Positions 1 to 64,000 of a stretch of 64,000 bases of DNA are shown piece after piece. Made by a program: the position numbers and the translations under genes. The notes beneath the pieces are model-generated. The model saw only the letters and a list, made by a program, of their open reading frames with translations, did not search any database and was not told where the DNA came from. The stretch lies in NCBI GenBank assembly GCA_964479945.1, contig CAYZNS010000006.1, positions 1,107-65,106 of the forward strand, read 5' to 3'. Numbering within the stretch: position 1 is the first letter of the stretch; each line of letters starts with the position of its first letter. Origin of the DNA: an uncultured Candidatus Saccharibacteria bacterium (GTDB lineage Bacteria > Patescibacteriota > Minisyncoccia > Ryanbacterales > 2-02-FULL-48-12).

Positions 1-51
1 CAGGAGCGTTTTTCAACCAAGGAGCAAAAGTTATAGCACGTTCCTTTAGGG

Positions 52-264
52 GTGCCCAGGCGGTCAGGAGGCTACCCTTCTGAGAGCGATGTAATTAACG
101 ATAGTCTCGATCTTTTGGAAGAACGCGACCGGTACTTGCGTGAGAAAGTCAGAGAGGCCCTTGCATCGGGCGGCTCGATACCGGCCAAGGACGTGCGGAA
201 CTCCGTGCCCAGAACAACGAGCAGCGCCGGAAAGGCGTATGACTCAGGTATCCTACTCCAATAA
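52..264 (+). CDS. ParD/CopG-type antitoxin remnant (N-terminal RHH strand missing; in-frame stop at 34-36 upstream, GTG start)
   Basis: Translation SESDVINDSLDLLEERDRYLREKVREALASGGSIPAKD matches the C-terminal helix region of ParD antitoxins. It overlaps the downstream ParE-like ORF by 26 nt. Confidence 0.4.
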   Translation: MPRRSGGYPSESDVINDSLDLLEERDRYLREKVREALASGGSIPAKDVRNSVPRTTSSAGKAYDSGILLQ

Positions 265-466
265 AGCACGAGACGACCTTCGTGAAATTCGTGCCTTTAT
301 TGCTGCCAACAGTGTAGACATAGCAGACAAGTTTATAGATCGCATTGAAGAAAAATGCCACCTTTTGGCGGCCACTCCGAAAATCGGACGGGCACGGTTT
401 GATATTGCAGACGGGCTCCGTGTTTTTCCACCATCAGGACATGTGATCCACGACCGGTCACAATAA
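239..466 (+). CDS. ParE/RelE-family toxin, C-terminally short (possible degenerate toxin)
   Basis: MTQVSYSNKARDDLREIRAFIAANSVDIADKFIDRIEEKCHLLAATPKIGRARFDIADGLRVFP follows the ParE pattern. The ATG at 239 overlaps the antitoxin stop. The protein ends after VIHDRSQ, earlier than typical ParE. Confidence 0.5.
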   Translation: MTQVSYSNKARDDLREIRAFIAANSVDIADKFIDRIEEKCHLLAATPKIGRARFDIADGLRVFPPSGHVIHDRSQ

Positions 467-591
467 GGGAGATTGCTACTATTACAAGATCAATAAAGGA
501 TTGGAGGATTTCAGCTCGTTTGAGTCCATATTCTTCGATGCTCTGTATCGAAGTTGTTGATTCTGTGAGTACTTTTGCGTATATTTGAGGG

Positions 592-3500
592 ATGAAAAAG
601 AAGGAAGATATGATCATCGAGTTGCGATCTTTTTTTGAACCGCATATTTTCTCTCGAGGAAGAGTATATTTTCGAACTGGAGCGGTCGGAAAAATAAAAA
701 TAACGCCACAGTCGGCAGGGCCGGTGCATGTTCAGGCCAGCGTTCGTGGAAGTCGTACATATCGAACAGACATCTTGTTTTCGCCAGAGGACGGTACATT
801 TATGACCTTTGACTGCTCCTGTCCGTACGACGATTACTGCAAGCATGCCGCCGCGCTCGGGCTTATGTTCATTGAACACTATGCTGATCCGGGCGAAGCG
901 GGGCGAGGAGTCAATGCTCCAATTCTAGAGGATACTATTGCTTCAATACTGCGCGGCGATGCGGCGGCAGCCTCCGATATCGATCGGATCATAGAGCAAT
1001 TACAGCAGGTCAAGAAGCGGACGCAGACGGCCGCTTTTTCCCGTGACACACTACATGGTAGCCGATCGATCACATCCGTGCCAATCCAAAAGGATGCAGC
1101 ATCGGCGTTAGGAGAATACTATTTGGTGATTTCGCGATGGGACGGAAACGTATCCCTTCACCACCGCAGTAACCCATACCAAATGGCAAGCGTCGCCAAA
1201 CTTCTGAAACGTAGTGATCTTGAGGCCAAGGCGCGCGAAATGCTTGAGCTTACAAAAAGTGCGCAGAGCAAGAGCCCGCATGGGGTTGATCTTGGGCGGC
1301 TCTGTATTCTTGCACAAGAGGTTGGTATAAAAATGTATAGCGAAAACGAATACCGGTGGGGTGTGAAAGTGAAACCGCTTGTGGTTGAACCCGCTCCAAA
1401 GAAAATCTCCGCAACTTTGCGATTTGAAGAGTATCATTCCGAATCTGCGGGCCGCGTGCGTCCGCGATTTACGTTTACTTTTTATCCAAAAGATATCAAC
1501 GAAGATACATATAGTTTTATTGCAAGCACCAACCATCTTATACGGATAGGCAAGGATACGATCGCCTTATATTCGATGTCGGGGCGACTCGCCCGCTGTA
1601 TTGCGGATATGCTGCGACATCATAGGTATACTAATACTTTTGCACTCGCTGATCGGGATACAATACACATCAACGACATTATGACTGCCGCCAAGGAGGC
1701 GCTCGATCTCACGTGTGTATTGAAGGATTACGCCATCGAGCGCTATACAAATCCTAAAAAAGTATTGGTAGTTGATCTTAAAAACGACGAGGAGGTGCTT
1801 GCCATATATGCCTGCGTTGACTATTGGTTTACGCAGATCGATGTAACTGAAAGTGTTATGATAAGCAATAGCGGCGGGGGCAAGACGTTCAAGCGGCGAA
1901 ACAACCCCTATGGCGATGCGGACACGCATATAATCGAGTTTGATGGACAGACTATCCGTGCCGCGCCTATCGACGAAAAGATGGAAGAGACACTTGTTGC
2001 AGACTTGTATGACAAAGGGGTACTGCCGAATATGAAGCCGCGCGCAACCATAAAGAAGTTTTCTAATATTTTTTATTTTTACAACACCTACTGGCAGAAA
2101 TTGGAGAAGTATTGTTGCACCATTGGCTGTGAGATACGTTTTCCGCACGATCGGTTCGCCTTTAGCGAGGGTAACTTCCGCGCTGATTTTTCCGTCGATA
2201 TACATGAGAAGAACGACTGGCTCGCATTCGATGCAACTTGCTATTTAGGAGAAGATAAAGTAACACTCGACGATATCCGACGCTTACTTTCCGAAGAGAA
2301 AGAGTTCTTCCGGCATGCTGACGGTCGGATACTTCGTATTACTAATCGCGAGGAGCTTGCGCGGTTTGTCGCGATGCTCCGTCGTTTTGCCGAGCGCGAA
2401 GGGCGCTTTGAAGGCAGACTTTACAATGCGCCTGAGTTGCAATACATCGTTACCAGCTCGCCATATTACAATGCCCAACAGTCCGAAGGCTTTGATGCTT
2501 TTTGTAAGGCTATGAAACAAGGCAAACCGGTGAAGCGCGTCGCGCTTACTGCTTCTCATCGCAGGATTTTGCGGCCGTACCAGAGAGCGGGTGTCGAATG
2601 GCTCTACTTCTTGCGCTCGTATCATTTTGCCGGTATTCTAGCGGACGATATGGGACTTGGCAAAACCGTGCAAACGCTCATACTCCTTGAGCGCGAGCGT
2701 GTAGAAAAAACACCTTCGCTCGTCATCTGCCCAAAATCGCTTCTCTATAACTGGCAGGCGGAGGCTGCCCGCTTTACTCCCGCGCTCAATGTTGCCGTGG
2801 TAGACGGAACGCCGACCGAGCGCGCAGAGATTATCAAGAACGCCAAGCGGTACGACGTGCTTGTTACCGGCTACGCTACGTATAAAATCGACGCGCCCGC
2901 GTACAAAAAGTGGAACATAAAGTTTAATTATTGCGTGCTTGACGAAGCGCAATTCATTAAAAATCATGCCACCAAAAACGCGCAGATTATAAAAGAAGTG
3001 GATGCGCAGTGGCGCTTGGCGCTCACCGGCACGCCGCTTGAAAACAACGTGTCGGAGATCTGGTCGATGTTTGACTTTCTAATGCCCGGCTTCCTCGGCA
3101 CGCACAAAGAATTTTCCGAGCATTTTCATACACCTATAATGAAGCGTGGCGATACGGAAGCGCTGACGCACCTCCGCAAAAAAGTGGAATGCTTCATGTT
3201 GCGCCGCATAAAAGAAGAGGTGCTTGCAGAATTGCCGCCAAAGGTTGTGCAAGATAGTCGTTGTCATTTAAGCGCCGCGCAAAACCTGCTGTATCAAGAA
3301 GTGCTCGCGCGGGTCAAACAAGAAATCTGGGAGACAGTGGCCTCAAAGGGCTTTGATCGATCAGGTATCCACATACTCGCGGGTCTCACCAAATTGCGAC
3401 AGGTGTGCAACCATCCTAACCTTCTCCTCAAGGAACGCGACCACACCGCACACCCGTCCGCAAAGCTTGATATGTTCCATGAACTGATTGAAGAAGTGTC

Positions 3501-3963
3501 CGAAAACAAGCGTAAAGTGTTGGTATTCAGCCAGTTTACCGCCATGCTTGATATATTGGCGCTCGAGCTTAAAGCTAAAAATATCTCGTATTCGTATCTC
3601 TCCGGCAAGACCCGCAACCGGCAAAAGATGGTCGATACGTTCAACAATGATCCGGCTATTCCGGTCTTTCTCATAAGTCTCAAAGCAGGCGGAACAGGAC
3701 TCAATCTCACCACCGCCGACATGGTCATCATCTTTGATCCGTGGTGGAACCCGAGCGTGGAAAATCAGGCGATTGACCGCGCGCATCGGATCGGACAGAA
3801 ACGTTCGGTTAACGTGCACAAACTCATCACGAGCGGCACCATCGAAGAGAAGATTATTGCCTTGCAAAACAAAAAGAAAAACCTCTTTGATTCCGTTGTC
3901 GGTGAGAGTAAAGACATCTTTAAGAAACTCACATGGGATGACATTCAAGATCTGTTTCGATAG
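592..3963 (+). CDS. SNF2-family DEAD-like helicase with N-terminal SWIM zinc finger
   Basis: CSCPYDDYCKHAAALG is a SWIM finger. LADDMGLGKTVQT is helicase motif I. VLDEAQFIKN is the DExx box. The C-terminal helicase domain ends in QAIDRAHRIGQ. Confidence 0.85.
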   Translation: MKKKEDMIIELRSFFEPHIFSRGRVYFRTGAVGKIKITPQSAGPVHVQASVRGSRTYRTDILFSPEDGTFMTFDCSCPYDDYCKHAAALGLMFIEHYADPGEAGRGVNAPILEDTIASILRGDAAAASDIDRIIEQLQQVKKRTQTAAFSRDTLHGSRSITSVPIQKDAASALGEYYLVISRWDGNVSLHHRSNPYQMASVAKLLKRSDLEAKAREMLELTKSAQSKSPHGVDLGRLCILAQEVGIKMYSENEYRWGVKVKPLVVEPAPKKISATLRFEEYHSESAGRVRPRFTFTFYPKDINEDTYSFIASTNHLIRIGKDTIALYSMSGRLARCIADMLRHHRYTNTFALADRDTIHINDIMTAAKEALDLTCVLKDYAIERYTNPKKVLVVDLKNDEEVLAIYACVDYWFTQIDVTESVMISNSGGGKTFKRRNNPYGDADTHIIEFDGQTIRAAPIDEKMEETLVADLYDKGVLPNMKPRATIKKFSNIFYFYNTYWQKLEKYCCTIGCEIRFPHDRFAFSEGNFRADFSVDIHEKNDWLAFDATCYLGEDKVTLDDIRRLLSEEKEFFRHADGRILRITNREELARFVAMLRRFAEREGRFEGRLYNAPELQYIVTSSPYYNAQQSEGFDAFCKAMKQGKPVKRVALTASHRRILRPYQRAGVEWLYFLRSYHFAGILADDMGLGKTVQTLILLERERVEKTPSLVICPKSLLYNWQAEAARFTPALNVAVVDGTPTERAEIIKNAKRYDVLVTGYATYKIDAPAYKKWNIKFNYCVLDEAQFIKNHATKNAQIIKEVDAQWRLALTGTPLENNVSEIWSMFDFLMPGFLGTHKEFSEHFHTPIMKRGDTEALTHLRKKVECFMLRRIKEEVLAELPPKVVQDSRCHLSAAQNLLYQEVLARVKQEIWETVASKGFDRSGIHILAGLTKLRQVCNHPNLLLKERDHTAHPSAKLDMFHELIEEVSENKRKVLVFSQFTAMLDILALELKAKNISYSYLSGKTRNRQKMVDTFNNDPAIPVFLISLKAGGTGLNLTTADMVIIFDPWWNPSVENQAIDRAHRIGQKRSVNVHKLITSGTIEEKIIALQNKKKNLFDSVVGESKDIFKKLTWDDIQDLFR

Positions 3964-4042
3964 GATTCAGGATTCAGTGTCAGTTGGATTCAGGATTCAG
4001 AGGATTCAGGATTCAGTGTCAGGATTCAGATTCAGTGTCAGG
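3964..4042. repeat. Tandem GGATTCAG(T/A)-type short repeat array immediately 3' of the helicase stop
   Basis: ggattcaggattcagtgtcag...ggattcaggattcagtgtcaggattcagattcagtgtcagg seen directly. Confidence 0.8.
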
Positions 4043-4403
4043 TACCTTTTTCAAAAGGCGTTTGAAAGCACCTGTGTACTTTGTGTGAGTAATTAGTACT
4101 TTGGAAAATTTTCTTTGAAAAATTGGGTGCCATCGTGGAGGATGTTAGAACTGTGTTTGAGCGGAAAAATGATGCGACTGTTTATATTCCCGACTTTTCA
4201 TATTTGGTTGAACACGCGTAATCTACCCCACCCTTGAATTCACTATATAATTAAAGAAAAAGCCCGGTATTATTGGCCGAGCCGAGTGCGCTATGAGTAA
4301 CTACCTTCTATCGTCCACTCCCTTAAATCAACTACCACCGCAGAAGCCTGTCGGAGACTGCTATAGCAACTGACAAAAGTAACTTTACATAATACCTGTT
4401 CTA

Positions 4404-4917
4404 TTGGACAATTGATGTATATTATCCATAATATACACTCATTATGAATACGGTACATCAATTGTCCAAAATCAACAGATCTCTTGAAAGAGTAAAGGAT
4501 GCCGAGACTCGGGAACGCCTCATGCTATTGAAACGCTACTATCAATCAAGGTCATTACGGGATACCGCTCAAGAATATCGATGTAGTCATGGCAAAGTCA
4601 AATACTGGAAAGATCGGTATGAAACAGAAGGAGTACGGGGACTCTTGACACAGGAGAAATCAGGCAGACCGCCAGACGTAGACCACCGTACACTGGAAAC
4701 TATCAGACAAGCCGTGAAGCAAAAATGCAGAAAAGAACAATGGGTGGTTGAACAAGTGCGCGAGTTCATTAAGAAAAAAAGCGGTAAACAATATACCTTG
4801 CGGCACACCATACGCATAATCCAGAGTTGGGGATTTTCCATGATTACGCCACGCCCGCAGTATGCACATGCTGCATCAAAGGCACAGCAAAGGGCTTTTT
4901 TAAAAGAAGAACACTGA
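4404..4917 (+). mobile_element. IS630/Tc1-family insertion-sequence remnant: 16-bp inverted repeat pair bracketing the start codon, plus the transposase N-terminal HTH ORF (4444-4917); DDE domain absent
   Basis: TTGGACAATTGATGTA at 4404-4419 has its perfect reverse complement at 4454-4469. ORF QEYRCSHGKVKYWKDRYETEGVRGLLTQEKSGRP resembles the IS630 transposase N-terminus. No DDE catalytic ORF follows. Confidence 0.55.
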
Positions 4918-5026
4918 ACAATGGCGGAAATGGTTGAAAAACGGTTGGCATATTGTCACACATGTCTTTAGGTATAGCACTCATTGTGCTTTGGCGACCC
5001 GACAAAAAAAGACTGGCACATGCCAG

Positions 5027-5224
5027 TCATTTATCCTCAATCGGTTCTACCCAATATATTTGCTTGTGGGCATGCTTTTCAAGCTCCTCTTTTTTCTCTT
5101 CCGCCTCTGCCCTTGTATCATATTTCTTTTCTATATAATATTTTACCCCGTTGTCGTCCTGCCGGACGATCTGATAGCGTGTCATGGCATCCTCATTCAA
5201 TTGCGAGCGCCGCTTCAATATCAT
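5027..5224 (-). CDS. small hypothetical protein (65 aa, K/E-rich)
   Basis: ORF only; overlaps 3' end of the isochorismatase gene by ~30 nt. Confidence 0.25.
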   Translation of the reverse strand: MILKRRSQLNEDAMTRYQIVRQDDNGVKYYIEKKYDTRAEAEEKKEELEKHAHKQIYWVEPIEDK

Positions 5225-5810
5225 GCGCTATGCGTATGCGGCGCGGCGCGGCGGCAGAAGGGACCTCTTTGAGAATATTTTCTAACCAATATTCTTCCCG
5301 CCGCTCCGTCAACCTTGTATAACAGCACTGCCCAAGCAACGTTACCGCAAAACCGTTTCGTAACCCGCCAACTGCTGTCCAATACACGCAACACTCCGTA
5401 TGAAATCCTGCCAGACATATCTCGCGGACGTTGCGCTCTTGAAGGTAGTGCAAGAAAGCTTTGTTTGTAAATGCGTCGGTTGTCTTCTTGCAAAATACAG
5501 GCTCGGCGGCATGATTATGCTCCAAAAACGGAGCGAGAGAATACTCCCCATCGCAAAATACGCACGAATCAAATGCCCGAAACATGATTTCTTTCTGATA
5601 TTGATCCAGCGGATAGCCATACGGACACACAATAAATACAATTGGCATTTGTAAGCTAGATGCGCGCGCAATAGAAAGCGCTTTGGCTATATTGCCAGCC
5701 ACTACGATAGTGTCATCCGTAAACCCAAGTTTTATTTTTTCCTTGTCTATGCAATCCCAACACTCATCACTCCCTTGATGAATATCAACTATTACCAATG
5801 CCTTTGTCAT
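5193..5810 (-). CDS. isochorismatase-family cysteine hydrolase
   Basis: ALVIVDIHQG...ICLAGFHTECCV with the D/K/C catalytic arrangement typical of isochorismatase/nicotinamidase fold. Confidence 0.7.
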   Translation of the reverse strand: MTKALVIVDIHQGSDECWDCIDKEKIKLGFTDDTIVVAGNIAKALSIARASSLQMPIVFIVCPYGYPLDQYQKEIMFRAFDSCVFCDGEYSLAPFLEHNHAAEPVFCKKTTDAFTNKAFLHYLQERNVREICLAGFHTECCVYWTAVGGLRNGFAVTLLGQCCYTRLTERREEYWLENILKEVPSAAAPRRIRIAHDIEAALAIE

Positions 5811-5878
5811 AAGCGCCTCCGTAAAATATCAAAATAGCGTTCATGGTAAAGTCAAGCACGGAAAGATACGCGCGTCAA

Positions 5879-6532
5879 TCACCGTTTCCTCTTTCCAAAC
5901 ACAAGCGCCACCAGCATGCCGAAGGTAAAGCCGCCGATGTGCGCCCACCAGGCCACACCGCCTGTAGATCCGCTTGCCACGCCCAGACTTGCGGTTCCGT
6001 TGAGCAGCTGGGTCAGAAACCATAAAAACAAAACAAGCCGCGCGGGCAAATTCATAAACGTAAAGAATACAAAAATCGGCACCAACGTAGTTACCGAATG
6101 CCCCGGGAACGCGACAAAGTAATAGCCAAGTACTGCCGCCACAGCGCCGCTCGCTCCAAGTATCGGTATGGCCGCGCCCTGCAAGAACGCGAATTGGATG
6201 AGAGCCGCCACTACGCCTCCCGCCAAATAAAAGAGAAGATAACGAATCTTCCCCAACGCCGCCTCCACATTGTCTCCGAAGACCGCAAGAAACCACATAT
6301 TGGAGATAATATGCAAAAAGCCGGCGTGCAGAAACAGAGAAATGACGAACGGGTAGAGCGATGCGGCGCCTGCCGCGCTTACGCGGGCGGGTATAAGCGC
6401 CCATTGATATATAAACTGCTCGGTATCCGGCGCTATAAGCTCAAGCCAGAATACATAGGCCGTGATACCAATGAGAAGCCATGTTGCCACCGGCACTATG
6501 CCGGCCCGCTGATGATCGCGAATGGGAAACAT
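5879..6532 (-). CDS. rhomboid-family intramembrane serine protease
   Basis: Multi-TM protein with GASGAV (GxSG) and downstream AHIGGFTFG His. Start is trimmed to the internal MFPIRDHQ because the longer ORF runs through a tRNA-like gene. Confidence 0.75.
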   Translation of the reverse strand: MFPIRDHQRAGIVPVATWLLIGITAYVFWLELIAPDTEQFIYQWALIPARVSAAGAASLYPFVISLFLHAGFLHIISNMWFLAVFGDNVEAALGKIRYLLFYLAGGVVAALIQFAFLQGAAIPILGASGAVAAVLGYYFVAFPGHSVTTLVPIFVFFTFMNLPARLVLFLWFLTQLLNGTASLGVASGSTGGVAWWAHIGGFTFGMLVALVFGKRKR

Positions 6533-6572
6533 ACGTAAACAGTAAGTACTAAGATGTGCCTTTATAATAACA

Positions 6573-6612
6573 CTGACGCAAATAAGCGGCTCAACAATTA
6601 TTCTGGCTGAGC
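6573..6612. terminator. 12-bp perfect hairpin ATAAGCGGCTCA/TGAGCCGCTTAT downstream of the tRNA-like gene
   Basis: ataagcggctcaacaattattctggctgagccgcttat seen directly. Confidence 0.4.
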
Positions 6613-6626
6613 CGCTTATGCACGAT

Positions 6627-6712
6627 GTGCACCCACTAGGAGTTGAACCTAGAACCGTCTCATTAAGAGGGAGCTGCTCTGCCTCCACCGGCTGGCGGAT
6701 GAGCTATGGGTG
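6627..6712 (-). tRNA. aberrant tRNA-like gene: perfect 7-bp acceptor stem, canonical T-arm (GGTTCAACTCC), anticodon loop CUCUUAA (CUU, Lys-like) with two stem mismatches, and a 16-nt palindromic hairpin (TCCGCC-AGCC-GGTGGA) embedded in the D-loop
   Basis: Reverse complement GCACCCATAGCTCA[TCCGCCAGCCGGTGGA]GGCAGAGCAGCTCCCTCTTAATGAGACGGTTCTAGGTTCAACTCCTAGTGGGTGCA. 86 nt fits a class-I cloverleaf only if the bracketed hairpin is an insertion. Confidence 0.35.
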
Positions 6713-6770
6713 CTTAGAAAGTGTTTACAAACTCTTCAAAAGCGAAGGTTTTGTAAACACTTTCTTAAAG
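6713..6770. repeat. Palindromic repeat family F, short copy (TTAGAAAGTGTTTACAAAC ... GTTTGTAAACACTTTCTTA)
   Basis: Same termini as the 185-bp copy at 39964-40148. Confidence 0.65.
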
Positions 6771-6833
6771 CTAATTTGGAAAAGTCAGTAGGAAAAGGTG
6801 GGTAAATATTATATACATTATCTACTCTATTCG

Positions 6834-9800
6834 CTACGCGGCAGTAGGTTCCGATGCCGGCTCGCCGCCTGCGATGCCCATCAGCTTGCGAAACGTGTTT
6901 TGCTCCATGGTTTCGTGTTTGATAAGATACTCGGCAATTTCCATAAGTTTTTCCTTGCGATCGCGCACAATTCCTTTCGCTTTCTCAAGCGCCTCTTTCA
7001 TAAAACGCGCAACTTCTGTATCCACTAAGGAAGCAATTTCTTCGGAATATTTTTTCTCGTGTCCGATTTCACGCCCCAAAAACACCAAATCGCTTTGATC
7101 GTCCCATGCGACCGGACCTACTTTTTCCGACATGCCATACCGCGTTACCAAACCGCGCGCCAAACCTGTTGCTTTGCGAATGTCGTCCGAAGAGCCGGTT
7201 GTAATCTCTCCGAATACCACCTCCTCGGCGGCGTATCCGCCCAAAGAAACTGCCAATTCATCAAGGAAAAAATCGCGCGTGTACAGGTGTCGGTCTTCCG
7301 TGGGCAATTTCATGGTATATCCGCCAGCTCTACCGCGCGATACGATAGAAATTTTGTGCACCGGATCGGCGTTCGGAAGCGATGCCGCTACCAGCGCGTG
7401 CCCCGCTTCGTGAAATGCCGTAATTTTCTTTTCCTTCTCGGAAAATACTTTGCTTTTGCGCTCGGGTCCCAGCATTACTTTCTCAATAGAGACCACAAGA
7501 TCTTCCTGACTTACCGTTTTGCGGTCGTGGCGCGCCGCCAGAATGGCCGCTTCGTTCACCAGGTTCGCCAAGTCGGCGCCGGAGAACCCCGGCGTGCGCT
7601 CGGCAATCTGCCGCAAGGTTACGTCTTTGCTCATCGTCTTTTTAGCGGCATGCACCTGTAAAATTTCATCGCGCTCGGCGATATCCGGCAAATTCAATAC
7701 CACTCTGCGATCAAACCTTCCGGGGCGCAACAACGCGGGGTCCAGTACATCCGGCCGGTTTGTTGCCGCCATTATAATAACTTTGTCCGATGTTTCAAAA
7801 CCGTCCATCTCGGTTAATATCTGATTTAAGGTCTGCTCGCGCTCGTCATGTCCGCCACCCAAGCCCGCGCCGCGATGCCGCCCTACGGCGTCAATTTCAT
7901 CCACGAAAATAATCGCGGGAGCCGCTTTCTTTGCCATCTTAAATAAATCCCGTACGCGGCTGTTATGAAGCAACATCGGCTTTTCTCCGCCAAAAAACGC
8001 TTCATTTTCGCAACCAACCAGATCATACACATAATCGTTATATGGTTTTTTTGTAACTTTTTGAACGATAGGCCGCTTAAACTGATTGGGGCTTCGATAT
8101 GATAATCCGCTCCAGAAATCGCTTGTTTTTCCTACAATAATATTCCATGCCTCACCTGCCGGTAATGGTTTTTTGCCCATGCTGATTATCCTTCCCGGTT
8201 TTAAAGCCATTCTCCGCACGCCGACTTGAATGCCGTGCATGTTCAAAAGCCATGTGAGCTCGCGAATCAAGCCATGGCTAACGGATGTCATGCTTAGCTT
8301 GCCATCTTTCGTAACATACCCATCGCCGTCAGAATATCCTTTTACAAATTCACACACATACTCCCACGGAAGCTCCCATATCCACTGCGGCAGATGTTTT
8401 TGGTGACTGCCCGTCCCGCATTGCGTTTCAAAAAAACGGGCAAGCGGCTCTGCATGTACCGTGATGCGCGTGCTATTTGTAGTTGTCTCTTCCACATGTA
8501 CCGGAAGATTAAAAATCTGCTTTACCAACGAAATACAGTCGTTAATCAATGCTTTTTCATGCGAACCGAAAACAAACTGTGTATAATACGCCGTTGTGCG
8601 TCCTTCTGCCATATAATAACCCAAGATACGCATCAAATCTTTGGTAACGGCAACTTGCGCCGGAAGACCCTGCGTGATACTGCGGGACGAATACACGCGT
8701 GGCTTATGCGTGCCGTCTATCCATTTGCCAACGATTGCCTGGCTCATACCCACATGCGTGCCGATTTCTTTCTGTGTCATGGTTTCGGCATGCGCCAACG
8801 CATACGCATATTTTTCATTCGCTTGCCGGTACTGTTCCTCCCAGATCGGCAATAACGGGATCTGTTCAACATCAAACTCGTGCGCTTTTACTTTGTGTGT
8901 TGTACCAAAGCCAGGCACAAACGAAGAGCGTACTTTATAGGGAAGATTTACCAATACGTCGCCTTCCTCAAGCTCATCAGCGCGTTTTGCGCGCACGTAA
9001 TTTTTTTCCCGAACAAAAATACTATGATCCCCCGTTGTGCGAACAACGCCGCCGCGGAAATAAATCTCATATATGGAATCAACTTTATGGCGGTACACGC
9101 CTGAAAACGGTGCAAATCGGGAACCGCCCATATTAAATTTATCTTCGTTATTTTTAAAACCCCAAAAGCCAGTTCCCGCGCGTCTGGCGCTTAACGTTTC
9201 TAATCCGGAAACCTTTTTTACCATGCCGCCCTCGCCTTCCTTATAAAACTTATCCGCAACTTCCCGAATGGATAGAAGCTGCACTTTGCTGTCTTCCCGA
9301 ATAAGCACCGGCGTATCACCTGTTACAGAAGCCCCCACGCCTACAAACATTTCCACGAACTCGGAGGCCGACATATGAAAAAACGGCACGCCCGCTTCAA
9401 ACGCGACCGCTTTTGCCAGCAATGTCTTCCCCGTACCCGGCGCGCCCATCAACAGCACGCCGCGCGGAATGCGCGCTCCAATATCCAAAAACTTTTGCGG
9501 ATTTTTCAAAAAGTCCACAATTTCCAAAAGCTCTTCTTTGGCTTCTTCCGCGCCTGCCACATCCTTAAATGTTACTTTCTCGCGCGGGTCGTCCGGATTG
9601 ATAACGCGCGCGCGGGATTGCCCGAACATGAGCGCCTGCCCGTTAGAGCGCTGCACCTGGCGCATGGTAAGCCATATAAAAAGGCCGATTAAAATTATAG
9701 GCAAGAGAAACGGCAGTAGCGCCGAAAGCCAGAACGCAAGGCCGGACTGTTCTTTTACTTCAATGGTTATATCGGCAAGCATCTCGGGTGTAACCCCGTA

Positions 9801-10088
9801 ATTGCTTAATGTGTCGGACAAGGCGGCGTCCGGCTCTTTCTGCGATGTCTGCACCGTACCGTTTTTGAGCACGATTTCCAATTTATTGTTTGCCGCGGAA
9901 ATACGCAGTATCTCGCCCACGCGGATTTCTTCCACCAACCGGGAAAGCGAAACTGCTTCCGGCTTGTCCCGTTCGGCAAAAGAAGCATACAGCGCCGTGA
10001 GCACCAAGAAAATTAAAATGGCATAGAGAATATTTTTACCGAATTGCCCCATGGGGTTTTTCGGCATTTTTGGTTTTTTTAGGTTCAT
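6834..10088 (-). CDS. ftsH: ATP-dependent zinc metalloprotease FtsH interrupted by an intein (extein 628 aa + intein 456 aa)
   Basis: N-terminal TM helices. Walker A GAPGTGKT. Extein junction [10 protein letters not shown]|S...HN|SRVRDLF...[16 protein letters not shown] zinc site in the C-terminal protease domain. Confidence 0.9.
7962..9329 (-). mobile_element. Intein with LAGLIDADG homing-endonuclease domain inside ftsH (aa 254-709)
   Basis: Starts SVTGDTPV (Ser1). Block B RTTGDHS. Two LAGLIDADG motifs LGYYMAEG and [11 protein letters not shown]. Ends ...LLHN followed by Ser+1. Removing it restores the canonical FtsH sequence GVGA-SRVRDLF. Confidence 0.8.
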
Positions 10089-10265
10089 CCCGTTAGAAGC
10101 AGATTGCGATCTCCATAAAAATCTGCGTTAAAAAATTGGTAATACTTCTTTATTTTAAATAAAAATTCACTTCCCGCAAAGCAATCGCAACTTATAACGG
10201 GGTGCATAAAAGGTATGATGACATGAATTTCATAAAAAAACAAGCCCCATGACCGACATGCGCTT

Positions 10266-11246
10266 CTATACCATGGATAGCGAGCTTTCCTGCAACCCAA
10301 CTGAAAGCATATTCTTAAAATCATCCCTGGTAATACGCGTAGGAGATATATCTTTCGGGTTAATACCGCCATTCTGAAGAGAATTCGTCGCGGGGTCATA
10401 ATACCATTCCGGTACTATGTGCAATCTCCCGGAACTCATAAGCTCATATTCGTTTACCTCCGCCCGCACGCCTGCCCGCGTCATCTCTTCCGCGCGCACA
10501 AGCGCCGCCAACGCCTTTAAGCTGATGCGCTTCGCCGGGCGCGTTAAAATATTCACGTGACCGGACGGCAACCACTGCGCTACCACGTCGTACTTGCCGC
10601 CGTTTTGCGACCGCAAATAACCGGCCATGCTTGCGTTATTCGACTCAAGCATTACAACGCGCAATTTCTTTTTTTGTTGGCGTATTTCAAGTTCATCTAC
10701 TTTTCCCGTGCGCATAAGATCCTTAAATTCCCGCGGCAATTCCTCCGTACGGCGCACTTCCTCCTTATAGTGCGCCACTAACAACGGTATTATCACATCC
10801 ACGACTCGCGCGGGTTCCTTTGCAAGCACTTTATTCACATTCGCCACAAGCGCCGAGAGGCCAAACGCGCGATCAAGCGGATCGCTTGATATTGTCCCTT
10901 TTCCATAAAAATCATCTCTGCGCACGTATTCCAACAGCTTCGCCAACGCGGGATTACCAGAAACGCCAAGATACGATGAAACCAGGTCTGATGCCGTTGT
11001 TTTTTCTTTTACCGCATGATGATCAAATCGCCCGCCGCCAATGTCAATCAACACGACCCCCTCCGCATCAAGGCGTACTTCCGTAGCCCCGAGCGGCAGC
11101 GACTGCATTACTTCAATGCGTGCGTCTTTGATACACGGAAACCGTTCTCCGCCAAATTTTTTCAATATGAAAATGGCCGCAAGAGTATCCGGTTGGGGAC
11201 GTGTGGGTAAAATAATTCTATTGTAGAAAACTTGTTCTTTTTGCAT
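10266..11246 (-). CDS. hypothetical protein with degenerate DHH-phosphoesterase-like motifs
   Basis: TRPQPD (cf. DHH motif I RPDPD) and DIGGGRFDHH (DHH motif III). Weak assignment. Confidence 0.35.
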   Translation of the reverse strand: MQKEQVFYNRIILPTRPQPDTLAAIFILKKFGGERFPCIKDARIEVMQSLPLGATEVRLDAEGVVLIDIGGGRFDHHAVKEKTTASDLVSSYLGVSGNPALAKLLEYVRRDDFYGKGTISSDPLDRAFGLSALVANVNKVLAKEPARVVDVIIPLLVAHYKEEVRRTEELPREFKDLMRTGKVDELEIRQQKKKLRVVMLESNNASMAGYLRSQNGGKYDVVAQWLPSGHVNILTRPAKRISLKALAALVRAEEMTRAGVRAEVNEYELMSSGRLHIVPEWYYDPATNSLQNGGINPKDISPTRITRDDFKNMLSVGLQESSLSMV

Positions 11247-11303
11247 AAAAAAAACGAGCCCTTCTCCTCAAAGTATAAAGAAGAAGGGCTGTCAAAATCT
11301 ATC

Positions 11304-12359
11304 CTACCATCTGCGATTTTTGGAAATCGGAGGAAATTTCACCACCATATCTTTCAACTCAAACAAGGAAAAACTTGTGGGTGTTGTCTTACTATAGTTT
11401 CTCCCTCCATTCAATAACATCCCCTGATTCAGGGCATAATACCACTGACCGGGTTCCTGTGCACAAAGATGTTGTGCCAACTCTCGCAAGTCAGCCCCAT
11501 TAGTCAACACGGCGGAATGTCCCGTTGTTTTGCGAACAACGAGCACATCCCCTATTGAACGTGCTACCAATTTCACCAGCTGGTCACGATCGGTTTCCAA
11601 AATACGAACAATCAAACCGTTCCTCCCCAAAAATTGGTTCACGCCGGTTTGCCATTTAATGTTACGCGCATATTCTTCCATCCTTCCCTGTTCTTCTTTT
11701 ATGCGCTTCCATCCGGCAATCCACCACCCCGCCTTTTCGCAAATATCCTCAACTGCATACCCAAGCCGCCACATACCCCGCGCGTATGCGGCCGGCGTAA
11801 ACGGCGCCATTGAGCATTTTTTCACTTGCTCCAATAGAGCCGCGAGCCGCTCTTCACCTGCCATAGTGGCATCTTTCCGCTCAAATTCTTCCAATTCCTG
11901 CTCGGAAAGATACACTTCCACTACGTGCACCGCACGCGCAAACACTTCCGCGTCATCATACTGCGGCAGCTCATAAAGCTCCCGAAGTACCAAGGGAATT
12001 GCCATGTGCGGCTGTTTCAAGTGGCCGGTAGCATTATTCTTGTTGAGCAAGAACACAAACCTTTGTTCAGCCACATTGAGGCGCAGATAAAGCTGTGTAA
12101 CAACAGCCTCTGCAGCAGAACCAAACTGCTCTGATCGGTTGTATTTCTCGGGCCCTATGTCTATGGGAAGAATATTCTCTTCCCTCCAATGCGCCAACTG
12201 AGCAATTGTGCAGTCTGGTATCGGATCAAACCGGACATTTTCTATTGGCTCTGCCCGGCGGCGCTCCACAAGAGCTACGGCGCCGATCTTATCAATCGGC
12301 GGCTTATCGGGAACGATTACCGCAACCCAACGGCTGACATCCTCCAGATTATCCATCAC
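11304..12359 (-). CDS. hypothetical protein
   Basis: Long ORF, no recognisable motifs. Confidence 0.45.
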   Translation of the reverse strand: MMDNLEDVSRWVAVIVPDKPPIDKIGAVALVERRRAEPIENVRFDPIPDCTIAQLAHWREENILPIDIGPEKYNRSEQFGSAAEAVVTQLYLRLNVAEQRFVFLLNKNNATGHLKQPHMAIPLVLRELYELPQYDDAEVFARAVHVVEVYLSEQELEEFERKDATMAGEERLAALLEQVKKCSMAPFTPAAYARGMWRLGYAVEDICEKAGWWIAGWKRIKEEQGRMEEYARNIKWQTGVNQFLGRNGLIVRILETDRDQLVKLVARSIGDVLVVRKTTGHSAVLTNGADLRELAQHLCAQEPGQWYYALNQGMLLNGGRNYSKTTPTSFSLFELKDMVVKFPPISKNRRW

Positions 12360-12438
12360 ACACCTCCTTTTTGGTACTCAAAGATTTGCGGTGATTATAT
12401 AGCAAGATACGCGACTTGTCAATACCACTCTTCCCATT

Positions 12439-12519
12439 CCGGATGTGCCAAGCCAAGCTACCCACAATTCCGTCTATACACGGAATGTGTGAAGCTCGGC
12501 TAGTCACAATCCTGGCGCC
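12439..12519. repeat. Hairpin repeat family A copy (GGATGTGCCRAGCCRAGCT-loop-AGCTCGGCTAGTCACAATCCTGGCGC)
   Basis: Shares both arms with copies at 17395, 34932 (inverted), 53057 and the 23983-24298 composite. Confidence 0.7.
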
Positions 12520-13328
12520 TTGCCGTTTTTGTAGCTGTTCTCTTTGTTTCCATTATTGCCGAAAAACGCAATGAGCGCGTTGAGCAGTTCTTGAGATAAT
12601 GCGGTCACCTTCTCGGCCGCTATGCCATCCCGCGGATCCACCCCGGGGCAATACGGAAATACAATGCCTCCGCGCCATCCGTTTTGCTGGTCGCGAATCC
12701 GCGGCAATACCGTTTTGGTATCTATGAAACAAAATACCCCTCCGTGCCGCGGCGCAAGAACGCACCATTGGTCAACGCCGAGAGAATCAATATAACCTGT
12801 CCCGTTCTCGTACATAGCGTACCAGCCATACTTCACGACATCGCCGCGTAAGAAAAGAAGATGAAGCAAATATGTTACGAAGGCTTCTATGCGCTCCGAT
12901 AAGGCTATACGCTGCGCAACAAGAATTACAGATTTTACTTCCTCGCAAACGCTTGGCACTATAGGCAACTCAGATTCAAATCGGGTGATTTCTGTCTGCA
13001 AAAACAAACGCTTCTCTATTTTCGTTTTCTCCCAACGCCAACAATGGACTATCTTTTTTATATCCTCCGAATCATGCGGTGGCCACGGCCAGCACGGCAG
13101 TTCGATCCAATATCCTATTCCATCAAGCATTTCGGCAGTATCTGCGTTCATAAGCCAGTCCTCCAGAAAGAAATTTTTCAAAATCCAGGTTCCGTTGCTA
13201 CCATACAATACCTGTGGATAACAGACAAGTATTATTATGTAACATTTGGTATTATAGAAAGCGTATCGTCGCGCAAAAATGCGAATCCGAAAATTCCGGC
13301 ACGGCAATTCATAATAATAACAAAACAC
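12504..13328 (-). CDS. hypothetical protein (start probably internal)
   Basis: ORF only; the 3' end runs into repeat A. Confidence 0.35.
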   Translation of the reverse strand: MFCYYYELPCRNFRIRIFARRYAFYNTKCYIIILVCYPQVLYGSNGTWILKNFFLEDWLMNADTAEMLDGIGYWIELPCWPWPPHDSEDIKKIVHCWRWEKTKIEKRLFLQTEITRFESELPIVPSVCEEVKSVILVAQRIALSERIEAFVTYLLHLLFLRGDVVKYGWYAMYENGTGYIDSLGVDQWCVLAPRHGGVFCFIDTKTVLPRIRDQQNGWRGGIVFPYCPGVDPRDGIAAEKVTALSQELLNALIAFFGNNGNKENSYKNGKAPGL

Positions 13329-13398
13329 AAATTCCGAAACAAGAATAGAAAATCTATATTCGGGATTCTGGTTTGGTAATTGATGATTTTCTTACACA

Positions 13399-16300
13399 AT
13401 GCCCCGAAAGAAAAAAATTGTCTCCGATGCCAGCGACGCGCTGGAAATTCTGCGCGAAGCGTTTTCTCCGTACCATACAAAAAAATACGGAATGCCGCGC
13501 TTTGCGGAGCTGGGAAAGAAACCGCGCATACGACTCGTTGCCGCTAAGGAAAATGGATATGCAGGAGAAAAGGATCCCTATCTTGAAAATCCGGCTTCGG
13601 GGGCTGAAGAAAACAACAACACTCCCCCTGCGTCGGAACCGAAAGCAACTCTTGAACCATTAATCCGCAACGTGCAAGAAGGAACATTAAAACCGGAACA
13701 ACAGAAGAAAACCGTGGATAAAAAGCCATCGGGCGGCGCTTTATCGCTGGAAGATCTGAAAAAATACAACGAGATGCGGCTGGAACGGATGGAGGCCATT
13801 CCAAAACCGCCGCCGCAACCCTCTCCCGAAGAATTAAAAACAAAAATAGAAGTCGCCGCGCGCGGACGGGCAGAAATGCAACCCCCGGCTCAAGAAGCGA
13901 AGATACTATGGGAAAAAACACAGGAAGAACCGCAAAAGCAATCAGTTGAACAGTCATCCGCGCCCGTTCAACCGGACCGGCTTAAGATTATAGAAGAACA
14001 AGACGGCAGCTTTAGCCTGGAAGACGAGGAAGGCAATCTTAGAGCGGGCAGCCTTTCCAAAGCAGACGCGGAAAAGTATTCTGATCCCGATAAGATACAA
14101 GAATTGTACGACAAAACATATCTTGAAGAAGACATTGAGCGGGATATCGCGCAGCTGCACCGCCGGGCGCCGCGAGAGCAGACAACGCAAGACATGGTTG
14201 GAAAAGAACTTCTCAAGCGTTCCGGCATAAAAGACCTTACCGCCAAAGGCAAAGGGTTTCGCGTTGACATAGACAATAAACTCTACCAGCACATAGCTTC
14301 TGAAGAGGAAGCAAAACGGGTAGCGGATGTTATCAAATCGGGAAAAATGCCGGATCTGATAAAAGGAGAAGACGGCCCGTATCGTCTGCGAAATGACGAA
14401 TCTGCCGCGGAAAAAGAACGAGTGGCTGCTTTACATAAAAAAGCAGAAGATCTCCATGCGCAAAAATCCAAACTCTCGCCGGAAGATCAGAAGCGACTTT
14501 ATGACCTGACGGCCAAAATAAACGCGCAATTTGAAACGCAAAGTCAGGAAGGCCGAGTTCCTGCTACGGAAGCAACACCAATTCCTCCTGATGCTGATAA
14601 ACAAGCATTGGAAGTATTGCAAGAGATAGTATCGGAAGAGTCTCGTAAAAAACCGGAGCCGCCTATGGTGAGCCATAAAGAAACGCCGGTGAAAGTTGAA
14701 GCTGCCACGGGCGGACAAGCGGAAATAAAGGCCCCGGAAATGCCGCAAGCAGTTCCTGATCTTGGCACGCCATCGCTGGAGGAGGTGGAGAAACAGCTTT
14801 CCGAAAGCATGAAAACAAAAGTTGGCGCGCCGGAAAAAGCCGTGCCCACCGGCAGGCAGGCGCCGGAGCCGCCGCTGGCAGAGATCCCGAAACCGGAACT
14901 CAAAAAATCGGAGGCGGCAAAAGCGAAGGAGGCGAAGAATTTAAAACCGGAAGGCATCCGCTTGAGCGATTTGCCGCCGGAAGAACAGGAAAAGGCAAAA
15001 GTAGAAGCGGCAAAAGTTTCGTTTGAAGAAAAAACAAAATTACTGCTCAAAGAAATTGATTCGCCCGGCGGATGGTCAAGGGAAAAAGGGCAGGAAGTTT
15101 TAGCGCGGCAACTGGCACGAGAAAAAGGATACAGCGCCGAGGCAATTCAAAAGAGTATTGACGAACTGCGTTCGCGAGAGAAAGATATAAGCCACCGCGA
15201 ACGCCGCATGGTAGGACGGCTCGGGCTTGCCAAAAAACTCATTGAAGAAGAACTTGGCGCGACAACAAAAACGGAGGAAAAGAAAGAAGAAACCAAGCGC
15301 AGGCCTTACACAATAAATGAAACCGGCGACATTGAGCTTGAGAAAAGCGAGTACGCCGAAGTGAAAGAAACCGCCGTCGGCAAAGCATTTTCTGAAAAGT
15401 TCGGCATCACGGCGGAAGAATTGGCGCGCATGGAAGGTTTCCGCGATCTTTCAGACGGCCAGCAACTGCTTGTATTGCGCAACCTTGATCAGCTTACACG
15501 CGGGCGCATTGAAGAAGAAGCGGCTACCATTTACAAGGAAGGTACGCAACACAGTAAATTCCTGGGCAGAATATTCCGCGGCGTTACGGAAGGAATAACC
15601 GGAAAAGAATATAAAACACTTGCCGCCAAAAAACAAACGGAAGAAGCGATACGGACCGGCGGCATTGCCCTGCACGGCGCACACCTTGCATGGCTTACCA
15701 AAATGGCGAAAAATACTCCGGTAGAAGTAAAAGAAGATGGATCTCTGGAAATTAATTATATATATCCCGATACTTTTGGACCCGATGGCATACAAGTGGC
15801 AAAGGCATATAACACCGCTGCAACAAAATTTTCTACGATACCGCTTGCGTGGTCATGGGACACCGCAACAAATAAACAACAAAAAGAATTCGTAAAACTT
15901 GAAAAGCAATATCAAGAAGCGCGTGAAGCACTGGAGACATTGTTCGCTAAAGATTCCAATATAAAAGCGGCATCTCTTTTTGTGCACAATCTGGACAATG
16001 CCGTAAAAATGAATCAACTCCTCAACGCAAACCCGGAACTGGAAACTGCACTTCAACAAGTAGATTCAAAACGCACGTGGAAAGAATTTGCAAAAGGTGT
16101 TGGTAAATCACTTAGTGAAAAAGGTGCGTTTGCCGGAGCGGGTTACGTTACCCGATACGCCACCATAAGCTTGTTCGGACTAGCCGCCGCACCAGCCGCA
16201 GCTGGTGTAATAAAAGGCATCCGATCAACAATGAAAGGAGCGGAAAATTTCCGCGAGGAGAAAAAATTGCGCAGGAACAGCACTGCCCGAAAAGAAAAGG

Positions 16301-17388
16301 CGGGAATGGATAAGGAACTACTCGGTAAAAAAGATTTCGTTGACGCTGAAAATCTTAACGGAAGAATTGAGTTCCTTCTGGAAAAGATCAATACAGACCA
16401 TGTGCCAACCCGCCATGACCGCCATGTAGAACATCTGGACAAATTACTGCAATACACGCACGCAAAATTAAAAGATGGTTACATAAATTTCGGCACCAAA
16501 GACAAAAATCTGCAAAACCAATTTGAACTTCTTACAAACTTGAGTAAAGCCCAAGGATACCTTTTCATGCACCTCAATAATACAGGAGCTCAAGACAAGC
16601 AAGACAAGATGGTTGCAAAGGCTTTGGAACTTCACAAACGAAGAGTTTCCGGGGAAAAGAGAAAATATTTGGCGGTACAGTTTGGCAAAGGGGCTCTCAT
16701 AGGCGCATCATTCGCCGCAGGCGGTTGGATTACGCGCCATCTCATGGAAGAGAATGGTTTCTTCTCAAAAGCAGCAGAAGCTGCAAAGGATACCGCCGCG
16801 CCGCCCGAAAACCTGCCGCTAAAGCCGGAGATAGAACCAACACCCGTACTGCCAGCGGAAAAAGCGGCGAAAGCCCCCGCCTGGCAGCCGCTGGAAAAAC
16901 AAACGCCGCAATGGGAACCGTTGGATAATGCAGACGCGGGAACGGGCAGAAAAGGGCTGCCGGCATGGGAACCAGCGGAGAAAGCTTCGGACGCAATTTC
17001 CGCTGCGGAAAAAACAATGACGCTTTCCATTGCGGCGCGAGGGCCGGAGGGTACGCTTATTGATGAGCTTCAAAATAATGCAAAACTGGCAAAAGAATAC
17101 GGGTGGGATGGAACATCTGATATAAAAACATGGGCAGGCGGCGAAGCACACCGTATGTGGCTGGAACATGCGCATAAGGCCGTGAAAAATCCCGATGTAC
17201 TTAACCAAATGAAAAAACTTGGATATCTGAAAGGCCTTTCAAAAACACAAATGGAAGATGAAGATATTGTACTCGGCCGTTACAAAGAGATGATGCTTCG
17301 CATCAAAAAAGGGTCAACTCTTTCATTTGATCCTGCAAAAAAATTACTGGATTTTTCGAAAGTACTATTTTCAAAGGCGCCTAGATAA
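13399..17388 (+). CDS. very large (1329 aa) K/E/A-rich low-complexity, probably coiled-coil hypothetical protein
   Basis: Uninterrupted 4-kb ORF with strongly biased composition. A PRKKK start is followed by long charged repeats. Confidence 0.6.
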   Translation: MPRKKKIVSDASDALEILREAFSPYHTKKYGMPRFAELGKKPRIRLVAAKENGYAGEKDPYLENPASGAEENNNTPPASEPKATLEPLIRNVQEGTLKPEQQKKTVDKKPSGGALSLEDLKKYNEMRLERMEAIPKPPPQPSPEELKTKIEVAARGRAEMQPPAQEAKILWEKTQEEPQKQSVEQSSAPVQPDRLKIIEEQDGSFSLEDEEGNLRAGSLSKADAEKYSDPDKIQELYDKTYLEEDIERDIAQLHRRAPREQTTQDMVGKELLKRSGIKDLTAKGKGFRVDIDNKLYQHIASEEEAKRVADVIKSGKMPDLIKGEDGPYRLRNDESAAEKERVAALHKKAEDLHAQKSKLSPEDQKRLYDLTAKINAQFETQSQEGRVPATEATPIPPDADKQALEVLQEIVSEESRKKPEPPMVSHKETPVKVEAATGGQAEIKAPEMPQAVPDLGTPSLEEVEKQLSESMKTKVGAPEKAVPTGRQAPEPPLAEIPKPELKKSEAAKAKEAKNLKPEGIRLSDLPPEEQEKAKVEAAKVSFEEKTKLLLKEIDSPGGWSREKGQEVLARQLAREKGYSAEAIQKSIDELRSREKDISHRERRMVGRLGLAKKLIEEELGATTKTEEKKEETKRRPYTINETGDIELEKSEYAEVKETAVGKAFSEKFGITAEELARMEGFRDLSDGQQLLVLRNLDQLTRGRIEEEAATIYKEGTQHSKFLGRIFRGVTEGITGKEYKTLAAKKQTEEAIRTGGIALHGAHLAWLTKMAKNTPVEVKEDGSLEINYIYPDTFGPDGIQVAKAYNTAATKFSTIPLAWSWDTATNKQQKEFVKLEKQYQEAREALETLFAKDSNIKAASLFVHNLDNAVKMNQLLNANPELETALQQVDSKRTWKEFAKGVGKSLSEKGAFAGAGYVTRYATISLFGLAAAPAAAGVIKGIRSTMKGAENFREEKKLRRNSTARKEKAGMDKELLGKKDFVDAENLNGRIEFLLEKINTDHVPTRHDRHVEHLDKLLQYTHAKLKDGYINFGTKDKNLQNQFELLTNLSKAQGYLFMHLNNTGAQDKQDKMVAKALELHKRRVSGEKRKYLAVQFGKGALIGASFAAGGWITRHLMEENGFFSKAAEAAKDTAAPPENLPLKPEIEPTPVLPAEKAAKAPAWQPLEKQTPQWEPLDNADAGTGRKGLPAWEPAEKASDAISAAEKTMTLSIAARGPEGTLIDELQNNAKLAKEYGWDGTSDIKTWAGGEAHRMWLEHAHKAVKNPDVLNQMKKLGYLKGLSKTQMEDEDIVLGRYKEMMLRIKKGSTLSFDPAKKLLDFSKVLFSKAPR

Positions 17389-17394
17389 CATTTT

Positions 17395-17466
17395 CCGGAC
17401 GTGCCGAGCCGAGCTATCTCCCGGTACAACCGTGGATAGAGCTCGGCTAGTCACAATCCTGGCGCT
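17395..17466. repeat. Hairpin repeat family A copy
   Basis: ggacgtgccgagccgagctatctcccggtacaaccgtggatagagctcggctagtcacaatcctggcgc. Confidence 0.7.
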
Positions 17467-17516
17467 TGCTTGAATTTTAAACGTTCTTCGTTACACGTTT
17501 TACGTTCTACGAACTT

Positions 17517-18629
17517 ATGCCCTCAAAAAAAGAAATAGAACTAACACTGGAAGAGACGGAAACTGCGCTCGCTTCCGCGGCCGCGGCAGAAGCTGACCGT
17601 CTGGACGAACAGTCGTACTGGCTGGACCAGGCGCTGCGCAGCGAAGTGCCCAACAGCGTATTGGAACGCGCCTATGCGCTGCACAAGGAAACGAACGGCA
17701 TGCGCGGTTTGGCGCCCGAAGTTTTTAGCAGCGTGCCCTTTCCTTTGGAAAAGGGAGGTAGGGAGGAATTTGTTGATTCAAATAAAAAAACAGTTCCAGA
17801 AACTGCCAAAACCGGAGAGACGCTCTGGGGCATTCTCTACCGCGAATTTGCAAGCGGCAAGAATCTGGATGATCCGCATGTTGCCGACATATTCAACCAC
17901 CTGCCACCTGCCGCGCAGTGTCATTTTGTGGATGCCACTGAAGACTATATTCGCACGCGCGCTGCTGAAGAGAAACGCACAATGCACAAAACAATTTCCT
18001 TGAGCGCCCCTGAAGTTGACGCGATAAAAGACGGAGACGCGCTTAATCTGGATTCCGTATTGAAAAATGAGGAGCTGCTGCTGCACTTGGTGGATAAAGC
18101 AAAAGAAATTGCAGTTATTATGGAAGGAGTGATACAGGAACATAGCAAAAAAACAGCCGAGTGGATGCGGTACCATCAAGCGGAACCGCACACCGAAGCA
18201 AAGCTGGAAGAAATACTCTACGGCCCGGAAGCGGCAAAGACATTCGCCGAGCCGCCCGCGGACGAGATATTCAAGCTTATGCAAAAAGTAAAAAGCGGCT
18301 CTCCCGTAGGACCGCACGAAGAGAAAGCGGTTGCGGAGACATTAGCGCTCTACGAACGCAAAATCCGCGATCGTTTTACCATGACAACCAGTGAATATAT
18401 CCGTATACGAAGCCTGCCCGTACACACCCTGCTCGAAGCCGTGCCGCCCGATAAAAAACAACTCGCGTTTATTACGCAAAACGCCGTGCGGCCAGAGCTA
18501 TTGAATGTGCCGGATGCGGAATTCAGCAAGCGCGTGCGCATAGCGCAACTCATCCGCGCGTACTCATTCAGCAAGGAGCTCCGCACTATAACCATACGCC
18601 AGTTCTTCCGCGGGATTGTGGAGAATTAG
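17517..18629 (+). CDS. hypothetical protein
   Basis: ORF only. Confidence 0.45.
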   Translation: MPSKKEIELTLEETETALASAAAAEADRLDEQSYWLDQALRSEVPNSVLERAYALHKETNGMRGLAPEVFSSVPFPLEKGGREEFVDSNKKTVPETAKTGETLWGILYREFASGKNLDDPHVADIFNHLPPAAQCHFVDATEDYIRTRAAEEKRTMHKTISLSAPEVDAIKDGDALNLDSVLKNEELLLHLVDKAKEIAVIMEGVIQEHSKKTAEWMRYHQAEPHTEAKLEEILYGPEAAKTFAEPPADEIFKLMQKVKSGSPVGPHEEKAVAETLALYERKIRDRFTMTTSEYIRIRSLPVHTLLEAVPPDKKQLAFITQNAVRPELLNVPDAEFSKRVRIAQLIRAYSFSKELRTITIRQFFRGIVEN

Positions 18630-19737
18630 AGGGCACGCTATAGTATGCTCCATGCAGCGTGAGCATATTTTTGCAAATGCTCTCAACCATATACCGGAGC
18701 TTGGACCGCGCCGTCTGGCGGACCTTTATGCGCGGTTTGCCTCTTTTGAGCGCATGTGGCACGCCGCGTTATCCGATCTTGGTTTGGCTCTCCATAATGA
18801 TGCGCTCGCGCGCGCTGTCGCCGAGAAGCGCCGCGCTATCAATCCCGAACGGGAGTATGAGCGTGCCAGATCCCGCAACATAACAATCATACTGAAAACT
18901 GATCCTGCTTATCCTTCCCACCTGCGAGATCTGCCGGATTCCCCCGCTCTCTTATACATAGAAGGCGCGTTGCAGGCATTTACTCTCCCCGCGCTTGCCG
19001 TTGTTGGTACGCGTTCCCCGACACCTTACGGCCGCGAAGCGTGCCGCGCGCTGGTAGGCCCCGTAGCGGCCGCAGGCATTCCCATTATTTCCGGACTTGC
19101 TGTAGGCATTGACGCAGAAGCGCATAAAACAGCTCTTACGGAAAGTGGATATACGATAGGAGTTTTGGGATCTGGCATAGCGCGCGACGCTCTGTATCCA
19201 ACCCAAAACAAACGCCTCGCCGATGAAATAATCGCGCATGGGGGCGCACTTATTTCGGAATACCCGCCGTTTTTTAAAGCGGCAACATGGACATTTCCCA
19301 TGCGAAACCGTATTATCGCGGGGTTGAGCGCTGCCGTGCTTGTGGTAGAAGCAAAAGAAAAAAGCGGTACGCGCATTACCGCAAATTATGCTGCCGAATA
19401 CGGTCGCGACGTGCTTGCCGTACCAGGCGCTATCTTTTCCGCCAACTCATGGACGCCCCATAGCTTGATCCGGGATGGCGCGGCGGCGGTTACATCAGCC
19501 CATGAAGTGTTCGATGCTCTTGGGTTGCAGCGCCCTACCGTTGCAAGCGCCGTTGCCAATGTATCGCCGGATGAGCAGACAATTCTTGCTCTATTAGAAC
19601 ATGAACCGCGGTCAGCAAACGATTTGGCGCGCGGCTGCGCGATTGGCATCGGCGCCATACAACATATTCTCGCGCATTTTGAAATACGTGGTATGGTACG
19701 GAATATGGGAAACGGAGTGTACAGAAAAGTATCATGA
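18616..19737 (+). CDS. dprA: DNA-processing protein DprA (Smf)
   Basis: LAVVGTRSPTPYGREA...GLAVGIDAEAHKTAL...MRNRIIAGLS is Rossmann-like DprA signature. The dprA-topA order is conserved in many bacteria. Confidence 0.8.
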   Translation: MWRIRGHAIVCSMQREHIFANALNHIPELGPRRLADLYARFASFERMWHAALSDLGLALHNDALARAVAEKRRAINPEREYERARSRNITIILKTDPAYPSHLRDLPDSPALLYIEGALQAFTLPALAVVGTRSPTPYGREACRALVGPVAAAGIPIISGLAVGIDAEAHKTALTESGYTIGVLGSGIARDALYPTQNKRLADEIIAHGGALISEYPPFFKAATWTFPMRNRIIAGLSAAVLVVEAKEKSGTRITANYAAEYGRDVLAVPGAIFSANSWTPHSLIRDGAAAVTSAHEVFDALGLQRPTVASAVANVSPDEQTILALLEHEPRSANDLARGCAIGIGAIQHILAHFEIRGMVRNMGNGVYRKVS

Positions 19738-19740
19738 AAA

Positions 19741-19800
19741 CATTAAAACACAAGAACATAAAAACACTTCTGCTTTAACATTTTTGTGTTTTAATGTTTT
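19741..19800. promoter_or_regulatory. Inverted repeat CATTAAAACACAA / TTGTGTTTTAATG between dprA and topA
   Basis: Seen directly. Candidate terminator or leader hairpin. Confidence 0.3.
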
Positions 19801-19828
19801 CATGTTGTAGTGCTTTAATGAATTACCA

Positions 19829-22093
19829 ATGAAATCCCTTGTAATTGTAGAATCCCCCACTAAAGCCAAAACCATTTCCCGCTTCCTCGGGAAAGATTTT
19901 GTCGTGGAATCCAGCTTCGGCCACATTCGCGATCTGCCTTCGTCGTCGCTAGGCATTGACGTAGAGCATAATTTCACACCCAAATATGTTATTCCCCGTA
20001 AAGCATCGCCGAAGGTAAAAAACTTGAAAGAACTCGCGAAAAAGGCAGATCGTATTATTCTGGCAACTGACGAAGACCGGGAGGGAGAAGCCATAGCGTG
20101 GCACCTCACCCAGGCCCTTGGCCTGGGAAATTCCAATTTCCAAGAAACAATTTCCAAACGAATTACAAACAAAAACAAAAAATCAAATTCAAAACAAAAA
20201 AAAGAACACGCTCCACGCTCCACGCTCCACGCTCCACAAATCCAACGGATCGTTTTTCATGAAATTACCAAAAAAGCGATAGAGGATGCGCTTAAGCATC
20301 CGCGGGAGATTGATGCGCATCTAGTGGACGCGCAGCAAGCGCGGCGTATTTTGGACCGGCTGGTTGGCTATAAGCTCTCGCCGTTTCTCTGGAAGAAGAT
20401 AGTGCGCGGTCTCTCTGCCGGCCGCGTACAGTCAGTTGCCGTGCGGCTTATTGTAGATCGCGAACGCGAAATTGAAAAATTCAAACCACAGGAATATTGG
20501 TCGATTTCCGCACTACTGCGGAAATCGCAATTTCCAATTTCCAATCCACCAACTGGCGGACAATTTCCAAACGAATTTGAAGCACTGCTCATAAAAAAAG
20601 GCAACGAATCGCTGGATAAATTTGCCATAAAAACAAAACAGGCGGCGGATAATATTGTTGCTGATCTCACCGGCGCTTCCTACACCGTAAAATCCGTAGA
20701 GAAAAAAGCAACCCAGCGCATGCCCCCGCCTCCCTTTACCACGAGCACGCTTCAACAGGCGGCATCAGCGCGAATGGGATATTCCGCGCGCCAGACCATG
20801 GTATTAGCCCAGCAATTATATGAAGGCATTGATGTTGGCAACGGCGGCCATACCGGCTTGATAACCTATATGCGCACCGATTCGCTTAATCTATCCGCAG
20901 AATCGCTCACAGCAGCCGCAGTTTATATTACATCCGCGTGGGGTTCTTCGTACGCACTGTCCGCACCGCGCGTTTATAAAACAAAATCAAAGGGGGCGCA
21001 GGAAGCGCACGAGGCAATCCGTCCCACCGACGTTACGCGCGCGCCCGCGCGCATAAAACAATATCTTGACAATAAGCAATATAAATTATACGAACTCATA
21101 TGGCAGCGTTTTGTAGCAACGCAAATGCCACCCGCAATATTCGACAGTACAACTGTCGATATTGCGGCAAATCACAAAACACAAATCACAAATTCCAAAC
21201 AAATTCCAAATTCAAAAATCCAAAATCAAAACATAGAATACCTATTTCGCGCCACGGGGTCCGTTCTGAAGTTTGACGGATTTCTCAAAGCGTACCCCAT
21301 AAAAACGGAGGACAAATTGCTACCGGAACTTGTGGAAAAACAGGTACTTGATCTGGAGAAACTGGAGCCGCGGCAGCATTTTACCGAGCCGCCTCCACGG
21401 TATTCGGAAGCATCTCTTATTAAAGTGCTGGAAAAAAACGGCATTGGTCGGCCTTCCACCTATGCACCAACCATCGGCACCATTCAAGAACGCAATTATG
21501 TGCAAAAAAATGAGGCAAAACGCTTCCAACCGACTGAGATGGGCGTTATGGTAAACGACCTCTTGGCAGAACATTTCCCCGCTATTGTAGATGTGCAATT
21601 TACCGCGCGCATGGAAGAAGACTTGGATAAAATAGCAGAAGGAGAGCGCGCATGGGTGCCGACCATTCGGGAATTTTATGAACCGTTTGAAAAAACCTTA
21701 CTGGAAAAATACGAAACCGTTAAAAAACAAACCACAGACGAAACTACGGACGAGATATGTGAAAAGTGCGGCAAGCCGATGGTAATAAAACACGGGCGCT
21801 TCGGTAAATTTATTGCCTGTTCCGGTTTCCCGGAGTGCCGCAACACGAAACGTTCGTCCGAATCCTCCCCAGCCATTGGCATACCCTGCCCCAAATGCGG
21901 CGCGGAAATTATCCAAAAAAGAACGAAACGCGGTAAATTTTTCTTCGGCTGCAGCGCCTATCCCACATGCGATTTTGCTTTGTGGGATAAACCCACCGGG
22001 GAGAAATGTCCGAAATGCGGCTTGTTGATGGTAGAGAAAGGGAAGAAAGTTGTTTGTTCTGATAAGGAATGTGCTAGGGTATTAGAGCATTAG
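19829..22093 (+). CDS. topA: DNA topoisomerase I with three C-terminal C4 zinc ribbons and three in-frame low-complexity insertions
   Basis: Toprim IVESPTKAKTI. Active-site region LITYMRTDS. Zinc ribbons CEKCGKP...CSGFPEC, CPKCGAE...CSAYPTC and CPKCGLL...CSDKEC. Confidence 0.9.
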   Translation: MKSLVIVESPTKAKTISRFLGKDFVVESSFGHIRDLPSSSLGIDVEHNFTPKYVIPRKASPKVKNLKELAKKADRIILATDEDREGEAIAWHLTQALGLGNSNFQETISKRITNKNKKSNSKQKKEHAPRSTLHAPQIQRIVFHEITKKAIEDALKHPREIDAHLVDAQQARRILDRLVGYKLSPFLWKKIVRGLSAGRVQSVAVRLIVDREREIEKFKPQEYWSISALLRKSQFPISNPPTGGQFPNEFEALLIKKGNESLDKFAIKTKQAADNIVADLTGASYTVKSVEKKATQRMPPPPFTTSTLQQAASARMGYSARQTMVLAQQLYEGIDVGNGGHTGLITYMRTDSLNLSAESLTAAAVYITSAWGSSYALSAPRVYKTKSKGAQEAHEAIRPTDVTRAPARIKQYLDNKQYKLYELIWQRFVATQMPPAIFDSTTVDIAANHKTQITNSKQIPNSKIQNQNIEYLFRATGSVLKFDGFLKAYPIKTEDKLLPELVEKQVLDLEKLEPRQHFTEPPPRYSEASLIKVLEKNGIGRPSTYAPTIGTIQERNYVQKNEAKRFQPTEMGVMVNDLLAEHFPAIVDVQFTARMEEDLDKIAEGERAWVPTIREFYEPFEKTLLEKYETVKKQTTDETTDEICEKCGKPMVIKHGRFGKFIACSGFPECRNTKRSSESSPAIGIPCPKCGAEIIQKRTKRGKFFFGCSAYPTCDFALWDKPTGEKCPKCGLLMVEKGKKVVCSDKECARVLEH
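20128..20240 (+). repeat. In-frame insertion 1 in topA (AATTTCCAA / CAAAAA motifs, then CACGCTC x4)
   Basis: Encodes GLGNSNFQETISKRITNKNKKSNSKQKKEHAPRSTLHAPQ, between conserved AWHL and RIVFHEITK blocks. Confidence 0.55.
20521..20577 (+). repeat. In-frame insertion 2 in topA carrying CAATTTCCAATTTCCAATCCACCAACTGGCGGACAATTTCCAAAC
   Basis: Near-identical to tsaD segment 60317-60366. Confidence 0.6.
21168..21236 (+). repeat. In-frame insertion 3 in topA (AAATCACAAA / AATTCCAAA / CAAAATCAAAA motifs)
   Basis: Encodes NHKTQITNSKQIPNSKIQNQN. Confidence 0.5.
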
Positions 22094-22254
22094 GTTTTAG
22101 AGCATTATTGAGCTTTCATAAACAGCTTAACATGGTCGTCTTCTCAAAAATGCTTTAAAATAGGCATTTTACGGGGCATGCGCCTGTTAAGTGAATAGTG
22201 AAAGGTCAATAGAAAATGGGAATCCTACTAACCTAAAGCTCTAATGCTCTATTC

Positions 22255-23982
22255 ATGGATTGGAAACAATTTAACCAAATACTAACAGACCTCGGCTATT
22301 CCGAGAGTGATCGCGAATTCATATCGCAGGCTTTTTCTTTCGCCCGGAATGCTCATGAAGGACAGAAGCGCGCATCCGGCGAGCCGTATTTTACCCATTT
22401 AGCAAACGTCGGCGCATATATAGCGGAGATGAAGCTGGACGCGCATACGATAGCGGCCGCCCTTTTGCATGACGTACTGGAAGACTGCGCCGTGCCGCAG
22501 GAAGAGCTCGCGCGCCGTTTTGGAGAAGATACGGCATTTCTTGTTGAGGGTGCCACAAAACTTGGCACCGTGCGGTACCGCGGCATACAGCGCAAAGTTG
22601 AGTCGCTGCGCAAAATGTTTCTTGCAGTGGCCCAAGACGTGCGTGTAGTCCTTATCAAACTTGCCGACCGCCTGCACAATATGCAGACAATCCAATATCT
22701 TCCGCCGAAAAAACAACAACGCATCGCAACTGAAACGCTGGAGATCTATGCGCCTATTGCGTACCGCCTCGGCATGGGCGGCATGAAAGGCGCGTTGGAA
22801 GACCTCGCGTTTCCTGTTACGAATCCGGACGAATACGCATGGGTATGCCGCGAAGTGAAACACCGTGTACCGGAAGGCGAACAGTATCTCCGAGAAGAGG
22901 TAAAACCAGCGCTGGAAGAATTCCTGCATGCGGACGGCATACACCCTATTGCCATTGATTTTCGTAAAAAACATCTCTATAGCTTATGGCAGAAACTGCT
23001 TCGGTACAATATGGACTTCGGCCGCATTACGGATCTCCTTGCCATGCGCGTTATTGTAGATACTGTTGAGGATTGTTATCAGACGCTTGGCATCATTCAT
23101 CAACTCTGGAAGCCGCTTCCCGGCCGCATCAAGGATTACATAGCGCTTCCAAAACACAATGGCTACCGAAGCCTGCACACCACCGTGTTCTGCGGTGAAA
23201 ATAAAATAACGGAGTTCCAGATACGAACGCAGGAGATGCACGACGAAGCGGAGCGCGGCGTTGCCGCGCACTGGATGTACACGGAAACCGGCAAGCCGAA
23301 ACGAGGAGCGGCCGTGGAGCGGCAAACTGCATGGATACAAAAACTCTCCGCATGGCAGCAGGAGGTGGGCGCGGCTGAAGACGATGATGAATTTTTAGAA
23401 TCCTTAAAGATAGATTTCTTCAAAGACCGCATTTTCGTCTTGACGCCGAAAGGAGAAGTAATAGACCTCCCTGCTGGGGCAACGCCCGTTGATTTTGCGT
23501 ATGCAATACACTCAGAAATTGGGGACCATATGATGGGGGCCAAGGTAAACGGCAAACTCTCACCCTTTGACCGCGAGCTCGCCTCCGGCGAAACAATAGA
23601 AATTCTCACGCAAAAAAATAAAAAACCGAACGCCGAGTGGCTTTCGTTCATAAAAACGTCGCTCGCCCGCAACCGCATACGTGCCGCCGTCCGTAAAGAG
23701 CCAGAGGGCGCTTCTTCAGGCGCCACCCGCAAAAAGCAGCATCAGCAATATCAATGCGTCATTACCGGCCGCGACCGCGTGGGCTTGCTCAAAGATATAT
23801 CCGCGATATTTTCCGAATTCCGCATTAACATTCAGCACATCGCCATGAATACGAAGAATAAACAGCAATATCCGGATATCGTCATATCGTTTCAGGCACG
23901 CGATGAGCGGCAAGTGCACAGCGTCGCCACGCGCCTCAAAGGTGTCCCTGATATTGAAGAAATTGCAATGAAACGGGTGTAG
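22255..23982 (+). CDS. rel: RelA/SpoT-family (p)ppGpp synthetase/hydrolase (HD + synthetase + TGS + ACT domains)
   Basis: HD motif LLHDVLED. Synthetase core RVIVDTVEDCY...KDYIALPKHNGYRSLHTTV. TGS block IFVLTPKGEVIDLPAGATPVDFAY. C-terminal ACT-like region. Confidence 0.85.
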   Translation: MDWKQFNQILTDLGYSESDREFISQAFSFARNAHEGQKRASGEPYFTHLANVGAYIAEMKLDAHTIAAALLHDVLEDCAVPQEELARRFGEDTAFLVEGATKLGTVRYRGIQRKVESLRKMFLAVAQDVRVVLIKLADRLHNMQTIQYLPPKKQQRIATETLEIYAPIAYRLGMGGMKGALEDLAFPVTNPDEYAWVCREVKHRVPEGEQYLREEVKPALEEFLHADGIHPIAIDFRKKHLYSLWQKLLRYNMDFGRITDLLAMRVIVDTVEDCYQTLGIIHQLWKPLPGRIKDYIALPKHNGYRSLHTTVFCGENKITEFQIRTQEMHDEAERGVAAHWMYTETGKPKRGAAVERQTAWIQKLSAWQQEVGAAEDDDEFLESLKIDFFKDRIFVLTPKGEVIDLPAGATPVDFAYAIHSEIGDHMMGAKVNGKLSPFDRELASGETIEILTQKNKKPNAEWLSFIKTSLARNRIRAAVRKEPEGASSGATRKKQHQQYQCVITGRDRVGLLKDISAIFSEFRINIQHIAMNTKNKQQYPDIVISFQARDERQVHSVATRLKGVPDIEEIAMKRV

Positions 23983-24298
23983 GTGACTAGCCGAGCTCTA
24001 TCCCGGTGCAACCGCGGATGGATATGGATATCTCATCCAGAAAACGCATCATGTCATTCCCGCGTAGGCGGGAATCCAGTTGTCCGCCCGAGGCGGATCA
24101 GCATCCGGATGAAAAAACATATATACCTTCAATGGTAATGGATCCCGCATCAAGTGCGGGATGACAAATTATGTCGCATGTGGTGCGGATTCATAATGTT
24201 TTATCTATAGCCGGGCTCAGCACCGGAAATGCTTACCGGTGCCGTATTCCGGAATGTGCCGAACCCCGGTGGAACCTGAATTAGTCACAACCTTGCAC
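23983..24298. repeat. Composite ~315-bp copy of repeat family A with internal hairpins (ATTCCCGCGTAGGCGGGAAT, CCCGCATCAAGTGCGGG)
   Basis: Left end is GTGACTAGCCGAGCTCT, the inverted family-A arm. Right end has CCGGAATGTGCCGAACC ... TAGTCACAACC. Confidence 0.6.
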
Positions 24299-25987
24299 TT
24301 ATTCAGTCAAGAACTCAATTCCTCCTGCATCTTTTTGCACACACAATTTCCCATTCTTGAGCGTTATAGCACCTTTTCTTATAGGATCATATAAATATTT
24401 TTTTCCTTGTGGATGGTTTTTTTGGTATTTAATGAAATCTACAAGGATATCTTTAAATGTGGGTATATTTTTTAAAACATGTTTAACTATCCCATCTATG
24501 TAAGCAGTCGCATCGCCTTCCCTGCCTCGCATACTGTCCTCAAATGAAGCCAGTTCCTCTCTTGTCATTCCATTCCTAACTAAAAGGATGAATCTATTCA
24601 TTGCGTCCAAAGATTCTGGTTTATAGAGAGGATCTTTTGGCGCCTGCTTTTCCATTTTTTCTCGCCATTCTTTCAAGCCAATTTCCGGATCGGTGCTAAT
24701 AGTAATACCACTTTGCATGAGTTCCTTTTCAACAGCAAGTAGTCTGCGCCATATATCAGCGCTATTCTGCACAGCATCTACTACACGATTATTAATAACA
24801 TCCATGTACAATTTCTCTTTTTTTGGGATCTCCACTTTTATACGGCTCAAAACTTCTTTAAAAAAGAAAACATTTTTGATGTTCTGTTTGCAATCACGAA
24901 TCATATGCTTTAAAGTGAAATACCGCTTAACATCCACGTTACTGTCATCCTGAATGTCCTCTTCGGAGACCATACCATCCAATCGTTTATCAACTTTCTT
25001 GGCCTCAAAAAGAATATTTTGCACTTGTGGTAATAATTCCACATTCTCCATTATTGCATTATGTTCTTCTCTGTCTATCTTTTTTAGCGTTCCTGATAGA
25101 TAAATTAAATTCAACTCATCACTCCTGGAATCTATGGCTATGTTTTGTAAAATTTGATCCATTTCGTGAGTACCAAATCCTTTGCTCTCTGCTTTTTCAA
25201 CCATCGCCGCATAATATTCTATTTTCTCGGGTATCTCAAGTTTATTAAACTCAAGCACTTGCTCCAACCGCAACTCTCGCAACTGCTCAGGCGTTAATGG
25301 AAGTTGTTCCTGCACGCCACCAAAACGATCAACTCTCGATAGCGGCGACCCTTCATTTGTCTTTTCTTCGTATTCTGCCAACTCTTCCTCTGAAGAAGTT
25401 CTTGGTATTGATTGAATAAATTCTTTATACGTTTTCGCTTTTTCGGGATACTGGCTCGCAAATTCATTCCACATATGGATTGAATTTGCTTCGTATGTCC
25501 GATTCCAGACTTCATTGAATTGAAGTGTCGGTTTCTCAAGTGCTTGCCGCACACCAGAATCGGCATTTGTTTTTCTTAGTATTTCATTTTCCAAATTTTG
25601 AACAGCGGGATCATCAATAGGGTTATCGTAGATACGTTTCTCCTCTCGTGCATCATACATCTGTGCTACTTCACTAAATTTCTCTCGAAAGAGATTTTCG
25701 GCTCGATCATCCAAAGTAACCGGCTTCTCATGTTTTTTAAAAGCAGTTGGATCGCCAAACATATAATCTTGAAACTCGGAACGCAGTTCATTTCCATTCC
25801 ACCTATTACCATTCTGTCTTTCCCAATCAGCGATCAATTCATCTTTTATTGACTGAAATCTTGGATCATCAATTAATTTCCTCGTCAGACTCAACTCTTG
25901 CGTCTCGATTTTCTTATCCATACTTTCATCCTTATCTGGTTCAATTATTCGCGGCTGTTCGTATAAAATTTTTTTTTCGCCTTCCAT
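24299..25987 (-). CDS. hypothetical acidic protein (562 aa)
   Basis: ORF only; AT-rich relative to its neighbours. Confidence 0.5.
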   Translation of the reverse strand: MEGEKKILYEQPRIIEPDKDESMDKKIETQELSLTRKLIDDPRFQSIKDELIADWERQNGNRWNGNELRSEFQDYMFGDPTAFKKHEKPVTLDDRAENLFREKFSEVAQMYDAREEKRIYDNPIDDPAVQNLENEILRKTNADSGVRQALEKPTLQFNEVWNRTYEANSIHMWNEFASQYPEKAKTYKEFIQSIPRTSSEEELAEYEEKTNEGSPLSRVDRFGGVQEQLPLTPEQLRELRLEQVLEFNKLEIPEKIEYYAAMVEKAESKGFGTHEMDQILQNIAIDSRSDELNLIYLSGTLKKIDREEHNAIMENVELLPQVQNILFEAKKVDKRLDGMVSEEDIQDDSNVDVKRYFTLKHMIRDCKQNIKNVFFFKEVLSRIKVEIPKKEKLYMDVINNRVVDAVQNSADIWRRLLAVEKELMQSGITISTDPEIGLKEWREKMEKQAPKDPLYKPESLDAMNRFILLVRNGMTREELASFEDSMRGREGDATAYIDGIVKHVLKNIPTFKDILVDFIKYQKNHPQGKKYLYDPIRKGAITLKNGKLCVQKDAGGIEFLTE

Positions 25988-26004
25988 AATTTTAAATATT
26001 TATA

Positions 26005-27108
26005 TTACACCGTAAAAGTAGTAAGATCCTCAGGCCGCGCCATACCTTCCTCTTCCGGCTGTTCGTTCTGTGACTCATGTATGGTAACCGCGCTTCCGCT
26101 TGTATCTTCTTCCGGCATTGCGCCGCTTGCCGCCGCGTTGTCAGCCGCCATGCGCACCAATAAATTCTGCAACTCTTCTTCCGAGAAAAATTCTATGGAT
26201 ATTTTACCTTTCCCTTCCCTGTTCCGGCGCACGGAAACGCGCGTACCAAGCGCGTTAGCAAGTTTTGTCTCAAATGTGCGCGTTGCCACATCAAATGTTT
26301 CATTATCAGATTTTTTTGTCGCCTTCAGCGCCGGACCTATGCGTGCGAGCACCTGCCGCACCGAGTATTCTATGTCCCGCGATACCAACCCCTCCGACAA
26401 TATCCGGCGAAATAACACACGCTGTTCATCTTCATTATGAGAAATGCCCAGCAAAGGACGCGCCTGCCCTTCCGTCATACGCCCATGCGCAATAGCTTGC
26501 TGAATATAATCCGGCAATGCAAGCAAGCGCACGGTATTCGCCACCGCTTCCCTGCTTTTTGCCACGCGCATGCCAACTTCCCGCGCCGAGAGGTGAAACT
26601 CGCCCATAAGGCGCTTGTATGCCTGTGCTTTCTCCATCGCATTTAAGTCCTCGCGCTGTAAGTTTTCAATAAGGGCAAGCTCCAGCTTTATTTTATCGGA
26701 CTCCTCACGCCGTATCACAGCCGGAATATGCGCCAAGCCGATCATGCATGCCGCGCGGTACCGCCGCTCGCCCGCGATAATCTGGTATTCCACCTGCGTA
26801 CCGGTCGGCACGTCAAACTCCCGCTTGGAGACTACAATGGGCTGCAGCATGCCGTATTGCCGGATTGATTCGGCAAGCGCGCGGATTTTCTCTTCATCAA
26901 AATGGGTACGCGGCTGTTCCGGGTTGGGCTTTATCTTTGTGGTCTCAACCCAAAACACGCTTTCTTTTGGCCGCTCATTGGCCGGCGGCAGATTACTCGA
27001 CGCTGCCGGAGGAGCACTGATTTCTACGCTGCTTTGAGAAGAAGCCGCCGTTTCTTCGCCGCTTCCCCCCAGAAGAGCGTCAAGCCCGCGTCCTAATACG
27101 TTTGCCAT
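26005..27108 (-). CDS. parB: chromosome partitioning protein ParB/Spo0J
   Basis: ParB box IAGERRYRAACMIGLAHIPAVIRR plus HTH region. Confidence 0.85.
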   Translation of the reverse strand: MANVLGRGLDALLGGSGEETAASSQSSVEISAPPAASSNLPPANERPKESVFWVETTKIKPNPEQPRTHFDEEKIRALAESIRQYGMLQPIVVSKREFDVPTGTQVEYQIIAGERRYRAACMIGLAHIPAVIRREESDKIKLELALIENLQREDLNAMEKAQAYKRLMGEFHLSAREVGMRVAKSREAVANTVRLLALPDYIQQAIAHGRMTEGQARPLLGISHNEDEQRVLFRRILSEGLVSRDIEYSVRQVLARIGPALKATKKSDNETFDVATRTFETKLANALGTRVSVRRNREGKGKISIEFFSEEELQNLLVRMAADNAAASGAMPEEDTSGSAVTIHESQNEQPEEEGMARPEDLTTFTV

Positions 27109-27180
27109 ACTATCATTCTACTAAATTATTCTTTAAACATCAAACAAAGTTAATTACATGAGCGCTTGCGCCGTTTTTTT

Positions 27181-27253
27181 AATGAATTATGAAGATAGAA
27201 TTATGAATTATGGGAAAAAATCTTGTTCCATAATTCCTGATTCATAATTCATC
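27181..27253. repeat. Palindromic element family I (GAATTATGAA ... TTCATAATTC) in the parA-parB intergenic region
   Basis: aatgaattatgaagatagaattatgaattatggg...ccataattcctgattcataattcatc. The same motif class is inserted in tsaD at 59752-59832. Confidence 0.6.
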
Positions 27254-27276
27254 TCTCACCCAAGCAATCCCATAGA

Positions 27277-27305
27277 ATATGTTCGAAACGCAGTTTTGAA
27301 CATAT
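27277..27305. promoter_or_regulatory. Imperfect 13-bp-arm palindrome ATATGTTCGAAAC-GCA-GTTTTGAACATAT between parA and parB (candidate parS/operator)
   Basis: Seen directly. Related palindromes TGTTCGAAAC-N3-GTTTCGAACA occur in the family-G repeats. Confidence 0.3.
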
Positions 27306-27307
27306 GT

Positions 27308-28069
27308 CTATCCAACTAACCCAAGTATCTCTTCCGTAAGCTGCCAATATGCTTTGGCGCCATGCGAACGGGGCGCGTAGCGGAGTATTGTTTTTCCGAA
27401 ACCCGGCGCCTCGGCGAGCTTTGCGTTGCGGGGTATTACGGACTGAAACACGTAATAAGCTGATTTTTCCCGCACTTCTTTGAGTACCGCGTTCGCAAGG
27501 CGCGATTTTCTATCGTACATGGTACATAAAACGCCCAAAATGCGGGTTTTCCTGCGCGGAGCCTGATTTAGTTTCTGGATCGTACGAAATAGTTCCGACA
27601 TTCCTTCCAGCGCATAATACTCGCACTGAACCGGCACCACCACAAATTGTGAAGCGGCGAATCCGTTCACCGTAAGAACGCCAAGGCCCGGCGGCGCATC
27701 AATATAAATTACGTCATACACGGCAGCGGGCGGCATAAGCGCGCGATCAAGAAAGGTATTGCGCATATGCATATGCGTAAGCTCAATGGCAGTTGCCGCT
27801 AAATCCGGCGTTGCGGGAAGCAGCGACAAGTTGGGTATGGAAGTCTCAATAATTCCTTCGCGCGCGGGCACTTTCCCTATAAGCGCCTCGTACGTTCCCG
27901 GCACCCCCTTGAGCCGCGTCTTCCCCAGCAGCGCGGAGGTGGCATTCGCCTGCGGATCAAGATCAACCAGCAAAACTTTTTTGCCGAACGCCGCCGTGTA
28001 CGCCGCTACGTTTACGGCAGTAGTGGTTTTCCCCACGCCCCCTTTCTGGTTTGCGAAAATAATGGTCAT
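27308..28069 (-). CDS. parA: chromosome partitioning ATPase ParA/Soj
   Basis: Deviant Walker A QKGGVGKTTTAVN. Confidence 0.9.
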   Translation of the reverse strand: MTIIFANQKGGVGKTTTAVNVAAYTAAFGKKVLLVDLDPQANATSALLGKTRLKGVPGTYEALIGKVPAREGIIETSIPNLSLLPATPDLAATAIELTHMHMRNTFLDRALMPPAAVYDVIYIDAPPGLGVLTVNGFAASQFVVVPVQCEYYALEGMSELFRTIQKLNQAPRRKTRILGVLCTMYDRKSRLANAVLKEVREKSAYYVFQSVIPRNAKLAEAPGFGKTILRYAPRSHGAKAYWQLTEEILGLVG

Positions 28070-28166
28070 GCGCTTTAGTATAGGACAACAACAAGAGCTT
28101 GTCTAAAACTTGCACAAATAGGACATATTATGTATACTTTAGAAAAGATATATACAAGGAGGCGTT

Positions 28167-28397
28167 ATGGCAGATGTTAAAGGGGTGTTCTTCAGTTTGT
28201 TGTATCAAAGTTTTTTAAATGAAGTTGACTTGGGAATGCTTGATGAGAATATAATCACCCAAGTCGCAAATAACTTTTGGATAGAGGCCAAAAAGGAAGC
28301 AAAGGGCGGAAGGATTACCAATACAATCTTGGATAAAAAAATCCACGCCGCCACCGAACAGTTAAAGCTCCTTGCGGAGCTTGAAACTACGGTGTAA
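28167..28397 (+). CDS. small hypothetical protein (76 aa)
   Basis: ORF followed by an intrinsic-terminator-like hairpin. Confidence 0.35.
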   Translation: MADVKGVFFSLLYQSFLNEVDLGMLDENIITQVANNFWIEAKKEAKGGRITNTILDKKIHAATEQLKLLAELETTV

Positions 28398-28423
28398 TAA
28401 TTTTATCCTGTTCCCCGTTCCAT

Positions 28424-28447
28424 GCCCCATCCCAAGGGGCGTTTTTT
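28424..28447 (+). terminator. Rho-independent terminator GCCCCATCCCAAGGGGCG + T6
   Basis: Seen directly, downstream of the 28167 ORF. Confidence 0.5.
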
Positions 28448-28448
28448 C

Positions 28449-28477
28449 TTGAAAAAAGAAGAAAAATAAGGTATAAT
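28449..28477 (+). promoter_or_regulatory. sigma70-like promoter TTGAAA-17bp-TATAAT, 10 nt upstream of tRNA-Leu
   Basis: ttgaaa aaagaagaaaaataagg tataat. Confidence 0.5.
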
Positions 28478-28487
28478 TTTCATATGT

Positions 28488-28571
28488 GCCGCGGTGGCGG
28501 AACTGGCAGACGCGTTGGACTCAAAATCCAATGATCGCAAGGTCGTGTGGGTTCAACTCCCACCCGCGGCA
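28488..28571 (+). tRNA. tRNA-Leu (anticodon CAA), class II with long variable arm; CCA not encoded
   Basis: Acceptor GCCGCGG/CCGCGGC. Anticodon loop CUCAAAA. T-loop GGTTCAACTCC. Confidence 0.85.
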
Positions 28572-28604
28572 CTAGTACCCCATTAAATTAATTTTGTCGT
28601 TGTT

Positions 28605-28650
28605 TTTCTGCGTTTTTCTGCGTAAAGTCTGCGAATTTCTGCGAGTACTT
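28605..28650. repeat. Four direct TTTCTGCG-type repeats (iteron-like)
   Basis: tttttctgcgtttttctgcgtaaagtctgcgaatttctgcg. Confidence 0.4.
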
Positions 28651-28763
28651 CCGACAAATTTATTTTAAGGAAGTACTAGCACTTCTCTGTAAAGAAAATG
28701 CAATCACATAACGTAGCGGCGGGAGTTGAAGGGAATGCCGGGGGCATTCCCGGGCCCGAAGGG

Positions 28764-28781
28764 AACTCCCACCCGCGGCAC
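28764..28781 (+). repeat. 18-bp exact duplicate of the tRNA-Leu 3' end (AACTCCCACCCGCGGCAC), att-site-like direct repeat
   Basis: Identical to 28555-28572. Confidence 0.55.
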
Positions 28782-28786
28782 CATTT

Positions 28787-28858
28787 GCCCTCGTCGTTCA
28801 ATGGATAGGACGCAAGATTCCGGATCTTGTAATAGGGGTTCGAATCCTCTCGAGGGCA
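28787..28858 (+). tRNA. tRNA-Arg (anticodon CCG)
   Basis: Acceptor GCCCTCG/CGAGGGC. Anticodon loop UUCCGGA. T-loop GGGGTTCGAATCC. Confidence 0.8.
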
Positions 28859-28880
28859 CAAATGACAAAAGGAGTTATTT

Positions 28881-29162
28881 TTATAGCCGCTTCCTCGTAT
28901 TTTTATACACCACGGACCGATGCTGAATGGCAAATATTTTTACCGTTAATTTCTCTATGCGAAAAATAACGCGATAATCTCCTACACGCAGTTTGCGGTA
29001 TCCGGCAAGAGATTTTCGCAGCGGTTTTCCATACGTCTCAGGATATATTGCAAGCTTTTTCTCAATAGCAAGCCGTATCTTCTTTTTCCATGCGGCAGGC
29101 AAGCGCAGAATATCCTCGCGCACAGCCAACGCATGATACGTTATGGAAAATTTTATTTCCAT
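28881..29162 (-). CDS. relE: RelE/ParE-family mRNA interferase toxin
   Basis: YRKLRVGDYRVIFRIEKLTVKIFAIQHRS is canonical RelE/StbE. Confidence 0.8.
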   Translation of the reverse strand: MEIKFSITYHALAVREDILRLPAAWKKKIRLAIEKKLAIYPETYGKPLRKSLAGYRKLRVGDYRVIFRIEKLTVKIFAIQHRSVVYKNTRKRL

Positions 29163-29380
29163 GCGTTTTTATGCGGTATAAATGTAGCGCCGCGCGTATC
29201 GCGCATACCCGCAACGGCATCCCAAACCTGATCTTCTTCCAGTTCAATAGCCTCTTGCAAAAGTTCCGTTATTTTAGTAGCTTGCGGCGTCTTGTCCCGT
29301 ACGGCAAGCCGCGCCACCGCTTCTTCCAAAGCAGGGGAAAGACTGATATTAAGGCGTTTTTTTGTGGTGGGCATATGCAT
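29153..29380 (-). CDS. relB: ribbon-helix-helix antitoxin paired with relE (10-nt overlap)
   Basis: Small ORF upstream and overlapping the toxin. NISLSPALEEAVARLA is an RHH strand-helix. Confidence 0.6.
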   Translation of the reverse strand: MHMPTTKKRLNISLSPALEEAVARLAVRDKTPQATKITELLQEAIELEEDQVWDAVAGMRDTRGATFIPHKNAWK

Positions 29381-29501
29381 AGTGTATCAAAAGTGTATCA
29401 CACTTGTCAAATACAAAAAAGGGCAGAAATTCTGCCCCGACAGCATCATGCTTACGCAAGCTGCAATGTGCCGACGCGCTGGCGGAACTCCCTAAAATAA
29501 A

Positions 29502-29520
29502 TAATCCCATTTTGGGATTA
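29502..29520. promoter_or_regulatory. Inverted repeat TAATCCC-N5-GGGATTA ~17 bp upstream of the C-protein gene (candidate C-box/operator)
   Basis: taatcccattttgggatta. Confidence 0.3.
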
Positions 29521-29536
29521 TACCACAATAGGATAT

Positions 29537-29773
29537 ATGATACAAACAAGCATGAGCAAATCGGTTTACTCAAAAGACTACAAAGCCATCATAGAACGCC
29601 TAAAGACGGCGCGTATTGAGGCCGATCTATCTCAACAGGCGGTGGCTGATAAACTTGGCAAACCGCAGTCTTATATTTCCAAAATTGAGTCCGGCGAAAG
29701 ACGGCTTGATGTGGCAGAGATGAAAAAATTTGCAGCGATTTACAACAAACCAGCTGACTATTTTTTGAAATAA
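29537..29773 (+). CDS. XRE-family HTH protein; likely controller (C) protein of the restriction-modification module
   Basis: LSQQAVADKLGKPQSYISKIESGERRLDV is an HTH_3 motif. The stop is 1 nt before the start of the downstream nuclease gene. Confidence 0.7.
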   Translation: MIQTSMSKSVYSKDYKAIIERLKTARIEADLSQQAVADKLGKPQSYISKIESGERRLDVAEMKKFAAIYNKPADYFLK

Positions 29774-29774
29774 T

Positions 29775-30386
29775 ATGTTCGATAAATTTATAAAATTCTA
29801 CGAGCGAACAATACGAAAAATGTGGCACATTCGTGCCGGCGGCACTTTACGTTCGCTGAAAGGCACGCTCGTTGAGACGATGGCCGAGGAGATGGTTTTA
29901 CTCGCATGGAAAAATATCGGCGGCAAATCTTCGCGCATCAAAATCAACAAAACAAAATATCCTATCAGTGATGGAAGGGGAAATGTTTATAAGCTGTCCC
30001 AAGATAAACAGGTTTATATTGATGATGAATTTGTGCTGTCAATCGAGTGTAAGGCATATGCAGAGGTCGCGATGTATAAACGTATATTAGTTGATGCCTT
30101 TTTGCTCAAAAAGCATTTTCCAAAACTCAAATTCTGCCTTTTCCAATTAGAAAGTATGCTTGGCGGTGATTACTCCATTGCCGTTGATCATCCGAACGAA
30201 AGCCCATCGGTCAAAGTTCTTGAGCATCATTTTCCAAATCTCGACATTGAGATCATCACTATGCTGGATGGAGAACGAAACATCAAAGGGGAAATACATA
30301 AAAAGCAGTTTTATAAACCACTTCGTCCCGAAAGATTAGACCACGCAATCAAATACTTTGAGCGCGCATTAAAAGAGCATCTCTAA
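29775..30386 (+). CDS. putative type II restriction endonuclease (PD-(D/E)xK fold)
   Basis: YIDDEFVLSIECKAY gives D...E-C-K. The ORF is translationally coupled to the C gene and convergent with the MTase (4-nt stop overlap). AT-rich. Confidence 0.5.
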   Translation: MFDKFIKFYERTIRKMWHIRAGGTLRSLKGTLVETMAEEMVLLAWKNIGGKSSRIKINKTKYPISDGRGNVYKLSQDKQVYIDDEFVLSIECKAYAEVAMYKRILVDAFLLKKHFPKLKFCLFQLESMLGGDYSIAVDHPNESPSVKVLEHHFPNLDIEIITMLDGERNIKGEIHKKQFYKPLRPERLDHAIKYFERALKEHL

Positions 30387-31885
30387 AATAACTTCGCCGG
30401 AATTTCCTTTATTCGTTTCTCGGAGATTTTGCAGTATTTTGGTGAGATATCTATTCCGATATATTTTCTGCCTGTTTCTGCGGCGCAAAGTGTGGTTGTT
30501 CCCGCGCCGTTGAACGGATCAAGTACAATATCGTCTTGATAGCTAAAGAGTTTCATTAGTCGCGTTGCTAACTCCTTTGGAAACATTGCAGGATGATCAT
30601 ATTCTTTCATGTTTCGTTCGGGAGCGATGGACCATTTTGCATAAACCCATTTCTTGAATTCGTCGCCTGTTATATCGGCTTTTGACGAGTCGCCAGCCTT
30701 TTTGTGTGTATCTTTTGAGAAAACTTCAACAAATTCCCATGTGTATTTTAGATATGGCATACTAGGGCTTTTCCAACTGCCCCATGCAGTATACTTGCAG
30801 TTATAGTTATTTTTCTCCCACAAAATTTCTCCCTTCCAGATCAACCCATGATTAAGTAGTTGTTTTGACATCAAATGATGTGTCGGAATGTAATCTGAAA
30901 ACAACGGCTGCACGTTAAGGCAGAGCCGCCCTCCGGGTTTTAGAATGCGCGCGCACTCTTTCCAAATTGCGTCTATCTTCTTAAAATACTCGTCCCAGTG
31001 AATCGCGTCATTTTTCTCATCGTCTTTATATTCTAGGCCGAAATTATACGGTGGAGATGTAATGATAATATCAATCGAACCAGTTGGGATTTTACGCAAA
31101 ACTTCTTCACTGTCGCCACATATAATTTTGTCTGTAAACTTCTCAATGCCATTTGCTTGTGTAACCGCAAAAGCTTCTTTTTGAAATTTTGTGCCGCCCC
31201 GTGCTCTTTCTTTCGCCTCTCTATTTTTGACTTTTCTTTCTCGATTAAGAAGTTTTGCGTCTGGATAAATTTCTACTGGAGACATAAAACCGCCATCACG
31301 AATAACATCAAGCACTATGCCCTGAATTGAAACATCCCGCCCATTTCTAAAAATAAGTGGCTCCATAGTTTTGTTTGCCGGCTGTAAGCGGATATACTCC
31401 CTCTCTTTGTAAAATTTCTTTAAGGTTGCTTCGTGATTGTCGATGAGAGCTACTACCTTTTGTCCGTTCTCGGCTGTTTCCTGCTGACGCACCAAAACTA
31501 TATCGCCATCATTTATATTTTCATCAACCATGCTACTGCCGACTACACGGAGAGCATAAACTTCTGATGAAGAAGGGATTTTACTTTTTGGGACAGCGAT
31601 CATTTCCTTGTCTTGTATTGCTTCGATTGGTTGTCCGGCGGCAATAGTCCCCAAAAGAGGAATTTTTACCATTGTTTCACGACCAAATGCTTCAATAGAG
31701 CGCGGTTTATTTTCTTCTTTAGACAAAAGTCCTAAATCGCGGAGTTTTGAGACATGAAAATGAGCCGTAGAAACGGATGAGAGTTTTAATTTCTTGCGTA
31801 TCTCGTCAAGAGAGGGAGCGTATCCTTTGCGCCCCTGATAATCGGTTATGAAATCGAGAGCTTGTTTTTGCCTTTTTGTTACCAT
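30383..31885 (-). CDS. Fusion protein: complete LexA-type repressor (wHTH + Ala-Gly site + S24 peptidase Ser/Lys dyad) joined to an N4/N6 DNA methyltransferase
   Basis: N-terminal LexA DNA-binding domain at aa 1-65. Cleavage site LLGTIAAGQPIEA with A83-G84. Peptidase motifs VVGSSMVDENINDGDIVLV (Ser118) and EATLKKF (Lys156). MTase motif IV IIITSPPY. MTase motif I VLDPFNGAGTTT, at the C-terminus. Confidence 0.8.
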   Translation of the reverse strand: MVTKRQKQALDFITDYQGRKGYAPSLDEIRKKLKLSSVSTAHFHVSKLRDLGLLSKEENKPRSIEAFGRETMVKIPLLGTIAAGQPIEAIQDKEMIAVPKSKIPSSSEVYALRVVGSSMVDENINDGDIVLVRQQETAENGQKVVALIDNHEATLKKFYKEREYIRLQPANKTMEPLIFRNGRDVSIQGIVLDVIRDGGFMSPVEIYPDAKLLNRERKVKNREAKERARGGTKFQKEAFAVTQANGIEKFTDKIICGDSEEVLRKIPTGSIDIIITSPPYNFGLEYKDDEKNDAIHWDEYFKKIDAIWKECARILKPGGRLCLNVQPLFSDYIPTHHLMSKQLLNHGLIWKGEILWEKNNYNCKYTAWGSWKSPSMPYLKYTWEFVEVFSKDTHKKAGDSSKADITGDEFKKWVYAKWSIAPERNMKEYDHPAMFPKELATRLMKLFSYQDDIVLDPFNGAGTTTLCAAETGRKYIGIDISPKYCKISEKRIKEIPAKLF

Positions 31886-32071
31886 GGTTATATTATAGAA
31901 AATAAATCGAAAGTGTAAAAGGGCAAGTTATCCACATATGTTTATGTTCAGATCAAAACCAGAAGCAATTATAAAAAGATCGAAACCGTCTATTGGTTTT
32001 TGGACAAATGTAGGCGGGATAATAAAAATAAAAAACTATCCAGCCATAAGCGGAATAGTTTTATGTATGCT

Positions 32072-32788
32072 TCATCCTGCAAGCACATTGGCAATCACGC
32101 GATATGCTTGCAGGTTTACAATCAGACCCGAGTGTCCGCCGGTTACTTCTTCGTATCGCTCGTCAGAACGCATCTGGGCAAACCAGCCGACAATGCGGTC
32201 CTCTTTGGAAAAAATGGAGCAGCAAGATACTCCTGTTGGCATTGCTTCAAACACGGCCGGAAACAATCCACAGGAACAGGTAATACTTCTCTGTCCCTGC
32301 AGCCGCATACATGGCATCCAAACTCTTGCAAACGCCTCCACCACCCTCGCGAGACCGCTTTTTATAACCCCCTCTTGCTTTACAGGAGTTCCCAGTGTAA
32401 TAATGCGCTTTATTTTCTGGGGGAACACGTGACCCAATTGCCGCGCAAGAATACCGCCCAGGCTGTGGCCTATGAGAGACAACGGCCCCGCCTTATTATA
32501 CAAATACTCAATGCGCCGGCCGAGATTATCCGCGGTCTCGCGCGGACAGCGCCTGTTGCAATATATACCGGAGAGATACGGCGCATACCCGATGCGCTTG
32601 AGCCATTTAGCAAGCACCATCAACGTCCAATCTCCTCCGAGAAATCCGGGTATCAATACTACCGGCTCTCCATTTCCTTTTGCAATACCTCCGCCCGTAT
32701 ACACATCACTGCGTATAAGTTTAAAGAAATTATTCCAACAATCCATCCACTCCGCCCCCGCTTCCGACATGATTAACGCCATACTCAT
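32072..32788 (-). CDS. alpha/beta-hydrolase (lipase/esterase-like)
   Basis: Nucleophile elbow LIGHSLGG (GxSxG). Confidence 0.7.
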   Translation of the reverse strand: MSMALIMSEAGAEWMDCWNNFFKLIRSDVYTGGGIAKGNGEPVVLIPGFLGGDWTLMVLAKWLKRIGYAPYLSGIYCNRRCPRETADNLGRRIEYLYNKAGPLSLIGHSLGGILARQLGHVFPQKIKRIITLGTPVKQEGVIKSGLARVVEAFARVWMPCMRLQGQRSITCSCGLFPAVFEAMPTGVSCCSIFSKEDRIVGWFAQMRSDERYEEVTGGHSGLIVNLQAYRVIANVLAG

Positions 32789-32817
32789 GGGGTGCTCCTC
32801 CGGGTGAAGTTTTGAAA

Positions 32818-33690
32818 TTAAAACTGGTTTTCTTCTGCAGCTGCCGCATTTTCTGTCAATCTCGTGCGGAGTGTATTTTCCATAAGCATTGCTACCGCAA
32901 TGGGTCCCACACCACCCGGTACGGGCGTAATGATAGCGGCTTTTTGGGCAACGGAATTAAAATCAAAGTCGCCGTGCAACTTGCCGTCTTCTCCTGTTGA
33001 CATTCCCACATCAATGGCAATAACGCCATCCTTTACCATATCCCCCGTTATAATTCCCTGTTTGCCCACGCAAGAAACAATAATGTCGGCGTGGCGCGTA
33101 TAAAAAGACACATCGCGGGTATATTTATTAACAGGAGTAACAGTCGCTCCCTCACGTATGAACCAAATACTTACGGGCCTGCCGGCCACGGGACCTGTTC
33201 CGACCACCACAACTTCTTTTCCTTTCACATCTACCACGGGGGGATTGCCATAGGAAAGTATTTTCCGTACCGCGCTTACCAAAGGCGGAAGCCATTTCCC
33301 CTTTCCCGTAAGAAAATCACCGTTCGCATCACTGGACAACACATCAACATCCATTCCCAGCGGCACGGCATCAAGCGCTCGTTGTATATTCTCAACTCCG
33401 TTCCGCCCCGTCAATTGAATAATCATGGCATCATTTCCCTTCAACAACTCGCCTACACGCGCTCGCAATTTGTTTGCGGAATTCTTATATGTAAACTCTT
33501 TATAAATCCGGACTTCTATGCCGGCCGCCTCACCCGCACGAACTTTGCTTCTGACAAACGAATTGGTTGCCGGATCCTCCGCGGTAATAACAATACCAAG
33601 CCGCAATTTAAGATTGCGTTCATCCACTTCTCTGCGTATAGTTGCTAACAATTCTCGCGCAATTTGTTTTCCATCAATAATTATAGCCAT
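32818..33690 (-). CDS. folD: bifunctional methylenetetrahydrofolate dehydrogenase/cyclohydrolase
   Basis: Full-length FolD-like sequence, GTGPVAGRPV NAD(P) site. Adjacent to glyA. Confidence 0.9.
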   Translation of the reverse strand: MAIIIDGKQIARELLATIRREVDERNLKLRLGIVITAEDPATNSFVRSKVRAGEAAGIEVRIYKEFTYKNSANKLRARVGELLKGNDAMIIQLTGRNGVENIQRALDAVPLGMDVDVLSSDANGDFLTGKGKWLPPLVSAVRKILSYGNPPVVDVKGKEVVVVGTGPVAGRPVSIWFIREGATVTPVNKYTRDVSFYTRHADIIVSCVGKQGIITGDMVKDGVIAIDVGMSTGEDGKLHGDFDFNSVAQKAAIITPVPGGVGPIAVAMLMENTLRTRLTENAAAAEENQF

Positions 33691-33706
33691 ATTTGCTCCT
33701 ATTTCA

Positions 33707-34882
33707 TTATTTCAACGAACGTTGCTTTTCTAAAATATCATCAATCTGCCCGGCAATCTTTTTCATATCCTTCTCCTTCTTACCCTGCGTGGTAACGGCC
33801 GCGGTACCGATGCGGATACCAGAGGGACTAAACGGGCTCCGCGTATCATACGGAATGGTGTTCTTATTTACAATGATACCATGTTTCTCTAGCGCGTCGC
33901 TCGCGTCCGCCCCCGTAACGCCGCGCGCCCAGGTATCCACCAACAGTAAGTGATTGTCCGTGCCGCCCGAGACAACGCGCCAGCCCTTTTTTTGAAGCTC
34001 TTCCGCGAGGACCCGCGCGTTCTTTACAACTTGCGCCGCATACTTCCTGAAATTCGGCTGCATGGCTTCCTCTAATGCAACGGCAATGGCGGCTATCTGA
34101 TTTAAATGCGGCCCCCCCTGCATACCGGGAAATACGGCTTTGTCTATGAGTTCCTGAAACTTGAAATTTGAAAAAATCATGGCCGCGCGGGGACCACGAA
34201 GTGTTTTATGGGTAGTTGTGGTAACAACGTCCGCATATGGAAACGGCGACGGATGCGCCCCGCCGGCAACCAGTCCGGCGATATGCGACATATCCACCAT
34301 CAAGACCGCGCCGACCGTATCCGCAATGCTCCGAAACCGCTTCCAGTCAATAATGCGCGGATATGCCGTAAAGCCCGCGACAATAAGTTTCGGCCGCTCG
34401 CGCAATGCTATATTTAAAAGTTCATCGTAATTCAGGCGCTCGGTTTTTTTATCCACCACAAAAGGCACTTGCTGCCAGATTTTCCCCGATGCGCTTACCT
34501 TGTGCCCATGCGTCAAATGCCCGCCCATGGCAAGCTGCATACCCATAATCTTCTCGCCTATCGGCACGAGTGCTAAGTACACGGCAATGTTTGCAGGCGA
34601 GCCGGAGTATGGCTGCACATTTACCGCCCACTTTTTCGGCGAGAGCTTAAAGAGCTTGAGCGCCCGCTCCCGCGCCAGATTCTCAATTTCGTCCGCCACC
34701 GCGTTCCCGCCGTAATACCGCTTCCCCGGATACCCCTCTGCATATTTATTGGTAAGCACGGAACCCAAAGCGTCCACTACCGCATCGGATACATAATTTT
34801 CCGAAGCGATTAAGTTGATAACGCTCTTTTGGCGTTTTTCTTCTTTTTTGATGAGATTGAATAGTTGTGTGTCTTTTTTCAT
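33707..34882 (-). CDS. glyA: serine hydroxymethyltransferase
   Basis: Full-length SHMT with PLP site TTTTHKTLRGPR. Confidence 0.95.
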   Translation of the reverse strand: MKKDTQLFNLIKKEEKRQKSVINLIASENYVSDAVVDALGSVLTNKYAEGYPGKRYYGGNAVADEIENLARERALKLFKLSPKKWAVNVQPYSGSPANIAVYLALVPIGEKIMGMQLAMGGHLTHGHKVSASGKIWQQVPFVVDKKTERLNYDELLNIALRERPKLIVAGFTAYPRIIDWKRFRSIADTVGAVLMVDMSHIAGLVAGGAHPSPFPYADVVTTTTHKTLRGPRAAMIFSNFKFQELIDKAVFPGMQGGPHLNQIAAIAVALEEAMQPNFRKYAAQVVKNARVLAEELQKKGWRVVSGGTDNHLLLVDTWARGVTGADASDALEKHGIIVNKNTIPYDTRSPFSPSGIRIGTAAVTTQGKKEKDMKKIAGQIDDILEKQRSLK

Positions 34883-34931
34883 AAGAGTAATCGCGAATAA
34901 TGCGAATTAAGGCGAATATACGAATAGAATA

Positions 34932-35005
34932 TGGCGAACAAGCGCCAGGATGTGACTAGCCGAGCTCTGCACATGAGCGAAGCGAGATGTAAATAGCTCG
35001 GCTCG
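34932..35005. repeat. Hairpin repeat family A copy (inverted orientation)
   Basis: gatgtgactagccgagct...agctcggctcggcacatccgg. Confidence 0.7.
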
Positions 35006-35249
35006 GCACATCCGGAATCGCGAAATACCGTTTATATATCGTGCGCATTCGACTGTCAGTGTCGCTCCTTACAACATTCTTCCACTCTACCCTAAAAAAG
35101 CCCTTTATTGCTTTTGACTTCCAATAAGAAAGTCTACGTAATAGTGATAGTGAGTTATTCCCCTAATAGAACCATTATCTCATGACCACTACCCAGAATC
35201 AAAAATCGAGGGCAAACGCGTAAGTCCTAATATTATTTTATTGTCAAGT

Positions 35250-36947
35250 TTATTTATAGTATGGTGTTTTTTTATCCAAATATTTCAGTACCTCTTCTAT
35301 ACTGCCACCCCCCACTTTCTTTCCAGGATTAAATATGTTTTCCGGATCAAAAATGCGCTTTGTCTCTTCAAACATTCCGTACACCTCCCTGCCAAACATA
35401 TCTTCCACATACGCTCCGCGCACCATGCCATCGTTGTGCTCGCCGCTGATGGAACCGTGATATGACAACACTAACTCATACACGCGATGTCCTGCTTCCT
35501 GAATTGTTTTTTGCAATGTTTTATCTTTGGGATCCATGAGCGGGATGATGTGAAAATTACCATCGCCCATGTGCCCTGCCACCGTGTAGATCATATTGTC
35601 GTATTCATCCAGTATCGCTTCCAATTTCGGAAGAAATTCCGTAAGGTGTTCCGGCGCGACGACAATGTCATCAATAAAGGGCGCGGTGCGGAGGCCGCGT
35701 ATGCGCTTGCGCAGCAGGTTAAAACTTTCCCGCCGCATCACCCAATACTTTTCTGCTTGTGCCTTCGTGCGCGCAATTTTAACCGCAACATCAAAGTTTG
35801 TGCGAATATCGCGCGCCGCTTGTTTTGCTTGGCTTCCCGCCTTTTCCTGTGTATTGCCGGTAAACTCCGCCAAGAGCACCAGCTTCGGTATGCCCCCCGT
35901 TATAACCATCCACAATTCAGGAAGAAAGGAAAACGCAAGCTTAAAAAAATTGCTTTTGAGCCGCGTTGCGAACTCCGGAAAAAACTTAACCGCAACTTTA
36001 AATGTATGGTCATCGTACGACTCAAAACTCTCCGGCTTATAGCGCATCACATGGGTAATAACCTCCCCTAACCTTTTGGTATCTTTCAAAAACATGACCA
36101 CCAGCGATGAATACGGCGCAGGATGCACCAGGCGGAACGTAACATCCGTGATAATGCCCAGTGTTCCCTGCGAGCCGACTATCGCTTTGGTAAGATCAAA
36201 TGTTCCCTTTTCTTCGTCCATTATATTCCAGAGATAATACCCTGAAGAATTTTTAGACACGCGCGGCCGCGCCTTTTCAATTATTTCGCGATTGCGCAAA
36301 ATCAGATCATGCATGCGGCGGTATATGTCCCCTTCAATGCCGTCTTGCTGCATTTTCTTCTCAAGTTCTTTTTTTGTGAGCGCCTGGAAACTATGCGGCT
36401 TGCCGTCGCGCAGTATCATGGTGATTTTTTTGACATATCGTTCCGTTTTGCCGTATTTTAAATTTTTCTCGCCCCCCGCATTATTCGCCACCATGCCGCC
36501 CACGGCGCATATCTCGCGGGAGGCGGGATAGCTCGGCAGTATCATGCCATGCTTTTTCGTGTGAACGTCAAAGTCGCGGTAATACATCCCGGGCTCCACC
36601 GTAATATAGTCGCCCAAAAACCCTTTGAGGCGGTTCATGTGGCGCGTGAATACCATCACAATGGAATCCGAAAGCGGCCCGCCCGTCATGTCGGTACCTC
36701 CCGCGCGCGCGGTCAGCGAAATATCCGCCCCTTCCTGTTTTTTCTTCGCTGCAAACCGGACAAGGTTCTGCACATCGTCCGCATCCCGGGGGAATACCAC
36801 AATCTCCGGCTGTATGCGGAATAAACTCGCGTCCCGGCTATATTCTTCGCGCACAAGAGCAGACGTTTCCACATCACCCTTAAAAAATAAACGGATTTCT
36901 TTAGCAAGGTTCATGTTGTTAGTATACCGCACTCTTCTTACATACAA
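35250..36947 (-). CDS. FAD-linked oxidase (GlcD/D-lactate dehydrogenase-like)
   Basis: FAD-binding PCMH-type N-terminal domain with the C-terminal FAD-oxidase domain. Confidence 0.8.
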   Translation of the reverse strand: MYVRRVRYTNNMNLAKEIRLFFKGDVETSALVREEYSRDASLFRIQPEIVVFPRDADDVQNLVRFAAKKKQEGADISLTARAGGTDMTGGPLSDSIVMVFTRHMNRLKGFLGDYITVEPGMYYRDFDVHTKKHGMILPSYPASREICAVGGMVANNAGGEKNLKYGKTERYVKKITMILRDGKPHSFQALTKKELEKKMQQDGIEGDIYRRMHDLILRNREIIEKARPRVSKNSSGYYLWNIMDEEKGTFDLTKAIVGSQGTLGIITDVTFRLVHPAPYSSLVVMFLKDTKRLGEVITHVMRYKPESFESYDDHTFKVAVKFFPEFATRLKSNFFKLAFSFLPELWMVITGGIPKLVLLAEFTGNTQEKAGSQAKQAARDIRTNFDVAVKIARTKAQAEKYWVMRRESFNLLRKRIRGLRTAPFIDDIVVAPEHLTEFLPKLEAILDEYDNMIYTVAGHMGDGNFHIIPLMDPKDKTLQKTIQEAGHRVYELVLSYHGSISGEHNDGMVRGAYVEDMFGREVYGMFEETKRIFDPENIFNPGKKVGGGSIEEVLKYLDKKTPYYK

Positions 36948-37100
36948 AACAAAAAGGCGCCATCAAGACGCCTTTCTTTGTTACCAATTCACCCAGCCGT
37001 CTGACCAAACCTTTCGCGATTTAATTTTCTTGCCACTCTTTCGGTGTTTCATAAAACCCTCCAATGAACAGTTGTTTTCTATACAACGCCGTTCACTACA

Positions 37101-37140
37101 TTCTGGTTTCAGGTTCCAAGTTCCAGGCTTCAGGTTTCAA
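37101..37140. repeat. Tandem GG(T/C)TTCA(G/A)-type repeats right after the stop of the 37144 gene
   Basis: tctggtttcaggttccaagttccaggcttcaggtttcaag. Confidence 0.7.
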
Positions 37141-37143
37141 GCA

Positions 37144-37896
37144 CTACCCCTTGCTGTCATGCGCCTCCACGCGGAGCGTTACCATATAATCAGCGCCATC
37201 CAATTCTGGACCTGATTTCGGATGAGGACTTACTTCCAGAAGAGTTATAATATAGCTTCCTGTTACTGCGGCATTCGGTATGCCACTGTCGCCCGGGAGG
37301 CGCAACCGCAACTCCTCGCCGCCCGCCTTGATATGCACGGTAACCCAACCTGCCTGTATGCATTGCACATCCTGCGGACAACGGCTATCATCTTCCACAC
37401 CTGTGAACGCAATTTTCAAATCCTCCACCCATTTGACTTCCCCGAATGCGAGCGTAAATGTATTTCCTTCTTCCGCGCTTACCCGTTCCCGACGTTCAAC
37501 ATCCAATACAAACGGCGTGTTGTTGATCGTCGCGGACAATACCGCATTATTCGCAGCGTCAAACGATACGCGGAACGGCGCCTCAAAAATAACCTGCGCG
37601 CAGATATCGGCGGTTTGCTCGGCAGTAAAGCGCAATACAACTTCTTCCGGGCTGCCCCCATGATTCTCGGCCGACACGGAAAGCGTATAGCACGGGTTAG
37701 GAAGCGTCACGGTCCCCTCCACGGTATGCATGCCGTTACCCGCGTAATCCACGCCGGTAGCTTTCTCCGCAAGCGGCTGCGCGCTTGCTTCCTCTTCACT
37801 CCGCCAGCCGGCGGAGCGGAACATAAGCCACGCGCCGAGGCCAAGCAACACTATGATAAGTATTCCCCAGATTGTTTTTTTGGTTGTCATATTCAT
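37144..37896 (-). CDS. hypothetical membrane-anchored protein
   Basis: N-terminal TM IWGILIIVLLGLGAWLMF. Confidence 0.5.
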   Translation of the reverse strand: MNMTTKKTIWGILIIVLLGLGAWLMFRSAGWRSEEEASAQPLAEKATGVDYAGNGMHTVEGTVTLPNPCYTLSVSAENHGGSPEEVVLRFTAEQTADICAQVIFEAPFRVSFDAANNAVLSATINNTPFVLDVERRERVSAEEGNTFTLAFGEVKWVEDLKIAFTGVEDDSRCPQDVQCIQAGWVTVHIKAGGEELRLRLPGDSGIPNAAVTGSYIITLLEVSPHPKSGPELDGADYMVTLRVEAHDSKG

Positions 37897-37960
37897 TATA
37901 CGCTCTTTGCTTTCCTGAAATTTGTTCTATGATGGCCTTGATTATACATGGGGCGTTACC

Positions 37961-38863
37961 CTACTCCTCCACAATCAACTTCCCTACCATTCCCATGGCA
38001 CGGTGATTCCCCACATTGCAGTAATACTCAAACGTACCTGCTTTATCGGCAATGAAATCCACCGAGGATCGGTTGCCGGAAGCCACCTGTTCCGTATGCG
38101 CGTTAAACTCGTCTATTGTCCAATCGTGAAAACCGCCGGCGCTGGTAAAATTGATACGGACGAAATCCTCCTTCTTTACGCGAATTTCGCCCTGCGAGAA
38201 TTCAAAATTACGGCCAGAGATGTCAAATTCCTTAAAAGAGCGAGCTTCCACCGCACTATCCTCTGCCGTATTTGACGACTGACTGCCGCTTGTAGTACCG
38301 CTTCCACCCTCCGGTACCGTCAGCATCTCATCTTCCGCGCCAATCTCCACCATGGGCGCGGCCTCCACAATTTCACCGCAAGCAACCGACGGCGATGGCA
38401 GCGACGGTCCCGCGTGCACTACCACAATCCGCGGCGGGCTTCCCACCACCTCGTCAAATAAAACGGAGAGTATGGTATGCGACAATCCGCCTATAACATT
38501 TTCCAGATTATACACAACGCTGCCCAATGCACCGCAAGTTCCTTCATGAATGTGAGCCGCCATGGAAATAGATTCACGGTTTGTCGAATCGGGAATGGAA
38601 AATTCAATATCCACTGAGGTAGCGCCATCTTCGCGCGTGATAGCAGCCACGCCCGCCATATTGCTTCCGTTCATAGGCTCCAGCGCCAAAAGCCGAATCT
38701 GGGAATTGAACTCCTCGAAGGTCGGCGAAGGAGGAAATTCCGGCGAAGGAATATCCGCGTCTAACGCGCTCTGCTGCAGCCGCGCCCCGCGGTATAAAAC
38801 CGCGCCAAGTGATATAACGGCTATCACAATAAGAATGATGGTGCGTGTGGAAAATTGCTTCAT
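37961..38863 (-). CDS. membrane-anchored cupredoxin-domain (type-1 copper) protein
   Basis: C-terminal FHDWTIDEF...YYCNVGNHRAMGM (H...C-x4-H-x2-M) copper ligands. N-terminal TM. Confidence 0.6.
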   Translation of the reverse strand: MKQFSTRTIILIVIAVISLGAVLYRGARLQQSALDADIPSPEFPPSPTFEEFNSQIRLLALEPMNGSNMAGVAAITREDGATSVDIEFSIPDSTNRESISMAAHIHEGTCGALGSVVYNLENVIGGLSHTILSVLFDEVVGSPPRIVVVHAGPSLPSPSVACGEIVEAAPMVEIGAEDEMLTVPEGGSGTTSGSQSSNTAEDSAVEARSFKEFDISGRNFEFSQGEIRVKKEDFVRINFTSAGGFHDWTIDEFNAHTEQVASGNRSSVDFIADKAGTFEYYCNVGNHRAMGMVGKLIVEE

Positions 38864-38894
38864 ATAACAAGTATACGTTTTAAACTACGCTTGA

Positions 38895-39923
38895 TCAAGA
38901 GCCCGACGGCGGTGACGGTGGAGGCGCTGTACTATCAGGTGTTGGTTCCGGCGCTGATGAAGACGGGCAAGGCGCGAATTCGCAGGTTGGTCCCGTGCGC
39001 CCGACTGCCGAGCCATCCGGACATATTTTTGCTTCCTGCGTACATGCCCCATTTGTTACCGGATCTTCTGTGCCACCTCTGACGAGCGGCCGCGGAGGCA
39101 AATTTTTCAGCAATGCCCTGCCTGAAAGCGCGCGCACTTGATTTACCGCAAGAAGCAGCTTCTCGTCCATAACCGGCGTAAGACGTTCATAGACCCCGCC
39201 TAATAATGTCTCTTCATGCCCACGGACCGCGCCTTCCAGATATAAGGCCGGTGACACGCCGTCATTAGAATCCGCGCGCCATTCATGAAGAATCTTCTGG
39301 GTCTCCGACAGATAGGCGCTGTATTCTTCCAGCGCTTCCTCGTTATTTTCATGATCAATGGCAACTTCGCGCACGCGATTCATCCGCCGCCCCAAAGCAT
39401 CCGCGAAAATCATCAATGCTTCATCCGGGTACCGCTTCGCAAAAGAGGAAAGCGTCTGAAGCTGTTGGTTGATGAGAAAAATTTTAGTAAAAAGAATAAA
39501 CCGCTTTTTGTCAGCATCCGTGCGCTCGGAAATATGATCAAGCGCCTGCATGTGATCCGATGCCAGCGTGAGCGCGTCTGACAGCGGCGCCTTGTCCCCC
39601 AGACGCAGCGCCGCCGCATATAAAAACGGCATATCGGCGCGATACTGATCCAACGCTTTTTGCGTGGCGGAAATGCCCCTGCCCGCAAGCTTATCCGCTT
39701 CGGCAAGCCGCTCGGATACATTCGCGGTATAGCGTTCCAGGCGCTTCCTATCCGAGCGCGTAAAAAATAACCGCAGGCGCTCTTCCCAGATGTCAAGAAA
39801 ATACACCGGACTCTCCGGCGTCAATCCCGGGTCCGGTAATATAAATTGCTGGGCGTGTGTAGGAATACCAACCCCGAACAAAAAAACAAAAAGAGCTGCT
39901 GGCGCTAAAAATTTTTGTATCAC
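38895..39923 (-). CDS. hypothetical secreted protein with Pro/Ser-rich C-terminus
   Basis: Signal peptide MIQKFLAPAALFVFLFGVGIPTHAQQ. Confidence 0.5.
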   Translation of the reverse strand: MIQKFLAPAALFVFLFGVGIPTHAQQFILPDPGLTPESPVYFLDIWEERLRLFFTRSDRKRLERYTANVSERLAEADKLAGRGISATQKALDQYRADMPFLYAAALRLGDKAPLSDALTLASDHMQALDHISERTDADKKRFILFTKIFLINQQLQTLSSFAKRYPDEALMIFADALGRRMNRVREVAIDHENNEEALEEYSAYLSETQKILHEWRADSNDGVSPALYLEGAVRGHEETLLGGVYERLTPVMDEKLLLAVNQVRALSGRALLKNLPPRPLVRGGTEDPVTNGACTQEAKICPDGSAVGRTGPTCEFAPCPSSSAPEPTPDSTAPPPSPPSGS

Positions 39924-39963
39924 TCTTTTAGTATATATATTTATTGATAACCTGGGAAGTAAT

Positions 39964-40148
39964 CCTTTAGAAAGTGTTTACAAACCCTTCGTAGCGAAGC
40001 TTTCCTGCTTTGAGCTGATACAAGGAAGGCAAGTAAAACGGCATAAGGCGTAGCAACGCTACGGTGAAATGCTGTTTTACGCAGCCTGACGCCGTAGCAG
40101 CCAAAGCAGGAAAGCTGCAGTAGAAGGGGTTTGTAAACACTTTCTTAT
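39964..40148. repeat. Palindromic repeat family F, long copy (nested inverted repeats, ~185-nt hairpin)
   Basis: Termini TTAGAAAGTGTTTACAAAC/GTTTGTAAACACTTTCTTA. Inner palindrome CGAAGCTTTCCTGCTTTG/CAAAGCAGGAAAGCTG. Confidence 0.65.
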
Positions 40149-40159
40149 AGAACGCACAG

Positions 40160-40300
40160 TATGAAATAGCGCTTACAGTTGTCATTGCGAGGAGCGAAGC
40201 GACGTGGCAATCCCGTCATTTTCAAGCAACTCTCGGGATTGCTTCGTCCCGGTGTAACCGGGGGGACGAAGCAATGACAGAGTACCGAAACTTCTATTTC
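40160..40300. other. Cluster of nested stem-loops (GTCATTGC..GCAATGAC outer; GGCAATCCCG/CGGGATTGC; CTTCGTCCC/GGGACGAAG), candidate structured ncRNA or MITE
   Basis: Complementarity seen directly; no family assigned. Confidence 0.3.
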
Positions 40301-40597
40301 GTTTCCCTATAATTGTCTGGTTTGCAGCATCTTTTTCAGGTGATACAACACCCTTTCAATTGGTATTCCTTGATTTTTAGTCATCATTGACCCGCCCAAC
40401 ATAACAACGGATAGTTATTTCAGTTTTACCACTAATCCTTCATACGGATGAAGTTTTAGTTGGGTCGTCTGAATTTTTTCGCCGCCGCATTTGCCCAGGC
40501 GCGTATTACAAAAGAGTGTTCCTTCTACAGATATATTTGTTGTTTGTTCCAAGCTGGAAAAATATTGAGTATGCTACTATTTTTGTTTTCCATACTT

Positions 40598-43000
40598 TTA
40601 TACTTTATGCCCGCCGAATACGGCGCGGAGCGTTGAAAGAATTTTTCCGGTAAACGAAGGATTGTTTTTTGAACGCAATCGAAAAAGATATGAACCTTTT
40701 ATGATTGGTGCGGAAACGCCTAACTCCTTGGCGGTTTTCACCGTCCATGCGCCTTCACCTGTATGTGCTACTACACCAGATGCTTTTTTTAAATCCTCCC
40801 CGTATTCCTTAAAGCCTTCTTCGAGCCACCCCGTTAGACGCGAGGTAATAATACTATTCTGATTGTACACATTAGCGACATCTTTCAGGCGAAACTTAAT
40901 CGGAGATTTTTTTAGTATCGTAAATCCTTCCGCGAGCGACTGCATCATTCCATACTCAATGCCATTGTGAACCATTTTTGCAAAATGTCCGGCGCCGGAA
41001 CGCCCCATATATCCGGAAGGCGTATCGGACATCGCGTCAAAAATCGGCCTGCTTTTCTCGTATATTTCTTTTTCGCCACCGGCCATGATGGCAAATTTTC
41101 CGAGTTGAATAGAAACAGGCCCGCCGGAAACGCCGACATCAAGAAAATGTATTCCTTTCGCTTTGAGCTTTTTTGCGCGACGGACAGAATCCTTATAGAA
41201 AGAATTGCCTCCGTCAACGACGACATCTCCTCTGTCTAAGACGTATGCGAGGCCTCCTTCCCCAAAAATTACTTCATCCACGGGCTTACCGGCTGGAACC
41301 ATAAGCCATACGGCGCGCGGCGCGTGAATTTTGTCCACGAAATCTTTTAGGGAATATGCGCCGACAACGCCTTCTTTTTCAAGCGCTCTGGTGGGATCGG
41401 ACGTTTTGTTGAATCCAACGACTCTCCATTTTTTTGCGGCTAGACGCCGCGCAAGGTTCCCGCCCATTTTTCCCAAACCAATGATTCCGATTTCTCCGGC
41501 GCCGGTATCAGTTTTTTTATCTTTGGTATCTGTTCCTTCCCTCACAAAAGACGGACGTGGAATTGTGCCGGATTTGTATTCTATCAAAGGAACAAAATTG
41601 CGTTTCCAGCCATTAACAACCGGGTCAGTAAATTTCCATAAGGCCTCTACTTCTCTAGGCGAAACAAAGAAATCCTGCCTGCCCTCCATCGCCGCGAAAA
41701 GAATTTTCGCATATTCTTCCACGTATTGCGCTTTCGCTTCTTTTTCATACAAGAAGAACGAGAATGTTCTTTCTTCTACCACATGCTCAAATCCCGGCTT
41801 TTTCGTCCAGAAATGAATGATTATTTCATCGTTCGGTTCAAGGCGGAACACAATTTTATTCGGTTCATGAGGTCCGGTTTCGCAAAGATGGCAAACCTTT
41901 GGGTGCTTTAAGGTGAGCACTATTTCCTTTCGCGCCTCAGCCATTCGTTTGCCTGCCTCCATATATATCGGAATTCCTTTCCACCGCGCCTGAGCAAGCT
42001 CCGTTTGCAAGGCAAAATACGTTTCCGTCTGCGAATGCGCTTGTACGCCCTTAATGCTGTCATAGCCCGCGTACCGGGCACGATAGGTTCTGTCCTTAAG
42101 AAGCGCGTCATTCCACGGCGCGAGAGATTCAAGAATCACCGCGCGATTCTCTCGTACCGCATCCCCTCCTCCATTGGGATAGTCCATGGTTAATAGAGAA
42201 AGCATTGAAGGAATGTGATTTTGTCCGACGTCGCGCAGCGCTCCGACTGCGTCATAAAAACTCCCCCGATCTTCCACGCCAATCGTCTCGTGCAGGCGGA
42301 TGTCAATGCGGTCAATAGTGGCGTTGTCCCACGTATTTTCGAAAAGATTATTGGAAAATCTGAAATTCTCCATCCCTTGAACAATCTCCTTAAAAAGATA
42401 GTGGTCAATGCGGTATAGCTGTTCTTCTTTGAAATAAAAGGAAAGCAGCACCTGGAGTTTCCGCGCGCTTTCTAAATCCGTGCCAAAAGGTTTTTCAATA
42501 AGCATGCGGCTCCATCCAAGATTTCCCCCGCACGGCAGATTCAGTTTTACCGCCGCAAGGTTTTTAAAGATATCCCCATATGCCGCAGGCGGCACGGCCA
42601 GATAAAAAAGCTTGTTTGCGCAAACGCCCCAAGAACTCTCCATCTTGGTGATTTTTTCTGTAAGCGCGGAAAAGGATTCTTTATTTTCAAATGTTCCCGC
42701 GTGATATGAAAAATGCTCAAAAAAACGAGAAAAATCGCTTTCATTTATCCTGTCGCCGCCGCGCTTATCCACGGAGTCGCGCAGCAGTTTTTTGAACTGT
42801 TCAAGAGAAAGGTCACTCCGCGAAAAGCCGATAACCGAAAAGCGGTCGGGTAGGCGCTTTTGCTGGAACAGGCGCCAAAGCGACGGAAAAATCTTTTTTG
42901 CCGCCAAATCACCGGTTGCCCCTAAAATGACAAGAATGGAGGGTGTATGTACCCCATTAGAAGTTCGCTTTGTAGAATTGTATTCATTATTTTTTGTCAT
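40598..43000 (-). CDS. zwf: Fusion: glucose-6-phosphate dehydrogenase (N-term ~490 aa) + short 6-phosphogluconate dehydrogenase-like domain (C-term ~300 aa)
   Basis: N-terminal G6PD NADP site ILVILGATGDLAAKKIFPSLWRL and ...RIDHYLGKE-like block. C-terminal GIIGLGKMGGNLARRLAAKKWRVVGFN Rossmann plus 6PGDH C-terminal domain. Confidence 0.85.
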   Translation of the reverse strand: MTKNNEYNSTKRTSNGVHTPSILVILGATGDLAAKKIFPSLWRLFQQKRLPDRFSVIGFSRSDLSLEQFKKLLRDSVDKRGGDRINESDFSRFFEHFSYHAGTFENKESFSALTEKITKMESSWGVCANKLFYLAVPPAAYGDIFKNLAAVKLNLPCGGNLGWSRMLIEKPFGTDLESARKLQVLLSFYFKEEQLYRIDHYLFKEIVQGMENFRFSNNLFENTWDNATIDRIDIRLHETIGVEDRGSFYDAVGALRDVGQNHIPSMLSLLTMDYPNGGGDAVRENRAVILESLAPWNDALLKDRTYRARYAGYDSIKGVQAHSQTETYFALQTELAQARWKGIPIYMEAGKRMAEARKEIVLTLKHPKVCHLCETGPHEPNKIVFRLEPNDEIIIHFWTKKPGFEHVVEERTFSFFLYEKEAKAQYVEEYAKILFAAMEGRQDFFVSPREVEALWKFTDPVVNGWKRNFVPLIEYKSGTIPRPSFVREGTDTKDKKTDTGAGEIGIIGLGKMGGNLARRLAAKKWRVVGFNKTSDPTRALEKEGVVGAYSLKDFVDKIHAPRAVWLMVPAGKPVDEVIFGEGGLAYVLDRGDVVVDGGNSFYKDSVRRAKKLKAKGIHFLDVGVSGGPVSIQLGKFAIMAGGEKEIYEKSRPIFDAMSDTPSGYMGRSGAGHFAKMVHNGIEYGMMQSLAEGFTILKKSPIKFRLKDVANVYNQNSIITSRLTGWLEEGFKEYGEDLKKASGVVAHTGEGAWTVKTAKELGVSAPIIKGSYLFRLRSKNNPSFTGKILSTLRAVFGGHKV

Positions 43001-43140
43001 AGTTTGGTTTCAGGACAGACGCCCTATTTAACCAAGCTTCTAACAGGGTTCGTAAACTTATGTATGTACGCGTCGCTTTGCTCAATCGCTTTTAACAGCT
43101 AATCCTGAAGATTCTATCTGTGTTACTATAGTTAAATGAA

Positions 43141-43375
43141 TTACCAAACTGCCCCAAGAGCAAATGGCAACTGGACAAATGGCAACTGGACAAATGGCAA
43201 ATAGCAAATGGGGTCAGTCCCTTTTTTTAAATAAATATCAACATGTGGCCTTTACTTTTAAGGTTAGCATGCGTGTGCCTTTATGAGAATGCGGAATTAT
43301 TAATAAAGCTCTGCAACAGAATTAATGGGGACTGACCCCATTTTCCATTTTCATTTTCATTTTCCATTTTCCCAA
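43141..43375. mobile_element. MITE-like element: tandem CAAATGGCAA(CTGGA) arrays on the left and their inverted complement on the right, flanking ~120 bp AT-rich core
   Basis: caaatggcaaatagcaaatggggtcagtccc ... ggggactgaccccattttccattttcattttc. Confidence 0.5.
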
Positions 43376-43403
43376 AAAAAGCGGCTTTTTTGCAAGAGCT
43401 TCC

Positions 43404-44312
43404 ATGTATTTATTTGCCTCAACGAATACATATGATATTCTATACTACATGAAGCATGCCTCCCAAGAACAATTCGGACCATACACCGCGACGGAAGAAA
43501 ACATGGAAGAACCCTCGAGGCACCAAGGTGTAGAACTCTTAAAACAAACGCCTCCCGGCAATATACCCGGAAGAAAATATGAACGTAGCGATAAAACTCA
43601 TATTCCGATTGATGAAATTGTAACCGCACTCAACAGCGGACCAGACGCGCTTGATCACTCGCTTAGCAAGGCAAGCCATGAGTTTCGGGAAAAAATATCA
43701 TCCACACGCTGGGGTAACAAAGTTTTCCGCTTTTTTGAAAAATGCGCCACCGCCGAAAACCCCGACTGGCCCGTCTACACATTTCAAATTCAACGTGACA
43801 TAAACCAATTAGACAACACCGTAAAAAATCGATTTTCAAGTGTTTTGGCTGAATGGCACGCAGCACAGCTTCTAGAAAGACTGGATAAAAACGTGCAAAG
43901 CGCGCAAGCTCATTATGCGCTTGACGCCGGCGCAGGGGTAGATCTTTTGTTCTACATTCCTGAAGAAAACTCGGAGGGATCTTTTTTTGCAGTCCAGGTG
44001 AAAAAAGATACAACAAGATTAACCCCGAAAGTTGAAAGCATAGAAGAAGCAATCAGCGCTGAAGCTGATGACAGAGTACGGAAGGGATTTGAAAACTGCC
44101 GCATGGCAGCAATCCAAATGGGCAAACAGGCTTCAAAAAAATATATTCCTCTTGTTATGCGCGTACCCACGTACGATAAATTACTTGAACAAAAACTTGT
44201 TGACAACCGAACACTTGCATTTACTAACACACCCGGTGTTGACAAATGGAATGCTGAAATGATATCGTATTTTAGAAATAAAAAATACAAAAAGGAAACG
44301 TATGGAAAATAA
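43404..44312 (+). CDS. hypothetical protein
   Basis: ORF only. Confidence 0.45.
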   Translation: MYLFASTNTYDILYYMKHASQEQFGPYTATEENMEEPSRHQGVELLKQTPPGNIPGRKYERSDKTHIPIDEIVTALNSGPDALDHSLSKASHEFREKISSTRWGNKVFRFFEKCATAENPDWPVYTFQIQRDINQLDNTVKNRFSSVLAEWHAAQLLERLDKNVQSAQAHYALDAGAGVDLLFYIPEENSEGSFFAVQVKKDTTRLTPKVESIEEAISAEADDRVRKGFENCRMAAIQMGKQASKKYIPLVMRVPTYDKLLEQKLVDNRTLAFTNTPGVDKWNAEMISYFRNKKYKKETYGK

Positions 44313-44538
44313 CAAAAGCAAAAAAAGGACGGCCGAAGAACTCTTTGCGCCTTATGCTGACGACAGCGAGAAAATGACTGCAGAAGAAGTGGAGAAATTC
44401 ATGAAAGAGTGGCCGCAGATTATCGAAGAATTAGAAAAAGGTGCGAAAGAATAATCCACCTCCATTCTTCTACCTTCCACAAAAAAACGAAGGCCCGTAG
44501 ATATGCAGGCCTTTTTCTTTTTTACTCAAAAAAAACAG

Positions 44539-45576
44539 CTACCCGAACGTAAACGTGAATACGCGCAAGCCCGCGCTTTTAATTTTAAGCTCCAACACAT
44601 GTTCTCCGGAATCCAACCCTTCAATTACCGTATATAAGCCCTCTTCTAAAATCGTAATATCTTTAACTTTGACATTATTATCCATGAAGATTTCCACATC
44701 AACCGGCGTGTCCGATCCGGCAACCATATAGACATCTTTTGCCCGATACTTAAAAATGATCCCGCTTTCTTTTTTACTCTCGGCATATTCTTCATGTATT
44801 GCCCATAGCCCAGCCAAATATAATGTATTGAGTTGAATACTTTTCGGCGCAATAAATGTTTGTTCTCCGCGCGATAAGGATTTCCCATTACCCAGATATT
44901 CGTTTCGATGCGCCCCAAAATATATTTCCGGACTTGCAGGCGCTTTTGGCGTCTCCGGCATGCGGGAGGCAACAAGCGAACCGTCCCTTTGCGAGCTTGC
45001 CTCGCCCAATACACGCGCACGATCTTCCAAGAGTTCACGTATTTTCATTTCCGTTTCTTGATACGCTCCTTCTCCAATGTGGTCATAGACAATAACACCA
45101 TGTATATCTATGAGATACTTTCGGGGCCAAAAACGGTTGCCGTACGCCCGCCATGTTGCATAATCGTTATCAAGAACAATCGGATGCATAATCCCATAGC
45201 GCCTCATCGCTTTCTGCACGTTGCCGATATCTTTCTCGAACGCAAACTCCGGCGTATGTATGCCGATTATTTCAAGCCCCTGATCACGGTACGCCTCATA
45301 CCAAGCGTTCAAATATGGAAACGTGCGCTGGCAATTGATGCAGCTATAGGTAAGAAAATCCACCAGTATCACTTTTTTTCCAACAAGTTCGCCAATGGTA
45401 ATGGGAGGAGTGTTTACGAAACCTGATGGATTTACAATTTCTTTGTACGGCTCTCCGCTGGTTTCATCTGCCGTTTCCCGGCCGATCATGGAAGTACCGG
45501 GGGAAAAGAAAAGAAACGCAAGTCCTATACCTACAAGCCCCAATACTATACTTCCAATGATATATTCCGTTCTCAT
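44539..45576 (-). CDS. membrane-anchored thiol-disulfide oxidoreductase (TlpA/ResA/DipZ-C-like redoxin)
   Basis: FLTYSCINCQRTFPYLNAWYEAY contains the CxxC motif in a thioredoxin fold. Confidence 0.7.
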   Translation of the reverse strand: MRTEYIIGSIVLGLVGIGLAFLFFSPGTSMIGRETADETSGEPYKEIVNPSGFVNTPPITIGELVGKKVILVDFLTYSCINCQRTFPYLNAWYEAYRDQGLEIIGIHTPEFAFEKDIGNVQKAMRRYGIMHPIVLDNDYATWRAYGNRFWPRKYLIDIHGVIVYDHIGEGAYQETEMKIRELLEDRARVLGEASSQRDGSLVASRMPETPKAPASPEIYFGAHRNEYLGNGKSLSRGEQTFIAPKSIQLNTLYLAGLWAIHEEYAESKKESGIIFKYRAKDVYMVAGSDTPVDVEIFMDNNVKVKDITILEEGLYTVIEGLDSGEHVLELKIKSAGLRVFTFTFG

Positions 45577-45579
45577 GTT

Positions 45580-46305
45580 TTATTCAACTTTTTGCAATAG
45601 AAACAGCTCAATTTTTGTAATATCAAAGTATCCGCTCTCAAGAATGGCGGTTTCGAGTTTTTTCTCGTATCCGGTAGCGACAAATAATCCAAGTACAATG
45701 AACAAGGCGCCAATGCCGCGCTTCAGATAACTGTGCGGATCAGAAACATGCGCTAATTTGTTGGCAAACCGCTGACCGAGAAGCGCGATGAGAAGAAGCA
45801 TCAGCGAAAGGCCCAAAACATAAGCAAGAATATACGCCGTCCCCAATGCAAACGATACGGGAAGTACGGATGCCAGAATAACAAAATATGTCGGCGAGCA
45901 TGTGGAAAACACGGGACCGAGTGCCGCACCTATGAGTATATCGCCAAAAAAACTTTTTCGCTGATATCCTGCGCCGATCAGTTGGTTAGACTGAATGGAT
46001 ACCTTAGAGAGGCCGGGTAATTTTTCCCACAAGATCGGAAACAAAAGCGTGAGGCCGAAAAGAACAAGAATGCCGCCGGAAAGATACATCCAAAATTCCG
46101 GCGGCACCATAATAAGCGCCGCGGATGCCTTAAGAATGTAGGTAAATAAAATAACGGAGAGCGCCAACGACCCCACCACCACATAGGGTGTGTAACGGCT
46201 TCTGCCGGAAGCAGCAGACCCGACAACCACCGGAAGCAGAGGCAGAATGCACGGGGCAAGCACCGTCAATACGCCAGCAATAAATGAAACAATGAGGAGC
46301 GCCAT
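45580..46305 (-). CDS. ccdA: cytochrome c-type biogenesis / disulfide transport membrane protein CcdA (DsbD TM domain)
   Basis: MALLIVSFIAGVLTVLAPCILPLLP and a second conserved Cys; six TM helices. Confidence 0.85.
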   Translation of the reverse strand: MALLIVSFIAGVLTVLAPCILPLLPVVVGSAASGRSRYTPYVVVGSLALSVILFTYILKASAALIMVPPEFWMYLSGGILVLFGLTLLFPILWEKLPGLSKVSIQSNQLIGAGYQRKSFFGDILIGAALGPVFSTCSPTYFVILASVLPVSFALGTAYILAYVLGLSLMLLLIALLGQRFANKLAHVSDPHSYLKRGIGALFIVLGLFVATGYEKKLETAILESGYFDITKIELFLLQKVE

Positions 46306-46306
46306 G

Positions 46307-46843
46307 TTATTGAATATGCGCTATCACATCGCCCAGCGTCGGGGAACTCGACCACTTGGTAATCAAACTGCCGTCGGTATTCACCTGCACAAGCGTGTGC
46401 TGATACGTAACGCCGTATTTCTGCTTTAAAACCGTTGAAGCATCATAATCAACATTCAGTATAGTAACGCCGGCGGGAATGGCATCAAGATTAGCGCGTA
46501 TATTCGCATCCAGCGCGCGGCAGGTAGGACACCACGAAGCGCGGAAAAAGAGCACTACACTGCCATTTTCCGCGCGCGCCAATTTTTCCGCGCTGTATGC
46601 CTCATACGATCCTTTTTGCATCATGGAATCCTCGTTTTCCATCATCATGCCGTCTTCTTTCTTTTCCATCATTGCGCCGTCTTCCCGCATCATGGCGCTG
46701 TCGTCTTTTTCCATCATCGTCTCATCGCCGGAATTCATCATTTCCCCCTCTTTCAAGTCATCTGATGGAGTTTCTTGATTTGAAAGCGCAAACCAACCCG
46801 CCGCAACAATAACTATAAGCCCTATAATTAAAAACTTTATCAT
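46307..46843 (-). CDS. membrane-anchored thioredoxin
   Basis: FFRASWCPTCRA (WCxxC). Confidence 0.7.
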   Translation of the reverse strand: MIKFLIIGLIVIVAAGWFALSNQETPSDDLKEGEMMNSGDETMMEKDDSAMMREDGAMMEKKEDGMMMENEDSMMQKGSYEAYSAEKLARAENGSVVLFFRASWCPTCRALDANIRANLDAIPAGVTILNVDYDASTVLKQKYGVTYQHTLVQVNTDGSLITKWSSSPTLGDVIAHIQ

Positions 46844-47257
46844 AATGATATTTCGTATTGCTTATAACTTTTTTATAACCGCATCTACAATGTCAACTAT
46901 ACTTTACAATATGCTAAAGCAAAATACGAATGCAAAAAGAAAAAGAGCTGGTTAGGCTCTTTATTGTTATAAAAAACATCGGGTGCGCAATCCCAACCAG
47001 AAGCATCTAGAATTCCGGTTGGGTTCACATGCTTTTTCAGTGCCCATGCGTTATAACACGTTCAACTGCATGCGAGGCAATTGCGCTTCACCTCATAACT
47101 CTCAACAATCTCCCACCAAAATCTTCCGTTCTATTTGTGCAACACCGAGTGTTGCACTGTCAAACACTTAGTGTTTGACAGTGTTTGACAAGATCAAAAA
47201 CTTTGATGAGAATTCTTTCTCTTGTATAGCACTGCAAACCGTGATATCCTGCGCACA

Positions 47258-47434
47258 TGCCAACAGTTTCAACAAAAACAAAAAACGTACGGACACCACA
47301 GCCCTTAAAAATGCCAAAGCAGCAATTACCGGAAAGCATGTTAAAAGCGGCAGGTCTTTTACGAAACAAACGAAAAGCGCTTGAACGCCATCTTCAAATA
47401 GTCCGCAAAGAATGGAGTCGCAGTTCCAAGTAAT
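47258..47434 (+). CDS. small antitoxin-like ORF (58 aa) immediately upstream of vapC
   Basis: MPTVSTKTKN...LKAAGLLRNKRKALERHLQIVRKEW. Its stop is 1 nt before the vapC ATG. Below the ORF-track size cutoff. Confidence 0.35.
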
Positions 47435-47806
47435 ATGACAATAGATGCCAATATTGTCATTGCATACCTCGCGGGTGAGCAGTCTGTTACACAAACCATT
47501 ATTTCTTGGCGTACACAAAACACGCCGCTTTTTCTATCTTCTGTAGCAGAATCAGAAGTGTTATCGTTTTCCAAATGGACGGATGAAGAACTTCTTCTTA
47601 CCGAACAATTTCTGCAAGAAAATTTTACAACCATACCCTTTGATAGAACTCTTGCAAGATTTGCCGCCGAAATTCGGCGTACCACAAGAATGAAATTTCC
47701 AGATGCCGCAATCGCAGCAACTGCTGTTTTTACTCACTCTGCCGTTGTTACAAGAAATGTCCGAGACTTCAAACGTATTCAAGGACTTCAAGTTATAACC
47801 ATTTAA
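47435..47806 (+). CDS. vapC: PIN-domain toxin VapC
   Basis: MTIDANIVIAYL...AESE...AAIAATAVF...VTRNVRDF carries the PIN acidic residues. Confidence 0.8.
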   Translation: MTIDANIVIAYLAGEQSVTQTIISWRTQNTPLFLSSVAESEVLSFSKWTDEELLLTEQFLQENFTTIPFDRTLARFAAEIRRTTRMKFPDAAIAATAVFTHSAVVTRNVRDFKRIQGLQVITI

Positions 47807-47807
47807 A

Positions 47808-47905
47808 AGAACTCCCACCAAAATCTTCGCCTCACAAATTGTTCAAAGCTTAGCTTTGAACAATCGAAAACTTTGGTAGGAGTCCGATTATAGTAATCGG
47901 ACACA
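47808..47905. repeat. Repeat family G copy (CTCCCACCAAAATCTTC ... TGTTCAAAGC-TTA-GCTTTGAACA ... GAAAACTTTGGTAGGAGTCCGATT)
   Basis: Shares both ends and a central palindrome with 49738-49838. A partial copy sits at ~47100-47125. Confidence 0.65.
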
Positions 47906-47954
47906 ATTGATCCCGACATTTTTTAACGCGGTTGCCGGTTTCCGCGGTTAAAAG

Positions 47955-48317
47955 TTAATCTCGTTCTAGGAACATTTCATTCTCTAGCTTTGCCCAGAAT
48001 TCCCGCACCTCATCCTCGGAGATGCTTTTCGCACGTCTTACAATCAACCTCCTTTCTTGCACAGTTAATCCTTCCGGGTAGATCCGCATAGCATGCAGAC
48101 CATACCACGGGCCAAACCCCTTCACCTCTATCCCCAGCTTTTCCGCCGCTAACAAACATGCCCCCACCTCTCTCCGGTTCCGCACCCCATCCTCTCCCTC
48201 ATTGTAGGACCGCTTATCGAACACATCATCGGTAATTTTCATATCTCCTCCTTCTTTTCTAGTTAGGAATTTGGATACAACGAGCACATAAATACTCGTC
48301 ATTAAACCACCAATCAT
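47955..48317 (-). CDS. hypothetical protein (GC-rich cassette gene 4)
   Basis: ORF; 4-nt overlap with the upstream gene. Confidence 0.5.
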   Translation of the reverse strand: MIGGLMTSIYVLVVSKFLTRKEGGDMKITDDVFDKRSYNEGEDGVRNRREVGACLLAAEKLGIEVKGFGPWYGLHAMRIYPEGLTVQERRLIVRRAKSISEDEVREFWAKLENEMFLERD

Positions 48318-48859
48318 TCCTCCTTTGCTTTTCTGTTGGCTAACCAGCGTTTTGTCGCCTCCTTCGCTTTTACCTTGTTTTCAGGCTTCGCATGCCACCG
48401 AGCACTTCTGCGTTTCTGGCTCTCCTTCGCCCGCACCTCCCTACACATATCACAGAATTTGCGAGTGGAAGGAACGAGATTCAAGCAAGAAGTAGTGCCA
48501 CAACGACGGAGCACCGGTGGCGGAAGCGGAGGCTGTTCGTTCACCAATTCTCTCCAAATTTTTTTGAAGCCGCGGGCACGCAATGTTTCTAACGCGGCGT
48601 TGGAAATATCTTGTTGAAAATCAATCGGATTTTCCCGGTAGTGGGCGATAACCCACTTGCAGTTACCGGGGTACCGACGACCCGCCGCTTCCACTGCGCG
48701 CCGCCATGAACCAAAAACGCGATGCGCCGCCATTACCACCACATCCCCCAAATGCCTGCGTGCTTCCGTGTAGCGAAGATGCGCATCGGGGATAGACTGT
48801 ATGAACCGAACAACCGTCTGTTCATTCCATCCTTCGAGGGGAACAATCTTTCTTTTCAT
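48314..48859 (-). CDS. hypothetical protein with Cys4 cluster (RCGTTSC...CDMC) and basic C-terminal tail
   Basis: ORF only. Confidence 0.5.
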   Translation of the reverse strand: MKRKIVPLEGWNEQTVVRFIQSIPDAHLRYTEARRHLGDVVVMAAHRVFGSWRRAVEAAGRRYPGNCKWVIAHYRENPIDFQQDISNAALETLRARGFKKIWRELVNEQPPLPPPVLRRCGTTSCLNLVPSTRKFCDMCREVRAKESQKRRSARWHAKPENKVKAKEATKRWLANRKAKEE

Positions 48860-48931
48860 TTCAGAACTCTCCTTTCTTCAAAAAAGAAATCTGGGCTTCG
48901 GTGGGCTTCGTTCCTGACATACTTTCTCTCC

Positions 48932-49360
48932 TTAACTTCTTTTCGCTGGCGTAAGAGATTCGCCGACATCACTTGTTGGGTCCGGGTTGTTCCAGACTTT
49001 CTCCATGAAGCCGAAATGAACAGTCTTGGGATTACGTCGTGAATCTAAACAGTCAGTGGTTGGATACATGTAGACATGGTATACGGCCGAAAGTCCGAAT
49101 ATGCCGTCTTGCCGCTTTTGAGGGTGGTTTTCAAAGAAACCAAAGCTGCACCCTTTGAGAGCTACATCCATGCAATGAGATAATCGGGCTACCACATATA
49201 CGAAGCCGTCCACATGACTGCGGATATACTCCGCAAGACCACCACCTGAAAACTCAACGGGATCCTTCACTACATCCACATTCTCGCCGTGAAGTGTGCG
49301 GATTGCTGTCTGCTGCGCAGACGACAAATCATGTCGAGAAATCCAATAAACTTTTGCCAT
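48932..49360 (-). CDS. hypothetical protein
   Basis: ORF only. Confidence 0.5.
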   Translation of the reverse strand: MAKVYWISRHDLSSAQQTAIRTLHGENVDVVKDPVEFSGGGLAEYIRSHVDGFVYVVARLSHCMDVALKGCSFGFFENHPQKRQDGIFGLSAVYHVYMYPTTDCLDSRRNPKTVHFGFMEKVWNNPDPTSDVGESLTPAKRS

Positions 49361-49737
49361 GCTTCACCTCCGTGCTTTATAAATTTGTAAAATTTTAAAG
49401 GTACAACTTCCATTCGAAGCTACTGCGCGTCGTGCCGTAATAGCTTCGAAAAGAAGGGCGAAGGGTTTTGCGCCTTCGCCACAGTAAGGCGGGAATTATC
49501 CTCCTTCACTGGACTCGTGATTGGCTTCCCGCGCGCTTTATGCGCACCAACCACGCGTTCCTGCCTCCTAAAACAGAAACACCAGTTCCCTCTTATAACC
49601 GACCCTAAATTGATCGGCGAGGTTTCCCGGATAGTACGCTGGGAGGAGCGTCGCTCACCGCACGATGTACGGCGTCCGGGAACTCTTGCGTGCTACAAAG
49701 TGTAGCTAAACACAAGAGTGGAGGATAAAATTTTGGG

Positions 49738-49838
49738 AAAGAACTCCCGCCAAAACTCTCGATATGCATTGTTCGAAACTCGGTTTCGAACAATCGAAAA
49801 CTTTGGTAGGAGTCCGATTCTTGGGTTGAATCGGACTG
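49738..49838. repeat. Repeat family G copy containing perfect palindrome TGTTCGAAAC-TCG-GTTTCGAACA
   Basis: aactcccgccaaaactctc...ttgttcgaaactcggtttcgaacaatcgaaaactttggtaggagtccgatt. Confidence 0.65.
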
Positions 49839-49885
49839 GTTTGGTGGGTCCGGCAGGGAGGCAACTGCCAGACCCGGTTAGGAGG

Positions 49886-50530
49886 TTACGCGCCATGGTC
49901 GGCCCAGCCAACGCGCCGGTCCTTGTCCCGACGACCCCCGTTGTGGACTTTTTTGCTCTTTGGCTTGGAAGCCGCGGGGCTAGCAAAGTCCCGACCCTTA
50001 CCCTCAAACGGGATGGGGGCCTTCAACGGAGCCGGTTTCGGTTCACCGGCGGCGGAGGACTTGTTGGCAAGAGGGGTGGGGCGTTTGCCGTAGTCGCCAA
50101 CAAAAGCATCCACACCTTTGTTGCCGGCAATCCTCTCCTCCAGAAACCGCACGGAGTTGAGGTACCGGTAGCAACGGACACCACGATCCTCCAGAGCGTT
50201 GGCGTGCTTGCGGCACACCAGGAAGCTCCTTAGATCCTCCGGCACGGCCTTCTTCCCCAACTTTGCCTCCACGAAGTTAAGGTTGGGAACGATTGCCTGC
50301 TCTTCCCGTATCCCCCCGCCCTTTTCTCCACAAAGAGCACAGGAGAACTGTACAACCGGCGACTGTTCGGCAGGTTTCGGCAGTTCAATCTTGCCGAGGA
50401 CCCGACCGTTCGTCTCGACTGTCTGTTGTTCGGCCTCCAATTTGTCGGCCGCGGGCGCGGTCAGAACAGCGCCGTTTGCAACGGTTTCGATGGTCTCGGG
50501 GGTGCCAGTGGTGATCACATCTGTGGTCAT
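49886..50530 (-). CDS. hypothetical protein (GC-rich; CALCGEKGGG motif)
   Basis: ORF only. Confidence 0.5.
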   Translation of the reverse strand: MTTDVITTGTPETIETVANGAVLTAPAADKLEAEQQTVETNGRVLGKIELPKPAEQSPVVQFSCALCGEKGGGIREEQAIVPNLNFVEAKLGKKAVPEDLRSFLVCRKHANALEDRGVRCYRYLNSVRFLEERIAGNKGVDAFVGDYGKRPTPLANKSSAAGEPKPAPLKAPIPFEGKGRDFASPAASKPKSKKVHNGGRRDKDRRVGWADHGA

Positions 50531-51535
50531 AAAAACCTCCTGAAAAATTTGTACCAGACGAATTCGTCTGGGTAGTTTAAAGAACTTTCAAAAATTTTCC
50601 TCCCGCCACAGACGACCACCCTATGCCAGAACTTTTTTTGTCCTTATGATCGTCTTTGGTAGGAAAGGAAACTCATCAGCGTATTTATTCGAAATGATTC
50701 GAAATGGCCCGCTTACATGCCTTTAACGTGGGTTAGCTTCCTTACAGCCCCACGACACATTCAATGTTTTCTCTGCACGATAATCCCCCGCCGCCGCGGC
50801 TGCTTCCCCGTTGGAACAAGAAGCATCTGCCACTCAAACGCGGCCTGCTTCGAGTCCGCCTCTTTCCGAGGCAAACCGTTCCAACTGAACCCTCCCTTAC
50901 GAAGGATGGTGTTAGCCACCTTGTGCAGTTCGTGAGACATGTTACCTCCTTTTTCTTTTTTGTCTCTTATCCCTCCCGAATGTGCGGGCCGTGATGGGAG
51001 ACTAGACAGCCCGCATACTCGAGAGAGAAAAACCTTTTCAAATGCAACTATTCGCCATTATACTCGGCTATAAAATTTTGTCAAGTGTTCATGACATATA
51101 ATACCATTATATTTCAGAAATATGTTGTAATATAAGGATATTTTACATGTTTTATTTAATATGTATTTCTAACATATTTTGTTATACAACGCATGTCTGT
51201 AAAAAATATTTCTGTCAGTGGCATTTGACAAATATTTGAGTACGTGCTATGTTTCAGGCGGGTGCACCTTGAACAAGAATCTTAAACCGGCGGCTCTCGG
51301 CCGAGAACGAGAGCGCAAATCTGGTTTCAGGGGGATTTTAAACGAAAAAGGGAGCTCTGGATTCCCGCCTCCGCGGGAATGACACTCTGATGGTGCGCCT
51401 GCTTGGTTCATTTTGCTCCCACTCCCAAAAAAGAAATCCTCCTGAAGAATAGGAGGACAAGATGGGCGGACATTAATCTAATTTAATGATTCTCTTGTCT
51501 AAATACGACAAAGGCCGCTTTAGCAACAAAGCGGC

Positions 51536-52285
51536 CTAAATTTTTTCTGCGGCCATCCAAAGAATCTCAAATATACCCCGAAAAGAATTAGCTATTTCCT
51601 TGTGACTAATAATGGCGCCTGAAATATTTCCTTTTAATGCGGCAATGGCAACATTGTCATCAAATATTGTAATATCAGCAGAAAACGGCATCTTTTTCGG
51701 TGAGATATACCTAGTTTCGCGTAACATTTTCTCATCTTTTCTTGGGTAAACAGAATTTTCCGTGGAAGTATATATAAGGCGTGATTTAATTCCTTTTTTT
51801 ACGCGCCGCGGCGTATAAGTATTTTTATGATCCGGAAATACAGAGAACACTTCATCAACTGGTGATATGGCCAATATCTCTTTTCGTTTTGCTTTTAAAA
51901 AATCCTCCTGCATCTTTAACAAACCCTCCTTCCCCTCAAAATACCGCACTACCGGCTTCTCTTCCGCCAAATCAAACATCGCTTTTAACTCCGGCAGCAC
52001 GCTTTTTAACTCCTCCTGCTTCTGCTCCAGTTCTTTCTTTTCATGTCCCAGCAAATACTCCAACTGCTCCGGATCTTCGGCGATGTAGAGCTGTTTTTTG
52101 CCTTTGGTCTGCATGCTGACTAACCCCTTTTTCTTTAAGGATTCAATTTGTACATACGCCGTGGGGCGGTTGATGGCGGCTTTGGCGGCAATTTCAAGCA
52201 CGGACGAGGGCCCAAGCTCTAGCATAGCCAAATACACTTTGGCTTCATTGTCTGAAAGACCGATATGTTTTAATTGGGTAAGCAT
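51536..52285 (-). CDS. TrmB-family transcriptional regulator
   Basis: N-terminal TrmB HTH LSDNEAKVYLAMLELGPSSVLEIAAKAAINRPTAY. Confidence 0.7.
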   Translation of the reverse strand: MLTQLKHIGLSDNEAKVYLAMLELGPSSVLEIAAKAAINRPTAYVQIESLKKKGLVSMQTKGKKQLYIAEDPEQLEYLLGHEKKELEQKQEELKSVLPELKAMFDLAEEKPVVRYFEGKEGLLKMQEDFLKAKRKEILAISPVDEVFSVFPDHKNTYTPRRVKKGIKSRLIYTSTENSVYPRKDEKMLRETRYISPKKMPFSADITIFDDNVAIAALKGNISGAIISHKEIANSFRGIFEILWMAAEKI

Positions 52286-52296
52286 GGCTGCGATTT

Positions 52297-52713
52297 TTAC
52301 ATGTCTCCGAGTAATTCTACATTGATTTCTTTTATTTTTTTGAGGGTCCTATCGTTGGTAACAAACGTTTGTGCGCCAAAATCCAACGCCGTTGCAATGT
52401 GTATGGCATCGGGTGTTTTGATGCCATAGTGCGCGCGCAAGTCAGACGCAATATCCACAATTTGCTCGCTCATGCCCATAATAGTAAGATGAGGAAACCG
52501 AATCAAAAGATTTTTATATTGTACCGCAAGCTCATGCCGATTCAGTTTTTTAGGTCCCGTCAAAATCTCTATAACGCCGATGCTTGAAAATACGGCTTCC
52601 CGCGCGCCTGCTTCCACTTGCTGTAATAATTTTTCGGCAAGGCGCGCGTGAATTCCCGTCCCTTCAAAAAGATATATAAATACTGCCGTATCAATTCCTA
52701 TTTTTTGCCCCAT
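52297..52713 (-). CDS. vapC: PIN-domain toxin VapC
   Basis: IGIDTAVFIY...IGVIEIL...DAIHIATAL...VTNDRTL. Confidence 0.8.
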   Translation of the reverse strand: MGQKIGIDTAVFIYLFEGTGIHARLAEKLLQQVEAGAREAVFSSIGVIEILTGPKKLNRHELAVQYKNLLIRFPHLTIMGMSEQIVDIASDLRAHYGIKTPDAIHIATALDFGAQTFVTNDRTLKKIKEINVELLGDM

Positions 52714-52943
52714 GACGCGCGCTCTTGCTTAATATAACGCACCGCGCCGCCTAACCGGCGCCACACGTCTTTTCCAAGGCCTTTCATTGCCTGAACTCTG
52801 TTCTGCTTATATTTCAAAAGAATTGCCCGATCTTCGTCCAGAGGATATATCTCCAAGCGCGCGCCAGCTTCCAAGCGCATTTTCCTGCGCACTTCTTTCG
52901 GTACTACTATTTGATATTTTTGCGAGAGGGTGGAAGTTTCCAT
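52698..52943 (-). CDS. vapB: AbrB/MazE/SpoVT-family antitoxin VapB
   Basis: QIVVPKEVRRKMRLEAGARLEI is a swapped-hairpin motif; overlaps vapC start. Confidence 0.7.
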   Translation of the reverse strand: METSTLSQKYQIVVPKEVRRKMRLEAGARLEIYPLDEDRAILLKYKQNRVQAMKGLGKDVWRRLGGAVRYIKQERASWGKK

Positions 52944-53056
52944 AAACGTTTTACTATTATATATATGCTTTACATTTTATCAAGAAGTAAAATAATGTCA
53001 AGAGCGGTATTTGTAAGAGCTCACAAACTCGGATAATTGTGTAACATTTGCTATCT

Positions 53057-53128
53057 CGGATGTGCCAAGCCGAGCTCCACATCGCCCTACGGGCGTGTGT
53101 AGAGCTCGGCTAGTCACAATCCTGGCGC
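53057..53128. repeat. Hairpin repeat family A copy
   Basis: cggatgtgccaagccgagct...agagctcggctagtcacaatcctggcgc. Confidence 0.7.
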
Positions 53129-53207
53129 TTACTCAAGTTTGTGAGTTCTTACCGGTACTTTCTTGAAAATTATAAGGGGAGGCGATTGCTCGTCTCCCCT
53201 TTTTTCT

Positions 53208-53375
53208 AATGCACAACCGGCATCTGCACAATCGGGGCGTCGGAGTTTGCCTCCGCATACTTCTCAAGCTTTTGCCGAATCTCCGCGGCCCAGCGCTGTG
53301 CCTTTTCCGCATCTACTTCTCCCGCATCCAGCTTTCGCTGGATTTCATCCAAAAAATGCTCAAAAAAAGTCATAA
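53208..53375 (-). CDS. small hypothetical protein (55 aa, MTFFEHFLDEIQRKLDAGEVDAEKAQRWAAEIRQKLEKYAEANSDAPIVQMPVVH)
   Basis: ORF below the track cutoff; helical, charged. Confidence 0.25.
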
Positions 53376-53710
53376 AAAAACCTCCTTAAAGTACATTCAC
53401 TAAACTCTCGAATGCCCTGATTTCAAGACCTTGGTGAATGGGAGGAGAACGATCTTTATTTGTGTTCTCCCCCGTGGCAGGATTTTATTGGGCTTGTTTT
53501 GTATAAGCCCTGCGGTTACCTGCCGTCCGCTTGTCTTTTGTCGGAGACCTATGCGTTCACTCTCACCTTTCTCGTCTGATGCGCCCGCGATTGCTAGTAC
53601 CTCCCAAAATTTTTCAACGCGAAGCGTTTGATGTTTTTTCCGGCCTATTCGATAGCCGGGTTAGAGGTTAATTCAAAAAAATTGATATGACACTCACCCA
53701 TCCTTTCTAT

Positions 53711-54238
53711 CTACTCACTCATGAGATGCATGTATGCCCGTGCCGCCGCCACGCTATCGTATAACGGATGGTGCGTAGACAGACCTTCGGCCTCGGACAC
53801 TTTGTCCATTAGGCCGAACACCATGTTGTAGGAGTCCACGCTGGTGGGGTCGAAACCCTTTGCCTTCAGCACGCTGGCGACATCGAGGAACGGATACGGT
53901 CCGTCCCAGTCGCCAATCAACCCCTTCTGGTGCATGTCGATCAAGAGTTTGCTCTCGACCGGCACGCCCATGTGAGCGATCACGTCGGCGCCGTCCTTGT
54001 TTGCCTTGTAAAACTCGGCGAGGGCCGCCAACATGGCATCGTACGAGTCGTGGGTCTTGTCGAGGTCACCGAGCTTGGGCAGGACATTTTCCCGCACCCA
54101 GCCGTCGGTCACTCCGTCGGGACCGAGGTAGGCGGTGAAGCTGTTGACCAGCTTACCGTCCTCATACACCGCCGCCGAGATGGCGAAGGCATCGCCCCAT
54201 AGACCATTTGTTTCCGCATCAAACGAAAAAACTTTCAT
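53711..54238 (-). CDS. DEDDh-type 3'-5' exonuclease (oligoribonuclease/RNase T-like); GC-rich relative to flanks
   Basis: Exo I FDAETNGL. Exo III HHPLYDSVAAARAY (H-x4-D). Confidence 0.55.
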   Translation of the reverse strand: MKVFSFDAETNGLWGDAFAISAAVYEDGKLVNSFTAYLGPDGVTDGWVRENVLPKLGDLDKTHDSYDAMLAALAEFYKANKDGADVIAHMGVPVESKLLIDMHQKGLIGDWDGPYPFLDVASVLKAKGFDPTSVDSYNMVFGLMDKVSEAEGLSTHHPLYDSVAAARAYMHLMSE

Positions 54239-54321
54239 TGCAACACCTCCCTACGAGTTGTTTAAGAATTTATCGCGTTCCCAATTTCCTTCAGGAGAGC
54301 AGGTACACGGGCCCTCCTTTC

Positions 54322-54831
54322 TTATTTCGTAGCATTAACAATCTGTCCAACAATGGAGTCAATCCCCTCCGACAGATCCAGTAACGTGCCACGTCTAGAG
54401 GGATCAGTCTCCCCTTCCTCCGCCTCGTACCCCTTTGCAAAGATCTCCTTAATCTTGGACAAGAGGCCTTCCGCCTCTGTCCTGCGGGGGAGTTCCTTGC
54501 TGTAGAGCTCGTCCCCGAAATAAGCCTTGTAAAAAGGGACCCCCACAACATCCTCTATCTCGGTCGGCGTCATTGGCCAAGCTATATGGCCTACAAACGC
54601 CCCACGAAATGGAGCAATCCGTACGACGTGACCCTGATCGGACGAACGGATATAGGGCTTGACGAGCCAAGCCTTCTTTTTCATAGCTGCCGTAGTCGCT
54701 GAAAACTCCATTTTACACCTCCTGTGTGGAATTATTGAACTCAAAGTACTAAAAAATTTGAGAGAAGAAACAGAGACGCGATGTGTAGCGCGTACACATC
54801 TGACCTTGAGCGGCCCTTTCTGTTTTTTCAT
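54322..54831 (-). CDS. hypothetical protein (GC-rich; start may be the internal Met at ~54711)
   Basis: ORF only. Confidence 0.4.
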   Translation of the reverse strand: MKKQKGPLKVRCVRATHRVSVSSLKFFSTLSSIIPHRRCKMEFSATTAAMKKKAWLVKPYIRSSDQGHVVRIAPFRGAFVGHIAWPMTPTEIEDVVGVPFYKAYFGDELYSKELPRRTEAEGLLSKIKEIFAKGYEAEEGETDPSRRGTLLDLSEGIDSIVGQIVNATK

Positions 54832-54845
54832 TGCTCAAACTCCTC

Positions 54846-54912
54846 TCATCAAAGCTTTCCAAGAGCTACCCCATGTATTATATAAAAGGGTTCTGGAAAG
54901 CTTTGATGAGAG
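54846..54912. promoter_or_regulatory. Inverted repeat CTCATCAAAGCTTTCCAAG / CTGGAAAGCTTTGATGAG with ~25-nt loop, followed by G5T5
   Basis: Seen directly between the 54322 gene start and brnT. Confidence 0.35.
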
Positions 54913-55128
54913 GGGGTTTTTCCGGATACCCCCCAGACACGGATTTGGAAATCCGAGATTTATAATATTAGAAGTATAAGATCACCCCCTTTTTTTGATT
55001 TGCAAGAAGTATAGCATGTTTGGTTGTCTGTGTCAAGCCCTGCACGGATGGGCTAAAAGCTGTGGACAAATATTGACAAAACATATCTATTGTCTATACT
55101 TATACCATAAGAGCTTGTTCGACATGAT

Positions 55129-55419
55129 ATGAAATACTTTGACTGGGAAAACTCAAAAAACGAGCAGCTCAAGAAGGAACGCGAAATCAGCTTTGAGGAC
55201 ATTGTAATTGCAATAGATGAAGGGCGGTTGTGTGACATTCTTGTCCACCCCAATCAAAAACGATACCCCCATCAGCAGATTTTTGTCGTTGCAGTATACG
55301 AATATGCGTATCTTGTGCCATTCGTTGAAGATGATGAAAAAGTATTTCTTAAAACTATTATCCCTAGCCGCAAAGCAACCAAGAAGTATGTTATTGGCAG
55401 TAAAAATAAAAAACCATGA
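55129..55419 (+). CDS. brnT: BrnT-family ribonuclease toxin (DUF497)
   Basis: FDWENSKNEQLKKEREISFEDIVIAI matches the BrnT N-terminus. Confidence 0.75.
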   Translation: MKYFDWENSKNEQLKKEREISFEDIVIAIDEGRLCDILVHPNQKRYPHQQIFVVAVYEYAYLVPFVEDDEKVFLKTIIPSRKATKKYVIGSKNKKP

Positions 55420-55676
55420 AATACTATGAACTTACAAAAGAAGAAGAACGGCTTATTGAAGACTACGAGGAGGGTGAGCTTCGAAGCATCCCTGATCAGC
55501 TGCAAGAAACAACGCGGTACCGCTCGTACGCTAAATCTTCCCTTAATAGGGAGCGGAACATTAACATTCGCCTTTCCGAGAGAGATTTACAAAAAATCAA
55601 AGCAAAAGCTGCCGAAAAAGGATTGCCATACCAAACGCTTGTTTCCTCAATTCTGCATCAGTACAGCCTTCGATAG
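55416..55676 (+). CDS. brnA: BrnA antitoxin
   Basis: Overlaps brnT stop by 4 nt. C-terminal LPYQTLVSSILHQYS is typical of BrnA. Confidence 0.7.
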   Translation: MKYYELTKEEERLIEDYEEGELRSIPDQLQETTRYRSYAKSSLNRERNINIRLSERDLQKIKAKAAEKGLPYQTLVSSILHQYSLR

Positions 55677-56327
55677 CTCTTTGAGAGTATCCTCTAACTC
55701 ACTCGGAAGCTCAGCTTCCAAGCGGAGTCGTTTACCGTCTTTTGCTACAAACTCTAGCCCGGCCGCGTGCAAAAATTGTCTTCCTAACCCGTTCGGGCAC
55801 ATATATTTCTTTCCTCCGTAGAGTTTGTCACAGGCAACCGGATAGCCGATGCTCGCAAGATGCGAGCGAATTTGATGAGTTCTCCCTGTTTTTGGAGATA
55901 CTTCAAGCAACGTGTACTCTTGGAATCTTTTCCGTACCGTAAAATGGGTCTCCGCGGAACGCGCGCCGTCCACCATGCGCGGAGACGCTATGCGTTTTCG
56001 AAAATCTTTTTTTGACCGCGCGATAGGAAGCGAAATAACGCCTTTGTCTTTGGAAACATGTCCCGAGACAAGTGCAATATACGTTTTTTTGATTTTACGA
56101 TCATGAAATAACTTTTTTAGATACTCGTATGCCGCGTGGTTTTTCGCAATTAAAAGCAGGCCGGAAGTATCTTTATCCAGCCGGTGCGCCAGTTCGGCAT
56201 CCGGGTATGTTTTCCGGATTTCCTGCAACAGCGTCCCTTCCGCACGATGCTCATCAGGATGCACGGAAACGCCCGCCGGTTTGTTGACCGCAAGAATATC
56301 ACTGTCTTCGTAGATAATTGTATACAT
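55647..56327 (-). CDS. RluA-family pseudouridine synthase (start trimmed to MYTIIYEDSD to avoid the tRNA)
   Basis: HRLDKDTSGLLLIAKN catalytic Asp motif. Confidence 0.8.
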   Translation of the reverse strand: MYTIIYEDSDILAVNKPAGVSVHPDEHRAEGTLLQEIRKTYPDAELAHRLDKDTSGLLLIAKNHAAYEYLKKLFHDRKIKKTYIALVSGHVSKDKGVISLPIARSKKDFRKRIASPRMVDGARSAETHFTVRKRFQEYTLLEVSPKTGRTHQIRSHLASIGYPVACDKLYGGKKYMCPNGLGRQFLHAAGLEFVAKDGKRLRLEAELPSELEDTLKELSKAVLMQN

Positions 56328-56402
56328 TGGTGCGCCCATGAAGGATCGAACTTCAGGCCTCGTCGATGTCAACGACGCGCTCTACCACTGAGCTATGGGC
56401 GC
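56328..56402 (-). tRNA. tRNA-Val (anticodon GAC), CCA encoded
   Basis: GCGCCCATAGCTCAGTGGTAGAGCGCGTCGTTGACATCGACGAGGCCTGAAGTTCGATCCTTCATGGGCGCACCA. Confidence 0.85.
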
Positions 56403-56575
56403 ATCTTTAAACAGGCAATAACAAAGAAAGTAGTGCGAGCGGCAAAGCAATGTAACTATTAATCACGCAAAACCAGGCATGCTTGATATAATCCGGCGGA
56501 GATCCAAACGGGGGAGTTGTAGTAAGTTGATGTAGGGCAAGAACTACCAACAAGATAATTGCAATAGTTTTCATA

Positions 56576-56650
56576 GGCGCCGCCAACGGGGATCGAACCC
56601 GTATTGCCGGATTGAAAGCCCGGTTTCCTAACCAATTAGAAGATAGCGGC
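56576..56650 (-). tRNA. tRNA-Glu (anticodon UUC)
   Basis: GCCGCTATCTTCTAATTGGTTAGGAAACCGGGCTTTCAATCCGGCAATACGGGTTCGATCCCCGTTGGCGGCGCC. Anticodon loop CUUUCAA. G-U in acceptor. Confidence 0.75.
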
Positions 56651-56987
56651 TTATGTGTAATACTACCAGATAACGCACAATTTATCCACACCTTTCGCTA
56701 CTCCCTTGTAAAAAAGTTCGGCTGGGTGTATAATATTGCTAGATTGCAAAGGGGGACAAATTATGTCATGCAGCGGGAACATAAGAGCAACACCAGTTGA
56801 CGCTTCACGGAAGCCCACATTATCAAAAAGTGGATTGCCGCGAGGTATCAACAATACATCCTCTTCCCGCCTTGCAAAAGGGCGGCGCTTTGTTCCGGCA
56901 CAACCGGAAAAGAGCATGCCCGTGTCTGCATTTTTTATATGAGAATGCAAATGCGGTTTTTATTTATACAAATATACAATTAACTCA

Positions 56988-58418
56988 ATGAAACAAATTT
57001 TTTATACCGGCGCTGTTCTCGCGTTACTTATATCGCTTGGTGTTACACCTTTTGCGCTTGCCGCCGAAGACGCGGTAGCGGCCGATACAGAGCATGGCGG
57101 ACCCGCCATAACCTTCCTGTGGATTGCGGTTATTTTACTGGCCGCCAAGTTCTCCGGCCTTATTGAACGCTTCGGCCAGCCATCGGTCCTGGGCGAGCTG
57201 GTTATGGGCGTTATCCTTGGTAACTTGGTGCTTCTGGGCATTACGGTATTTGAGCCCATTAAGTACGATTCCATCATACGCTTCCTAGCAGAGTTGGGCG
57301 TGGTAGTGCTTCTCTTTCAAATAGGCCTTGAATCCAACATATCCAAGATGCGCTCCGTGGGAACCAGCGCATTCTTAGTGGCTGTTGTCGGCGTGGTGGT
57401 ACCCTTTCTTTTGGGCACATATCTCGTGGGGCCCTATTTGCTCCCCGGCCTCTCGCAAAATGCGTATCTCTTTTTGGGCGCCGCGCTCACCGCTACATCG
57501 GTCGGCATTACCGCGCGCGTATTCCGCGACCTGGGTAAATTACAGGATAAGGAAGCACAGATTATTTTGGGAGCCGCCGTTATTGACGATGTGCTGGGCT
57601 TAGTTATACTTGCCGTAATATCCGCACTGGTAACGCTGGGCGCTATAACATTCGGCGCTATCGGCTTGATTGTCGCCAAAGCGGCGCTGTTTCTTGCCGC
57701 GGCCGTGTTCTTGGGGCAAATCTTTGCCGACAAAATCGGGTATCTTTTCTCATTTATCAGCACCGGAACCGGTATGAAGTTCACATTAGCGCTCTCGTTT
57801 GGCCTGGTGTTTGCGTTCTTGGCGCACATAATAGGGCTTGCTCCCATTGTGGGCGCGTTTGCGGCAGGCCTTATCTTGGACCCCGTGCACTTCCGATTCT
57901 TCCGTAATCCGCACATTGTGGACGAAATAGACGAATGCATGCATGACTGCTCGGACGCGGCATCCCGCAAGCGCGTGGGCGACGTCATCGCCGCACATGC
58001 CAGTAAGCACGTGGAAGACTTGTTGGAACCCGTAAGCATTCTGCTCGTGCCGCTCTTCTTTGTGGTAACCGGCATGGATGTAAATCTTACCGTGCTATTT
58101 AACGGACCAATTCTTCTGGTTGCTCTTGGTATCACAGCAGTTGCCTTTATCGGCAAAATATGCGCGGGGCTTGTCGCGGGCAACGGCGTCAACAAATCCC
58201 TCATTGGCTGGGGCATGGTACCACGCGGCGAAGTCGGCCTGATATTTGCAACCGTAGGCCGCTCGCTCGGCGTTGTTACGGAGGAAGTGTTTTCGGTAAT
58301 TGTCATTATGGTAATTCTTACCACGCTTCTGACGCCGCCCATCCTTACATTCCTCTTAAAACGCGGCGTGGCAAAACACGCGCAACAAGCAGAAGCGCAA
58401 TTATCGCACGCGCATTAA
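56988..58418 (+). CDS. monovalent cation:proton antiporter (Na+/H+ exchanger, CPA family)
   Basis: Signal peptide plus ~12 TM helices. Confidence 0.75.
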   Translation: MKQIFYTGAVLALLISLGVTPFALAAEDAVAADTEHGGPAITFLWIAVILLAAKFSGLIERFGQPSVLGELVMGVILGNLVLLGITVFEPIKYDSIIRFLAELGVVVLLFQIGLESNISKMRSVGTSAFLVAVVGVVVPFLLGTYLVGPYLLPGLSQNAYLFLGAALTATSVGITARVFRDLGKLQDKEAQIILGAAVIDDVLGLVILAVISALVTLGAITFGAIGLIVAKAALFLAAAVFLGQIFADKIGYLFSFISTGTGMKFTLALSFGLVFAFLAHIIGLAPIVGAFAAGLILDPVHFRFFRNPHIVDEIDECMHDCSDAASRKRVGDVIAAHASKHVEDLLEPVSILLVPLFFVVTGMDVNLTVLFNGPILLVALGITAVAFIGKICAGLVAGNGVNKSLIGWGMVPRGEVGLIFATVGRSLGVVTEEVFSVIVIMVILTTLLTPPILTFLLKRGVAKHAQQAEAQLSHAH

Positions 58419-58484
58419 ATGTCGTAATCAAAACACCTCCGATCCAGATCAGAGGTGTTTTGATTGACTTTGTAATTCCACTTG

Positions 58485-58715
58485 CTATTGCGATTCGCTG
58501 ATTGCCGCTTCCAGCTCTGCGTCTATCTCGGCAAATTCTCCATCGAGATTCTCCAGATCAGTTTCATCCAATTCTCGCTCAATGGCGGAAACCGAGGCAT
58601 CGTTGCTTGCGGCGGGAAACGTATCTATCGGTTCCCGCTGTGACAAAGACATGAAATACACAATTCCTAAAATCACAACGGCGATACCAATAAAAATAAG
58701 GAGATTTTTATTCAT
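58485..58715 (-). CDS. small membrane protein with acidic tail
   Basis: MNKNLLIFIGIAVVILGIVYF TM. Confidence 0.4.
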   Translation of the reverse strand: MNKNLLIFIGIAVVILGIVYFMSLSQREPIDTFPAASNDASVSAIERELDETDLENLDGEFAEIDAELEAAISESQ

Positions 58716-58742
58716 ATACCTTGATTTTTATGTTATGTACTG

Positions 58743-59495
58743 CTAATTTCCTTCACTCTCTCCGCCACCATCTTCGTCATCAGCACTGTCATTGTCTTCC
58801 TTTTCCATCAATTGACCTTTTTTGATTTCTTTAACTACTTCTACCAGCGCGGCGTGCGCTTCGCGGAGCGCTGCTTTAACGTCTTCAAACGCCAGTCGCG
58901 CGTTGCCAATTGCTTCCGCAGGGTTGTCTGATTCGGGCGCGGCGCGCAATTCTGCCGCAGCTTCATCTAATTCCGCTTGCGCTGTCGCTATTGCCTCGCG
59001 CGCGTCTGCAAGAAGCGGCCGCAATGTGCTCACATCCGCGCCATCACCTTCCAGTACGTCAACACGATCCTCAATTTTATCCGCAAGCACGGATAGGCGG
59101 TTTATCGCCGATTGCATCCGCTGAATAAGGCGTTCTATATGGTTTTTAATAACCTGCTTTCGGCGCTCGGAAAGCTGCACTTTACGCTCCGCCCATTGCC
59201 GACGCAATTCTTCATGGCGATCCTCAATCTGCTGTTTCATTTTATCTCTTCGCTCGAGGGCTTCCGCTTTGCGCGCTTCAAAATTCTCGCGCATTTCTTC
59301 TCTCTGTTCCTGCATCCGCGCGCGTTGCGTCTCCATCCGCATGCGCTGTTCTTCCGATAACCCCTGTGTTACCGGATCAGGCGGCGGCGACGCATCCTGC
59401 GCGAACACAACGGCTCCATTTCCGCTCACAAAAAACAATGCAAGCAAAATGGCAAGTATTGATTTCTTGCTTTGTATGTTTATCATATAAGCCAA
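58743..59495 (-). CDS. secreted coiled-coil protein (R/E/Q-rich)
   Basis: Signal peptide ILLALFFVSGNGAVVFAQ; heptad-like charged repeats. Confidence 0.5.
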   Translation of the reverse strand: MAYMINIQSKKSILAILLALFFVSGNGAVVFAQDASPPPDPVTQGLSEEQRMRMETQRARMQEQREEMRENFEARKAEALERRDKMKQQIEDRHEELRRQWAERKVQLSERRKQVIKNHIERLIQRMQSAINRLSVLADKIEDRVDVLEGDGADVSTLRPLLADAREAIATAQAELDEAAAELRAAPESDNPAEAIGNARLAFEDVKAALREAHAALVEVVKEIKKGQLMEKEDNDSADDEDGGGESEGN

Positions 59496-59530
59496 CCATT
59501 AATTTATAATAATCTTATTATAACCATACC

Positions 59531-60865
59531 ATGATAATTACCGCAATAGAAACATCGTGCGATGAGACGGCAATTGCCGTTATTCAAACCGCCGGCGGAG
59601 GACGCGGCTTTCGCGTACTCTCCAATTTGGTGCTTTCGCAAGCTAATCTTCATGCCGAATGGGGCGGCGTGGTACCGAATTTGGCTAAACGAGAACACGA
59701 AAAAGCTTTGGTACCCATGCTTTTACAGGCATTGGACGAAACAGGGCTTTTTGAATCAAGAATCATGAATTATGAATCAAGGAAAAAAAACAAAACCCAT
59801 AATTCAAAATTCATAATTCATAATTCAATTCTAGAAAAGAATGAAGAACTTAGAAAATCTTTTGAAGCGCATATTACAAGCATCTCGCGCCCAAACATAG
59901 ATATAATCGCCGTAACGCAGGGGCCGGGGCTGGAACCGGCATTATGGGTAGGCGTTAATTTCGCGCGGGCGCTCTCGGCGCTGTGGAATATTCCGTTGTT
60001 AGGTGTAAACCATATGGAAGGACACATCGTCTCGGCGAGAATCGCCGAGACGGACGCAAAACGTAAAACGCAAAACGTAAAACTACAACTCAAAACTCAA
60101 AAACCTAAAACCTATCACCTAAAACCTATCACCTGCCCCGCGCTTGCATTGCTGGTCAGTGGTGGTCACACGGAATTGGTACTTATGAAAAAGCCGCTGC
60201 ACTATGAAATTATCGGCGAAACGCGGGATGACGCGGCAGGCGAAGCGTTTGATAAGGTGGCACGGCTTCTCGGCCTTCCCTATCCTGGAGGACCCGCCAT
60301 AGCTCAGCAAGCTGATCTATGGAATTTCCAATTTCCAATCCGCCAGCTGGCGGACAATTTCCAAACAAATTCCAAAATCAAAAATCAAAATTCCAAACAA
60401 AAATTACGAGTTACGGATTACGAGTTACGGATTACGCTCCCTAGGCCGATGATAAACACAAAAGACTTTGACTTTTCGTTTTCCGGCTTAAAGACTGCCG
60501 TTCTTTATCTCATACGAGACTTAGAAAAATGCGGTGAAAACATCAAAAAACTTCGTCCTGCCATCTGCAAAGAATTTCAAGATGCCGTGGTAGATGTGCT
60601 TGTTGCAAAAACCATCCGCGCGGCAAAGGAATATAAGGCAAAAACGATTCTTCTTGGCGGCGGCGTCGCCGCAAATAAGGAACTCCGCAAGCGCCTTGCG
60701 GAAGAAATTAAAACTCAGCTACCACGTTCTACGTTCCACGTTCCACGTTCTACTCTTACGGGTGACAACGCGCTCATGATAGCCGTCGCGGCAATGGAAC
60801 GCGCAAAACAAGCAAAAAAAACAACATGGAAAACGCTCAAACCGGACGCAAATATGCGATTTTGA
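59531..60865 (+). CDS. tsaD: tRNA N6-adenosine threonylcarbamoyltransferase TsaD (Kae1/YgjD) with four in-frame low-complexity insertions (~100 extra aa)
   Basis: MIITAIETSCDETAIAV. GVNHMEGHI metal site. LVSGGHTEL. GGGVAANKELR. Confidence 0.9.
   Translation: MIITAIETSCDETAIAVIQTAGGGRGFRVLSNLVLSQANLHAEWGGVVPNLAKREHEKALVPMLLQALDETGLFESRIMNYESRKKNKTHNSKFIIHNSILEKNEELRKSFEAHITSISRPNIDIIAVTQGPGLEPALWVGVNFARALSALWNIPLLGVNHMEGHIVSARIAETDAKRKTQNVKLQLKTQKPKTYHLKPITCPALALLVSGGHTELVLMKKPLHYEIIGETRDDAAGEAFDKVARLLGLPYPGGPAIAQQADLWNFQFPIRQLADNFQTNSKIKNQNSKQKLRVTDYELRITLPRPMINTKDFDFSFSGLKTAVLYLIRDLEKCGENIKKLRPAICKEFQDAVVDVLVAKTIRAAKEYKAKTILLGGGVAANKELRKRLAEEIKTQLPRSTFHVPRSTLTGDNALMIAVAAMERAKQAKKTTWKTLKPDANMRF
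59752..59832 (+). repeat. In-frame insertion 1 in tsaD: palindromic GAATTATGAA/TTCATAATTC element (family I)
   Basis: Encodes ESRIMNYESRKKNKTHNSKFIIHNSIL. Confidence 0.55.
60052..60134 (+). repeat. In-frame insertion 2 in tsaD (AAAACGTAAAACG / CTCAAAACTCAAAA / CCTATCACCTAAAA tandem motifs)
   Basis: Encodes DAKRKTQNVKLQLKTQKPKTYHLKPIT, right after conserved HMEGHIVSARIAE. Confidence 0.55.
60322..60440 (+). repeat. In-frame insertion 3 in tsaD: CAATTTCCAATCCGCCAGCTGGCGGACAATTTCCAAAC + CAAAATCAAAA + (TTACGAGTTACGGA)x2
   Basis: Encodes NFQFPIRQLADNFQTNSKIKNQNSKQKLRVTDYELRITL. Contains perfect palindrome CCGCCAGCTGGCGG. Confidence 0.6.
60721..60755 (+). repeat. In-frame insertion 4 in tsaD: (CCACGTTCTACGTT) tandem motif
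   Basis: Encodes PRSTFHVPRSTL. A similar ACGTTCTTCGTTACACGTTTTACGTTCTACG lies intergenic at 17480-17515. Confidence 0.5.
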
Positions 60866-60906
60866 AAGCATCTATTTGCCAAGCTTTATGGTACAGTAGA
60901 AGTGTT

Positions 60907-61137
60907 ATGAGAAAAAAGAACAGGTCACTTCCAGGGACCGTTGCATACTTTGCCAAAAACTTCAGCATTGTGATGAGTCTTGTGCTTATCTGGCGCGGCG
61001 TGTGGTATGTTCTGGACGCGTTTGACATATTTGCGTTTGCAGGCAACCATATTTTCTCGGCCGTAGGCGGCATCATCATCGGCTTACTGCTTCTCTATCT
61101 GCCGGATAAGGATTTAAAAGAGATTGAAAAGTTGTGA
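60907..61137 (+). CDS. small two-TM membrane protein
   Basis: Track ORF 60826-61137 trimmed to MRKKNRSLPG. Hydrophobic helices. Confidence 0.4.
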   Translation: MRKKNRSLPGTVAYFAKNFSIVMSLVLIWRGVWYVLDAFDIFAFAGNHIFSAVGGIIIGLLLLYLPDKDLKEIEKL

Positions 61138-61260
61138 AAATATCAAAATACATCCATTCATGCATCCTTGTGGAATCAGGGGATGTGAAAGTATTGTTTG
61201 ATCCCGGCTGGCGGAGGTGGGGATAACCCAATTCCCCTTGTCTTCCTGCGTAGACATGGT

Positions 61261-61515
61261 ATGATGCAGCGTATGGTGCAAGTAACAGAAACAACGAAAA
61301 TAAAAAACGGCTCCGTTGTGCTTCCGCGCGAACTGCGCGCAACGTGGAAAGACGCCGAAGTATTTCTGCGTTCCTCCGATGATACGATTGTTATCAAAAA
61401 AATGCAGAAAGCGCCATTTTGGAACACCTGGAAAAAGCTTGGCGCCCTGAAAACGAAAATTAACCGCAAAGATATTGATGACGCGATAACGTGGGCACGG
61501 AGACGATCAAAGTAA
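61261..61515 (+). CDS. AbrB/MazE-like antitoxin
   Basis: GSVVLPRELRATWKDAEVFLRSSDDTIVIKK is SpoVT/AbrB-type. The 3' end overlaps the PIN gene start. Confidence 0.5.
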   Translation: MMQRMVQVTETTKIKNGSVVLPRELRATWKDAEVFLRSSDDTIVIKKMQKAPFWNTWKKLGALKTKINRKDIDDAITWARRRSK

Positions 61516-61925
61516 TCTTGGACACGAATGTTCTCATATCAGCGCTTCTTTGGCAAGGAACTACCAAAGAAATATTTCAGCTTTCAAAAGATGAACAGAT
61601 TGTCATCTGTATATCGCGAGAAACGTTTGATTAATTTCAACGCGTTCTTACTTATCAAAAATTTAAAGAACACCTTGCAACCATCGGCAAATCGCCGCAA
61701 CAGGTAGCTGATGAACTTCTTGAGATAGCATCCTATTATGCGACAAATGATATCCCGCTTACCGTTATTAAAAATGATCCATCAGATAACGAATTTCTCA
61801 AGTGCGCTGCTGTTGCAGAGGCAGCATATATTGTCTCCGGCGACGCGCATCTGTTTAAGCTCAAAAAATTCCGTGGAATCCCCATTGTTCCGCCGAATAC
61901 GTTCTTAAAAATCCTCAAAGTTTGA
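61491..61925 (+). pseudogene. PIN-domain toxin gene (PIN_3/TIGR00305-like) interrupted by a single in-frame TAA at 61632-61634
   Basis: GTG start, then TETIKVILDTNVLISALLWQGTTKEIFQLSKDEQIVICISRETFD * FQRVLTYQKF...IVSGDAHLF...PNTFLKILKV. Both halves are in the same frame. Confidence 0.6.
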
Positions 61926-62025
61926 GCTCCAAATACAACTAGTCCTTCACCTTCTATATCATCCACATCCTCCCTGTCCTAGGAAAGCGGGAAGGTGGGG
62001 ATAAAATGTATGCTATACTAACCAC

Positions 62026-62709
62026 ATGCCGGATCAGGAATTGCCAAGGCGTGCGCGGAGGCGCAGAAACGGTGGACGTCTTTCAGCGCTCCTTACCAAA
62101 CACCGCGTGGAGACGTTAAGCGACAGCGTGTTCGCCATTGTAATGACCATCCTGGTACTTGATATCAAAGTGCCGGTGTTTTATTCGCCGCTTACCGATA
62201 CGCAATTGCAGCAAAGCCTGCAGAAACTCTGGCCGGTGTTCGGCGGATATGTCGTGAGCTTTTTGGTACTTTCCATGTTCTGGATGAGCCATCATGTGCT
62301 GTTCCATGCATTCTCCAAAAACGTAAACCGCCAGATCGTTTCTATCAATACGCTGTTTCTCCTGTTCGTCGCTTTCATTCCCTTCTCCACGCACCTGCTC
62401 GGCGTGTACCATGAACACCGCACCGCCATATTTATATATGGCACGAATGTGGTGATAATCGGATTGATGCTTGTCTCCATGTTCATCTATGCGCTCAACT
62501 CGCGGGAAATTAAAAACGGCCGGTTGAGCGAAGAGACCGTCCGCAAAGTAAAAACGCGTATTATGCTGCCGCCCGTATTTGCCGTGCTTGCCATGCTGGC
62601 ATCGCCCTACTCCATACCGGCAAGTTTGTTTCTGTTCGCGTTTCCTATCGTATTCAATATTATTCCCGGATCGCTAACCGCGATTGAACGAATGTTTCAG
62701 CGAAGCTGA
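62026..62709 (+). CDS. DUF1211/TMEM175-family membrane protein (putative K+ channel)
   Basis: RVETLSDSVFAIVMTILVLDIKVP is the family hallmark; 6 TM. Confidence 0.65.
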   Translation: MPDQELPRRARRRRNGGRLSALLTKHRVETLSDSVFAIVMTILVLDIKVPVFYSPLTDTQLQQSLQKLWPVFGGYVVSFLVLSMFWMSHHVLFHAFSKNVNRQIVSINTLFLLFVAFIPFSTHLLGVYHEHRTAIFIYGTNVVIIGLMLVSMFIYALNSREIKNGRLSEETVRKVKTRIMLPPVFAVLAMLASPYSIPASLFLFAFPIVFNIIPGSLTAIERMFQRS

Positions 62710-62710
62710 A

Positions 62711-64000
62711 TTATACTACCGCAATGGTCTCTGCGGCTTCATGCATCTCCGAAATCTCCGGCAGTTCCACACCAGCAGGTATTTTTTCGTAGATATGATA
62801 CTTGTTCATAAGCGTCAGCAACACGCCGTTGGTCCAGCCGAACCCGTCCTGCAACTCATACTCGCCGCCCGCGGCAAGCGATTCTAAGTCCTCTATATTG
62901 TACTTTTCAAGAAGAAGCCCCGTTTTTTCAAACACGGAAATATTAAGCGTGCACCAGCGCAGGGCAATTTCTTTGGCAAGTTCATGCGCGCCGTACCGCT
63001 CTAAACCCATTACGGTCATATAAACCATGGGCGCCCAGCCATTCGGCGCGTCCCACTGCTCGCCGGTGGTTTCCAAAGTGGTGGCCACGCCGCCCGGACG
63101 CAGAAACTTCTCTTCCACCGCCTCAATTACCCGCGCGGCCTGTTCGGTGGTAGCAGCGCCGGCAAAAAGCGGGTAGAGACCGGCAATAGTCGGCTTCGTA
63201 TTGAGTCGCTTCTCGGAGTGAATATAATCGCCGTACCAGCCCGCATCTTCGTCCCATAGGTATTTCTGAATTGCGTCTCTACGCGCTTGAGAGAGCTTAT
63301 CGTACCGTGCTGAGAGATTAAACTTGCCTTCCCGCTGATACACGCGCGAAAGCAGCTCTTCGGTGAGTAATAAGAGGCAATTTAAATCCACCGGCACCAA
63401 ATCCGTAACGCGGATGCTCTCGCGCCCGCCGCCATCCGCAAACCAGCGGGAGCTGTAATCCCAGCCCGTCTCCGCGCCCGCGCGCATGTTGCGGTAGAAA
63501 TTCGCGGACTCGTCAATGCGCCGGCCAACAGCCACATCCTCGCCAAAACTCTCCTCGCGCGGGGAGATGGAGGAATCCCAGTAGCGGTTCAGAAGCTCGC
63601 CGCCGGGCATGCGCACGACGTGCTCCGAGGTATGCGAAATTCCTTTGACAAACGCCTGCCGCTCGCTGCCCCGCATCCAATATTTGTACTCTTTGACCAT
63701 AAGCAGCCGATATTCGTCAAAAACCTGCTCGCCGCGAATCTCCGCAAGAAGCGCTACCATAAGGGAAAACACCGGCGGCTGGGAGCGCGTAAGGTAATAC
63801 GTGCGATTGCCGTTCGGTATAAATCCGTAGCGGCTGATCATATACGCGAAATTTCGAACCATGTCCTCAATAAGGTCATCCTTGCCGCTCTCACGCAGGC
63901 CCAGCATGGTAAAATACGCGTCCCAGTAATAAATCTCGCGGAAACGGCCACCCGGCGTGACGTAATTGTGCGGCAAGTCCAACAGCGACGAAAACCTGTT
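62711..64000 (-). CDS. treA: alpha,alpha-trehalase (GH37), N-terminus beyond window edge
   Basis: GGRFREIYYWDAYFTMLGL and RSQPPVFSLMV are GH37 signatures. The ORF is open to position 64000. Confidence 0.8.
   Translation of the reverse strand, partial: NRFSSLLDLPHNYVTPGGRFREIYYWDAYFTMLGLRESGKDDLIEDMVRNFAYMISRYGFIPNGNRTYYLTRSQPPVFSLMVALLAEIRGEQVFDEYRLLMVKEYKYWMRGSERQAFVKGISHTSEHVVRMPGGELLNRYWDSSISPREESFGEDVAVGRRIDESANFYRNMRAGAETGWDYSSRWFADGGGRESIRVTDLVPVDLNCLLLLTEELLSRVYQREGKFNLSARYDKLSQARRDAIQKYLWDEDAGWYGDYIHSEKRLNTKPTIAGLYPLFAGAATTEQAARVIEAVEEKFLRPGGVATTLETTGEQWDAPNGWAPMVYMTVMGLERYGAHELAKEIALRWCTLNISVFEKTGLLLEKYNIEDLESLAAGGEYELQDGFGWTNGVLLTLMNKYHIYEKIPAGVELPEISEMHEAAETIAVV

Follow-up and report, generated by a model that had tools for sequence, protein, structure and literature searches.

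A 16-bp palindrome inserted in tsaD and topA belongs to a repeat family dispersed across Patescibacteria and some Bacteroidota and is probably a small REP/RPE-like hairpin element

Among described systems, those closest to the repeat reported here are the RPEs, palindromic repeats found in intergenic DNA and also in frame within conserved housekeeping genes (Ogata et al. 2000 Science 290:347; PMC6649704, PMC2229807, PMC3733652). RPEs are translated, tolerated in loops, devoid of a known transposase, and regarded as selfish (PMC6649704, PMC2229807, PMC3733652). REPs comprise GTAG- and CGTC-tagged classes, the former mobilized by RAYT transposases and the latter without a known transposase (Di Nocera et al. 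2013, PMC3733652). In the mitochondria of Nematomorpha, perfect inverted repeats of up to 284 bp occur within coding sequence with both arms translated, and template switching or conversion has been proposed for their maintenance (PMC6649704). Bacterial MITEs with ORFs include ERIC, the 107-bp Correia element, and YPAL (Delihas 2007, PMC2229807). MITEs are non-autonomous, possess inverted ends and flanking direct repeats, and can be fused in frame to host ORFs. The mobile G+C clusters of yeast mitochondria are GC-rich palindromes of tens of bases in A+T-rich DNA, bracketed by short direct repeats, optional between strains and occasionally in frame (var1); to our knowledge, their mechanism is still unknown. 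Lastly, HIP1 of cyanobacteria and the uptake signals USS/DUS are short exact motifs, over-represented also in coding regions and conserved in a large clade, which accumulate by substitution to ~1 per kb, the dialects of USS/DUS being specific to a family.

The window analyzed here is a 64,000-nt stretch of DNA, the tsaD and topA genes of which carry the following features:

19829-22093, + strand: topA host gene (Pfam topoisomerase I; 754 aa)
20529-20577, + strand: 49-nt module of topA, its core read ..NPPTGGQ.., repeats at 20535-20544 and 20561-20570
59531-60865, + strand: tsaD host gene (Pfam TsaD; 444 aa versus ~340 aa in solved homologues)
60323-60371, + strand: 49-nt module of tsaD common with topA (46/49 identity)
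60329-60364, + strand: repeat-P16-repeat unit of tsaD (CAATTTCCAA P16 CAATTTCCAA), repeats at 60329-60338 and 60355-60364
60339-60354, no strand assigned: P16 (TCCGCCAGCTGGCGGA), perfect palindrome in tsaD, read ..IRQLAD..

The two segments, which an earlier note on this DNA had singled out as nearly identical, indeed agree at 46 of 49 bases (topA 20529-20577, tsaD 60323-60371), and the match breaks off sharply on either side, with a chance probability of ~1e-14 over all registers of the 64-kb window. As the note had also held, both copies lie in the coding frame, inside long ORFs identified by Pfam as tsaD and topA, and both are insertions when the proteins are aligned with solved homologues. 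The core had been described as a 14-bp palindrome, perfect in tsaD and degenerate in topA. This distinction is correct, the topA core (TCCACCAACTGGCGGA, 20545-20560) lying two changes from the palindrome, but the tsaD core is a perfect palindrome of 16 bp, referred to as P16. An exact 10-bp direct repeat, CAATTTCCAA, brackets the core in both genes; the direct repeats that had been proposed as flanks are exact, but they are locus-specific 10-bp sequences of the form CAANNNNCAA and not a general AATTTCCAA microsatellite. These two are the only P16 copies of the window, and the probability of two cores that each match in at least 14 of the 16 bases is ~3e-7 each per site. The topA copy is older, or comes from another variant, and is not merely a decayed tsaD copy. 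The tsaD P16 is predicted to form an RNA hairpin with 6 bp in the stem and 4 nt in the loop, and the 56-nt segment around it has a folding energy of -15.5 kcal/mol (z = -3.6). Because three independently assembled metagenome contigs give base-for-base the same tsaD DNA, the segment is no assembly artefact.

P16 is a dispersed repeat family. A search of GTDB species-representative genomes with the 22-mer pattern CAATCCNCCANCTGGNGGACAA (CAA-core-CAA) matches at least 119 genome stretches versus ~4 expected by chance. These stretches belong to at least 100 genomes from many CPR (Patescibacteria) classes and some Bacteroidota, the latter represented by genuine Bacteroidota contigs, one of which (L056) encodes the Bacteroidota-specific EF-G2, and the copies come from assemblies of many separate studies. 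Within 844 kb of P16-ascertained loci there are 23 further perfect 16-mers with other flanks, and 52 additional copies with up to 3 mismatches, ~1 per 16 kb. Contig JBMNNJ010000001 (598 kb) contains 3-6 P16 copies per 8-kb stretch; its isolate name suggests a long-read assembly. In one MAG, three contigs (L061, L081, L086) have ~42 nt in common, flanks included. A metagenome scan with CAATTTC flanks yields 11 stretches, which belong to other organisms and lie in different genes (GatA-like, Mur-ligase-like), and the source genome of the window is absent from the genomes listed by the 22-mer search.

The invariant part of the repeat is P16, usually as CAA-P16-CAA, which is near invariant across these stretches, bracketed by CAANNNNCAA with a variable middle four bases. 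The invariance of the core is in part owed to ascertainment with an exact pattern. At the three free positions of the pattern, among the copies listed, the loop position varies 26 times and the two stem positions twice each, and one compensatory double mutant of the core, TCCGTCAGCTGACGGA, is found. P16 consists of two 8-bp inverted halves, that is, of terminal inverted repeats, trivially so as for any palindrome. Regarding the flanks, the copies listed tend to carry CAANNNN heptamers that agree within a copy but change between loci: left and right heptamer have the same N4 in 41 of the 117 copies listed versus 5.8 expected, and the 10-bp flanks CAANNNNCAA are matched exactly in 19/117 (1.8 expected) and within one mismatch in 37/117 (10.8 expected). 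No exact 17-bp direct repeat around P16 is present among these 117 copies, and no length but 10 bp is enriched. Since the 10-bp flanks share the consensus CAAAAWTCAA, they could belong to the element itself or mark a favored target instead of being a duplication.

By a crude ORF call, 75 of the 120 P16 copies listed (63%) lie inside ORFs, 68 in sense and 7 in antisense, and 45 are intergenic. Hosts among the copies listed are bona fide housekeeping genes, among them those of class I aminoacyl-tRNA synthetases (8/66), TsaD (3), MnmA (3), LigA (2), and Toprim proteins (2). The element is stop-free in all six frames, and every in-gene copy listed keeps the frame and avoids stops. The in-gene copies listed are read as NPPAGGQ (31), QSASWRT (24), or IRQLAD (13); as all three sense frames are used, a protein-level motif is ruled out, and conservation acts at the DNA or RNA level. 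Intergenic copies listed between co-directional genes have the same orientation in 14 cases and the opposite one in 11, which rules out a mechanistic strand bias; the sense bias, being confined to genes, looks like an outcome of selection.

P16 forms part of a far larger guild of modules that combine hairpins with heptamers, those of the window including the following:

19733-19820, no strand assigned: ~90-nt hairpin with repeat arms, between the dprA stop and the topA start
20127-20240, + strand: topA insertion 1, CAATTTC, AAACAA, and CACGCTC arrays (query aa 100-138)
21168-21235, + strand: topA insertion 3, CAAATCA/CAAATTC arrays (21-aa gap in the solved homologue)
27183-27252, no strand assigned: intergenic parA-parB hairpin with heptamer arms (74% identity with tsaD insertion 1; z = -4.1)
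59752-59828, + strand: tsaD insertion 1, in-frame hairpin with tandem-heptamer arms (ATGAATT/ATGAATC ... AATTCAT; z = -3.6)
60028-60134, + strand: tsaD insertion 2, 11-bp perfect hairpin followed by heptamer arrays
60317-60436, + strand: tsaD composite insertion 3, with AATTTCC units, P16, CAAATTC/AAAATCA units, and a GATTACG/AGTTACG array
60722-60753, + strand: CCACGTT heptamer array near the tsaD C-terminus, encoding PRSTFHVPRST

The three further tsaD features that the earlier note had called in-frame insertions are all present (the hairpin at 59752-59828, the arrays at 60054-60134, and the CCACGTT array at 60722-60753), but the last is not an insertion in length, as it swaps out a native segment of approximately equal size. 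In insertion 2, the first arm of the hairpin (60028-60052) is made up of conserved host codons and the second arm is their reverse complement, with AAAACGT/AAAACCT/ACCTATC arrays ensuing at 60054-60134. Insertion 3 amounts to ~32 extra aa as compared with E. coli TsaD (query aa 262-299); its CAAATTC/AAAATCA units exhibit 85% identity with topA 21188-21241, and its GATTACG/AGTTACG array covers 60402-60436. The parA-parB hairpin is a module of the tsaD-insertion-1 type located outside any gene. At the protein level, the inserts comprise 12-40 aa of low complexity, Pfam reports only the TsaD and TopA domains, and the junction peptides are NFQFPIRQLADNFQTNSK and ..LWNFQFPIRQLADNFQTNSK.. in TsaD and ..SQFPISNPPTGGQFPNEFEALLIK.. 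in TopA. In the AlphaFold model of TsaD, pLDDT drops under 50 in just three stretches, aa 77-88, 177-188, and 268-297, the remainder being mostly above 90. As these are the insert positions, the model places the TsaD inserts in loops predicted to be disordered, within a protein otherwise folded with high confidence, where they would be tolerated.

Comparison with relatives establishes that P16 is present or absent at orthologous sites, although no exact empty site or clean target duplication is available from a close genome pair, the closest relatives having just 67-74% identity at the protein level. The P16 insert of topA (site 2) is missing in the 18 closest TopA homologues; at the DNA level, the site is empty in two relatives (L137, L138) and occupied in a third (L139) by a degenerate P16 without heptamer flanks. 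At tsaD site 3, one relative has a pure AATTTCC array (L006) and four others have as many other hairpin modules (L004, L140, L141, L142), and one tsaD loop contains six different modules in six relatives. The CCACGTT array is replaced by ACTTACN (L004) or AATTCCT (L006). The place of topA insertion 1 is taken by a 35-nt palindrome (L137), TCAGCCTCCGGCTGA (L139), or (GAAAAGC)x4 (L138), topA insertion 3 is missing from the closest homologues, and dprA and topA abut or overlap without a spacer in L137-L139.

As in the RPEs, P16 is an in-frame palindromic insert of conserved genes with additional intergenic copies, and by analogy it may be placed beside the "selfish" coding palindromes of Rickettsia as a new relative of very small size. 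It differs from them in size, with a core of 16 bp and a unit of 36-49 bp versus 100-150 bp for RPE-1, which is confined to Rickettsia, and in being common to many CPR classes and Bacteroidota, with locus-specific, heptamer-type 10-bp direct repeats. P16 resembles the REPs as a dispersed, short, GC-rich stem-loop with a short tag by the stem, and REPs too are sometimes dimers or intragenic, in replication and repair genes; moreover, hairpins of the form GTCATTCCCGCG..GGGAAT, present both in the window and in L142, resemble the CGTC class. However, P16 has CAA (or TTG) by the stem, on one or both sides, in place of a GTAG or CGTC tag, its stem is a perfect dyad of 6 bp versus 8-9 bp in CGTC REPs, it is mostly intragenic (75/120 listed, by the crude ORF call) whereas REPs are mainly extragenic, downstream of ORFs, and its conservation extends across phyla, REP families being limited to a species or genus. 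Unlike ERIC, Correia, and YPAL, which measure 100-200 bp and have TA target duplications, P16 spans 16-49 bp, below the 50-500 bp of MITEs, and would be two 8-bp ends with nothing between plus a 10-bp duplication. The yeast G+C clusters belong to another compartment, other organisms, and other sequences, and we know of no heptamer periodicity reported for them. The host-arm hairpins at tsaD 60028-60052 and in relatives recall the palindromes of Nematomorpha, but the latter are long, locally generated, and do not form a dispersed family with an invariant core. In contrast to HIP1 and USS/DUS, P16 comes as an insertion with flanking repeats, is rarer (~1 per 16-30 kb), and has an identical core across phyla.

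The best explanation of the shared segment is a small hairpin repeat of REP/RPE-like type, present in two copies, that is non-autonomous, spreads by copy-paste, and is translated without stops, a reading to which we give a probability of about 0.6. The dispersal over at least 119 stretches, the presence and absence at sites, and the in-frame reading support the earlier proposal of a small mobile or recombinogenic element in two essential genes, while neither a recognizing factor nor movement itself has been demonstrated. The hairpin would be the substrate of a copy-paste process that generates new copies, with enzyme and mechanism not identified: a trans-acting enzyme might generate a 10-bp target duplication, or the process might consist of template switching during replication or short-homology conversion between A-rich heptamer tracts. 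The unit copied inside one genome may be ~40-50 nt, that is, the core with its flanks. If the insertion length is not a multiple of three (16+10 or 19 nt), the frame would be regained via gain or loss of 7-nt units, and the element, neutral or selfish, would be translated into the mature protein. REPs and MITEs are normally lineage-specific, and a near-invariant 16-mer across phyla is unusual for them; this near-invariance counts against the copy-paste reading, as it could point to a conserved function instead.

No obvious nuclease or transposase candidate for P16 is found among the proteins of the 64-kb window; the sole candidate ORF, IS630-like (4444-4917), was rejected as the mobilizer, having only HTH domains and no catalytic domain. 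A tblastn search with one IS608 TnpA sequence as query against 1.03 Mb of P16-bearing DNA returns no Y1/HUH transposase match, and no parent IS or longer element ending in P16 half-sites is present in the P16-bearing DNA searched, the half-site search yielding only a nested-palindrome variant in L077. In IMG/VR, the 22-mer pattern has 0 matches; the bare 16-mer matches 55 times, chiefly in contigs of high GC whose flanks are unrelated, the CAA/heptamer architecture being absent from all 55, and a phage vector was rejected on this ground. Rfam 15 reports only tRNAs in the window at the gathering score, with no family for the P16 segment, and the literature searched contains no match to the core sequence or its three peptides, nor any MITEs or palindromic repeats in Patescibacteria. 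A speculative extension of the copy-paste reading is that P16 is the recognition hairpin of an undiscovered trans-acting mobilization system common to CPR and Bacteroidota. If so, P16 would be the smallest transposable unit known (16 bp, two 8-bp inverted ends, and a 10-bp target duplication), the excess of 7-nt arrays and protein-loop hairpins would be traces left by this system and by sister families of hairpins, and heptamer slippage would be the frame-restoring device after each hit.

Could the same observations arise without dedicated mobility? P16 and the heptamers might be products of error-prone replication and repair, through 7-nt-period slippage, snap-back or template-switch synthesis, and quasi-palindrome correction. 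In that case, ectopic short-homology conversion between two CAATTTC tracts of one genome would account for the identity between tsaD and topA. Period 7 indeed prevails among the tandem repeats (15/42 arrays for the window and 294/907 for the remaining loci), boundary hairpins have a lineage-specific sequence and a second arm that is the reverse complement of adjoining host codons, many P16 copies are located at the tips of extended palindromes, the CAATTTC flanks are identical at both window copies, and P16-free CAATTTC tracts occupy the same tsaD site in L006. Local templating, however, cannot have produced one and the same 16-mer over and over in more than 100 genomes that span different classes and phyla. 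Since the flanks differ between genomes and the core does not, spread between tracts of different heptamers is not explained by conversion via flank homology, and topA site 2 in the closest relatives has no CAATTTC tract to act as recipient, which leaves this origin an unlikely one. Chance convergence of two AATTTCCAA microsatellites can be practically dismissed: A-rich heptamer tracts are common in the window and AATTTCCAA-like 9-mers are no rarer than expected (45 matches with at most one mismatch versus 37 expected, hence no enrichment), but the 46/49 identity takes in a 16-bp GC-rich core, and the similarity does not fall to the chance level of the AATTTCCAA background, an outcome that would have refuted the earlier proposal, given p ~1e-14 and the recurrence of the core well above its expected number.

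That the segment is an assembly or sequencing artefact, or is excised ahead of translation in the manner of an intron or intein, is hardly tenable. Amplification chimeras can produce palindromes, but nothing supports either idea directly, the same tsaD DNA is present in three independent metagenome assemblies, copies come from many studies, a spliced element would not need to keep frame and avoid stops, no intein domain is present in an insert of 12-16 aa, and no Rfam family matches. It is likewise improbable, if less so, that P16 is a functional cis-element under selection, be it the binding site of a conserved dimeric DNA-binding protein, a signal for DNA uptake, or a hairpin in the RNA; in a variant of this idea, an antisense-strand hairpin with ATTTTTG units resembles an intrinsic terminator and could block antisense transcription or stabilize the mRNA. 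In favor of this idea, the core is near invariant across phyla and its variation falls mainly in the 4-nt loop; as a perfect dyad it equals parS-type sites in length; CAA-P16-(CAAAAAT)n, read on the reverse strand, gives a GC hairpin and then a U-rich tract; and dprA adjoins topA, CPR bacteria being thought to depend on DNA uptake. Against such a role, positions are not kept between relatives, as the loop with six modules in six relatives illustrates, copies enter as protein-loop insertions and not by substitution, intergenic copies have no orientation preference (14 versus 11), the density of ~1 per 16 kb, even in P16-ascertained loci, is far under that of uptake signals, and many flanks, such as CAATTTC, yield no U-tract on the reverse strand.

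For these CPR bacteria, the repeat reading means that much of the extra length of proteins such as TsaD (444 versus ~340 aa) consists of repeat modules and not of lineage-specific domains, which affects annotation, alignment, phylogeny, and structure prediction over a very large part of bacterial diversity. The link between a hairpin, a 10-bp repeat, and a 7-nt period provides a concrete handle on how non-triplet insertions survive in essential genes, a question that is also open for the RPEs of Rickettsia and the yeast mitochondrial GC clusters. The shortness and exactness of the core make it directly feasible to look for a partner protein by phyletic profiling. A near-invariant 16-mer in Patescibacteria classes and Bacteroidota implies a conserved recognizing machine or recent horizontal spread, and either would be new biology for organisms not yet grown alone.

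The earlier note had claimed that two genes of the window, both identified here by Pfam, share a near-identical segment.

19829-22093, + strand: topoisomerase I gene (topA), 754 aa
59531-60865, + strand: tsaD, 444 aa

The claim is confirmed, as positions 60323-60371 of tsaD and 20529-20577 of topA are identical at 46 of 49 nucleotides, with an abrupt loss of identity at both ends, and a match this close would arise by chance somewhere in the window with p ~1e-14. Three metagenome contigs, each assembled independently, agree fully in their tsaD DNA. The core is indeed a palindrome, although of 16 bp and not of the 14 bp first reported: this 16-mer, TCCGCCAGCTGGCGGA, hereafter P16, is perfect in tsaD (60339-60354) and carries two changes in the topA copy (20545-20560). 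An exact 10-mer, CAATTTCCAA, stands on either side of P16 in both copies. The 9-mer AATTTCCAA of the earlier note is not over-represented in the window (45 matches versus 37 expected), and the signal resides in the palindrome instead.

When the pattern CAATCCNCCANCTGGNGGACAA was scanned against GTDB species, each represented by a single genome, at least 119 stretches matched, versus ~4 expected by chance. The CPR names among the matches listed comprise Gottesman-, Levy-, Shapiro-, Roizman-, Moran-, Taylor-, Nomura-, Wildermuth-, Kuenen- and Doudna-bacteria, Saccharibacteria and Microgenomates, and Bacteroidota records are also present. The Bacteroidota contigs are genuine, since L056 (L-numbers denote stretches from other genomes or contigs retrieved for comparison) encodes the Bacteroidota-specific EF-G2, and L008 and L122 carry typical non-CPR genes. 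Among the matches listed, 26 variants (G or A) fall on the loop position of the pattern and two on each of its two free stem positions, and one compensatory double mutant occurs. The same loci hold 23 additional perfect P16 16-mers with other flanks. As RNA or single strand, P16 is predicted to fold into a hairpin whose GC-rich stem of 6 bp closes a 4-nt loop. No Rfam family matches this hairpin, the literature searched contains nothing matching the P16 sequence or its peptides, and an IMG/VR search did not find the module in phages. A nested variant is seen at L077:2349-2393, where the P16 halves TCCGCCAG ... CTGGCGGA are split by another GC-rich palindrome, yielding hairpins within hairpins.

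The flanks follow the consensus tCAAAAwT-CAA-[P16]-CAA-AAwT-CAAAA, built from heptamers of the CAANNNN type whose four variable bases are locus-specific and are the same on the left and the right in 41 of 117 copies (5.8 expected). Among direct repeats abutting P16, length 10 alone is enriched, being exact in 19/117 copies (1.8 expected) and present with at most one mismatch in 37/117 (10.8 expected), while an exact 17-bp repeat abuts none of the 117. The typical unit is therefore a 10-bp repeat, P16 and a 10-bp repeat, 36 nt in all. About half of the copies outside the pattern selection possess CAA on one side only, and thus the minimal, asymmetric unit may be CAA+P16 (19 nt). Longer units are common to copies within a genome: 49 nt for the two copies of the window, and ~42 nt for L061, L081 and L086, which are contigs of a single MAG. 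The Bacteroidota copies of P16 each form one hairpin of longer multi-hairpin intergenic repeats (L056/L067/L099; L113/L122/L125).

A simple ORF call places 68 copies inside genes in the sense orientation, 7 in antisense and 45 between genes. Because intergenic copies between co-directional genes favour neither orientation (14 same, 11 opposite), the simplest explanation of the sense bias is selection acting on the encoded peptide or on the transcript, and not the insertion process. Read directly from the sequence, all six frames of P16 are devoid of stop codons, and all three sense frames are in use (NPPAGGQ, 31; QSASWRT, 24; IRQLAD, 13). The proteins that harbour P16 have ordinary housekeeping roles: class I aminoacyl-tRNA synthetases (8 of 66), GT4 glycosyltransferases (5), TsaD (3), MnmA (3), LigA (2), Toprim proteins (2) and glutamate dehydrogenase. 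Numbering the insertion sites along each gene, TsaD of other CPR lineages carries P16 in a different loop, site 2 (L063, L093), and TopA of L080 at site 1.

Aligned to solved structures, TsaD of the window is longer by segments at aa 74-120, 172-198 and 262-299, and TopA by segments at aa 100-138 and ~234-244, plus a 21-aa gap at ~447-467. An AlphaFold model of TsaD from 20 homologues has a mean pLDDT of 83, confident on the whole, and the only stretches below 50 are aa 77-88, 177-188 and 268-297, the three inserts. The further tsaD insertions noted earlier are present, except that the CCACGTT array (60722-60753) swaps out a native segment of similar length and adds none.

The insert at topA site 2 is missing from the 18 closest TopA homologues; L137 reads AAA CCG CCG and L138 ATC CCT CCC where the window has a 45-49-nt module, and L139 has, in that frame, a degenerate P16, TCCGCCAGCCAGCGGA, that lacks the heptamer flanks. 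At tsaD site 3, each of the six sources has a different module.

Modules at tsaD site 3
Window: P16
L006: pure (AATTTCC)x4 array
L140: long GC-rich hairpin
L141: 20-bp perfect hairpin
L004:1740-1790: 35-nt GC-rich palindrome CCAGCCTCGACTCGTCCCGAGTCGGGCGAGGC[G/A]GGC, after CAATTTCC; recurs in topA site 1 of L137 (L137:1820-1870)
L142: in-frame inverted doublet of the GTCATTCCCGCGAAAGCGGG.ATCC hairpin

Relative to L006, the window has three AATTTCC units and a 19-nt insertion, a net difference of 12 nt; judging from sequence alone, this is consistent with a non-triplet insertion offset by loss of one 7-nt unit. The 35-nt palindrome of L004 and L137 is a second family, tsaD and topA being targeted by different hairpin families. 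The doublet at tsaD site 3 of L142 belongs to another hairpin family, GTCATTCCCGCG.AGGCGGGAATCCAG (CGTC-REP-like, 'VIPA.AGIQ / SFPRKR' type), which is also found in the intergenic regions of the window at 24052-24079 and 51357-51384 (- strand), and in other CPR genomes (L060, L069, L096).

Period-7 arrays predominate among tandem repeats, in the window (15/42) and in the other CPR loci, L007-L125 (294/907), with many different heptamers within and between genes. The tsaD insertion 1 is a heptamer-arm hairpin 74% identical to the intergenic parA/parB hairpin (27183-27252). A ~90-nt hairpin with 7-8-nt repeat arms (19733-19820) separates dprA from topA, and is another inserted module, since these genes abut or overlap in three relatives. 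At the 5' edge of tsaD insertion 2 (60028-60052) lies a perfect hairpin, arm 1 being conserved host codons and arm 2 their reverse complement. Perfect hairpins of 9-13 bp occupy this edge also in L004, L006, L141 and L093 (host codons GH-IVSAR/SALL..), and their sequence differs from lineage to lineage, hence covariation within a coding region. This pattern points to putative template switching or active hairpin maintenance, as has been proposed for Nematomorpha mitochondria (PMC6649704). Further features of the window are as follows.

12431-12530, 17387-17477, 53048-53140, 34931-35018 (-), 23962-23999 (-): five-copy, ~90-nt intergenic family in which the ends, TTCCGGATGTGCCAAGCCGAGCTA ... TAGAGCTCGGCTAGTCACAATCCTGGCGC, are conserved and the inner hairpin varies; nothing in Rfam; a structured RNA and a MITE are both possible
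43160-43372: divergent intergenic region with inverted arrays (GCAAATG)n and (CATTTTC)n bracketing GGGGTCAGTCCC / GGGACTGACCCC and a 106-nt AT-rich spacer
3962-4042: AGGATTC heptamer array, after the SNF2 helicase gene and just upstream of the next ORF
4444-4917 (+): 157-aa ORF with IS630-type HTH domains only, without a catalytic domain; an inverted repeat (4404-4432 / 4441-4469) spans its start
6628-6713 (-): tRNA (Rfam, 46 bits; not reported by ARAGORN), overlapping the 5' end of a predicted rhomboid ORF
6834-10088 (-): FtsH gene, 1084 aa in total, split by an intein with a LAGLIDADG homing-endonuclease domain
30383-31885 (-): one ORF, a LexA-like repressor (DNA-binding domain and S24 peptidase) fused to an N6/N4 DNA methyltransferase domain
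40598-43000 (-): single 800-aa ORF, a glucose-6-phosphate dehydrogenase and 6-phosphogluconate dehydrogenase fusion

The data establish P16 as a dispersed hairpin-forming repeat, translatable without stops, turning over at tolerant sites and conserved at the nucleic-acid level. The earlier proposal of a mobile or recombinogenic element lying in frame in two genes is upheld in substance, its mechanism remaining open. We favour a selfish REP/RPE-like repeat, with a probability of roughly 0.6. Its mode of movement is only inferred, a copy-paste process that would recognise the P16 hairpin being favoured. Such a process might use a trans-acting enzyme generating the 10-bp duplication, yet none was found among the window proteins, in 1.03 Mb of P16-bearing DNA searched with an IS608 TnpA query, or in elements bounded by P16 half-sites. 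It might also proceed by template switching or short-homology conversion between A-rich tracts, although local processes cannot yield one invariant 16-mer in >100 genomes; the two are not separable from the present data. P16 could still be a functional site that serves in binding, as an uptake signal or in terminating antisense transcripts, but this agrees poorly with its unconserved positions and its low density. Nor can we rule out a minimal transposable unit of just 16 bp that relies on a partner enzyme yet to be discovered; the heptamer arrays would then be its footprints.

The closest known counterparts of P16 are Rickettsia RPEs, intragenic REPs, ORF-carrying MITEs and the mobile GC clusters of yeast mitochondria. 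REPs have been described inside replication and repair genes, as have CGTC-tagged REPs that lack a transposase, though not as one group (PMC3733652), and MITEs can carry ORFs (PMC2229807). P16 has neither the GTAG nor the CGTC tag that defines REPs, and does not meet the size of RPEs and MITEs. Moreover, all four kinds are lineage-specific, whereas P16 is not. P16 is therefore best described as a variant of the 'coding palindromic repeat', unusual in its invariant 16-bp core, its cross-phylum distribution and its 10-bp heptamer-type direct repeats.
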